The notes below the pieces were generated by a model that saw only the letters and a list, made by a program, of their open reading frames with translations, was not told the DNA's origin and made no database searches. Both the position numbers and the translations under genes were made by a program. A stretch of 32,000 nucleotides of DNA, taken from NCBI RefSeq assembly GCF_000012905.2, contig NC_007494.2, positions 510,001 to 542,000 on the forward strand, read 5' to 3'. Origin of the DNA: Cereibacter sphaeroides 2.4.1. Its GTDB lineage: Bacteria > Pseudomonadota > Alphaproteobacteria > Rhodobacterales > Rhodobacteraceae. This document shows, piece by piece, positions 1 through 32,000 of this stretch (position 1 is its first letter; each line of letters opens with the position of its first letter).

Positions 1-663
1 TATTCGGCCGCCCATCTGCGCGCGCTGGCCGACGTGCTGCTCGAGTTCCCGCATGTGCTGGTGATGACCGACGACATGTACGAGCATCTGCGCTACGACG
101 GCTGGGAATTCGCCACCATCGCGCAGGTCGAGCCGAAGCTCATGGACCGGGTGCTGACCTGCAACGGCGTGTCGAAGGCCTTCTCGATGACCGGCTGGCG
201 CATCGGCTATGCCGGGGGTCCGGCCGACATCATCAAGGCGATGGCCACGCTCCAGTCGCAATCGACCTCGAACCCCTCCTCGGTGAGCCAGGCCGCGGCG
301 CTCGCGGCCCTGACGGGGCCGATGGAGTTCCTGGCCGAGCGCAACGAGATCTTCCGCCAGCGGCGCGACCTGTGCCTCTCGGCGCTGAACCAGATCGAGG
401 GGCTGAGCTGCGTGCGCCCGAACGGCGCCTTCTACCTCTTCCCCTCCTGCGCGGGCATGATCGGCCGCACCCGTCCCGACGGGCGCAAGATCGAGACCGA
501 CACGGATTTCGTGATGTATCTCGTCGAGGAGGCGGGCGTGGCCGCGGTGCCGGGCAGCGCCTTCGGCCTCGCGCCCTACTTCCGCATCTCCTTTGCCACC
601 GACACCGAGCGGCTGCGCACCGCCTGCGAGCGGATCCGCGCGGCCTCGGCCCGGCTGACCTGA
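1..663 (+). CDS. Aspartate/aromatic (class I) aminotransferase, C-terminal part; the 5' end lies upstream of the window
   Basis: Frame 1 is open from base 1, so the GTG at 34 in the ORF track is internal. It has the PLP-lysine motif [13 protein letters not shown] and a C-terminal FRISFA motif typical of AspC/AatA-type enzymes. Stop codon at 661-663. Confidence 0.9.
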
Positions 664-728
664 GGCCGGGCCCCACAGCGGCCCTGCCGGCAGCGGCGGG
701 CCCCAACCACGACAAGACGGAGACCGAC

Positions 729-1514
729 ATGGATCTGGGCATCAGAGGCAAGACGGCGCTGGTTCTGGGCGCGGGCGGGGGCCTCGGCGGCGCCATCGCC
801 CGCTCGCTCGCCCGCGAGGGCGCGCGGGTGGCGCTCGGCGACATCGACCTCGCCGCGGCCGAAGCCACCGCCGAGGCGATCCGGGCCGAGGGCGGCACGG
901 CGCTGCCGCTCGCCTGGGATCTGGCCGACCTCGGCGCCATCGAGACGAACGTGAGCCTGATCGAGGCCGAGCTGGGCCCGGTCGACATCCTCGTGAACAA
1001 CACGGGCGGGCCGAAGCCCTCGCCGATCGCCGGGCAGGAGGCCGCGCTCTGGCGCGCGAGCTTCGAGTCCATGGTGCTCTCGGTCATCTCCATCACCGAC
1101 CGCGTGCTGCCGGGCATGAAGGCCCGCAAATGGGGCCGCATCATCACCTCGACCTCGTCGGGCGTGGTGGCGCCGATCCCGAACCTCGGCCTGTCGAACG
1201 CGCTGCGCATCTCGCTCGTGGGCTGGTCGAAGACGCTCGCGCGCGAGGTGGGCCGCGACGGCATCACGGCCAACGTCGTGCTGCCCGGCCGCGTCGCCAC
1301 CAAGCGCATCACCTTCCTCGACGAGCAGAAGGCCGCGCGCGAAGGCCGGGCCGTGGCCGAAGTGGCCGCCGAGAGCGTGGCCTCGATCCCGCTCGGCCGC
1401 TATGGTCAGCCCGAGGAATATGGCGATGCCGTGGCCTTCCTCGCCTCGGCCCGCGCCTCCTACATCACCGGCAGCACCATCCGCATCGACGGCGGCCTGA
1501 TCGCCAGCGTCTGA
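729..1514 (+). CDS. Short-chain dehydrogenase/reductase (SDR, FabG-like oxidoreductase)
   Basis: Starting at ATG 729 gives [24 protein letters not shown], a Rossmann TGxxxGxG motif at the expected N-terminal position. NNTG and a C-terminal [11 protein letters not shown] motif are also present. ACGGAGA lies upstream as a Shine-Dalgarno (SD) candidate. The longer 372 start adds only Arg/Pro-rich junk. Confidence 0.9.
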
Positions 1515-1530
1515 CCCCAAAGGAAACAGA

Positions 1531-2253
1531 ATGACCACCGACACCGCCAAGGAACAGGCCCTGATCGAGGCGCTGCGCGGCGTGACCACCGCGACGCTCA
1601 CCACCGTCCTTCTGAAGAAGGGCCTGCGCAACGTCTGGATGCGCGGCGCCATGCCGCTCGAGCCCGGCCAGCCGCGCATCGTGGGCCGCGCCTTCACCCT
1701 GCGCTTCGTGCCCGCCCGCGAAGACCTCGCCACCCCGGCCAGCTGGTCCTCGCCGATCTCGACCCGCGCCGCCATCGAGGCGATGCCCGAAGGCTGCATC
1801 TGCGTCGTCGATGCGATGGGCATCACCGATGCGGGGATCTTCGGCGACATCCTCTGCGCGCGGATGAAGAAGCGCGGCGTGGCGGCCCTCGTGACCGACG
1901 GGGTCGTGCGCGACGTGGCGGGCGTGCGCGGCACGGGCCTGCCGGTCTGGTGCGCGGGCGTGGCCGCTCCGCCCTCGGTCGCGGGCCTGACCTTCGTGGC
2001 CTGGGAGCAGCCGGTGGGCTGCGGCGGCGTGGCCGTCTTCCCGGGCGACATGGTGGTGATCGACGACGATGGCGCCGTGCTGATCCCGGCCGATCTGGTC
2101 GAGGCCGTGACCGAGGAATCGGTCGAGCAGGAGCGTCTCGAGGGCTGGATCATGACTCAGGTCGAGGCGGGCGTGCCGCTGCCGGGCCTCTATCCCGCCA
2201 ATGCCGAGAACAAGGCCAGGTACGAGGCCTGGAAGGCGCAGTCGGGCCAGTGA
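1531..2253 (+). CDS. RraA-family protein (4-hydroxy-4-methyl-2-oxoglutarate aldolase / oxaloacetate decarboxylase-like)
   Basis: 240 aa with an AAGGAA SD upstream of the ATG. It has the RraA-like core (VVDAMG...AGIFGDILCARMKKRGVAALVTDGVVRD). Confidence 0.8.
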   Translation: MTTDTAKEQALIEALRGVTTATLTTVLLKKGLRNVWMRGAMPLEPGQPRIVGRAFTLRFVPAREDLATPASWSSPISTRAAIEAMPEGCICVVDAMGITDAGIFGDILCARMKKRGVAALVTDGVVRDVAGVRGTGLPVWCAGVAAPPSVAGLTFVAWEQPVGCGGVAVFPGDMVVIDDDGAVLIPADLVEAVTEESVEQERLEGWIMTQVEAGVPLPGLYPANAENKARYEAWKAQSGQ

Positions 2254-2258
2254 TCTTC

Positions 2259-2280
2259 GGCGGGGCCGCGAGGGCCCGCC
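2259..2280 (+). terminator. GC-rich stem-loop just after the RraA-like gene (possible intrinsic terminator)
   Basis: GGCGGG(G)CC-GCGA-GG(G)CCCGCC forms 6 bp + a G.G mismatch + 2 bp closing a GNRA-type GCGA tetraloop. It starts 6 nt after the stop at 2251-2253 and is followed only by TT, so the U-tract is weak. Confidence 0.35.
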
Positions 2281-2347
2281 TTCCGTCTCCCCACTCCCCG
2301 GGCAAGGGCTCGTCCCTGCCCGGGGCCTTTTGTGAAAGGCTCTCCCC

Positions 2348-3289
2348 ATGTCGCGGATCGCGCTTGTCACCCGTCTGTCGCCCGAGGCCGAGGCCCATTG
2401 GGCGGGCCATCTCGCCCGCGCCCTGCCCGGCGAGCGGATCGACGGCTTCCGCGAGCTGAGCCCCGCCGAGCGGGCCGAGGTGGACATCGCCATCGTGGCC
2501 AATCCCGACCCGGCCGATCTGGCCGAGCTTCCGAACCTCGTCTGGATCCACAGCCTCTGGGCCGGGGTCGAGCGGCTGGTGGCCGAACTGGGCCATCTCG
2601 CGCGCCCCATCGTGCGGCTCGTCGACCCCGAGCTCGCCCGCACCATGGCCGAGGCGGCTTTGGCCTGGACCTATTATCTCTTCCGCGACATGCCGGCCTA
2701 TGCCGCCCAGCAGCGCGCCCGCGTCTGGAAGGGGCTGCCCTACAAACGCCCCGAGCGCACGACAGTGGGCGTGCTGGGCTTGGGCGAACTCGGGGCGGCG
2801 GCGGCCCTCCGGCTCCGCGACGCGGGCTTCGACGTCCATGGCTGGAGCCGGTCGCCCAAGGAGATCGCGGGTGTGACCTGCCATGCCGGCGAAGAAACGC
2901 TCGAGCGGATGCTGGGGCAGGTCGAGATCCTCGTCTGCCTCCTGCCGCTCACGGGCGAAACGCGGGGGCTTCTCGATGCGCGCCGGCTGGCGTGCCTGCC
3001 CGAGGGAGCGCAGATCGTCAACTTCGCCCGCGGCCCGATCCTCGACAGCGCGGCGCTGATCGAAGCACTCGACAGCGGCCGGATCGGCCATGCGGTGCTC
3101 GACGTGTTCGAGGTCGAGCCCCTGCCCGAGGCCTCGCCCTTCTGGGGCCATCCGAAGGTGACCGTGCTGCCGCATATCTCAGCCGCCACCGACCCCGAGA
3201 CCGCCTCGGCCATCGTGGGCGCGCATGTGGCCGACTACCGCGCGACCGGCCGTATCCCGCCCTCGGTCGATCTCACCCGCGGCTACTGA
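2348..3289 (+). CDS. D-isomer-specific 2-hydroxyacid dehydrogenase (glyoxylate/hydroxypyruvate reductase A-like)
   Basis: 313 aa. It has the NAD-binding motif VGVLGLGELGAAAA, a C-terminal HPKVTVLPHISA motif (catalytic His region) and a GhrA-like N-terminus. Confidence 0.85.
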   Translation: MSRIALVTRLSPEAEAHWAGHLARALPGERIDGFRELSPAERAEVDIAIVANPDPADLAELPNLVWIHSLWAGVERLVAELGHLARPIVRLVDPELARTMAEAALAWTYYLFRDMPAYAAQQRARVWKGLPYKRPERTTVGVLGLGELGAAAALRLRDAGFDVHGWSRSPKEIAGVTCHAGEETLERMLGQVEILVCLLPLTGETRGLLDARRLACLPEGAQIVNFARGPILDSAALIEALDSGRIGHAVLDVFEVEPLPEASPFWGHPKVTVLPHISAATDPETASAIVGAHVADYRATGRIPPSVDLTRGY

Positions 3290-3516
3290 AAGGCGGCCCG
3301 CGCCCCGCCCCGGCGAGCCCGGGGCGCAGGCTCCGGTTCAGCAGCAGGCGGGTGTTTCGAGAGCTTTCCGGCAAAGGCGCCCCCCGGGATGAGGCCCCGG
3401 CTTTCCACCGGGACAAGCCGCCGAATCGCGCCGGACCCGGAGCGGTTTCCGGGGGTGGCTTGCGTTCCAAGACGCCCGTCCGGCAATCCACCCGCTCTGC
3501 CTCACGCCCTTCCCGC

Positions 3517-4482
3517 TCAGGCGGGGCGGGCGCCGATCAGGCTGCGGCGATCGAGCACGCAATGGACGCCCTTCTGCCCGTTCACCGCCTGCGTGATCCG
3601 CAGGTCGGCGCAGAGGCTCGCGTGCCGCCAGGCCTCGGTGCGGGTGAGGCCCGTCTGCGCGCAGATCCAGTCGAGCATCCGGGCGGTCGCATCGCGTGCG
3701 GCCCCGTCGAGCGTCTCGTGAAAGCCCATGGTCACGATCAGATCGCCCAGCTCGATCTCGGGGGCGGCGGGCGCCGTGCCCTTTTCGAGCGTGAAGCGGA
3801 AGCGGCCGGTCAGTGCCGTTTCGAGCGCGGTGTCGCAGACCTCGCCGTCGCCCTGCAGCGCATGACCGTCGCCCGCAAAGAACAGCGCGCCCGCGCAGAA
3901 GACCGGGAAGGAGATCCGCGCGCCCTGCCGGAAGAAGCGGTTGTCCACATTGCCGCCGAAGGGTCCGGGCGGAACCGAGCTGACCCGGCCGCCCTCGGGC
4001 GGCGGCGCCACGGCGAGGATGCCGAAGAAGGGCGCCAGCGCCACCTCGGGGCCCCAGGGCAGGCGCGCGCTGCGGCGCGCCCGGTCGATGGGGACGACGA
4101 GGCTCTCGTAGGCGGGCGCGAGGTCGGGGAAGATCCCGAAGCCGGGCTCGATGGCGCTCCAGCCCCAGTCCTGCGCGAGCGTAATCTCCTCGATCTCGAC
4201 CACCAGCCGGTCGCCGGGCTCGGCCCCCGCGATATGGACCGGCCCCGTCAGCATGTGGGGCCCGAGATGGGGCACCTGCGCCTCCATCACCGCGCGGTGG
4301 CTGGCCAGCACCCGGCAGGGGTGGCCCTCGGGCGGCAGATTGCGCGGGCCGCCCGAGAGGGTCTCGATCACCGCCCGCTCGCCCGGCGCGAGCTGCAGCA
4401 CGGGGGCGGCGGCGGGATCGAGATGGCCCCACGAGACGGTCGCGGGCGAGGCGGGAAGGTGGTGGTCCAGAGGGCGCTCCAT
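3517..4482 (-). CDS. Acetamidase/formamidase family amidohydrolase
   Basis: 321 aa. The N-terminal region (TVSWGHLDP...PVLQLAPGERAVIETL, then GPHMLTGPVHIAGAEPGDRLVVEI) is typical of the FmdA/AmdA family. It is the last gene of the minus-strand operon. Confidence 0.85.
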   Translation of the reverse strand: MERPLDHHLPASPATVSWGHLDPAAAPVLQLAPGERAVIETLSGGPRNLPPEGHPCRVLASHRAVMEAQVPHLGPHMLTGPVHIAGAEPGDRLVVEIEEITLAQDWGWSAIEPGFGIFPDLAPAYESLVVPIDRARRSARLPWGPEVALAPFFGILAVAPPPEGGRVSSVPPGPFGGNVDNRFFRQGARISFPVFCAGALFFAGDGHALQGDGEVCDTALETALTGRFRFTLEKGTAPAAPEIELGDLIVTMGFHETLDGAARDATARMLDWICAQTGLTRTEAWRHASLCADLRITQAVNGQKGVHCVLDRRSLIGARPA

Positions 4483-4493
4483 CGGCGGAAGGG

Positions 4494-5678
4494 TCAGCGC
4501 ACCCTCATCTGTCTGGGCAGGGTCGACAAGACCTCGATGCCGGTTTCGGTGAGGATCACCGTCTCGGAAGCGCCGACCGTATAGTCGCCGTAGCTGCGCA
4601 GCGTCGCGGGCAGGTGGAAAACCATGCCTGGCTCCAGCAGGCGATCCACGCCGGTGAAGAGCGACAGGATCGCCCCCTCGCCCCAGTCGGGCGCGAAGGC
4701 CGCGCCCATCGAATAGCCGATGCGTTTGCGGAAGGCGGCCGTATAGCCCGCGGCATCGATCACCGCCTGCGCGGCCTCGTGCGGCGCCGCGCAGGGCGCG
4801 CCGGGGCGCAGGGCCGCCAGCGCCGCATCGAGCGCGCGCTCGGCCGTGTCCATCATGCGCGCGGCCTCGGCGGGCGGCGGGCCGATCCAGACGCTGCGCA
4901 TGAGCGCCGCGTGATAGCGGTCGTGACTCGCGGCGAGTTCGAGGAAGACCCCGTCGCCGGGTTCGAGCAGCCGCCGCCGCCAGGTCGCATGGGGCACGCC
5001 CGAGCGCGGCCCCGAGGAGACGAGCGGCTCCATCGCCATGGCTTCGGAGCCCGCGCGGATCGCGGCCCCCATCATGGCGGCGGCCACCTCGTTCTCGCTG
5101 ACGCCCGCGCGGCAGGCCTCGATCGAAGCGGCAATGGCGGCCTCGGCATAGCCCGCGGCCTTGCGGATCGCGGACTGCTCGGCCGGCGATTTCACCGCGC
5201 GCAGCCGCTCCGCCACACCCGACCCGTCGATCAGCGCCACGCCGGCAAGGGCCTGGGCGATGCGCTCGGACAGGTCCTGACCGATGAACCAGGCGCCGCG
5301 CTCCATGGCGATGCGCCCGAGGCCCAGATCCCGCACAAGGCTGCCGAGCGCCGCGGCCGGGTCCTCGCCGTCCTGCCAGGCGCGGATGTCGGCGAGCCAG
5401 GTCGAGGCCCGCGCGCCCGTCGTCTCGAGCTGGCGCACGAGGAGCACGGGTGCCCCCTCGACCGGCACCACGAGGGCCTGAAAGGCGAAATAGCCCGCCG
5501 TCTGCCGCCCCGTGGCCCAGAAGATGTTCTCCGGTCCGAGCAGCACCAGCGCATCGGCGCCGAGATCCGCCGTGGCCGCCTGCAGCCGCGCGATGCGGCC
5601 TTCGAATTCGGCGGCCGGGAAAACCGCATCACGGCCGCGGAGCGGGTCGGCCGCGGTGTCTGCCGGGAGTGTCGACAT
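4494..5678 (-). CDS. M24-family protein, creatinase / Xaa-Pro peptidase-like (pita-bread fold)
   Basis: 394 aa with a creatinase/prolidase N-domain followed by an M24 C-domain (KSPAEQSAIRKAA..., GDGVFLEL..., MVFHL..., ETVILTETG). By-eye alignment suggests several canonical metal ligands are replaced (see findings). Confidence 0.85.
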   Translation of the reverse strand: MSTLPADTAADPLRGRDAVFPAAEFEGRIARLQAATADLGADALVLLGPENIFWATGRQTAGYFAFQALVVPVEGAPVLLVRQLETTGARASTWLADIRAWQDGEDPAAALGSLVRDLGLGRIAMERGAWFIGQDLSERIAQALAGVALIDGSGVAERLRAVKSPAEQSAIRKAAGYAEAAIAASIEACRAGVSENEVAAAMMGAAIRAGSEAMAMEPLVSSGPRSGVPHATWRRRLLEPGDGVFLELAASHDRYHAALMRSVWIGPPPAEAARMMDTAERALDAALAALRPGAPCAAPHEAAQAVIDAAGYTAAFRKRIGYSMGAAFAPDWGEGAILSLFTGVDRLLEPGMVFHLPATLRSYGDYTVGASETVILTETGIEVLSTLPRQMRVR

Positions 5679-5682
5679 CGGA

Positions 5683-6318
5683 TTAGTCCTTGTTGAGCCA
5701 GCCCAGCGTGCGGGCGCGCATGCGGTCGAAATGAAGCGCCATGGCGGCCGCGGCGGCCTCGGCGTCGCGGCCGGCGATCGCGTCGATCACCGCGATATGT
5801 TCCCGCGCCTGATCGGCAAAGTTGGTGTGGGTGCGGATGATGGTGCTGCGCCGCACGATGGCGCGCTGCTCGGCGAGAAGCCCCGGCAGGAGCGTGAGCC
5901 CCGCCGCCAGCGCCACCGCCCGGTGGAAGATGCCGTCATCCTGCCAGAAGCTCTCGAAATCCATCGCCCCCGCGCCGAGATAGCGCAGCTGCGCCTCGCG
6001 CGCGGCCTCGAGCTCGGGCGTGAGGCCGAAGCCCGCAGCCCTGCGCGCAGCGGCGCGTTCGAGGATCAGCCGGAGCTGGATGATGTCGAGCAGCTGCTCG
6101 ACCGAGACGAGACGCACCAGCAGCGTGCCGTTCACCATCCGCTCGATCACCTGCTCGCGCTCGAGCACCGACAAAGCCGAGCGCAGCGGCGTGCGCGAGA
6201 TGCCCAGCCGCTCGGCCAGCTCGCGCTCGGTCAGGATGGTGTTGGGCGCGATCCGCCCCTCGAGAATATCCTCGCGGAGGCGGCGGTAGGCGCTGTGCGA
6301 GAGCGTCTCGGAACTCAT
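5683..6318 (-). CDS. GntR-family transcriptional regulator (FadR/FCD subfamily)
   Basis: 211 aa with the N-terminal winged HTH motif LTERELAERLGISRTPLRSALSVLEREQVIE and an all-helical C-terminal domain. Its start ATG (6316-6318) overlaps the stop of the upstream M20 gene (ATGA). Confidence 0.9.
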   Translation of the reverse strand: MSSETLSHSAYRRLREDILEGRIAPNTILTERELAERLGISRTPLRSALSVLEREQVIERMVNGTLLVRLVSVEQLLDIIQLRLILERAAARRAAGFGLTPELEAAREAQLRYLGAGAMDFESFWQDDGIFHRAVALAAGLTLLPGLLAEQRAIVRRSTIIRTHTNFADQAREHIAVIDAIAGRDAEAAAAAMALHFDRMRARTLGWLNKD

Positions 6319-7595
6319 GGGGAGCCGTTCCCCGACAGCGCGGCGAAGACGGCTTCTACCGCGCGGGCGAGGTCGGCCGGATCCATCCCCTCGTCGGGGC
6401 AGTGGCTGCCGTTCCAGTTGCGGATGAAGACCATGACGCTGTCCCAGCCGGCGCTGGCGAAGGCCGCCGCATCGTGGCCACCGCCCGAGAGCATCCGGCG
6501 CGGCTGATCGCCCCGGCGCGCGGCGCCGCCCGCCACCCAGTCGATCATCGCAGGCGACAGGCGCGCAGGCTGGCTGCGGCTCTGGGTGCCCAGATCGAAG
6601 CGGATGCCGGGCCGCTCGGTCTCGATGCGGCGGATCTCCTCGCGCAGCACCCGGTCGGCCGCCTCCAGCACCGTCACATCCTCGGAGCGCAGGTCGAGGC
6701 AGAAGGCGAGCTCGCCCGGCACCTTGGCCATGGCATGGGCGGGCGAGGCCGCATCGACCTTGCCGAAGGTCACGGTGAGGTCCGCGCCGCGCGAAAGGAA
6801 CGTCTCCCAGGCGCGGTCCATCGCCATGACCAGATCGGCGAAGGCCACCACCGCGTCGGCGCGGCCCTCACGCGGCGCACCGCCGGAATGGGCCCAGGTG
6901 CCATGCACCTCGGCGGCGCGGTAACGCAGCCCGCCGCGGATGGCCGAGACGATGCCGTAGGGCTCGCCCGCCCGGTCGAGGACGGGGCCCTGCTCGATAT
7001 GGAACTCGAGGAAGCGCGCGGGCTTCGGCGGTTCGGCCCGCATCAGCGCGTCGGGGTCGAAGCCCTGCTCGCGCATGTGCTCGGCCAGCGTCCGGCCGGT
7101 GTCGACGCGGAGCGCCTCGAGCTCTTCGGGCAGGAGCCGGCCGAGCGCCGCGCGCGAGCCGATATAGGAGACGGGGAACCAGACGCTCTCCTCGGCCCGC
7201 GTCACGGTCAGGACGAAATCGGCCTCGGGCGTGACGCCCGCCTCGCGCATGGCCGCGACGAGGGCCAGCGCCGCGGCCACGCCCGCCTGCCCGTCGAAGG
7301 CGCCGCCCTCGGCCACCGTGTCGAGGTGCGAGCCGCAATGGAGCGCCGGAAGGCTCGGGTCGCGCCCCTCCATCCGGGCGAAGAGGTTGCCGGCATGATC
7401 GCGGCTGACGCTCATGCCGAGCGCGCGGGCCTCGGCCTCGATCAGCGCATGGGCATGGCTTTCCAGATCGGAATAGGAGGGGCGGGTCCAGCCGGGGCCG
7501 CCCTCGGAAAGCGCGTTCACCTCGGCCAGCACCCGGTCGATGGTGCTGCGGATGGCGCGGGCGGGGGCGTCCTCAGCCAGGGGCAGATCGGTCAT
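6315..7595 (-). CDS. M20-family Zn-dependent amidohydrolase (allantoate amidohydrolase / N-carbamoyl-L-amino-acid hydrolase family)
   Basis: An internal ATG at 7593-7595 gives MTDLPLAEDAP..., 426 aa. Motifs include GSHLDTV, GAFDGQAGV, EFHIEQGPVL and SGGGHDA. The 793-aa ORF in the track is a run-on into the upstream gene's alternate frame. Confidence 0.85.
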   Translation of the reverse strand: MTDLPLAEDAPARAIRSTIDRVLAEVNALSEGGPGWTRPSYSDLESHAHALIEAEARALGMSVSRDHAGNLFARMEGRDPSLPALHCGSHLDTVAEGGAFDGQAGVAAALALVAAMREAGVTPEADFVLTVTRAEESVWFPVSYIGSRAALGRLLPEELEALRVDTGRTLAEHMREQGFDPDALMRAEPPKPARFLEFHIEQGPVLDRAGEPYGIVSAIRGGLRYRAAEVHGTWAHSGGAPREGRADAVVAFADLVMAMDRAWETFLSRGADLTVTFGKVDAASPAHAMAKVPGELAFCLDLRSEDVTVLEAADRVLREEIRRIETERPGIRFDLGTQSRSQPARLSPAMIDWVAGGAARRGDQPRRMLSGGGHDAAAFASAGWDSVMVFIRNWNGSHCPDEGMDPADLARAVEAVFAALSGNGSP

Positions 7596-8587
7596 GCTTG
7601 GGTCCCTCCGACCTCGGTTGCGGCGGACGCGGGGCTGCGGGATTCCACGCGCCAGACGTCGGGGTTGATCGCGGTCTCGGGCAGACGGCCCTCGAGCGCG
7701 GTGATGACATGGCGCACGGCCTCGAGGGCCACGCGGCGGAGCGCCTCCTCGGTCGTGCCACCGAGATGGGGCGTGAAGACCACGTTGCCGTGCGCGGCCA
7801 GCGGGCCCGAGGGCGCGCCGGGCGAGCAGACGTCGAGCCCCGCGCCGCCGAGATGGCCAGAGGCCACCGCTTCGAGCAGCGCCGCCTCGTCCACGAGGCC
7901 CGCGCGGGCCATGTTGATAAGGATGGCGCCCGGCCGCATGGCGGCAAAGGCGCGCGCATCCATCATGTGGTGGGTCTCGGGGCGGAGCGGCGTGTGGAGC
8001 GACACGAGGTCGGCCGCGGCCAGCCCTTCGGCAAGGCTCGCCACCCGCTCGCCCCCCTCGATCCGCGGCACGCGCGGCGAATGGACGAGGAGGCGCATGT
8101 CGAAGGCCTGCGCCAGCATCCGCCCGGTCTCGCGGCCGCTGGCCCCCCAGCCCACGACCAGCGCGGTGCGCCCCCGCAGTTCCGAGAAGCGGGCGGATTC
8201 GCGAAAGCCCGTCTTCCCCTCCCGCAGGGCGCGGTCGGCGGCGGGGATGCGGCGGGCCACCGCAAGCGCGAGGCCCACGGCCAGTTCGGCCACCGAGCGC
8301 GCGTTGGCGCCCGGGGTGTTGGCCACGACCACGCCCCTGCGCGCCGCGGCCTCCTTGTCCACCGGATCGTGGCCCGCGCCATGGACCACCACCGCCCGGA
8401 GCCGGTCGCCCGCGGCGAAGGCCGCGGCATCGAGGCCCGCGTCGCGGGTGATGACGGCGTCGATGCCGGCCATGTGGCGCGCCACCGTCGCCATGTCGGG
8501 CGCCGGGCAGAGGATGGGCGCGATCCCGGCCGCGCGCAGGGCGGCGAGACCCGCTTCGTGGATGGGTTGGACGATCAGACAGTTCAT
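7592..8587 (-). CDS. D-isomer-specific 2-hydroxyacid dehydrogenase (phosphoglycerate dehydrogenase-like)
   Basis: ATG at 8585-8587 gives MNCLIVQPIHEAG..., 331 aa. It has the NAD-binding motif ALVVGWGASGRETG, and the INMARAGLVDE and TPHLGGTTEEA motifs. Both its start and its stop overlap the neighbouring genes by 4 nt. Confidence 0.85.
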   Translation of the reverse strand: MNCLIVQPIHEAGLAALRAAGIAPILCPAPDMATVARHMAGIDAVITRDAGLDAAAFAAGDRLRAVVVHGAGHDPVDKEAAARRGVVVANTPGANARSVAELAVGLALAVARRIPAADRALREGKTGFRESARFSELRGRTALVVGWGASGRETGRMLAQAFDMRLLVHSPRVPRIEGGERVASLAEGLAAADLVSLHTPLRPETHHMMDARAFAAMRPGAILINMARAGLVDEAALLEAVASGHLGGAGLDVCSPGAPSGPLAAHGNVVFTPHLGGTTEEALRRVALEAVRHVITALEGRLPETAINPDVWRVESRSPASAATEVGGTQA

Positions 8588-9246
8588 GAGGCACTCGCGG
8601 AAGCGGTCGCCGCGGCAGCGCGGCGCAGACGGAGGAGCACGGCGTCGCGCGCATGTTCGAGATGGGCCCGCAGCCCAGCCTCGACCGCGTCGGCATTGCC
8701 GCTGCGCACGGCTTCGAGGATCTCCAGATGTTCCTCGCAGCCGCGCAGGAACCGTTCGGGCACCTGAGTGTGGTCGAAGATGCAGGTGCGCCGATGCAGC
8801 GTGGCCACCGTCTGGGCCACGGCCTGATTGCCGAACTCGCGCCCGAGCAGGTGGTGGAACTCGTAGTCGGTCTGGCGCTGGAGATCGTTGACCGCAGGGT
8901 CCGACGCCATCAGGAGGCGCACGCGCTCCTCCATCGCATCGACCTGAGCCGGCGGCAGCCGCACCGCCGAGCGTGCCGCGAGCGGCTCGAGCTCCAGCCG
9001 GAGGAAGAAGACCTCCTCGACATCGGCGGCCGTCACGCTGCGCACGCAGGTGAAGCGGCCCTCGACGACGGCGAGGCCCTCGCTCTCCAGCCGCTTGATC
9101 GCCTCGCGCACGGGGGTGCGCGACATGCCGAAGACCTCGCCCAGGGCGGCCTCCTGCAACAGGTCGCCCGATTTCAGCGCGCCTTCGAAGATCATCGAGA
9201 TGATGCGCTGATAGGCCTCGTGGGCGAGCGGTCTGGGGGCACTCAT
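8584..9246 (-). CDS. GntR-family transcriptional regulator (FCD subfamily)
   Basis: HTH motif LQEAALGEVFGMSRTPVREAIKRLESEGLAV. The start is taken at ATG 9244-9246 (MSAPRPL...), with GGAGGA 6 nt upstream. An alternative ATG lies at 9250-9252. The longer ORF up to 9702 runs antisense or out of frame through pxpC. Confidence 0.85.
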   Translation of the reverse strand: MSAPRPLAHEAYQRIISMIFEGALKSGDLLQEAALGEVFGMSRTPVREAIKRLESEGLAVVEGRFTCVRSVTAADVEEVFFLRLELEPLAARSAVRLPPAQVDAMEERVRLLMASDPAVNDLQRQTDYEFHHLLGREFGNQAVAQTVATLHRRTCIFDHTQVPERFLRGCEEHLEILEAVRSGNADAVEAGLRAHLEHARDAVLLRLRRAAAATASASAS

Positions 9247-10307
9247 GAACATTCCTCCGGGCCCCGAATCGTGACGGGACGCACAATCTCGCCCGGCTCG
9301 TAGAAGCCGCCGACGAGATCGCAGGACAAGAGGTAATCCGACCGCAGGACGCCCTCGGGCTTGGCCACCAGCGCCTCGAGAAGCCGCCTTAGCCGCACCT
9401 GCCGCGCGATCCAGAGATCCTCGCCCTCCTCGGCCGAGATCGGCGCGAAGCGGACCTGCGCGCCCACCGGCATCTGCGCGAGCCGCGCGAGATCGACCGA
9501 GGCCACGGTCCCGATCTTGGGATAGCCGCCGGTGGTCTGGCTCTCGGCCAGAAGCACGAGCGGCATCCCCGAGCCCGGCACCTGCACCGAGCCCGGCACC
9601 GTGCCGTCGGAGACGATGTCGTGCCCGCGCGCGGCGGGCAGGTCGGTGCCGCCCAGCACCATGGCCATCCGGTCGCGCTGCGGGGTCACGGTGAAGTCGC
9701 ACCCGGTGAGGCGCGCCACGATCTCGGGGGCGAAATGGCCGTCCTGCGGGCCGAGGATCAGCCGGATCGGTCCCGTCTCGCGGAAGGGCGCCGCGCCGTC
9801 CAGACGGCTGTCGGGGCGCAGGCAGGGCGCGTCGGCCTCGTCGGGGCCGAGCGGCAGCCGGTCGCCCGCCGCCAGCGCCCGCCCCTCGGGGCCGCCGAGG
9901 CCCGAGCGGAGATGCGTCGCGCGCGAGCCCAGCACCTCGGGCGTGGCGATGGCGCCGGAGAAGGCCAGATAGGCCCAGACCGTGCCTTCGGGCACGCCCA
10001 CGGTGAGGGTTTCACCGGGGTTCAGCCGGTGGCTCTCGCCCGCCAGCACCACGCGCTTGTCGATGCGGATCGGGCAGTCGGCCCCGGCCACCGCAAAGCG
10101 CACCGGCCGGTCGCAGCGGAAGCTGCCCGCAGGGCCTGCGAATTCCAGCGCCGCGGCGCCGGGCGCATTGCCCACGAGCGCATTGGCGAGCGCCATGGCG
10201 GCCCGGTCGATGGGGCCCGCGGGCGAGACGCCCATGTGGCGCAGGCCGAAGCGGCCCGCGTCCTGCACGGTCAGCATGGGACCTGCGGTCAGGATCTCGA
10301 GGCTCAT
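9243..10307 (-). CDS. pxpC: 5-oxoprolinase subunit C (biotin-independent carboxyltransferase-like; KipA / allophanate hydrolase subunit 2 family)
   Basis: 354 aa. The N-terminus MSLEILTAGPMLTVQDAGRFGLRHMGVSPAGPID and the GGYPKIGTV motif are characteristic of the family. It is adjacent to pxpB with a 4-nt overlap. Confidence 0.85.
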   Translation of the reverse strand: MSLEILTAGPMLTVQDAGRFGLRHMGVSPAGPIDRAAMALANALVGNAPGAAALEFAGPAGSFRCDRPVRFAVAGADCPIRIDKRVVLAGESHRLNPGETLTVGVPEGTVWAYLAFSGAIATPEVLGSRATHLRSGLGGPEGRALAAGDRLPLGPDEADAPCLRPDSRLDGAAPFRETGPIRLILGPQDGHFAPEIVARLTGCDFTVTPQRDRMAMVLGGTDLPAARGHDIVSDGTVPGSVQVPGSGMPLVLLAESQTTGGYPKIGTVASVDLARLAQMPVGAQVRFAPISAEEGEDLWIARQVRLRRLLEALVAKPEGVLRSDYLLSCDLVGGFYEPGEIVRPVTIRGPEECS

Positions 10308-11035
10308 GCGCGGATCTCTTCGGGGGTCACGATCATCTCGCCTGCGGCACTGCGCGCCTCGAGCGCGCGCGCCTCCTCGGGTCCGACAGGATGGAAGCGG
10401 ATATGGTCGCCTGCGCGGAACAGGAAGGGCTCGGCGCGGGCGGGATCGAAGCTGCGCACCGGCGTCCAGCCGAGGAAGCGCCAGCCCGAGGGCCCGGCGA
10501 CGGAATTGATGTTGCCCTGCTGGCCGCCGATGCCGACCGCGCCGCGCGGGATGTTCTGGCGCGGCTTCGGCAGGCGGGGCGTGTGCAGGATCTCGGGCTG
10601 GCCGCCGAGATAGGCGAAGCCCGGCGCGAAGCCGATCATGAAGACGCGGTAGTCGGTCCCGGAATGGAGTGCGATCAGCTCTTCGGGCGAGAGGCCCTTC
10701 ATGCGGGCCATCTCCTGAAGATCCTGCCCCACCTCGCCGCCGTAGAGGCAGGGGATCCGCCAGAGCCGGCCCGCCGCCGCCGCGAGCGGCCGGGCCGCGA
10801 TCTCGAGAAGCCGGGGGCCGAGGTCCTTCGCGCGGATGCGTTCGGGGTCGTAGCGCACGAGAAGCGAGCGGTAGGTCGGCACGATGTCGAGGACGCCCGC
10901 GAGGTCGCCGGACCGCGCGGCCTCCTCGACAGCCTCCGCAAGCGCGATGATGCGGGCATTGGCCTCGGCATCGATGCTTTCGCCGATCTGGACGGTGAGG
11001 GCGCTGTCGCCGCAGGGAAGAAGGCTGGGGGTCAT
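10304..11035 (-). CDS. pxpB: 5-oxoprolinase subunit B (KipI / allophanate hydrolase subunit 1 family)
   Basis: ATG at 11033-11035 gives MTPSLLPCGDSALTVQIG..., 243 aa. The VPTYRSLLVRYDP and FAPGFAYLGG motifs are typical. The 849-aa ORF in the track is a spurious upstream extension through the dctM antisense frame. Confidence 0.85.
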   Translation of the reverse strand: MTPSLLPCGDSALTVQIGESIDAEANARIIALAEAVEEAARSGDLAGVLDIVPTYRSLLVRYDPERIRAKDLGPRLLEIAARPLAAAAGRLWRIPCLYGGEVGQDLQEMARMKGLSPEELIALHSGTDYRVFMIGFAPGFAYLGGQPEILHTPRLPKPRQNIPRGAVGIGGQQGNINSVAGPSGWRFLGWTPVRSFDPARAEPFLFRAGDHIRFHPVGPEEARALEARSAAGEMIVTPEEIRA

Positions 11036-11066
11036 CGTCACGGGATCATACTCATTTCGGGATGAT

Positions 11067-11087
11067 CCGCAGCCGTCAGGGCTGCGG
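11067..11087 (-). other. Intercistronic stem-loop between the TRAP large permease gene and pxpB
   Basis: CCGCAGCC-gtcag-GGCTGCGG forms a perfect 8-bp stem. A second possible stem, GGATCAT(11043-11049)/ATGATCC(11062-11068), lies next to it. It sits in the 59-nt gap inside the operon. Function unknown. Confidence 0.3.
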
Positions 11088-11094
11088 ACCTCTG

Positions 11095-12396
11095 TCAGTT
11101 GCCGCGTATCAGGTCCGGCAGGAAGCCGATGATGCCCGGGAAGACCGCGATGAGCAGCACGAAGGCCGCCATGATGAGGAAGAAGGGCATGGTGGCGCGC
11201 GTGATGCGCCCCATGCTGTCCCCCGTCAGCCGCTGGATCACCGTGAGGTTGAAGCCCACCGGCGGCGTGATCTGGGCCATCTCGACCACGATCACGAGGA
11301 AGATGCCGAACCAGACCTTGTCGTAGCCCGCGGCCACCGCCAGCGGCAGCGTGATCGGCAGCGTCATCACGATGATGCCGAGCCCCTCCATCACCGTGCC
11401 GAGCAGGACGTAGAAGATCAGCAGCACCACCACGAGCATCAGGGGCGACATGCCCCAGCTCTGGATCTCGGTCGCGATGTAGCGCGGCACGCCGAGATAG
11501 CCGATCATCGTCGACAGGAACATCGCCCCGATCATGATGAGGCCGATCATGGCGCAGCTTTCGGCCGCCTGACGCGCGGCGCTCAGAAGGCCCCCCAGCG
11601 TCAGCGTGCGCTGCGCGAAGCCGATGATCATCGAGACGACCACGCCCACGGTGGCGGCCTCGGTCGGCGAGGCGATCCCGCCGTACATCGAGCCGATGAC
11701 GCCCGCGATGAGGAGAAGAAGCGGCCCCAGATCCTTCAACGCCACCATCTTCTCGCGGAAGCTGGTGCGCGGGGGAGTCGCGCCCACGAGCGCGGGGTTG
11801 AGCCACGAGCGGATCGCGAGATACCCCATGTAGGAGGCCGCGAGCATCAGCCCCGGCACGATGCCGGCGATGAAGAGCCGCAGGATCGATTCCTCGGCCA
11901 TCACCCCGTAGATGATCATGATGGTCGAGGGCGGGATCAGGAAGCCGAGCGTCCCCGCCCCGGCAAGGCTGCCCGTCACGAGGTCGCGGTTGTAGCCGCG
12001 GTCGATCAGTTCCTTGGCGGTGATGCGCCCCACGGTGGCCGTGGTCGCCGCCGACGAGCCGCAGACCGAGGCGAACATGGTGCAGCCGAGCACGGTCAGG
12101 TGCGACAGCCGCCCCGGCACCCGGCGCAGCCAGGGCGAGAGGCCGGTGAACAGCGCCTCGGAGATCTTCGTGCGGAAGAGGATCTCGGCCATCAGGATGA
12201 AGAGCGGCAGCGCGAGCAGCTCGGGCGAGACGACGACGTTGTAGGTCTGCTGCGCGAGAAGCTTGAGCCCCGGCATGTTCGGCCGGAAGAGCGTAAGCAG
12301 CCCCACGCCGGTGCCGATGAGCCCGAGGCCGATCCAGAGGCCGCTGCCCAGAAGCAGCGTGAGAAGGCCGAGCAGGGTGGCAATGATCTTTCCCAT
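11095..12396 (-). CDS. TRAP transporter large permease subunit (DctM family)
   Basis: 433 aa and very hydrophobic, with a multi-TM DctM-like sequence (…GSSAATTATVG…, …IPPSTIMIIYG…). Confidence 0.92.
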   Translation of the reverse strand: MGKIIATLLGLLTLLLGSGLWIGLGLIGTGVGLLTLFRPNMPGLKLLAQQTYNVVVSPELLALPLFILMAEILFRTKISEALFTGLSPWLRRVPGRLSHLTVLGCTMFASVCGSSAATTATVGRITAKELIDRGYNRDLVTGSLAGAGTLGFLIPPSTIMIIYGVMAEESILRLFIAGIVPGLMLAASYMGYLAIRSWLNPALVGATPPRTSFREKMVALKDLGPLLLLIAGVIGSMYGGIASPTEAATVGVVVSMIIGFAQRTLTLGGLLSAARQAAESCAMIGLIMIGAMFLSTMIGYLGVPRYIATEIQSWGMSPLMLVVVLLIFYVLLGTVMEGLGIIVMTLPITLPLAVAAGYDKVWFGIFLVIVVEMAQITPPVGFNLTVIQRLTGDSMGRITRATMPFFLIMAAFVLLIAVFPGIIGFLPDLIRGN

Positions 12397-12405
12397 GGAC
12401 GGCTC

Positions 12406-12939
12406 CTATTCCAGACCGGGGCCGACGGAGAGTTCCTCGCCGCGCAAGAGGCGCAGGATCTGGGCGAGGCACTGCAGGGTGAGGATCGTGGCGCCCGTCG
12501 CAAGCGCCGCCTGCGGGTAGACGAGCGGGACGCGGAACGAGGTGGCGGCGGTCGAGCCGCGCTGCGCCGAGAGCCAGGCCATCTCGATCAGGGCCCAGCT
12601 CAGATAGGCGCAGATCGCGAGGCCCACGAGGCAGGCCGCGAACTCGAGCGTGCGGCCCACCGCGCGGGGCATCGATTCGAGCAGGGCCGTGACGCGGACA
12701 TGGCTGCCGCCCTTGAGTGCGCTGCCGCTGGCCAGAAGGAAGCAGGTTCCCATGAAGTAGCCCGCCAGATCCCAGGAGAAGTGGATCGAATAGGCGAGAA
12801 GGTTGCGCGAGAAGATCTCGGCCGCCACGAGGACGAGGATACCGAGGAGGCACAGGGCCGCGAGATAGCCGCCCAGATCGGTTACGCCGTCGATCACGGC
12901 GAGCGTCCTGCGGAAGCGGGTTGGGGCAAGTGAGGTCAT
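12406..12939 (-). CDS. TRAP transporter small permease subunit (DctQ family)
   Basis: The start is taken at ATG 12937-12939 (MTSLAPTRFRRTLAVIDGV...), giving 177 aa and 4 predicted TM segments. The 29 extra residues of the longer ORF are Arg/Pro-rich. Confidence 0.8.
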   Translation of the reverse strand: MTSLAPTRFRRTLAVIDGVTDLGGYLAALCLLGILVLVAAEIFSRNLLAYSIHFSWDLAGYFMGTCFLLASGSALKGGSHVRVTALLESMPRAVGRTLEFAACLVGLAICAYLSWALIEMAWLSAQRGSTAATSFRVPLVYPQAALATGATILTLQCLAQILRLLRGEELSVGPGLE

Positions 12940-12999
12940 GGAGCTCAACGGTCGACGAGGGGAAGGAGGCGCCGCGTCGCGGAGCCGGAGAGGGGGAAT

Positions 13000-13024
13000 G
13001 CGGGCGGGGCCTTCGCCCCGCCGC
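13000..13024 (-). other. GC-rich stem-loop immediately downstream of the TRAP binding-protein gene
   Basis: GCGGGCGGGGC-cttc-GCCCCGCCGC forms a stem of about 10 bp with one bulged G. It lies in the 97-nt dctP-dctQ spacer and has no U-tract. This placement is typical of 3'-end stabiliser or attenuator hairpins after binding-protein genes. Confidence 0.35.
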
Positions 13025-13036
13025 ATCCCTGTCCCG

Positions 13037-14020
13037 TCAGTTGCGCAGGGTCAGATAGGCGTCGATGATCGGCGCCGCCTCCGGCACCCGGGTCTTGTAG
13101 GCATCCCAGAGCGGCAGCGCCTTCTCGAGCAGCGCGGCCGACAGTTCGGGCGACGGAGCCGAGACCTCGACACCGTTCTCCTTCAGGGTGGCGATCTTCT
13201 TGGCATCCTCGGCGCGGCTGTTCAGCCAGAACTGACCTTCGAGGCCGGCGGCGGTTTCCTCGATCTTCTGCCGGGTCTCGAGCGGCAGCTCGTTCCAGGC
13301 ATCGAGGTTCACCGACATGATGTTCGACGAAGCCTGCCAATTGAAGGTGCTCATGTATTTGGTGAATTCCCAGAAGGCGCCGTCCACGCCCGACGAGGAG
13401 GAGGTCGTCACGCCCTTGATGGTGCCAGCCGCGAGCGAGGGCACCACCTCGCCCCAGGGCATCTGGATCGGCGTGGCGCCGAGCGCGCCGAAGAAGTCGT
13501 TGCCGTTCGAATCGACCACGCGGATCGTGAGGCCCTTGAGGTCCTCGACCGTGTTGATCGGGTTCGGCGCGAAGACGGCCTGCCCCGGCCACGGCACCAT
13601 GTAGAGGATCTTCTGGTTCATGCCGGCCGCGACCTCGTCGAGCTTCGGACGGTAGAACTTGTGCAGGAGCGCGAGGTCGGCCATCGTCGGCGCGAGGAAG
13701 GGCAGCGTCTCGATCCCGAGTACCGGAGCCTCGCCCACCTGCTGGTTGAGCAGGATCTCTGCGATCGGCACCAGCCCGTCGCGCACCGCGGCCATACCTT
13801 CCGGGCCCTTGATCCCGAGCGCGCCGCCGGAATGGACCGTGATGACCACTTCGCCGTCAGTCGCTTCCTTCACCGCATCCGCGAACGCCATGGCGTTCTG
13901 GGTGTGGAAGTTGCCTTCCGGCCAGACGATCGACATGTCCCATTTGGTTTCGGCCCAGGCCGACGTGGCGGCGACCGAGACGGCAAAAGCGGCAGTGGCA
14001 GCGATACTTCCCTGTTTCAT
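13037..14020 (-). CDS. TRAP transporter substrate-binding protein (DctP family), first gene of the minus-strand operon
   Basis: 327 aa with a signal peptide (MKQGSIAATAAFAVSVAATSAWA/ETK) and a DctP-like body. Confidence 0.9.
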   Translation of the reverse strand: MKQGSIAATAAFAVSVAATSAWAETKWDMSIVWPEGNFHTQNAMAFADAVKEATDGEVVITVHSGGALGIKGPEGMAAVRDGLVPIAEILLNQQVGEAPVLGIETLPFLAPTMADLALLHKFYRPKLDEVAAGMNQKILYMVPWPGQAVFAPNPINTVEDLKGLTIRVVDSNGNDFFGALGATPIQMPWGEVVPSLAAGTIKGVTTSSSSGVDGAFWEFTKYMSTFNWQASSNIMSVNLDAWNELPLETRQKIEETAAGLEGQFWLNSRAEDAKKIATLKENGVEVSAPSPELSAALLEKALPLWDAYKTRVPEAAPIIDAYLTLRN

Positions 14021-14066
14021 GTTTTCCCTTCCCAGGATTTGGTTGGCTGGATTGTTCTTGAGATTT

Positions 14067-14085
14067 CAGTATACCAACTGTATCC
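14067..14085. promoter_or_regulatory. Candidate GntR-type operator in the divergent dctP / pxpA control region
   Basis: CAGTATACCAACTGTATCC contains a GTATAC palindrome and an ATAC-N5-GTAT inverted repeat, resembling the FadR-subfamily GT-Nx-AC core. It sits in the most AT-rich part of the 174-nt divergent intergenic region, and two GntR genes lie in the operon. This is motif-level evidence only. Confidence 0.3.
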
Positions 14086-14194
14086 CATTTATGAAGCGGC
14101 CCGGCGCGATCTGTCAATCCTCCGGGCCGGACCGCCGAAAGAAACATCCGAAATCTCGGAAAATGCTGAAAAACTTCGCAGGACAGGGCTGGGA

Positions 14195-14965
14195 ATGGTG
14201 AAAAGGATCGATCTCAACTGCGACATGGGCGAGAGCTTCGGCGCCTATGTGATGGGCGACGACGCAGGCATGCTGGAGCTGGTGACCTCGGCCAATATCG
14301 CCTGCGGATTCCATGCAGGCGACCCGGTGGTGATGCGTCGGACGATCCGCATGGCCAGGGAAAAGGGCGTGTCGGTGGGGGCGCATCCCTCCTTCGCCGA
14401 TCTCTACGGGTTCGGCCGGCGGCGGATCTCGGGCGAGCGGCCCGAGGATCTCGAGACGCAGCTCATCTTCCAGATCGTCGCGATGCAGGGCATGGCCGCG
14501 CTCGAGGGCCATCCGATGACCCATGTGAAGACCCATGGCGCGCTCGGCAACATGGCGGCGGTCGATCCCGACCTCGCCGCGCTCTGCGTCCGGGCGATCC
14601 GGGCGGTCGATCCGGGCCTCGTCTTCGTGACGCTGCCCTATTCCGAGACCTTCCGCGCCGCCGAGGCCGCGGGCCTCCGGGTCGCCTGCGAGATCTATGC
14701 CGACCGCAGCTATACGGATGCGGGCGAGCTTACCCCGCGCAGCCAGCCCGGCGCGGTGATCCACGACCCCGAGCAGAGCCTCGCGCAGGTGCTCGAGATG
14801 GTGGTGAACGGCCACATTCCCACGACGGGCGGCAAGCGGCTGCCGGTCAGCCCCGACACGCTCTGCATCCACGGCGATACCGCGGGCGCGGTCGCCATTG
14901 CCCGCCGCCTGCGCAGCGCCCTCGAAGAGAACGGCATCGCCATCGCGCCGTTCGCCCAAGCCTGA
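14195..14965 (+). CDS. pxpA: 5-oxoprolinase subunit A (LamB/YcsF family lactamase)
   Basis: ATG 14195 gives MVKRIDLNCDMGESFGAY...NIACGFHAGDP...GAHPSF...THVKPHGAL-like motifs, the hallmark LamB/YcsF signature. 256 aa. The 675-aa ORF in the track is an upstream run-on antisense to dctP. Confidence 0.9.
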   Translation: MVKRIDLNCDMGESFGAYVMGDDAGMLELVTSANIACGFHAGDPVVMRRTIRMAREKGVSVGAHPSFADLYGFGRRRISGERPEDLETQLIFQIVAMQGMAALEGHPMTHVKTHGALGNMAAVDPDLAALCVRAIRAVDPGLVFVTLPYSETFRAAEAAGLRVACEIYADRSYTDAGELTPRSQPGAVIHDPEQSLAQVLEMVVNGHIPTTGGKRLPVSPDTLCIHGDTAGAVAIARRLRSALEENGIAIAPFAQA

Positions 14966-14976
14966 AGGATCCGACC

Positions 14977-15834
14977 ATGACCCGCACCCTCTATCTCAAC
15001 GGCGCCTGGTTGCCCGAATCGGAGGCCAAGGTTTCGGTCTTCGACCGCGGCTTCCTCATGGCGGACGGCATCTACGAGGTGACCTGCGTGCTCGACGGCA
15101 AGCTCGTCGATTATGCGGGCCATGCCGCGCGGCTGCAGCGGTCGGCGCAGGAGCTGGGCATGGCCCTGCCGCTCACCGAAGCGGAACTGCTCGAGGTCCA
15201 TCGCGAGATCGTGGCCCGCAACGCGCTCGATCAGGGGCTGATCTACCTCCAGCTCACCCGCGGCGTGGCCGAGCGCGACTTCGTCTATCCGCCCGCCGGC
15301 ACGCCGCCGACGCTCGTGATGTTCACACAGGCCAAGAACGTGCTCGAGAATGCCGCGGCCGAGGCAGGCATCCGGGTCGCGCTGCTGCCCGACCTGCGCT
15401 GGGGACGGCGCGACATCAAGACGGTGCAGCTCCTCTATCCCTGCATGGCGAAGATGGAGGCCAAGGCCCGCGGCGCCGACGATGCCTGGCTCGTCGAAGA
15501 CGGTTTCGTGACCGAGGGCAGCGCCGCCACCTCGCATATCGTGACCGCCGAGGGCGTGCTCGTCACCCGAGACCTCTCGCATGCGCTCCTGCCCGGCATC
15601 ACCCGCGCCTCGGTGCTGGAGCTGGCCGCGGCGCATGGCGTGCGGGTCGAGGAACGCGCCTTCACCCCGGACGAGGCGCGCGCCGCGCGCGAGGCCTTCA
15701 TCACCTCGGCCACCAACTTCGTGGTTCCCGTGGTGGCCATCGACGGCGCGACCGTGGGCGACGGCAAGCCCGGCGCGCTGACCCGCGACCTGCGGCGCTT
15801 CTACATCGAGACCCGCCGCGCGTCGGCAATCTGA
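14977..15834 (+). CDS. Class IV aminotransferase, D-amino-acid (D-alanine) aminotransferase-like
   Basis: 285 aa. The sequence VSVFDRGFLMADGIYEV... RDIKTVQLL (Lys region) ...TEGSAATSHIV...LPGITR is the fold-type IV pattern. An AAGGA SD lies upstream. Confidence 0.85.
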   Translation: MTRTLYLNGAWLPESEAKVSVFDRGFLMADGIYEVTCVLDGKLVDYAGHAARLQRSAQELGMALPLTEAELLEVHREIVARNALDQGLIYLQLTRGVAERDFVYPPAGTPPTLVMFTQAKNVLENAAAEAGIRVALLPDLRWGRRDIKTVQLLYPCMAKMEAKARGADDAWLVEDGFVTEGSAATSHIVTAEGVLVTRDLSHALLPGITRASVLELAAAHGVRVEERAFTPDEARAAREAFITSATNFVVPVVAIDGATVGDGKPGALTRDLRRFYIETRRASAI

Positions 15835-15845
15835 GGAGAGAGACC

Positions 15846-16772
15846 ATGGCCGAACGGATCAACCGCGACACGCGCGGCGTCTATATCATCGCCGCGACCC
15901 CCTTCACGGATCGGGGCGAGATCGACCACGACAGCCTCCTCAGCCTCGTCGATTTCTACATCGGCCACGGCGTGACGGGCCTCACCATCCTCGGCATGAT
16001 GGGCGAGGCGAACAAGATGACCGGCGACGAACGCCGCGCGGTGATCGACACGGTCCTTTCGCGCTCGGGCGACCTGCCGGTGGTGGTGGGCGTCTCGGAC
16101 GCGGGCCTCGCCAACCTCACCGATCTGGCCTCCTACGCGATGGACAAGGGCGCGGCCGGGGTCATGGTGGCCCCTTCGGCCGGCCCGGCCCGCGAGGACC
16201 GGATCGAGGGCTATTTCCATGCCGTCTGCGAGGCGCTCGGGCCTGAGGTGCCGGTCTGCTTCCAGGACTTCCCGCTGGCCACGGGCCTGCCGGTCTCGCC
16301 CGCCCTCATCCGTCGCCTCTCGCAGGAGCGCGACCAGATCGTCATGCTCAAGCACGAGGACTGGCCGGGGCTCACCAAGATCACCCAGCTGCGCAAGCAG
16401 GAGGAGGCGGCCGGCGTCGCCCGGCTCTCGATCCTCTGCGGCAACGGCGGGCTCTACCTGCCGCAGGAGCTGCAGCGAGGCGCCGACGGCGCCATGACCG
16501 GCTTCGCCTATCCCGAGGCGCTGGTCCAGACGGTCGCGCTGCATCACGCGGGCCGCGTGGACGAGGCCGAGGATCTCTTCGACCGCTACATCCCGATCCT
16601 GCGTCATGAACAACAGCCGGGCTTCGGCCTTGCGGTGCGCAAATATGTGCTGATGAAGCGCGGCGCGATCGCCTCGGCCGCCACCCGCGCGCCGGGACCG
16701 AAGATGTCGGCCGTCGACGCCGCCGAGACCGACCGTCTGATGGCCCGTCTCGAGGCGCGGCTGAAAGGCTGA
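15846..16772 (+). CDS. Dihydrodipicolinate synthase / N-acetylneuraminate lyase family (class I aldolase/deaminase) protein
   Basis: ATG 15846 gives MAERINRDTRGVYIIAATPFTDRGEIDHDSLLSLVDFYIGHGVTGLTILGMMGE, the DapA-family N-terminus. The candidate Schiff-base Lys is in IVMLKHED. 308 aa. Confidence 0.85.
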   Translation: MAERINRDTRGVYIIAATPFTDRGEIDHDSLLSLVDFYIGHGVTGLTILGMMGEANKMTGDERRAVIDTVLSRSGDLPVVVGVSDAGLANLTDLASYAMDKGAAGVMVAPSAGPAREDRIEGYFHAVCEALGPEVPVCFQDFPLATGLPVSPALIRRLSQERDQIVMLKHEDWPGLTKITQLRKQEEAAGVARLSILCGNGGLYLPQELQRGADGAMTGFAYPEALVQTVALHHAGRVDEAEDLFDRYIPILRHEQQPGFGLAVRKYVLMKRGAIASAATRAPGPKMSAVDAAETDRLMARLEARLKG

Positions 16773-16779
16773 TCTCGGA

Positions 16780-16806
16780 AAGCCGCGGCTCCTCCCACCG
16801 CGGTTT
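16780..16806 (+). terminator. Stem-loop after the DapA-family gene (weak intrinsic terminator candidate)
   Basis: AAGCCGCGG-ctcctccca-CCGCGGTTT forms about 9 bp including a G.U pair. It starts 8 nt after the stop at 16770-16772, and the T-run is only 3 nt. Confidence 0.3.
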
Positions 16807-17150
16807 CACGGGGCGCGCTCCCCGCCTCGTGCACGGTCACCCTCGGCGGACGCGCCGGGGGTGATTTCGTTTCGGGGGCCCGCGCCGAAGGACCTCGTCC
16901 GGGCGGGACGCCGGAGGAGCCGGGCTTCGTCCGAGGCCGCCCCCGCACGGGAAGCCGGCTTCCGCGGGCTCGCGCGACGTGCCGGAGCAGGACGCGCCAT
17001 GAAGCGCGGTGCGGACGGAGTAAGGCCGCGCCATGCCTGCGCATCCGCGGGGGATCCGAATGGAACCTACGCCCCATCCCGAGGCAGAAGCTGCCGGTCC
17101 GTGCGGCATCGGCCACATGCCGACGCGGAGACTGCCGAAAAATCCGGCAC

Positions 17151-17199
17151 TATAAACACAGGTTATATTACAACAATCAAAAGAGCCCTCATTTATATT
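17151..17199. promoter_or_regulatory. AT-rich control region upstream of the hydantoin/ABC operon, with a LysR-type T-N11-A inverted repeat and a TTATATT direct repeat
   Basis: TATAA-acacagg-TTATA (17151-17167) is an inverted repeat containing T-N11-A. TTATATT occurs at 17163-17169 and again at 17193-17199, exactly 30 nt apart. It lies about 80-130 nt upstream of ATG 17281 and is by far the most AT-rich stretch of the window. A LysR gene sits in the operon. Confidence 0.3.
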
Positions 17200-17280
17200 G
17201 ATGCGCCGGGGGTGCCTGTGGTCAGGATGATCTGCGGCGACAGAACCGACGAACATTCCGCCCCATCAACAGGAGATCCC

Positions 17281-18144
17281 ATGACCAACCCCCGCTTCGG
17301 GGGGCTTGTGGCGCTTGCCTTCATGGCCGCGACCACGCTGCCCGCCCAGTCCCAGGTGGCCGAGATCCGCGACAGCTATCGCGTGGCGCTCGACGGCACC
17401 TTCGCTCCCCATGCCATGCCGAAACTCTCGGGCGGTGTCGAAGGGTTCAACGTCGATCTGGCCCAGCTCATCGGCGAGCGTCTGGGGTCCGAGATGACGG
17501 TCGATGCGGCGCAATTCTCCGGCCTCATCCCGGCGCTGCAGGCGGGCACCTACGACTTTCTCGTGGCCCCGGTCACGGTGAATCAGGAGCGGTCCGAGAA
17601 CCTGCTCTTCACCGAAGGCTTCATGGACACGAACTTCGCCTTCGTCGTGCCGGCGGGCTCGGAGAAGCGGGACGGGATCGAGGCCTTCAAGGGGATGACG
17701 ATCTCGGTCAACCGGGGTTCGGCCTACCACACCTATCTCGACGACCATGCCGCCGAATACGGCTGGACCGTCGTGCCCTTCGGCACCAACACCGATGCGG
17801 TCGAGGCGGTGGCCACCGGACGCGCGGACGCGAACCTCTCCGGCGCGACCGTGGCGGCCTGGGCCGCGCTCCAGAACCCGGCGGTCGATCTGTCCTACGA
17901 GATCCAGACCGGGCTCGTCTGGGGGCTGGCCTTCCGGCTGGACGATGCGGCGACGCGCAACCGCGTCGATCTCGTGCTCGAATGCCTGAAGACCGACGGC
18001 TCGCTCGCGGCCCTTTCCGAGAAATGGTTCGGCGTGACGCCCGCGGCCGGCAGTACCATCGTGACGCCGACGCCGGGCTTCGGCGTGCCGGGCTTCCCGG
18101 GCTATCAGGAAGATGCCCACCAACCCTCCTGCGACTTCTCCTGA
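17281..18144 (+). CDS. Polar amino-acid ABC transporter substrate-binding protein (family 3)
   Basis: ATG 17281 gives MTNPRFGGLVALAFMAATTLPAQSQ (signal peptide). This is followed by a family-3 SBP body (…FAPHAM…GFNVDLAQLIGERLG…DFLVAPVTVNQERSENLLFTEGF…). 287 aa. AGGAGA SD upstream. Confidence 0.88.
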   Translation: MTNPRFGGLVALAFMAATTLPAQSQVAEIRDSYRVALDGTFAPHAMPKLSGGVEGFNVDLAQLIGERLGSEMTVDAAQFSGLIPALQAGTYDFLVAPVTVNQERSENLLFTEGFMDTNFAFVVPAGSEKRDGIEAFKGMTISVNRGSAYHTYLDDHAAEYGWTVVPFGTNTDAVEAVATGRADANLSGATVAAWAALQNPAVDLSYEIQTGLVWGLAFRLDDAATRNRVDLVLECLKTDGSLAALSEKWFGVTPAAGSTIVTPTPGFGVPGFPGYQEDAHQPSCDFS

Positions 18145-18157
18145 TCGCTGCCTGCCC

Positions 18158-18186
18158 GCCGCCCCGTCCCCGGCGGACGGGGCGGC
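18158..18186 (+). other. Perfect 12-bp GC-rich stem-loop after the ABC binding-protein gene
   Basis: GCCGCCCCGTCC-ccggc-GGACGGGGCGGC starts 14 nt after the stop at 18142-18144. It has no U-tract and the ATPase gene follows at 18214. It is probably an mRNA stabiliser or partial attenuator rather than a full terminator. Confidence 0.45.
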
Positions 18187-18213
18187 GCCCCACCCCATCC
18201 CATCGGAGCCCGC

Positions 18214-18954
<741 letters not shown>

Positions 18955-18958
18955 CGCC

Positions 18959-19639
18959 ATGGACGGGCTCGACCGGTTCCTTGCCACCTTCTTCAACGCG
19001 CGCATCTTCGCCCGCTACCTGCCCGACATGCTGGCGGGCGTCTGGACGACGATCTGGCTCGCCGGCGCGGTGATCGCTCTCGGGCTGAGCCTCGGCCTCG
19101 CGCTGGCCTGCCTGCGCGCCTACGGCTGGCGCATCGCGAACTTCTTCATCATCTGCTTTGCCGACATGGGCCGGGCGCTGCCGCCGCTCGTGCTGATCCT
19201 CATCATGTATTTCGGGCTGCCGGGCCTCGGGCTGCGGATGCCGGGGCCGCTCGTGCTAATCCTCGTTCTGGGCACGGTGCTTGCGGCCTTCGCCGAAGAG
19301 ATCTTCTGGGCGGGCCTGACCTCGGTGCCCAAGGGCCAGTGGGAGGCAGGGCGCGCCACGGGCCTCGGCTTCACCCAGACGCTGGTCCAGATCGCCCTGC
19401 CGCAGGCCGCGCGGCTCGCTCTGCCGCCGCTGGTCAACCGCGTGCTCGCCATCTCGAAGATGACCGCGCTCGGCTCGGTGATCGGCGTCTCCGAGATCCT
19501 GTCCGTCGCCTCGACCGCCCAGAGCTTCACCGGCTCGGCCGCGCCGCTGACCATGGGCGCCATCGCCTATGTGATCGTGTTCCTCCCGCTCGTGGTGCTG
19601 ACGCGCCTCCTCGAGCGGCGCTTCGCCTGGAAGGTCTGA
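18959..19639 (+). CDS. Amino-acid ABC transporter permease (His/Glu/Gln/Arg/opine family)
   Basis: 226 aa and hydrophobic, with the EAA-loop region (…EIFWAGLTSVPKGQWEAGRATGL…). Confidence 0.9.
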   Translation: MDGLDRFLATFFNARIFARYLPDMLAGVWTTIWLAGAVIALGLSLGLALACLRAYGWRIANFFIICFADMGRALPPLVLILIMYFGLPGLGLRMPGPLVLILVLGTVLAAFAEEIFWAGLTSVPKGQWEAGRATGLGFTQTLVQIALPQAARLALPPLVNRVLAISKMTALGSVIGVSEILSVASTAQSFTGSAAPLTMGAIAYVIVFLPLVVLTRLLERRFAWKV

Positions 19640-19642
19640 GCC

Positions 19643-20308
19643 ATGCAGGACTTCATCCGCCTGTTCTTCAATCTCGAGGTCATGGCCCAGACGCTGCCGC
19701 TGCTGATGCAGGGGCTCTGGATGACGGTCAGGCTCTGTGCCGCCGTCATCGCCCTCGGCCTTGTGGGCGGGCTCTTCCTCGCGCTCGGCGCCCTCTCGCA
19801 CCGGCGCTGGCTGCGCTGGCCCGCCTTCGCGGTGATCGATTTCCTGCGCGCGCTGCCGCCCTTGGTGCTCCTGATCTTCATCTATTCGGGCCTGCCCTTC
19901 GCGGGGCTCGCCATCTCGCCCTTCGCGGCGGTGGCGGTGGCCTTCTTCCTCAACAACTCGGCCTATTACGCCGAGATCTACCGCGCCGGCATCCAGTCGG
20001 TGCCCGCAGGCCAGACCGAGGCCGCGCGCGCCTGCGGGCTGACCACCGGCCAGACGCTCGCCCATGTGGTGCTGCCGCAGGCGGTGCGCAACGTGCTGCC
20101 GGATCTGCTGTCGAACACGGTCGAGGTGGTCAAGCTCACCTCGCTCGCCTCGGTCGTGTCGCTGGCCGAACTTCTCTACTCGGCCAACATGGCCCGGTCG
20201 CTCACCTACAATGCCTCGCCGCTCGTGCTCGCGGCGCTGGTCTATCTCGTGCTGCTCTGGCCGCTGGTGCGGCTCGTCAGCCGCTACCAGCGCCGCCTCG
20301 CGGCCTGA
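19643..20308 (+). CDS. Amino-acid ABC transporter permease (second subunit)
   Basis: 221 aa with the EAA-loop region (…EIYRAGIQSVPAGQTEAARACGL…). It is a paralogue of the preceding permease. Confidence 0.9.
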   Translation: MQDFIRLFFNLEVMAQTLPLLMQGLWMTVRLCAAVIALGLVGGLFLALGALSHRRWLRWPAFAVIDFLRALPPLVLLIFIYSGLPFAGLAISPFAAVAVAFFLNNSAYYAEIYRAGIQSVPAGQTEAARACGLTTGQTLAHVVLPQAVRNVLPDLLSNTVEVVKLTSLASVVSLAELLYSANMARSLTYNASPLVLAALVYLVLLWPLVRLVSRYQRRLAA

Positions 20309-20345
20309 GCACCCCTTTCACCACTTACCTTCAGGGAAGAGACAG

Positions 20346-21272
20346 ATGCGCAAGATGATCGTTGGCGGGGCCCAGATGGGGCCGATCCAGCAGGCCGACA
20401 GCCGCGAGACGGTGGTGGCCCGGATGATGGAGCTGATGCGCAAGGCCCATGCCGAGGGCGTGAAGATGCTCGTCTACCCCGAGCTCGCCCTCACCACCTT
20501 CTTCCCACGCTGGTATGCCGAGGACCGCGCCGAGATGGACCGCTGGTTCGAGAGCGAGATGCCGAACGGGGCCACGCAGCCTCTGTTCGATCTGGCGCGC
20601 GAGATGGGCATGGCCTTCACCTTCGGCTTTGCCGAGTTGACGCCCGATGGGCACCATTTCAACACCTCGATCCTGACGGATGCGCAGGCCAACATCGTGG
20701 GCACCTACCGCAAGGTCCACCTGCCCGGCCATGTGGAGTTCGACCCCGAGCGCACCCACCAGCATCTCGAGAAACGCTATTTCGAGCCGGGCGATCTCGG
20801 CTTCAACGTCTGGCGCAACGAAGGCGTGGTCATGGGCATGGCGATCTGCAACGATCGCCGCTGGCCGGAAACCTACCGCGAGCTGGGGTTGCAGGGCGTG
20901 GAACTCGTCACCATCGGCTACAACACCCCGTCCGTGAACAGCCAGAAGGGCGCCGAGGGGCTGCGCCAGCGGCTGTTCCACTCGGATCTGTCGATGCAGG
21001 CCGGGGCCTACCAGAACTCGACCTACGTCGTGGGCGTGGCCAAGGCCGGCACCGAGGACGGCCATCACCTGATGGGCGGCTCGATCATCGTCGATCCCGA
21101 CGGCGAGGTGATCGCCCGCGCCGAGACCGAGGGCGACGAGCTGATCTTCGCCGAATGCGACTTCGACCGCTGCACCTTCGGCAAGGCCACCGTCTTCGAC
21201 TTCGCCCGCCACCGGCGGATCGAGCATTATCAGCGCATCGGCCGGCAGACCGGCGTGATCGTCCCGGTCTGA
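20346..21272 (+). CDS. N-carbamoyl-D-amino-acid hydrolase (D-carbamoylase; nitrilase superfamily)
   Basis: ATG 20346 gives MRKMIVGGAQMGPI..., 308 aa. The Glu-Lys-Cys triad contexts are YPELAL, YRKVHLP and AICNDRRWPE, the last closely matching the catalytic-Cys motif known from Agrobacterium D-carbamoylase. Confidence 0.88.
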   Translation: MRKMIVGGAQMGPIQQADSRETVVARMMELMRKAHAEGVKMLVYPELALTTFFPRWYAEDRAEMDRWFESEMPNGATQPLFDLAREMGMAFTFGFAELTPDGHHFNTSILTDAQANIVGTYRKVHLPGHVEFDPERTHQHLEKRYFEPGDLGFNVWRNEGVVMGMAICNDRRWPETYRELGLQGVELVTIGYNTPSVNSQKGAEGLRQRLFHSDLSMQAGAYQNSTYVVGVAKAGTEDGHHLMGGSIIVDPDGEVIARAETEGDELIFAECDFDRCTFGKATVFDFARHRRIEHYQRIGRQTGVIVPV

Positions 21273-21284
21273 GGAGAGGGCAGC

Positions 21285-22742
21285 ATGGAGTTCGATACGG
21301 TCATCCACGGCGGCACCATCGTCACGCCGACCGAAAGCTGGCAGGGCGATCTGGGCCTCGTGGGGGGCCGGATCGCGGGTCTGGCCGAGCGGCTGCCCGG
21401 CGGCGCGCGCCGGATCGACGCCACCGGGCGGCTCGTCCTGCCCGGCGGCATCGAGGCGCACGCCCATATCGCGCAGGAAAGCTCCTCGGGGCTGATGAGC
21501 GCGGACGACTATTACACGGGCTCGGTCTCGGCGGCCTTCGGCGGCAACTCGAGCTTCATCCCCTTCGCGGCCCAGCACCGCGGGCAGTCGGTGGATGCGG
21601 TGATCGAGACCTACGACAGCCGGGCGGCGCCGAACTCGGTGCTCGACTATTCCTACCATCTCATCATCTCGGACCCGACCGAGACCGTCCTGACCGAAGA
21701 GCTGCCGCGCGCCTTCGCCCGCGGCATCACCTCGTTCAAGGTCTTCATGACCTACGACCTGATGAACCTCGGCGACCGCGGGATGCTCGACATCCTGACC
21801 GTCGCCCGCCGTCACGGCGCCCTCACCATGGTCCATGCCGAGAACAACGACATGGTGAAATGGATGAACGCGCGCCTTGCCGCGGCAGGGCTCACGGCGC
21901 CGAAATATCACGCGATCTCGCGCCCGGCGCTGGCCGAGGCCGAGGCGATCAACCGCGCGATCTCGCTCGCGCGGCTCGTGGGGGCGGGGCTCTTCATCGT
22001 CCATGTCTCGACGCCCGAGGGGGCGGATCTCGTGGCCCGCGCGCAGGCCTCGGGTCTGCCGATCCATGCGGAGACCTGCCCGCAGTATCTGGCCTTCACC
22101 CGCGACGACCTCGACCGGCCGGGGATGGAGGGGGCCAAATACATCTGCTCGCCCCCCCTGCGCGATGCGGCGACGCAGGCCGCGCTCTGGAACCATGCCC
22201 GGCGCGGCACCTTCGAGAGCGTGTCCTCGGACCATGCCCCCTACCGGTTCGACGCGAGCGGCAAGTTCGCGAACGGCGCAGAGCCCGCCTATCCCGCCAT
22301 CGCGAACGGCCTTCCGGGCATCGCCATGCGCCTGCCCTATCTCTTCTCCGAAGGAGTCGCGGCCGGGCGGATCAGCCTCCAGCAGTTCGCGGCCCTCTCT
22401 TCCTCGAACGCCGCCCGCCTCTTCGGGATGGAGCGCAAGGGCGCGCTGCTGCCGGGCTATGACGCCGACATCGCGATCTGGAACCCCGAGGAAACGCGCG
22501 AGGTCTCGCTCGCCGATCAGCACGATGCCATGGACTACACACCCTTCGAGGGGATGCGCCTCACCGGTTGGCCCGAGCATGTGCTGAGCCGCGGCGAGAC
22601 GGTGGTCGAGGCGGGCGAGCTGAAGGCCGCCCGCGGGCGCGGCCGCTTCGTCGCGCGTGCCCCCTACCGCCCCGATCCCAACGCGCCGGTCGAGCCCGAG
22701 CTCACCCCCGCGCTTAACTTCGGCGCGGAGATCCGGCCGTGA
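21285..22742 (+). CDS. D-hydantoinase / dihydropyrimidinase (cyclic amidohydrolase)
   Basis: 485 aa. It has the metal-ligand motifs GGIEAHAHI (HxH), FKVFM (carboxylated Lys), VHAEN, HVS and SDHAP. GAGGAGAGGG SD upstream. Confidence 0.92.
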   Translation: MEFDTVIHGGTIVTPTESWQGDLGLVGGRIAGLAERLPGGARRIDATGRLVLPGGIEAHAHIAQESSSGLMSADDYYTGSVSAAFGGNSSFIPFAAQHRGQSVDAVIETYDSRAAPNSVLDYSYHLIISDPTETVLTEELPRAFARGITSFKVFMTYDLMNLGDRGMLDILTVARRHGALTMVHAENNDMVKWMNARLAAAGLTAPKYHAISRPALAEAEAINRAISLARLVGAGLFIVHVSTPEGADLVARAQASGLPIHAETCPQYLAFTRDDLDRPGMEGAKYICSPPLRDAATQAALWNHARRGTFESVSSDHAPYRFDASGKFANGAEPAYPAIANGLPGIAMRLPYLFSEGVAAGRISLQQFAALSSSNAARLFGMERKGALLPGYDADIAIWNPEETREVSLADQHDAMDYTPFEGMRLTGWPEHVLSRGETVVEAGELKAARGRGRFVARAPYRPDPNAPVEPELTPALNFGAEIRP

Positions 22743-23380
22743 AGCGCATCCTCGTCATCAACCCCAACTCCTCGACCGCCGTCACCGAAGGGCTGCGCGA
22801 GGCGCTCGCCCCCTTCGAGGGGTCCGTCCGTTTCGACTGCATCGAGATCGCCGAGAGCCCGGCCACGATCTTCACCGAAGAGGATGTGGCGCGCGCAGGC
22901 CTGGGCGTCGCCGAGCGCATCCGCCAGAACCCCGGGGCAGATGGCTATATCATCGCCTGCTTCTCGGATCCGGGGCTCGATCTCGCCCGCTCGATCACCG
23001 CGAAACCCGTCTTCGGCTGTCAGGAGGCGGGGATCCTCACCGCGATGGCCCGCGCCGACCGCTTCGCCATCGTGGCGCTGGGGCCGGCGTCCGTCGCGCG
23101 CCACATGCGCCGGATGCGCGCCATGGGCGTTCTGGGCCGGCTCGCGGGCGAGCTCGATCTGGGCGGGGTCAGCGCCGAGGATGCGGGCCGCTCGGATGCG
23201 GTCTATGCCTGCACGCTGGCCGTGGGGCAGGAGCTCGTGCGGATGGGAGCGGGCGCGCTTGTGCCCGGCTGCGCGGGCTTTGCGCCCCGCCGCGCCCAGC
23301 TCGAGCGCGATCTCGGCATCGCGGTCGTCGATCCGGTGCTGGCCGCCGCAGGCATGGCCATGGGCGCGGTGCTGGCGTGA
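22739..23380 (+). CDS. Hydantoin racemase (Asp/Glu/hydantoin racemase family)
   Basis: The GTG start overlaps the hydantoinase stop (GTGA). The N-terminus is KRILVINPNSS. The two catalytic-Cys contexts are IIACFSDPGL and VPGCAGFA. 213 aa. Confidence 0.88.
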   Translation: MKRILVINPNSSTAVTEGLREALAPFEGSVRFDCIEIAESPATIFTEEDVARAGLGVAERIRQNPGADGYIIACFSDPGLDLARSITAKPVFGCQEAGILTAMARADRFAIVALGPASVARHMRRMRAMGVLGRLAGELDLGGVSAEDAGRSDAVYACTLAVGQELVRMGAGALVPGCAGFAPRRAQLERDLGIAVVDPVLAAAGMAMGAVLA

Positions 23381-24306
23381 TCGGCGGGCGGACGGCGCCC
23401 GAGATCTCGCTGCGGCTCCTCGAGATCTTCGCGGCCATGATGCGCGCGGGCACCACGGTCGAGGCGGCCGAGATGCTGGGCGTGTCGCAGCCCGCCGTCT
23501 CGGCCGGCCTCAAGCAGCTCGAGACCCAGCTCGGCATCGTGCTCTTCGAGCGCGCCTCGCGCCGCATGATGCCCACGGCCGAGGCGCGCGAGCTGTTCGC
23601 CGAGATCCGGCCCATGTTCTCGATGCTGCGCAGCTTCACCCAGACCGCCCGCGACATCCGCGAGGGGTTGAGCGGGCGGCTGCGGATCATCAGCACCCCG
23701 CCCATCGGCCACACCCTCGCCCCCCGTGCGCTGGTCGAGTTCCTGCGCGAGCGTCCCGGCGTCTCGGTGGCCTTCGACGTGCGCCGCCTCGAACATGTGA
23801 TCGACGCGGTGCAGAGCGGCAGTGCCGATCTGGGCCTCGCCCTCAGCATGGACCGCTATACGGCGCTCAATTCCGAGGTGCTGCACGAGACGCATATGGT
23901 GGCGCTCGTGGATGCGGCGGGGCCGCTTGCCGCGCAGACACAGGTCACGGCCGAAGACCTTGCCGCGCATCCCTTCGTGGGGATCGAGGGCGACTCGAAG
24001 CTCGGCGGCCTCGTCCGCTCGGCCTTCCTGCAGAGCGGACTGGGCTACCTGCCCCAGATCGAGGTCCGCTATGTCTCGACCGCGGCCGAGCTTGTGAACC
24101 ACGGGCTCGGCAATGCGGTGGTCGATCCCTTCACCGCCCATTATCATGCCCGGCCCGGCATCGCGATCCGGCCCTTCGTGCCGGCCTGCATGACCCGCGT
24201 CGTGCTGCTCACCCGCCGCGGCGTGCCGCGCAGCCAGCTCGCCCATGCCTTCGCCGCGACGCTGAAACCGATTTTCGCCGAACCGCTCCGGAGAATTCAC
24301 GCATGA
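23377..24306 (+). CDS. LysR-family transcriptional regulator, embedded in the operon
   Basis: HTH motif LRLLEIFAAMMRAGTTVEAAEMLGVSQPAVSAGLKQLETQLGIVLFER followed by a LysR substrate-binding domain. There is no in-frame ATG before the HTH, so the start is proposed at GTG 23377 overlapping the racemase stop (GTGA). The start position is the uncertain part. Confidence 0.8.
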   Translation: MIGGRTAPEISLRLLEIFAAMMRAGTTVEAAEMLGVSQPAVSAGLKQLETQLGIVLFERASRRMMPTAEARELFAEIRPMFSMLRSFTQTARDIREGLSGRLRIISTPPIGHTLAPRALVEFLRERPGVSVAFDVRRLEHVIDAVQSGSADLGLALSMDRYTALNSEVLHETHMVALVDAAGPLAAQTQVTAEDLAAHPFVGIEGDSKLGGLVRSAFLQSGLGYLPQIEVRYVSTAAELVNHGLGNAVVDPFTAHYHARPGIAIRPFVPACMTRVVLLTRRGVPRSQLAHAFAATLKPIFAEPLRRIHA

Positions 24307-24911
24307 TGCTCGACCTGGGGTCGCTGCCGCCCGCCACCCGCTACAAGCTGCTGACCGCCATCGTCCTGCCGCGCCCGGTGGCCTGGGTCACGACGCAGAG
24401 CCCCGAGGGCGTGGTCAATGCGGCGCCCTTCTCCTTCTTCAACCTCTTCGGCCAGAACCCGGCCCTCGTCGTGCTGGGGCTCGAACATCGCGCGGACGGC
24501 TCGATGAAGGACACGACGCGCAACATCCGCGAGACGGGCGAGTTCGTGGTGAACATCGTGACCGAGGATCTGGTGGCCCCCATGGTGGCAAGCGCCGCCC
24601 CGGTGGGCCCCGGCACGAGCGAGCCCGAGGCGCTGGGGCTCGCGCTCGCCCCGTCGCTGACCGTGGCCCCGCCGCGGCTGGCCGCCGCCCCCGCCGCCAT
24701 CGAGTGCCGCCGCACGGTCGGGCTCTCCTTCAGCGCCGAGCGCGAGATCCTCGTGGGCGAGGCCACGGGACTGGCCGCCCGCGAGGGCCTGATCGACCCC
24801 GAGAAATGGTATGTGGACTGGCAGGGCGACTACCCGGTGGCCCGCCTCTTCGCCGACCGCTACGCCCGTCTGGTCGAGATCGACCGCCATGCGATCCCTC
24901 CCGCGATCTAG
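24303..24911 (+). CDS. Flavin reductase family protein (FMN-binding split-barrel, HpaC/RutF-like)
   Basis: ATG 24303 overlaps the LysR stop (ATGA). The sequence reads …PRPVAWVTTQSPEGVVNAAPFSFFN…, the typical flavin-reductase domain. 202 aa. Confidence 0.85.
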   Translation: MMLDLGSLPPATRYKLLTAIVLPRPVAWVTTQSPEGVVNAAPFSFFNLFGQNPALVVLGLEHRADGSMKDTTRNIRETGEFVVNIVTEDLVAPMVASAAPVGPGTSEPEALGLALAPSLTVAPPRLAAAPAAIECRRTVGLSFSAEREILVGEATGLAAREGLIDPEKWYVDWQGDYPVARLFADRYARLVEIDRHAIPPAI

Positions 24912-24927
24912 CTCCTCCCTCGGCCCT

Positions 24928-25003
24928 GCATAGGCGCAAGGCAGTTGATCCGGCGGGAGAATCCGGGGATCGTGTCGCCTTGTCCCTTTCGGGCATAGGC
25001 GCA
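24928..25003. repeat. 11-bp direct repeat GCATAGGCGCA x2 in the intergenic region ahead of the T6SS module
   Basis: Exact copies lie at 24928-24938 and 24993-25003, 65 nt start to start. ATCCGG occurs three times between and around them. Function unknown. Confidence 0.4.
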
Positions 25004-25126
25004 TCCGGTGGCCCGCGGCTCGCGACCGTCCCGTCGGAGACCAGCGCCTCCCCTGTGGGGGACGTTCCTCCGGGGCCGGGGCACACCCCTGCGGCCGGGA
25101 GGGCGCGCGGCCTGACACGAACGAAT

Positions 25127-25155
25127 TTGGAAAAGCCGCCGATTCCGGTTAACCT
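25127..25155 (+). promoter_or_regulatory. Weak sigma70-like promoter candidate for the T6SS effector module
   Basis: TTGGAA-N17-TAACCT matches 4/6 at -35 and 3/6 at -10. It lies about 35 nt upstream of the small ORF at 25189. Sequence match only. Confidence 0.2.
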
Positions 25156-25188
25156 TCCACCCATCGGGGCGAGCCACCGGGAGGAAGG

Positions 25189-25266
25189 ATGGAACTGCGG
25201 TTCATCGGACTTCGGAAGGCGGATGCGGGCTCGGCACGCCGGGACGCGAACTGCGGGGATCCCTGA
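25189..25266 (+). CDS. Possible 25-codon leader ORF (MELRFIGLRKADAGSARRDANCGDP)
   Basis: It has an ATG preceded by GGGAGGAAGG, the best SD in the intergenic region. Its TGA (25264-25266) ends 2 nt before the TTG start candidate of the next gene. It is short and I recognise no homology. Confidence 0.2.
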   Translation: MELRFIGLRKADAGSARRDANCGDP

Positions 25267-25268
25267 CC

Positions 25269-26558
25269 TTGCCGGCTGCGGGCGGGGCCTTTGCTGCCGC
25301 GCGGCAGCCCGCGATCTGGAACCGGCCGCTCCTCGAGCCGCGCATCCTGCGCCTGCATGCCGAGAACGCGGCCTTCCTCGCCGACCGGATTGCCATGGCC
25401 CGCGACGGCCCGAACGAGCGCGCCCTCGATCTCTTCGACCTCGAAGCCCGGCTCGGAGGCCATCTGGCGGCGCTGCGACGGGCGGGTGCGGCGGGCCTCG
25501 AGGCCGCCCTGATGGCCCTCGACGCAGAGCCCGGACCGGGCGAAATCCTTGTGGCGGCGACGCTGTCGCTGGGTCACCGTCCGGAGGACGATCTCTGCGT
25601 TCACCTGCCGGGCCGGCTCCTCGTGCCCGCAGCCGCCCCCGCGATCGGCGCGGCGCTGGCGCTGCTCGATCCGCCGCGGATCGGCCCGCGGCTCAGGGCC
25701 TGGCTGGACGGGGACGATCCTCTGTCCGTCCTCGCCGCGCTCGGGGCCTGCGGCCGGCTTCGCGCGGACCCGGGACCGCGTCTCGCACCGCTCCTGCGCC
25801 ACGGTGCCGCCCCGGTGGCGGCGCGGGCCGTGCGGCTGGCCGGAGAGCTCGGCCGCGCGGACCTCGGCGCACCGATCCTCGACCGGCTCGGCTCCTGTCC
25901 CGAGGCACCCCGCGCGGCGGTGCTGCTGGGCGAGCGCCACCACGCTCCGCCGCATCTCCTGCCCCGGGATCCCGGCGCGCCCCCCGGACGCTGGCGCGAG
26001 GCCGCGGAGCTGCTGCCGCTCGCGGTCCCGCCCGCCGCGGCAAGTGCCGAGATCGCCCGCCTTCTCGGCCATCCCGCCACGCGCCGCTGGGCGGTGGTGG
26101 CCGCCGGGGCGCTCGGTCTGCCCGAGACGCTCGACTGGCTGATCGCACAGATGGAGGACCCGCTTCTGGCGCGCTCGGCCGGGCTCGCCTTCGGGCAGAT
26201 CACCGGGGCCCGGCTCGGGCCCGACAATCTCGAACGCGCGACTTTTCCCGAGGACCCCGAGGATCCGGTGGCCGATGCCTGCCGCCTCGAACGCAGCATC
26301 GAGAGCCACGCCTACTGGCCCGATCCGGAGAAGTGCGGGGCCTGGCTCGCGAAGCGCAGGGCGGGCCTTGGCGCGGGCGAGCGGCACCTCCTCGGGGCCG
26401 CGGCCTGGACCCATGCCGCGCCGCCCGAACCGGGACATCGCACGCAGCTCCAGCTGCGGGCCCTGTCGCTCGAGATCGCCTGCCGCTCCCCCTCGGCCCC
26501 GCTGCCCGACTGGCGCGCGCCGGTGCGGCTCGGCCCCGACGGGTTCGGGAGGGGCTAG
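25269..26558 (+). CDS. HEAT-repeat protein resembling the T6SS-associated TIGR02270 family
   Basis: 429 aa. The N-terminal sequence LRLHAENAAFLADRIAMARDGP...LEARLGGHLAALRRAG resembles the family's conserved start as I remember it. It has HEAT/PBS-lyase-like repeats (AARAVRLAGELGRADLGAPILDRL; RRWAVVAAGALGLPETLDWLIAQMEDPLLARSAGLAFGQI). The only in-frame canonical start after the stop at 25113 is TTG 25269. The family assignment is from memory and was not searched. Confidence 0.6.
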   Translation: MPAAGGAFAAARQPAIWNRPLLEPRILRLHAENAAFLADRIAMARDGPNERALDLFDLEARLGGHLAALRRAGAAGLEAALMALDAEPGPGEILVAATLSLGHRPEDDLCVHLPGRLLVPAAAPAIGAALALLDPPRIGPRLRAWLDGDDPLSVLAALGACGRLRADPGPRLAPLLRHGAAPVAARAVRLAGELGRADLGAPILDRLGSCPEAPRAAVLLGERHHAPPHLLPRDPGAPPGRWREAAELLPLAVPPAAASAEIARLLGHPATRRWAVVAAGALGLPETLDWLIAQMEDPLLARSAGLAFGQITGARLGPDNLERATFPEDPEDPVADACRLERSIESHAYWPDPEKCGAWLAKRRAGLGAGERHLLGAAAWTHAAPPEPGHRTQLQLRALSLEIACRSPSAPLPDWRAPVRLGPDGFGRG

Positions 26559-26559
26559 G

Positions 26560-27582
26560 ATGCGGATCGACAATGCCACCCCCTGGCCCGCGACCTTCAC
26601 CATGGCCTTCGACGCGGCCGGGCACGAGCAGGTGGTGCTGGTCACGAAGGCGAGCTTCGCCCTGCCCCGGGGCACCGGTCCCTGCCAGCCGACCGAGCCG
26701 CTGCCGCTGATCGAGAGCGACCTGTTCGGGGCCGATCCCGCGGCCGATGCGCCGGTGCAGGAATATGACTTCGCCCCGCACAAGCCCTTCTGCGACGTGC
26801 TCCTCCATGGCCGCGCCCACGCGCCCGAGGGCCGGCCCGTCACCGAACTGCCGGTGGGTCTGCGGCTCGGGGGCTGGTCCAAGCGGCTCACGGTCCGCGG
26901 CGCCCGCATCTGGTTGAGGGCCGCGGCGGGCTGGCGGGTCTCCGACCCACGACCCTTCACGAGCCAGCCCATCGGCTATGACCATGCCTACGGCGGCACC
27001 GACCCCGATCCGGGGGGCGGCGGCCGCGCGGCCGTCTTCGAGGAGAACCCCGCGGGCCTCGGCTTCTACCCGCTCCGGCCGGACAGGGAGAGTGCGCCCC
27101 TGCCCCATACGGCCGAAGCCGGCGCGGATGCGACCGATCCCCGCGGCGGGCTCCGACCGATGGCCCTCGGGCCGGTCGGGCGCACTTGGCTGCCCCGCAG
27201 GCGGCACGCGGGCACCTACGACGCCGCCTATTTCGAGAGCCGGACGCCCTTCCTGCCGCTCGATTTCGACCCCCGCTATTTTCAGGCCGCCGCCGAGGAT
27301 CAGCAGATCCCTTATCCCAAGGGCGGAGAGCCCGTCGAGCTCGTGAACCTCTCGCCGCGGGGCCGCATCGCCACCTGGCTGCCGCGCCTGCAGATCCTCG
27401 CCACCTTCGAGCGGCGCTCCGGCCGGCTGACCCAGCGGATCGCCAATCTCGACACGGTGCTGTTCCTGCCGGAGGAGGAGGTGGTCACCCTGACCTTCCG
27501 CACGAGGATCACGGCCGAGCGCGACATCTTCGAATTCGCGCGGGTTCTCGTCTCGGCCCGGCAGGAGGCGACCGATGGCTGA
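26560..27582 (+). CDS. DUF2169-family T6SS adaptor/chaperone
   Basis: ATG 26560 lies 1 nt after the preceding stop, with GGGAGGGG upstream. 340 aa. Family hallmarks are present: VVLVTKASFAL, DFAPHKPFCDVLLHGRAHAP, LTVRGARIW, YDHAYGG, ENPAGLGF, GPVGRTWLPRRRHAGTYD, FLPLDFDPRYFQAA and NLDTVLFLPEE. Confidence 0.85.
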   Translation: MRIDNATPWPATFTMAFDAAGHEQVVLVTKASFALPRGTGPCQPTEPLPLIESDLFGADPAADAPVQEYDFAPHKPFCDVLLHGRAHAPEGRPVTELPVGLRLGGWSKRLTVRGARIWLRAAAGWRVSDPRPFTSQPIGYDHAYGGTDPDPGGGGRAAVFEENPAGLGFYPLRPDRESAPLPHTAEAGADATDPRGGLRPMALGPVGRTWLPRRRHAGTYDAAYFESRTPFLPLDFDPRYFQAAAEDQQIPYPKGGEPVELVNLSPRGRIATWLPRLQILATFERRSGRLTQRIANLDTVLFLPEEEVVTLTFRTRITAERDIFEFARVLVSARQEATDG

Positions 27583-28666
27583 GCTGCGGGGCCTCGCCCC
27601 CGGCCTGTCGGTGGTGGGCTACGGCATGTGGACGGCGCTCGGGCCGGACGGCCCCACGACGGTCGCGGGCCTCGACGCCCGGCTGATCGTCTCGCAGTCG
27701 GGCGACCTGCGCGAGCCCCTGACCGGCGCGGCCCTCCCCTGCTTCCGGCTCGCGGCCCAGCATTGGTGGGCGGGGCCGAGCTTCCTGTCCGAGATGCTTC
27801 TGCCCGTCCTCGGGGAATGCGCCGAGCAGCTGGCCGCACTGCCCGCGCCGCTCCGGCGACCGGCCTCGGAGGTGCCGGTGCTGATCGCCGTGGCCCCGTG
27901 CGGGCGTCCCGCACGCCCGGACGATCTCGAGGCGCGGCTGCTGGCGGAGCTCGAGGCCCGGCTGGGGCCGCTGCCCGAAGGCAGCGCGGTCGTGGGCGCC
28001 GGACGGGTGGGTCTGCCGCATCTGATCGCGCGGGCCGCCCGACAGGCGGGCCGTCACCCGGTGCAGATCCTGATCGGGGTCGAGAGCTTCCTTCTGCAGG
28101 AGATCGTCGATCACTATGCCGACCGTCACCGGCTTTTGTCCGAGGAGAACAGCTCGGGCTTCGTGCCGGGCGAGGCCGCGGCCGCGCTGATCGTGGCGCC
28201 CCGGGGCATGGCGCCCGGTCTGGCGCTGAAGGGCCTCGGCGCGGGCCGCGAGCCTTCGGGTGCAGGCGGCAGCCGCGATGCGCCGGTGACGGGCGAGGGC
28301 CTCACCGATGCGATCCGCGCGGCGCTGGCGGCGGCCGAGATCCCGCTCTTCGACATTCCGATCTTTCTCGGCGACCTGAACGGCGAGCATTTCAAGTTCA
28401 AGGAGGCGATGATCGCCACGATGCGCCTCGACCGTCTGCCGCCCGAGAATGTCTCCCGGCGGCCGCGGGGTCATCCGGAACATTGGAACGCGATCGAGGG
28501 GCTGGGAGAGATCGGCGCGGCGCTGATGCCCGCGCAGCTCGGCTGGGCCTTCGAGGCGTCGCGGAGCGGCCGGCTGCCGCAGGGCCGGGCGCTGGCCTTC
28601 GCCGGCGAGGACGATGGCGCACGGGTGGCGATCGTCGCCGCTGCGGCAGGAGGACCTGTCCGGTGA
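27575..28666 (+). CDS. Thiolase-fold / beta-ketoacyl-synthase-like protein, apparently non-catalytic
   Basis: ATG 27575 overlaps the DUF2169 stop by 8 nt, with AGGAGG 5 nt upstream. 363 aa. KS-like blocks are present (SSGFVPGEAAAALIV resembles RDGFVLGEGAG; GLGEIGAAL resembles TGHLLGAAG). However, the positions aligning to the Cys-His-His triad read A/G, D and E by eye. Confidence 0.75.
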   Translation: MAELRGLAPGLSVVGYGMWTALGPDGPTTVAGLDARLIVSQSGDLREPLTGAALPCFRLAAQHWWAGPSFLSEMLLPVLGECAEQLAALPAPLRRPASEVPVLIAVAPCGRPARPDDLEARLLAELEARLGPLPEGSAVVGAGRVGLPHLIARAARQAGRHPVQILIGVESFLLQEIVDHYADRHRLLSEENSSGFVPGEAAAALIVAPRGMAPGLALKGLGAGREPSGAGGSRDAPVTGEGLTDAIRAALAAAEIPLFDIPIFLGDLNGEHFKFKEAMIATMRLDRLPPENVSRRPRGHPEHWNAIEGLGEIGAALMPAQLGWAFEASRSGRLPQGRALAFAGEDDGARVAIVAAAAGGPVR

Positions 28667-29664
28667 CCGATGTCTATGCCAACGGCCGCGAAGTCTCGGG
28701 CAAGGCCACGCCCAACAAGACGATCAGCGCGCTGCCCGATGTCTGCCTCTCGCCGCCCCCGCCGCCCGCGGGGCCGGTGCCGATCCCCTATCCGAACTTC
28801 GGCACCGCCTCGGACACGTCGGACGGCTGCACCAGCGTCTTTGTGAAGGGCAAGGAAGCGGGCAAGAAGAACGCCTCAAAATATTCTTCGATCAAGGGCG
28901 ACGAGCCCGCCACCCGCAGCTTCGGCGGCAGCGTCGTTTCGCACACGATCACCGGCACGCTGAAATTCGCGGCCTATTCCTTCGACGTGCTGTTCGAGGG
29001 CGAAGGCGCCGAACGGTTCATGGACCTCACCACGACGAACCATATGAACCCGGGCGGCGGCGCCAGCACCAGCGTGGCGCGTCCGCGTCCGCCCAAGCCG
29101 CCGAGCGAGGCCGAATGCAAGCAGATGCGCGCCGACCTTGCCAAGGAACGCGAGACGCTGTCGGGGGCCACGGCCGACAAGCGGGCGACGAAGGGCACCA
29201 TCGCCATCGCCAAACCCTCGAACGGCGGCCGGCAGTTCTCGGCGAGCGGCCAGCTCATGCGCGACAAGCTGTCGGGCAATCCGAACGGCTACATCGATCC
29301 CAAGCCCGCCCGCCATGTCGATGGCAAGGGCCGCCCCTCGAAGGTCTGCGGCGGGCGCAAGCATCACCATCCGAGCGGCGGCAGCGCCAAGCATTGCGAG
29401 GCGCAGTCGGTCGACACGATGAGTTGGGAACCCGGCCCCTCCAAGATCACCTTCGCCATCGACTATCCGGCCATCACCTTCAAGAAGGACAAGCTGGGCC
29501 GCACCCGCAAGATCGTGGATCAGAAGGCCAGGGATCGCCCCTGCCAGAGCTGCCGCCGTCTGCTGAAGAAGGCCTGCGAATGCGGCGTGAAGATCTTCCT
29601 GTGCATGGATGACGGGCCGGTAGACTGGTGCAAGGAACAGGGCTTCGGAAAGGGCGGCGGATGA
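28663..29664 (+). CDS. T6SS effector: N-terminal DUF4150 (PAAR-like) domain plus a C-terminal toxin domain with a deaminase-like HxE...PCxxC signature
   Basis: GTG 28663 overlaps the preceding stop (GTGA), with AGGAGG 9 nt upstream. 333 aa. DUF4150 hallmarks lie in residues 1-128: VYANGREVSGK, ALPDVCLSPPPPPAGPVPIPYPNF, VFVKGKEAG, IKGDEPAT, YSFDVLFEGEGAERFMDLTTTNHMN. After a Pro-rich linker comes a basic C-terminal domain of about 185 aa containing H244-C-E246 (29392-29400) and P293-C-Q-S-C297 (29539-29553). Confidence 0.8.
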   Translation: MTDVYANGREVSGKATPNKTISALPDVCLSPPPPPAGPVPIPYPNFGTASDTSDGCTSVFVKGKEAGKKNASKYSSIKGDEPATRSFGGSVVSHTITGTLKFAAYSFDVLFEGEGAERFMDLTTTNHMNPGGGASTSVARPRPPKPPSEAECKQMRADLAKERETLSGATADKRATKGTIAIAKPSNGGRQFSASGQLMRDKLSGNPNGYIDPKPARHVDGKGRPSKVCGGRKHHHPSGGSAKHCEAQSVDTMSWEPGPSKITFAIDYPAITFKKDKLGRTRKIVDQKARDRPCQSCRRLLKKACECGVKIFLCMDDGPVDWCKEQGFGKGGG

Positions 29665-30440
29665 GACCAGCGGAAGAAATCGCGCGGATGCTGCCGATCC
29701 CGGCGGACCTCGGCCGGGGCGCCTTCACCGGCAAGTGGCGCAGCGCCTCGGCGCATATCAGCCCCGAGCGGATGACGCCGCTGAAGGAGGCGCTACTCTT
29801 CAAGACCAACGCCGCTCTCTATTCCCTCGTCTCGGCCGCGATGGTCTGGCAGGCCGAACGGCTCCGCGAGCAGACGGACGTCTCGCCGCTCCTCGACATG
29901 GCCGAGGCCCTCTATGCCTGGCAGCAGGACTGGCACTGGTTCGGCCGGACGCCCGCAATCGCCGACATCGACACGATCGACGAGGCGCCGAGGCCGCAGG
30001 GCAGCGTCCTGATGATGCTCGACCTGATCCATCAGGACCACATCTACACCTCCGGGCACTGGCCCTCCGAACCGATCTTCTCGGTCACGGCGGACATGCT
30101 GGTGCTGACGCGGTTCAACCTGCCTGCGGACGCGGTTCCTGCCTTCGATGCCTGGGTCGAGGCCGTGATCGCGCGGATGGATCTTGTCGCGGAATTTCCC
30201 GAGCATGGCGAGACGCCCGAGCTCGAGGTGGGCGACACGCCCGAGCGGCGCGCCTGGGCGGCGAAAGTGATGGGCCGGCCGCTGCCGCCGTCGGTCCTCG
30301 ACCTCTCGCGCGATCCGGACCCGTCCCGCTGGCCCGAAGAGTGGCGCGACCTGCTGGCCCGGCTCGACTGGAACCGCAACCCCTTCCTCCGCCACCCCCC
30401 CGGCACGCTACGCCCGCGGCAGGACGGCGAGGTGCCATGA
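29661..30440 (+). CDS. Candidate immunity protein 1 (no family recognised)
   Basis: ATG 29661 overlaps the toxin stop (ATGA), giving MRPAEEIARML..., 259 aa. It is acidic and Trp-rich, sits immediately downstream of the toxin, and shares a collinear motif block with the next ORF. Confidence 0.6.
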   Translation: MRPAEEIARMLPIPADLGRGAFTGKWRSASAHISPERMTPLKEALLFKTNAALYSLVSAAMVWQAERLREQTDVSPLLDMAEALYAWQQDWHWFGRTPAIADIDTIDEAPRPQGSVLMMLDLIHQDHIYTSGHWPSEPIFSVTADMLVLTRFNLPADAVPAFDAWVEAVIARMDLVAEFPEHGETPELEVGDTPERRAWAAKVMGRPLPPSVLDLSRDPDPSRWPEEWRDLLARLDWNRNPFLRHPPGTLRPRQDGEVP

Positions 30441-30462
30441 GCAGAAGGCAGGAGCGGGTCTC

Positions 30463-31149
30463 GTGAGCGCCGTCTACGACCATGTCCGCAGCCGGACAGC
30501 CGACGAAGACTCGCGCGATCTGTCCTTCGCCTGGGACCAGTGGCGTTACACCGACTACTTCCTTTTCGAGGAGGATACCTCGGCCGCCCCCTTCGAGAAC
30601 CTCTCCGATCTGGCCTGCCGTGGCCTCGTCATCGCCGTGGCCGAGGCCATCACCGCACGGTTCCATGCGCACCGCGGCACGGAGGAGGCGCGGTCCTATC
30701 TCGATGCCGCCTGGGCCACGATGCTGCGCGAGGGCGCCTGCGACTACGCCCTCCTGCCCGCCGAGGACTGGCCGGGGCCGGTGCGTGGCGCCCTCCGGGC
30801 CGCCATGCTCGTCGTCAACGACACGCTCCACGAGGCGCGCGACGATGGCGACTTCCCCGCCCGCTGCGTCTGGATCCTGCAGCTCGCGCGCCACGTCCTG
30901 CCGCCGCGCCTTCGACCCGAGTTCGAAGCCTGGGTCGCCGTCGCCACCTCGCGCCTCGCGCGCCACTGGCCGGTGCCCGAGCACCGGAGCGGCCTCTTCG
31001 CCGAGAGCTTCGACCGCGGCCCGCCGGTCGGGCCCTGCACCTTCCTGCCGCGCGATCCCGGCACCCCCGAGAGCGCCGCGGCCTGCCTCGCCCGCCATCT
31101 CGCGACCCTCGCCGGCAACCCCTGGCTCTTGCCCCCCGATACCGCCTAG
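30463..31149 (+). CDS. Candidate immunity protein 2 (paralogue of the preceding ORF)
   Basis: GTG 30463 with AGGAG 9 nt upstream. 228 aa. It shares PxF[DE]AWV...R[ML]......PEH with immunity candidate 1 (PEFEAWVAVATSRLARHWPVPEH against PAFDAWVEAVIARMDLVAEFPEH). The spacing back to an upstream P.G anchor is nearly equal (69 against 71 residues). Confidence 0.6.
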   Translation: MSAVYDHVRSRTADEDSRDLSFAWDQWRYTDYFLFEEDTSAAPFENLSDLACRGLVIAVAEAITARFHAHRGTEEARSYLDAAWATMLREGACDYALLPAEDWPGPVRGALRAAMLVVNDTLHEARDDGDFPARCVWILQLARHVLPPRLRPEFEAWVAVATSRLARHWPVPEHRSGLFAESFDRGPPVGPCTFLPRDPGTPESAAACLARHLATLAGNPWLLPPDTA

Positions 31150-31544
31150 TTCAGTTGCACGCTCGCCCCCTGGAGCCTGTTCGCACCGCTGGCCCGACTC
31201 AGGATCTCGGTGCCGCGGATCGTGACCCGCCCGTCCGGCGCCAGCGTGATCGAGGCGCGCCCGCAGCGCAGCACCACCTCGCGCCGCCCCTCCAGAACGA
31301 GGCGCGTTCCGTCGAGTTCGGCCTCCGGCACCGCCCGGCGGATCAGGCCCAGCACCACCGGAGAGGCTCCGACCTCGGCCACCACCGCCTCCGCTCCCAT
31401 ATCGGCGGCGGAGACCGCCACGACGGTTTCGGCCAGCGCTTCCGCCCCGCCGATCTCCACCCGCAGGAGCCCGCAGGGATCGATCCCGAGGATCCGGCCC
31501 CGCAGCAGGCGCGAGCCCGCCGCGGCAAAGCCACCGTCATGCAT
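31146..31544 (-). CDS. Small gp5/VgrG-like protein (OB-fold-like N-terminus plus short beta-helix-like C-terminus; DUF6484-like by recollection)
   Basis: ATG at 31542-31544 with GGAGG 6 nt upstream. 132 aa. The start overlaps the clpV stop by 8 nt (ATGCATGA). The C-terminal sequence EVVLRCGRASITLAPDGRVTIRGTEILSRASGANRLQGASVQLN resembles VgrG/gp5 beta-helix repeats. Confidence 0.65.
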   Translation of the reverse strand: MHDGGFAAAGSRLLRGRILGIDPCGLLRVEIGGAEALAETVVAVSAADMGAEAVVAEVGASPVVLGLIRRAVPEAELDGTRLVLEGRREVVLRCGRASITLAPDGRVTIRGTEILSRASGANRLQGASVQLN

Positions 31545-32000
31545 GATCCGCCTCCGTCTCGAACGCATAGGAAAAGCCTGCGGGGCCGCCGGTGAGGGTC
31601 ACCCGGCTGAAGGCCGCCCCCGCGAGCTGGCGCTCGAGAAGCTTGCGGCTCAGCTCCGGCAGCAGGGTGCCGCTCAGGATCGCGTCGATCATCCGCCCCC
31701 CCGACTCGACCTCGGTGCAGCGGGCGCGGATCGTCTCGAGCACGCCCTCGCCCAGAACCAGCTCGGCGCCGTGCCCCGCCTTCAGCCGCCGGGCAATGGC
31801 CTCGAGCTTCTGCCCCGCGATGGCCGCGATCATCCGGTCCGAGAGCGGCAGGAACGGCAGCACGATCATCCGCCCCAGCAGCGCGGCCGGAAAGACCTGC
31901 AGAAGCGGCGCGCGGAGCGTGGCCGAGACCCGGGCCAGATCCTGCCCCGCCGCCTCCACGATCTCGTCGGTGCCGACGTTCGAGGTCAGCAGGATCACCG
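31537..32000 (-). CDS. tssH: ClpV/TssH-type AAA+ ATPase, C-terminal part (5' end beyond the window)
   Basis: The frame is open to the window edge. The sequence ILLTSNVG...LLQVFPAALLGRM.VLPF.PL... matches the D2-small domain of Clp/Hsp100 ATPases. The assignment to ClpV rather than ClpB rests on the T6SS context. Confidence 0.75.
   Translation of the reverse strand, partial: VILLTSNVGTDEIVEAAGQDLARVSATLRAPLLQVFPAALLGRMIVLPFLPLSDRMIAAIAGQKLEAIARRLKAGHGAELVLGEGVLETIRARCTEVESGGRMIDAILSGTLLPELSRKLLERQLAGAAFSRVTLTGGPAGFSYAFETEADHA

Follow-up and report, generated by a model that had tools for sequence, protein, structure and literature searches.

Six plus-strand genes at the end of the 32,000-nt stretch of Cereibacter sphaeroides 2.4.1 DNA analysed here (the window), together with a small minus-strand gene beside them, probably form the effector cassette for the one T6SS cluster of chromosome II, and the likely explanation of the whole is a PIPY-deaminase toxin that is loaded via Tvp partners. 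This gene set has been described as DUF2169 'synteny type A' (2025; PMC11883445) and as 'Class II Tvp' (2026; PMC13373197), and comparison of the encoded proteins makes it likely that the cassette belongs there, with g2 as TvpA, g3 as TvpD and g7 as a diverged TvpC. The features are as follows.

25189..25266, plus strand: upstream ORF of 25 codons (MELRFIGLRKADAGSARRDANCGDP), ATG start, strong Shine-Dalgarno
25269..26558, plus strand: g1, HEAT/armadillo-like repeat protein, 429 aa, TIGR02270-like (PA0101 type), TTG start
26560-27582, plus strand: g2, DUF2169 protein (probable TvpA), 340 aa, ATG start; PF09937
27575-28666, plus strand: g3, thiolase-like PRK06147 protein (probable TvpD), 363 aa, ATG start; NF004798
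28663-29664, plus strand: g4, putative PIPY-toxin effector, 333 aa, GTG start
28663..29058, plus strand: N-terminal part of g4, aa 1-132, PAAR-like DUF4150/PIPY; from PF13665 and alignment
29059..29664, plus strand: C-terminal part of g4, aa 133-333, predicted deaminase-like toxin domain; from motifs, AF2 and Foldseek
29661-30440, plus strand: g5, immunity-like protein, 259 aa, paralogue of g6, ATG start
30463-31149, plus strand: g6, immunity-like protein, 228 aa, all-alpha, GTG start
31146..31544, minus strand: g7, small TvpC-like (diverged DUF6484) protein, 132 aa, downstream of clpV and overlapping the g6 stop by 4 nt
31537..32000, minus strand: tssH/clpV, last 153 codons, continuing past the window; TIGR03345

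The six plus-strand ORFs are intact and tightly coupled in the ORF and gene calls. An earlier note on this DNA had them chained by a 1-nt gap, overlaps of 8, 4 and 4 nt and a 22-nt gap; these junctions are reproduced, and five of the six gene boundaries match exactly. Independent gene calls in three public assemblies agree on products of 429, 340, 363, 333, 259 and 228 aa, except that one of the three gives g5 268 aa. The sixth boundary, a g1 start at 25189, has to be moved: the ATG there opens the 25-codon ORF, which runs in another frame than the HEAT gene and stops at TGA 25264-25266, 2 nt ahead of TTG 25269, the first start codon of g1 (the HEAT frame is open from 25116). The possibility that the ATG at 25189 reflects a frameshift or a misassembly was considered and rejected, because the three independent assemblies agree on the 429-aa product and orthologues are about 411 aa long. 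The upstream ORF showed no conservation at other Rhodobacterales loci, and a promoter and terminator scan of 24300-32000 found none.

Profile searches uphold the domains that had been called from the letters alone, namely DUF2169, DUF4150, thiolase-like, TIGR02270-like HEAT, a small OB-fold neighbour and clpV. They place 26560-27582 in DUF2169 as a single-domain protein (PF09937, 1.3e-88, profile positions 2-294 of 294) and the N-terminal part of g4 in DUF4150 (PF13665, 7.6e-33), with a PIPY motif at aa 40-43 that is invariant in the alignment. DUF2169 is a demonstrated chaperone for the DUF4150/PIPY tip and is needed for the function of the PIPY-VgrG spike (PMC11883445), and by analogy with the published proteins (PMC11883445, PMC13373197) g2 would be the chaperone of the PIPY/DUF4150 spike tip here. 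Between g2 and the effector gene g4 lies g3, the PRK06147 gene, whose product scores 424 bits against NF004798 (4.6e-127; cut-off 342 bits). Roles have been modelled for the thiolase-like TvpD and for the DUF6484 protein TvpC (PMC13373197), and after that model g3 is predicted to be a co-chaperone of the PIPY domain. The earlier remark that the roles of the HEAT and thiolase-like partners were unresolved is thus outdated for the thiolase-like protein and still stands for the HEAT protein, for which no role has been proposed. The g1 product matches TIGR02270 (1.2e-40; profile positions 5-405 of 410) but stays below the cut-off, with 139.8 against 206.8 bits, and a weak HEAT_2 match in the Pfam profile search (3e-4) is also below its cut-off; g1 is 43% identical to its Rhodobacter sp. 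CZR27 orthologue and is homologous to the HEAT proteins of loci in which the HEAT gene comes last.

The C-terminus of g4 is predicted, from its motifs and model, to be a zinc-dependent toxin of the deaminase fold. H244-x-E246 and C294-x-x-C297 are invariant in an alignment of 104 diverse homologues of the toxin domain, and P293, which precedes C294, is present in most of them (mostly PCxxC); 35 of the 104 fit a strict CDA zinc-site pattern. The AF2 model (pLDDT 87.5) ends in a beta-hairpin and places HxE at the start of one helix and PCxxC at the start of the next, with deaminase-fold spacing. In Foldseek against the PDB, the best ~48 matches are all cytidine or blasticidin-S deaminases, though weak (E 0.03-0.7; target-normalised TM 0.37-0.56), and the P. 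syringae T6S deaminase toxin 9c63 is among the structural neighbours. A phmmer search of 1.84 billion representatives with the single-sequence toxin domain returned 8 matches and is too insensitive for family size or carriers.

Could the domain be another kind of cysteine-rich zinc-binding toxin, such as a nuclease or nucleotide-modifying enzyme with HxE and CxxC by chance? It matches no Pfam family at E = 10, deaminase families included, no NCBIfam family, and no PDB sequence even with the 104-sequence profile; the Foldseek E-values are high, and five more cysteines (C152, C229, C307, C314 and C323) are conserved yet lie outside the canonical deaminase site. We nevertheless regard such a toxin as unlikely, with H, E and both Cys invariant at deaminase-fold spacing and secondary-structure positions, essentially every structural neighbour a cytidine or blasticidin deaminase, and the same call made in an independent in-silico study of a toxin of the same architecture (PMC9846239).

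The toxin of that study is Tsd1 (PALA35_00106; ERV74086.1), which with TsdI1 is the tse7b allele at the P. aeruginosa PA0099 locus and is an in-silico prediction (PMC9846239, PMC11751169). Tsd1 (331 aa, against 333 aa for g4) likewise begins with DUF4150, at aa 1-135; the roughly 200 aa after it make up a C-terminal domain that carries HAE and PCxxC motifs and belongs to no Pfam family. Homologues of Tsd1 were reported from Caballeronia and Nitrospirae, both of which also appeared among our g4 matches. We therefore suggest, from architecture, motifs and homologue taxa as described, that the g4 toxin resembles Tsd1. The earlier note had regarded the toxin here as different; its domain does differ, but the deaminase-like type had already been predicted as Tsd1 (PMC9846239). 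The two loci also differ in that Tsd1 sits in a HEAT-last cluster of the PAO1 type with one immunity gene, and was assigned by its authors to the helix-4 division; the g4 model, in contrast, has a terminal beta-hairpin and matches CDA/BSD-type deaminases.

The two genes that follow the toxin are candidate cognate immunity genes, judged by position and by covariation with the toxin: at almost all of the 53 deaminase loci g5/g6-like genes lie directly downstream of it, and loci with other toxins lack them. Almost every deaminase toxin has a g6-like gene after it, frequently as two copies, and g5 adjoins the toxin and is conserved in Rhodobacterales. The g5 product has no Pfam or NCBIfam family; comparison of the g5 and g6 families (hhalign 99.9%, E 1.6e-31) indicates that the two are diverged paralogues. 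The AF2 model of g6 has a pLDDT of 80 and no Foldseek structural neighbour (best E 2.2), and a word-indexed homologue search with g6 returned 11 relatives only. Only one of the two might be the immunity protein, the other being an orphan or spare against the toxins of relatives, or an accessory or regulatory factor. This is a real possibility, to which we give a little less than even weight: the P. aeruginosa Tsd1 locus was reported with one immunity protein of about 24 kDa (PMC9846239), g5 and g6 are strongly diverged (BLASTP 27% identity over 70 aa), and the number of immunity copies per locus ranges from 1 to 3. On the other side, loci across phyla most commonly have two copies in tandem, which suggests that both paralogues are maintained, and Tde5 provides a precedent for dual immunity (PMC13392607).

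At the end of the cassette, g6 converges on clpV as had been claimed, with clpV preceding g7 on the minus strand and g7 overlapping the stop of g6. The clpV C-terminus in the window matches TIGR03345 at positions 711-850 of 852 (1.1e-36), and the full protein is 889 aa in assembly L001. The g7 product misses the Pfam threshold for DUF6484 (PF20093, E 0.64); its phmmer homologues from other phyla score 1e-12 to 1e-20 for that family, and its C-terminal 54 aa can be aligned with the final 62 aa of VgrG from the same genome (34% identity, E 9e-9), so g7 appears to be a diverged TvpC resembling the VgrG tip. That g7 is a gene of the clpV operon only was rejected: in most other phyla a g7-type gene directly precedes the cassette. 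In Rhodobacter sp. CZR27 the g7 homologue stays with tssH and the cassette is located elsewhere.

Both the T6SS core and vgrG are present in the genome; the core is complete and starts directly after the window. It is correct that no vgrG lies inside the window, where tblastn with the genome's VgrG matches only a short tip-like segment in g7. The description 'vgrG-less' is a window-edge effect, however, because vgrG (ABA81092.1) lies on the opposite strand about 21 kb beyond g6, in the same T6SS cluster, at its far end.

The link that the earlier note drew to the P. aeruginosa PA0095-PA0101 cluster proved sound. This vgrG1b cluster of the H1-T6SS consists of VgrG1b, PA0096 (DUF6484/TvpC), PA0097 (DUF2169/TvpA), PA0098 (PRK06147/TvpD), Tse7, Tsi7 and the HEAT protein PA0101 (PMC13373197, PMC11883445), and seven families appear to be common to the two, including a DUF4150/PIPY-toxin with DUF2169, thiolase-like, DUF6484-like and HEAT/ARM partners. 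The arrangements differ: HEAT is last in P. aeruginosa and first in C. sphaeroides, and tvpC follows vgrG in the former, while in the latter its probable counterpart g7 follows clpV, on the opposite strand from the cassette. Published Class II examples have tvpC next to vgrG, unlike the C. sphaeroides cassette with its distant vgrG. The toxin of PA0095-PA0101 is a Tox-GHH2 nuclease and not deaminase-like, and there is one immunity gene there but two immunity-like genes here.

Across related loci the cassette is kept as a unit in 53 of 80, which span Pseudomonadota, Nitrospirota, Myxococcota, Planctomycetota, Acidobacteriota, Verrucomicrobiota and others. The earlier view of the C. sphaeroides order as rearranged and unusual does not hold, since a sub-lineage has HEAT first as its standard order: of the 46 loci with both the deaminase and an observed HEAT gene, 45 are arranged this way. 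The sub-lineage marked by this order spans at least eight phyla and almost always carries the deaminase-like toxin, and in a TvpD tree the deaminase/HEAT-first clade is separate from the other-toxin/HEAT-last clade. Directly upstream of 15 of these HEAT-first loci are vgrG and a small g7-type gene, the canonical vgrG-tvpC-cassette order. There are also Burkholderiales loci in which PIPY and the deaminase are encoded by two distinct ORFs. Nearer to C. sphaeroides, the T6SS cluster layout is shared with Rhodobacter sp. CZR27 and one metagenomic relative; a megablast of the cassette against plasmids gave only a tssH match, which led to the CZR27 record.

It is very improbable that the cassette is a decayed or silent remnant that was parted from vgrG and lost effector delivery. 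Such decay would fit the 21 kb that separate it from vgrG, the weak TTG with which g1 starts behind an upstream ORF, and the split DUF2169 and clpV gene calls in assembly L002. But the six coupled ORFs are intact and are the same in many C. sphaeroides strains, the T6SS core is complete, and Tabrizicola, Gemmobacter and other Paracoccaceae retain the cassette layout with proteins that are 40-50% identical, a conservation that implies purifying selection.

On the favoured reading, the N-terminal PIPY (DUF4150) cone of g4 would cap the VgrG spike. Following published models, g2 and g3 would shield the hydrophobic PIPY cone, and a trimer of g7, mimicking the VgrG tip, would first template the pre-complex; a TvpC pre-complex has been demonstrated in Serratia, and there is a model of one for P. 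aeruginosa Class II (PMC13373197). The distantly encoded VgrG would then displace TvpC and the loaded spike would be fired. In the target cell the toxin may deaminate bases, most likely cytosine in nucleic acid, and the producer would be protected by g5 and/or g6. The HEAT protein g1 looks like a conserved and required partner. We also entertain a joint reading that goes further, though it is doubtful: the g4 toxin domain may found an experimentally untouched deaminase clade in at least eight phyla, lacking a Pfam model, bearing extra conserved cysteines, with a substrate or sequence preference other than that of DddA and SsdA, and restrained by two diverged paralogous immunity proteins whose fold has no solved relative. 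As part of it, and equally tentatively, HEAT may be a toxin-domain-specific partner and not a general spike chaperone, in line with the HEAT gene position, which tracks toxin type.

The current picture of T6SS effector loading is unchanged by this cassette, which contributes one more member and a handy system for tests. C. sphaeroides, a model bacterium, is easy to manipulate, and in the literature searched we found no experimental work on its T6SS and no published study of its T6SS effectors. Its cassette is probably a compact Class II Tvp system with TvpC genetically uncoupled from VgrG and so could help to test the pre-complex hand-over model; it could also help to assign a role to the HEAT protein, the sole partner without a proposed function. 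The g4 toxin would be a member of a widespread deaminase-like family so far known by prediction only. Base-editing enzymes came from bacterial deaminase toxins, and for this reason the g4 substrate and the two-paralogue immunity are worth measuring.

Other known systems share parts of this arrangement. The Proteus mirabilis pef operon (PefE effector; synteny type A) has the same accessory gene set, with another toxin domain and gene order and an enterobacterial T6SS. Killing by P. mirabilis is lost when any one of the type-A genes carries a transposon insertion (cited in PMC11883445), in support of all partners being required. In A. tumefaciens, vgrG2-tap2(Atu3641)-tde2-tdi2 (Class I Tvp) also combines a DUF2169 chaperone with a DUF4150-toxin effector, and the T6SS is alphaproteobacterial with a core layout similar to that of C. 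sphaeroides (ppkA/pppA/tagF type), but the tde2 operon adjoins its vgrG, lacks thiolase-like, DUF6484 and HEAT partners and has a DNase toxin. DddA of B. cenocepacia and SsdA of P. syringae (PDB 9c63) are interbacterial T6SS toxins that belong to the deaminase superfamily and have HxE/PCxxC zinc sites, as predicted for g4. They have no detectable sequence similarity to g4 in Pfam and PDB sequence searches, their immunity families differ, and they are carried by Rhs/PAAR where g4 has PIPY.

Since the window is ~70% G+C, raw ORF lists are crowded, and the six chained genes of the T6SS effector cassette (g1 to g6) were picked out by codon-position G+C and translation. They are listed here with the small TvpC-like gene (g7) and the start of the neighboring cluster.

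25269–26558, plus strand: g1, HEAT gene, TTG start
26560–27582, plus strand: g2, DUF2169 (TvpA) gene
27575–28666, plus strand: g3, thiolase-like (TvpD) gene
28663–29664, plus strand: g4, PIPY/DUF4150 plus toxin gene
29661–30440, plus strand: g5, immunity-like gene
30463–31149, plus strand: g6, immunity-like gene
31146–31544, minus strand: g7, TvpC-like gene, 132 aa, overlapping the g6 stop by 4 nt
Window end, minus strand: last 153 codons of tssH/clpV, 5′ of g7 in reading order

Three public assemblies that contain the identical locus give matching calls for g1 to g6, and these together with translation confirm the junctions read earlier from the sequence (a 1-nt gap, overlaps of 8, 4, and 4 nt, and a 22-nt gap). 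The earlier note's start for the cassette at 25189 must be moved, as the ATG there begins an ORF of 25 codons, with its stop at 25264–25266, in a different frame from the HEAT gene; the earliest start codon of that gene is the TTG at 25269. This upstream ORF (site 25175–25271) has a strong Shine-Dalgarno sequence, its TGA lies 2 nt before the TTG of g1, and no counterpart was seen in the other Rhodobacterales loci examined; it could serve in termination-reinitiation coupling or as a leader peptide for the HEAT gene. We also note that g5 is 268 aa in one assembly (L001, 9198–10004), with a 4-nt overlap into the g6 start, compared with 259 aa and a 22-nt gap in the window, and that the annotation of some strains begins g6 farther upstream, giving 259 aa. 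In another assembly (L002, GCA_009767555.1) gene calling splits both the DUF2169 gene and clpV in two (5978–7120 and 11075–13859), reflecting either frameshifts or assembly errors of that strain.

Profile searches of the window's proteins upheld the domains first assigned by eye and the resemblance to a known family. The g2 product is a DUF2169 protein (1.3e-88), the g4 N-terminus is DUF4150/Tox-PAAR-like (7.6e-33), g3 exceeds the cut-off of the PRK06147 thiolase-like equivalog (4.6e-127), g1 matches TIGR02270 across its full length (1.2e-40) with a score under the curated cut-off, and the ORF at the window end is the ClpV C-terminus. No Pfam or NCBIfam family was found for g5, g6, or the C-terminal 200 aa of g4, even at E = 10.

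We infer that the cassette is a further case of an already described T6SS loading machinery, synteny type A or Class II. Type A comprises DUF6484, DUF2169, thiolase-like, and armadillo-like repeat proteins (PMC11883445); DUF2169 is a chaperone required for PIPY (DUF4150)-VgrG spike function (Sachar et al. 2025, PMC11883445), and in P. mirabilis a transposon insertion in any one of the type-A genes eliminates killing (noted in PMC11883445). In the modelled P. aeruginosa Class II complex the PIPY domain is cradled by PA0097 (TvpA) and PA0098 (TvpD) upon a PA0096 (TvpC) trimer (PMC13373197), and in Serratia VgrG replaces the TvpC pre-complex (Monlezun et al. 2026, PMC13373197). The window's genes would by analogy encode such a machinery for a deaminase effector. 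The earlier note called the roles of the HEAT and thiolase-like partners unresolved; the literature now partly settles the accessory roles, with DUF2169 as a chaperone (PMC11883445) and TvpC and TvpD in the modelled complex (PMC13373197), a paper that does not discuss the HEAT partner. The remaining interest lies in this partner, so far without a role, in a predicted deaminase-like toxin family with paired paralogous immunity-like genes, and in a TvpC genetically detached from VgrG; for these C. sphaeroides, whose T6SS appears unstudied (a literature search found no studies), is a tractable organism.

Genes g3, g4, and g6 are identical to ABA81072.1, ABA81073.1, and ABA81075.1 of C. (Rhodobacter) sphaeroides 2.4.1 and to genes of many other strains. 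The region 5′ of 24912 holds metabolic and regulatory genes (amino-acid ABC transporter, CN-hydrolase, amidohydrolase, hydantoin racemase, LysR regulator, and flavin reductase), so the cassette sits at the edge of a secretion cluster, which continues just past the window with clpV, a PpkA-like kinase, tssA, tssB, tssC, hcp, tssE, and tssF. The cassette had been described as vgrG-less, and a search with the genome's own VgrG (ABA81092.1) found no similarity in the window outside g7. The CP047038.1 coordinates are 542627 for the end of g6 and 563587–565890 for vgrG, which is on the opposite strand; vgrG thus lies ~21 kb past the cassette, at the distal end of the core cluster (tssG, fha, tssJ, K, L, M, and tagF); accession numbers running consecutively from the cassette through vgrG fit this layout. 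Thus, the apparent lack of vgrG is a window-edge effect. The operon that ends with vgrG runs PP2C phosphatase–M15 peptidase–IcmF-related (802 aa)–vgrG (L089, 5978–12304, beyond the window), and its peptidase is a possible candidate for another effector of the same T6SS, one directed at peptidoglycan. The core layout is common to Rhodobacter sp. CZR27 and one metagenomic relative. CZR27 carries the same six-gene cassette at the opposite end of its T6SS cluster, near but not adjoining vgrG (L005, NZ_CP023549.1 698534–704254; L004), and its small TvpC-like gene remains behind tssH. Within this family, then, the six genes have relocated together.

Scanning species-representative genomes gave 80 loci, which were then searched with the window's proteins and a deaminase-domain HMM. 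In 53 of these the arrangement is HEAT–DUF2169–thiolase–PIPY/deaminase with one to three g5/g6-like genes after it, HEAT being first in 45 of the 46 deaminase loci where it was seen, whereas loci with other toxins (n = 28) have the PAO1 order, HEAT being last in 18/20 where seen. A neighbor-joining tree of the thiolase-like protein sets the two groups cleanly apart with one exception, L039 (Roseateles chitinivorans), the sole deaminase locus with HEAT last. The order is thus not a local rearrangement, as had been proposed, but a trait of a sub-lineage that carries the deaminase toxin across many phyla. Position of the HEAT gene co-varies near-perfectly with both toxin type and thiolase-like phylogeny (L006–L085). 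In 15 deaminase loci a vgrG together with the small gene immediately precedes the cassette on the same strand; in 16, mostly Paracoccaceae (such as Tabrizicola and Gemmobacter), the small gene is found 3′ on the other strand, as a rule behind clpV, which is the window's exact layout. PIPY and deaminase domains are separate ORFs in ~14 loci, mostly Burkholderiales (L021, L035, L038, L044, L046–L051, L055, L056, L061, and L074), with a stop right after "...TTHNN" (near locus position 10380 in most); the deaminase ORF begins with Met a few codons on, in an unchanged frame or in +1. The fused effector seems here to have split naturally into spike tip and cargo toxin, or recoding may be at work.

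Full-length g4 has 676 detectable homologues, most of them 38–50% identical end to end and annotated only as DUF4150. In alignments of 25 and 104 sequences H244, E246, C294, C297, C152, and C314 of its C-terminal domain are invariant, and three further cysteines are conserved at ≥90%. The zinc site of the deaminase superfamily has the signature H-x-E...C-x-x-C. A Pro precedes the first Cys of the CxxC in most members of the g4 family, and a loose HxE...PCxxC pattern fits 77 of the 104 sequences, while a strict CDA zinc-site pattern fits 35. The AlphaFold2 model of residues 131–333 is confident (pLDDT 87.5, pTM 0.84); in it, successive helices begin with HxE and PCxxC, respectively, and the chain ends in a β-hairpin. 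Nearly all of its top 48 Foldseek matches in the PDB are blasticidin-S/cytidine deaminases and the P. syringae T6S deaminase toxin 9c63, with weak scores (E 0.03–0.7); sequence and profile searches with the domain found no deaminase among PDB chains. Motif and modelled fold together suggest that this is quite probably a divergent deaminase-fold toxin. Five invariant or near-invariant cysteines outside the HxE/PCxxC site (C152, C229, C307, C314, and C323) could make up another metal site or pair into disulfides.

By its published description, Tsd1, an allele predicted in silico at the P. aeruginosa PA0099 locus (Robinson et al., PMC9846239) and treated as tse7b/tsd1 in PMC11751169, has the same architecture as g4: DUF4150 at 1–135 and, after it, a domain of ~200 aa that carries HAE/PCxxC and belongs to no Pfam family. 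Its homologues in Caballeronia and Nitrospirae (PMC9846239) belong to groups that our scan also recovered. A literature search found no experimental work on Tsd1.

The g5 and g6 proteins are only marginally similar by BLASTP; profile-profile comparison aligns them over 231 columns (99.9% probability, E 1.6e-31), and on this sequence evidence they are diverged paralogues. The predicted g6 model is all-α, and a fold search returned no solved structural neighbor. Either or both would act as immunity proteins, and dual immunity has precedent in Tde5 (PMC13392607). The g7 protein itself barely matches DUF6484 (E 0.64), and in other phyla its vgrG-adjacent homologues belong clearly to DUF6484. The final 54 residues of g7 align at 34% identity with the C-terminal 62 of the VgrG encoded by the same genome (E 9e-9), and both proteins terminate in "LN"; at the level of sequence, this similarity agrees with the published account, in which TvpC partly mimics VgrG (PMC13373197).

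Follow-up and report, generated by a model that had tools for sequence, protein, structure and literature searches.

A T6SS effector of Cereibacter sphaeroides 2.4.1 with a predicted deaminase-fold toxin domain from a small, very probably undescribed family

Introduction

Toxin deaminases have been adopted as genome-editing tools, and each characterised toxin-deaminase family (DddA, SsdA, and BaDTF3) has, to our knowledge, its own substrate or sequence-context preference. Proteins that have the deaminase fold without catalysis are also known, and among PIPY effectors, Tse7 of P. aeruginosa is a Tox-GHH2 nuclease. BaDTF1, BaDTF2, and BaDTF3, which represent all toxin-deaminase families tested so far, act on DNA (PMC7901873; PMC13346905). 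In the YwqJ-like deaminases (PF14431), one insert, which contains a conserved His, separates strand 2 from helix 2, and another separates strand 3 from the CxxC motif (Iyer 2011, PMC3239186). On the delivery side, an armadillo-like gene belongs to the arrangement termed “synteny type A” (PMC11883445), and a PRK06147 thiolase-like accessory protein is a component of the Class II Tvp systems (PMC13373197).

Here, we analyze an effector gene located within a 32-kb stretch of the C. sphaeroides 2.4.1 genome, referred to as the window. The literature searched yielded no published work on this effector or on C. sphaeroides T6SS effectors in general. Sequence comparisons and structural modelling indicate that the gene probably encodes a T6SS effector ending in a zinc-dependent deaminase toxin of an undescribed family, with the products of 2 downstream genes, d1 and d2, providing immunity.

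Results

The effector and its delivery module

The effector gene (28663..29664, forward strand) encodes a specialised T6SS effector of 333 aa composed of a PIPY domain, a Pro-rich linker, and a toxin domain. Its GTG start codon, preceded by an AGGAGG site, overlaps the stop codon of the upstream PRK06147-like gene (GTGA), and an identical start is found in an NCBI protein from Cereibacter sphaeroides that is 99% identical to the effector and labelled “DUF4150 domain-containing protein.” The GC content at third codon positions (GC3 = 0.87) is similar to that of the neighbouring genes, which supports a real coding frame. A lower GC content (0.66) had hinted at a foreign origin of the gene, an idea dismissed because GC3 matches that of the neighbours; the GC drop falls at codon position 1 and probably reflects the Lys-rich composition of the protein. 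The N-terminal region (aa 20–130; 28720..29052, forward strand) corresponds to a PAAR-like/PIPY (DUF4150) spike-tip domain (Pfam PF13665, Tox-PAAR-like, E = 7.6e-33), and the PVPIPYP motif that can be read there conforms to the P(I/V)P(Y/F) pattern of DUF4150. By these sequence features, the effector is a member of the PIPY/DUF4150 specialised T6SS effectors. The C-terminal toxin domain (aa 150–333, 184 aa; 29110..29661, forward strand) is predicted to adopt the deaminase fold.

Genes for a probable effector-loading module flank the effector. Upstream, on the forward strand, are a HEAT/armadillo-like accessory gene (25269..26558; weak match to Pfam HEAT_2, E = 3.2e-4), with a HEAT_2 gene at the equivalent position in locus L003; a gene for a DUF2169 (TvpA-type) chaperone of the PIPY/DUF4150 domain (26560..27582; Pfam DUF2169, E = 2.5e-88), whose ATG start at 26560 was picked from the N-termini of the orthologues in L001–L004 and from the upstream GGGAGGGG site; and a PRK06147 thiolase-like (KAS-like) accessory gene (27575..28666; NCBIfam NF004798, E = 4.6e-127). 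Downstream, on the reverse strand, are a DUF6484-like (TvpC-type) accessory gene (31146..31544) and the 3′ end of clpV, which encodes the T6SS ATPase and runs off the window (31537..31998; Pfam ClpB_D2-small, E = 3.5e-11). The DUF6484 assignment was made through homology to genes of L001, which gives a faint DUF6484 match, and of L003, which is a DUF6484 gene, since a direct Pfam scan of the product was empty at E ≤ 1e-3. The equivalent module of L003 reads ClpV-VgrG-DUF6484, and in the window the DUF6484-like gene directly follows clpV. No vgrG gene was found within the 32-kb window; the syntenic loci L002 and L003 carry TssM, TagF, VgrG, FHA, and ClpV, so that the vgrG of this locus may lie past the window edge. 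Neither an Rfam nor a tRNA scan returned any match in the window. The linked DUF2169, PRK06147-like, armadillo/HEAT-like, and DUF6484 genes place the module in synteny type A and in Class II Tvp, with the HEAT-like gene matching the armadillo-like gene of the former.

Invariant residues of the toxin domain

A reading of the sequence without database searches (hereafter, the sequence-only reading) had proposed that the C-terminal domain carries the HxE...PCxxC signature of the deaminase superfamily, and an alignment of 21 family members with 21% to 86% identity bears this out. Both motifs were found where that reading had placed them: H244-C-E246 (29392..29400, forward strand) and P293-C-Q-S-C297 (29539..29553, forward strand). 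Nine alignment columns are invariant, five of which are the H, E, P, C, and C of the 2 motifs (H95, E97, P144, C145, and C148 in domain numbering); in 2 members the second motif is PCxxxC, giving PCx(2-3)C family-wide. The spacing of 46 residues between E246 and P293 agrees with the earlier count. When this Cys-rich domain was shuffled 200,000 times, only 0.18% of the shuffles contained the motif pair [HC]xE-x(20-60)-PCxxC. We predict, from conservation and the structural model described below, that H244, C294, and C297 are zinc ligands and that E246 is the catalytic residue shuttling protons.

The domain contains 9 Cys and 5 His residues, and beyond the 2 motifs it includes the conserved cysteines C305, C307, C314, and C323 (29575..29631, forward strand) and, upstream, C152 (29116–29118) and C229 (29347–29349), also on the forward strand. 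In domain numbering, C158, C165, and C174 are invariant in the 21-sequence alignment, conservation of C3 and C80 is 90% or higher, and C156 moves to position 153 in one subclade. The extra cysteines could possibly form a second metal site or disulfides. Such a composition also fits a Cys/His-rich metal-binding toxin of another kind, either an HNH-like nuclease acting through the HHH triplet at residues 234–236 (nt 29362) or a zinc ribbon, for which the deaminase motifs would be coincidental. Weak Zn_ribbon_Com matches on the PCGHC segment of 6 members point the same way, and nucleases are common among PIPY effectors (PMC11883445). We nevertheless regard this explanation as improbable, because the invariant residues coincide with the deaminase catalytic set and the HHH triplet, which the sequence-only reading had correctly located near HCE, is conserved in the closest subclade alone; it is therefore not catalytic, and its candidacy as a nuclease motif was rejected. 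Neither Pfam nor NCBIfam scans of the 21 members returned any nuclease family even at E ≤ 10, which is also the outcome of the check for an HNH or beta-beta-alpha-Me nuclease signal that the earlier reading had called for.

Predicted structure

The preferred reading, a deaminase toxin, is also favoured by the predicted structure. The AlphaFold2 model of the toxin domain (pLDDT 79.5, pTM 0.78), which the 2 motifs could have biased toward the deaminase fold, has the topology alpha1-beta1-beta2-[insert]-alpha2(HxE)-beta3-[hairpin]-alpha3(PCxxC)-beta4-beta5, with beta4 and beta5 forming a hairpin, and thus exactly follows the deaminase order of elements (helix 1, strands 1-2, helix 2, strand 3, helix 3, strands 4-5). 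HxE begins a predicted helix at domain residues 96–103 and PCxxC another at 146–157. Two insertions interrupt the core: a segment of about 40 residues separates strand 2 from helix 2, and strand 3 is followed by an extra beta-hairpin that precedes helix 3; both the order of elements and the inserted hairpin had been anticipated from the sequence. In a Foldseek search of the PDB, the best 50 matches were all cytidine or blasticidin-S deaminases, none of them individually significant (best E = 0.019; probability ≤0.85; target-normalised TM ≤0.54) and with large RMSDs. A second, independent model built from a 2-sequence alignment agrees, with deaminases again heading the Foldseek list, and no significant Foldseek match was obtained among viral predicted structures. 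A different metal-binding toxin would have to be reconciled with a predicted topology and top structural matches that all belong to deaminases.

Profile comparisons and family size

At the level of sequence profiles, deaminase matches recur across the family in the correct register, all far under the curated cutoffs; that every one of them is statistically non-significant is a further point for a nondeaminase explanation. The Pfam model dCMP_cyt_deam_1 matches 3 members below threshold, from HAE through PCxxC (best E = 0.0056), and NCBIfam cyt_deam_tetra and cyt_deam_dimer give sub-threshold matches in 5 and 2 members, respectively, as do the Pfam models SNAD4 and NAD1 within the family. The best match to a toxin-deaminase family is that of YwqJ-deaminase (PF14431), which aligns in register with 1 of the 21 members (P0019; E = 0.0017 with the isolated domain and 0.0072 with the whole protein) at 17.0 bits, below the cutoff of 25.9 that the family model sets. 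The window domain alone fell into no family in Pfam, NCBIfam, and PADLOC scans, its sole weak match being TIGR01354 (E = 0.23), and a search of PDB sequences with the toxin domain and the family profiles retrieved nothing relevant at E ≤ 10. Comparison by hhalign with the profile of B. subtilis cytidine deaminase (CDA) gave E = 2.3e-4 and a probability of 44%, a modest gain (from 22%) because the search for the CDA template returned almost only sequences of at least 79% identity. hhalign places the PCQSC stretch on the PCGAC of the B. subtilis enzyme, and on extension the alignment sets H244 and E246 opposite C53 and E55. E. coli TadA gave no meaningful hhalign alignment. Taken together, the motifs, the AlphaFold2 topology, Foldseek, and the sub-threshold profiles support, at the superfamily level, the deaminase fold suggested by the sequence-only reading.

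Assignment to any of the described toxin-deaminase families fared less well. The local resemblance to DddA suggested earlier did not hold, and we rejected kinship with DddA: hhalign against a verified DddA sequence yielded a probability of 0.9% over 28 columns only, and DddA was absent from the top of the Foldseek list. At E ≤ 10, the SCP1.201 (PF14428), DYW, and Pput_2613 (PF14427) models matched none of the 21 members in Pfam scans. Membership in the Pput_2613-like/BaDTF3 group was set aside on the same PF14427 result, with the HTE variant present in only 5 of the 21 members and the window protein reading HCE and PCQSCR.

The family itself is small. When 1.84 billion representatives were searched exhaustively with HMMER, 9 matches emerged, 7 of which are true homologues, and a profile search of 5.8 billion sequences recovered 16 clusters. 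Among billions of proteins, related sequence clusters number only about 20. Searching the GTDB species representatives with the close subclade gave a match in Rhodobacter sp. NSM only, and tblastn detected no relatives among 72,556 plasmids. The toxin domain very probably represents a small family not described before, without a Pfam or NCBIfam model. With so few members, and with none of the models in either database scoring up to its cutoff, the earlier suggestion of a new clade is justified. Searches seeded from annotated deaminase families would miss this domain, and given its extreme rarity, the family gives access to a part of deaminase-fold sequence space not yet explored.

The downstream gene pair

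Two genes follow the effector directly on the forward strand. The first, d1 (29661..30440; 259 aa), overlaps the effector stop codon as ATGA, and the second, d2 (30463..31149; 228 aa), starts with GTG 8 nt downstream of an AGGAG site. The 2 products are homologous to each other and are probable immunity components. Orthologues of d1 lie 3′ of the toxin in L001–L005, those of d2 were found in 6/6 loci, and in all 6 the toxin is followed by 2 conserved, paralogous, unannotated proteins. No relatives of d1 were detected in Pfam, NCBIfam, PADLOC, or the PDB, nor of d2 in Pfam or the PDB. Judging by gene position alone, d1 and d2 probably constitute an immunity pair; neither has a signal peptide or transmembrane segment, and d1 lacks any hydrophobic segment, which suggests that the toxin target is cytoplasmic.

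This pair also bears on whether the domain could be a catalytically inert deaminase-like fold, that is, a binding or structural module, any toxicity coming from the spike itself. Noncatalytic deaminase-fold proteins do exist; however, all the catalytic residues, the Glu among them, stay invariant despite deep divergence, and the tightly linked downstream pair diverges fast (in L005, 88% identity for the toxin versus 79% for d1 and 71% for d2), as is typical of toxin–immunity systems. We consider an inert fold highly implausible, the least probable of the explanations weighed here.

Discussion

Proposed mode of action and substrate

For the active deaminase that we favour, published homologous systems suggest that the PIPY/DUF4150 cone would cap the VgrG spike and that the DUF2169, PRK06147-like, HEAT-like, and DUF6484-like proteins would aid effector loading. 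Once injected, the C-terminal domain would hydrolytically deaminate a base in the cytoplasm of the target cell, while the producer would be shielded by the 2 translationally coupled, paralogous cytoplasmic proteins encoded directly downstream. By analogy with the 3 experimentally tested toxin-deaminase families, the base attacked is most likely cytosine in DNA.

An alternative that retains the fold is a non-DNA substrate, either RNA (tRNA, rRNA, mRNA) or, in free form, nucleotides or nucleosides of cytidine or adenine, in which case translation or nucleotide pools would be poisoned. The nearest structural and profile neighbours, tetrameric CDA and blasticidin-S deaminase, act on free nucleosides or small molecules rather than on DNA, and specific similarity to DddA is absent. 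The charge of the domain can be argued both ways. The sequence-only reading had called the domain strongly basic, which is true of the window protein (36 K+R versus 20 D+E, pI 9.7) but not of the family as a whole (pI 4.7–9.9): several members are acidic or neutral (pI 4.7–6.1), which is atypical for DNA binders, whereas most, like the window protein, are strongly basic. Given in addition that BaDTF1, BaDTF2, and BaDTF3 all act on DNA according to the reports cited above (PMC7901873; PMC13346905), a non-DNA substrate seems to us somewhat unlikely, though a serious contender. Rather more speculative, and in our view unlikely, is a broader reading that combines a deaminase clade with a new substrate (context-independent dsDNA cytosine, adenine, RNA, or nucleotide pools), a second Cys metal cluster, and immunity through an obligate d1/d2 heterodimer; if true, it would bring a new mechanism of immunity as well as a new scaffold for base editing.

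On the preferred reading, a toxin that probably deaminates DNA cytosine, the domain could likewise be tried as a new base-editing scaffold. Further points of interest are the additional cysteines and the paralogous immunity-like pair, which is conserved in all the loci examined. Because C. sphaeroides is a genetically tractable model, experiments on toxicity, immunity, and mutational signatures should be straightforward.

Comparison with known systems

The best structural and profile matches are tetrameric CDA and blasticidin-S deaminase (BSD), including B. subtilis CDA (1JTK), M. marinum Cdd (4F3W), and BSD (2Z3J). As modelled, the toxin domain shares with them an identical order of helices and strands, the C-terminal hairpin of strands 4 and 5, and a PCxxC motif opening helix 3. 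It differs in that the predicted first zinc ligand is His rather than Cys, and in adding the segment of about 40 residues ahead of helix 2, the hairpin ahead of helix 3, and extra conserved cysteines; furthermore, it is fused to a T6SS spike tip and paired with immunity-like genes, and its sequence similarity to these enzymes is below every threshold. Both insert positions of the YwqJ-like deaminases recur in the toxin domain, with the insert His (HHH) confined to the closest subclade, whereas the downstream genes are not SUKH or Imm6.

DddA/BaDTF1, SsdA/BaDTF2, and BaDTF3 resemble the effector in having a C-terminal deaminase domain delivered by a T6SS, HxE and PCxxC motifs, and a cytoplasmic immunity protein encoded downstream, and some family members carry HTE and PCxxCK-like motifs reminiscent of Pput_2613. 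However, the carrier here is a PIPY domain, whereas the DddA-type toxins use PAAR/Rhs, and 2 paralogous immunity-like genes take the place of a single one. The delivery module is most like those of P. aeruginosa Tse7 and V. parahaemolyticus VP1415, which comprise DUF6484, armadillo/HEAT-like, DUF2169, and PRK06147 components with a PIPY effector (PMC11883445, PMC13373197), but the toxin domains are unrelated. Finally, Tde5-Tdi5a/Tdi5b offers a precedent for one T6SS toxin followed by 2 immunity genes (PMC13392607); Tdi5a and Tdi5b are structurally distinct, whereas d1 and d2 are paralogues, both conserved across the whole toxin family.

The effector gene and its delivery module

The effector gene (28663-29664, plus strand) encodes a 333-aa protein with deaminase-like motifs in the 3′ half of the gene. 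Its coding frame is genuine: GC3 (0.87) is the same as in neighbouring genes, an AGGAGG site precedes the GTG start, which overlaps the upstream stop as GTGA, and many Cereibacter (Rhodobacter) sphaeroides strains have a deposited 333-aa protein, 99% identical and with the identical start, annotated solely as “DUF4150 domain-containing protein.” Overall GC is lower at 28001-30000 than in neighbours (0.66-0.70 vs 0.73-0.74). The deficit falls on the first codon position, probably reflecting the protein's high Lys content; with GC3 matching that of the neighbours, it is no evidence of recent foreign origin. A frameshifted copy, broken right after ATADKRATK, is present in a public assembly (945-kb contig) and in a Logan read assembly (pieces P0002/P0032, 252 aa, and P0031, 81 aa, in the cluster of the window protein), reflecting either sequencing error or natural toxin inactivation in some strains.

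Residues 20-130 form a Tox-PAAR-like/DUF4150 domain with the PIPY motif (Pfam E = 7.6e-33). Upstream lie a weak HEAT-repeat gene, a DUF2169 gene (E = 2.5e-88), and a PRK06147 thiolase-like gene (E = 4.6e-127). With the DUF6484-like gene downstream, this gene set is the published loading module of PIPY effectors such as Pseudomonas aeruginosa Tse7, termed “synteny type A” or “Class II Tvp” (PMC11883445, PMC13373197); the delivery part of the effector is therefore well understood, the unknown part being the C-terminal domain. In metagenomic related loci, the same module adjoins TssM, TagF, VgrG, FHA, and ClpV. The minus strand downstream (31146-31998) carries a DUF6484-like gene and the terminal part of clpV, a pair convergent with the effector operon both here and in the related locus L001. 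In the window, the DUF6484-like gene follows clpV directly, overlapping it by 8 nt, and no vgrG lies between them or elsewhere in the 32 kb; the order in locus L003 is ClpV-VgrG-DUF6484, all on one strand. Positions 1 to about 25,100 carry ordinary, unrelated metabolic and transport genes (aminotransferases, RraA-like, 2-hydroxyacid dehydrogenase, M24 peptidase, carboxyltransferase, TRAP DctPQM, amino-acid ABC transporter, CN-hydrolase, amidohydrolase, Asp/Glu racemase, and flavin-reductase domain), and the T6SS island therefore begins at ~25.1-25.3 kb.

A small and divergent toxin family

For the C-terminal 184 aa, Pfam scanning at E ≤ 1 and a search of PDB sequences both came back empty. Among 5.8 billion proteins, a word-indexed search returned 1 real homologue (49% identity) and 1 frameshifted copy; HMMER, run exhaustively on 1.84 billion cluster representatives, gave 9 matches (7 real), and a profile search recovered 16 clusters. 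Patterns of the closest subclade, run against 185,579 species-representative genomes, retrieved only Rhodobacter sp. NSM; the source species was not returned, presumably lying outside the searched set. The domain had no match among 72,556 plasmids.

The 21 family sequences fall into four subclades, with 21-86% identity to the window domain. One subclade contains both stand-alone toxins of ~227 aa (P0010, P0015, P0017, P0020, and P0022) and fused ones (P0021 and P0023); at L003, the P0010 locus and the only one examined, the gene for a separate 129-aa PIPY protein (7599-7988) immediately precedes the toxin gene (8001-8684). The stand-alone proteins define the domain boundary and show that cargo and fused forms both exist. 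An inserted helical segment (RQWQARVE.RI...) characterizes one subclade, noted with reference to P0006 (residues 209-250) and the N-terminal part of P0003; the Methyltransf_30 match of the P0006 segment (E 1.3e-4) and an MnmC2 match in one family member (E 0.0021) are probably spurious.

Conserved residues and predicted fold

The sequence-only reading had proposed a deaminase-fold toxin, possibly of a new clade. Translation places HHH at 234-236, HCE at 244-246, and PCQSC at 293-297, and 46 residues separate E246 from P293, all as claimed; the pattern [HC]xE-x(20-60)-PCxxC arises in 0.18% of 200,000 shuffles of the Cys-rich C-terminal domain. Nine columns are invariant in the 21-sequence alignment (S77, H95, E97, P144, C145, C148, C158, C165, and C174; domain numbering, +149 for the protein), the HxE and PCxxC residues accounting for 5 of them. 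Two members have PCxxxC instead of PCxxC, and the HxE-to-PC spacing is 33-46 residues across the family. The HHH triplet, to which the earlier reading had drawn attention, is found solely in the closest subclade. This distribution speaks against a nuclease site built on His; that candidate was rejected, no nuclease family appearing in Pfam or NCBIfam profile scans of the 21 members either.

The recurring Pfam families in these scans, all sub-threshold, were deaminases, namely dCMP_cyt_deam_1 (3/21 members, best E 0.0056, covering HAE to PCxxC), YwqJ-deaminase (E 0.0017), SNAD4, and NAD1; in NCBIfam, cyt_deam_tetra was commonest (5), followed by cyt_deam_dimer (2), likewise sub-threshold. The sole other recurring matches were zinc-ribbon models, on the CxxC segment. 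Using hhalign, the family matched the profile of Bacillus subtilis cytidine deaminase (CDA) across the PCxxC helix and strand 4 (E 2.3e-4, probability 44%), and with greedy extension H95 and E97 fell on CDA C53 and E55. The suggested resemblance to DddA was not borne out (probability 0.9%), and TadA gave nothing; the CDA and DddA queries were identical to PDB chains 1JTK_A and 6U08_A.

An AlphaFold2 (AF2) model from a 9-sequence alignment (pLDDT 79.5, pTM 0.78) comprises helix 1 (2-20), strand 1 (31-36), strand 2 (42-45), a poorly modelled insert, helix 2 with HxE (96-103), strand 3 (112-118), an inserted hairpin (122-136), helix 3 with PCxxC (146-157), strand 4 (161-166), and strand 5 (169-172), in domain numbering. 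This is the element order of the deaminase fold (Iyer et al. 2011, PMC3239186), and it agrees element for element with the earlier hand prediction. All 50 PDB matches listed by Foldseek are cytidine or blasticidin-S deaminases (BSD; best E 0.019, probability up to 0.85, target-normalised TM up to 0.54), none at E ≤ 0.001, and an earlier low-confidence model gave nearly the same list, its first 47 matches all deaminases; for these models, the result is a strong enrichment for deaminases, not a significant pairwise match. Together with the invariant motifs and sub-threshold profiles, it supports the proposed assignment: the domain very probably belongs within the deaminase superfamily, outside all its described families.

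Beyond the catalytic PCxxC, conserved cysteines lie at C152, C229, C305, C307, C314, and C323 (29116-29118, 29347-29349, and 29575-29631). In domain numbering, C3 and C80 are conserved at ≥90%, and in one subclade C156 is displaced along the helix by three positions, to 153. [quoted passage not shown]

Proposed mode of action

The effector architecture, catalytic-set conservation, and predicted fold have been demonstrated computationally. By analogy with published homologous systems, DUF2169 and its partners would load the effector onto VgrG, and the T6SS would inject it. The toxin would then catalyse zinc-dependent hydrolytic deamination in the target-cell cytoplasm. Since the toxin deaminases examined experimentally act on DNA (PMC7901873), its most probable substrate is cytosine in DNA. 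It may instead target RNA or nucleotides: the domain resembles the CDA/BSD core, and the basic charge noted earlier is not a general trait, pI varying from 4.7 to 9.9 across the family.

A paralogous gene pair follows the toxin

Two translationally coupled genes that are immunity candidates, d1 (29661-30440, overlapping the toxin gene as ATGA) and d2 (30463-31149), lie downstream. In 6/6 loci examined, the toxin gene is followed by this pair or its orthologues (the window, with the pair elsewhere at L001 4095-5572, L002 9172-10451, L003 8728-10198, L004 8125-9593, and L005 6551-8036). The products are paralogous to each other, soluble, unannotated, and about 200-270 aa long, with no relatives in Pfam, NCBIfam, PADLOC, or PDB. 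Neither contains hydrophobic segments, which would imply that the toxin acts in the cytoplasm. Between Rhodobacter sp. NSM and the window, identity is 88% for the toxin domain, 79.5% for d1, and 71% for d2; d1 and d2 thus appear to diverge faster than the toxin, as is typical of toxin-immunity systems.

No publication on the C. sphaeroides effector or the toxin family turned up in the literature searched. The domain represents a new sequence family, very probably within a superfamily and biological role already known, and its hallmarks are two insertions, the extra cysteine set, and the conserved paralogous immunity-like gene pair. The pair may constitute a heterodimeric or dual immunity system. 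Dual immunity is known from one recent case, Tde5-Tdi5a/b (PMC13392607); that system also has two immunity proteins, but these are unrelated to each other, whereas d1 and d2 are paralogues.
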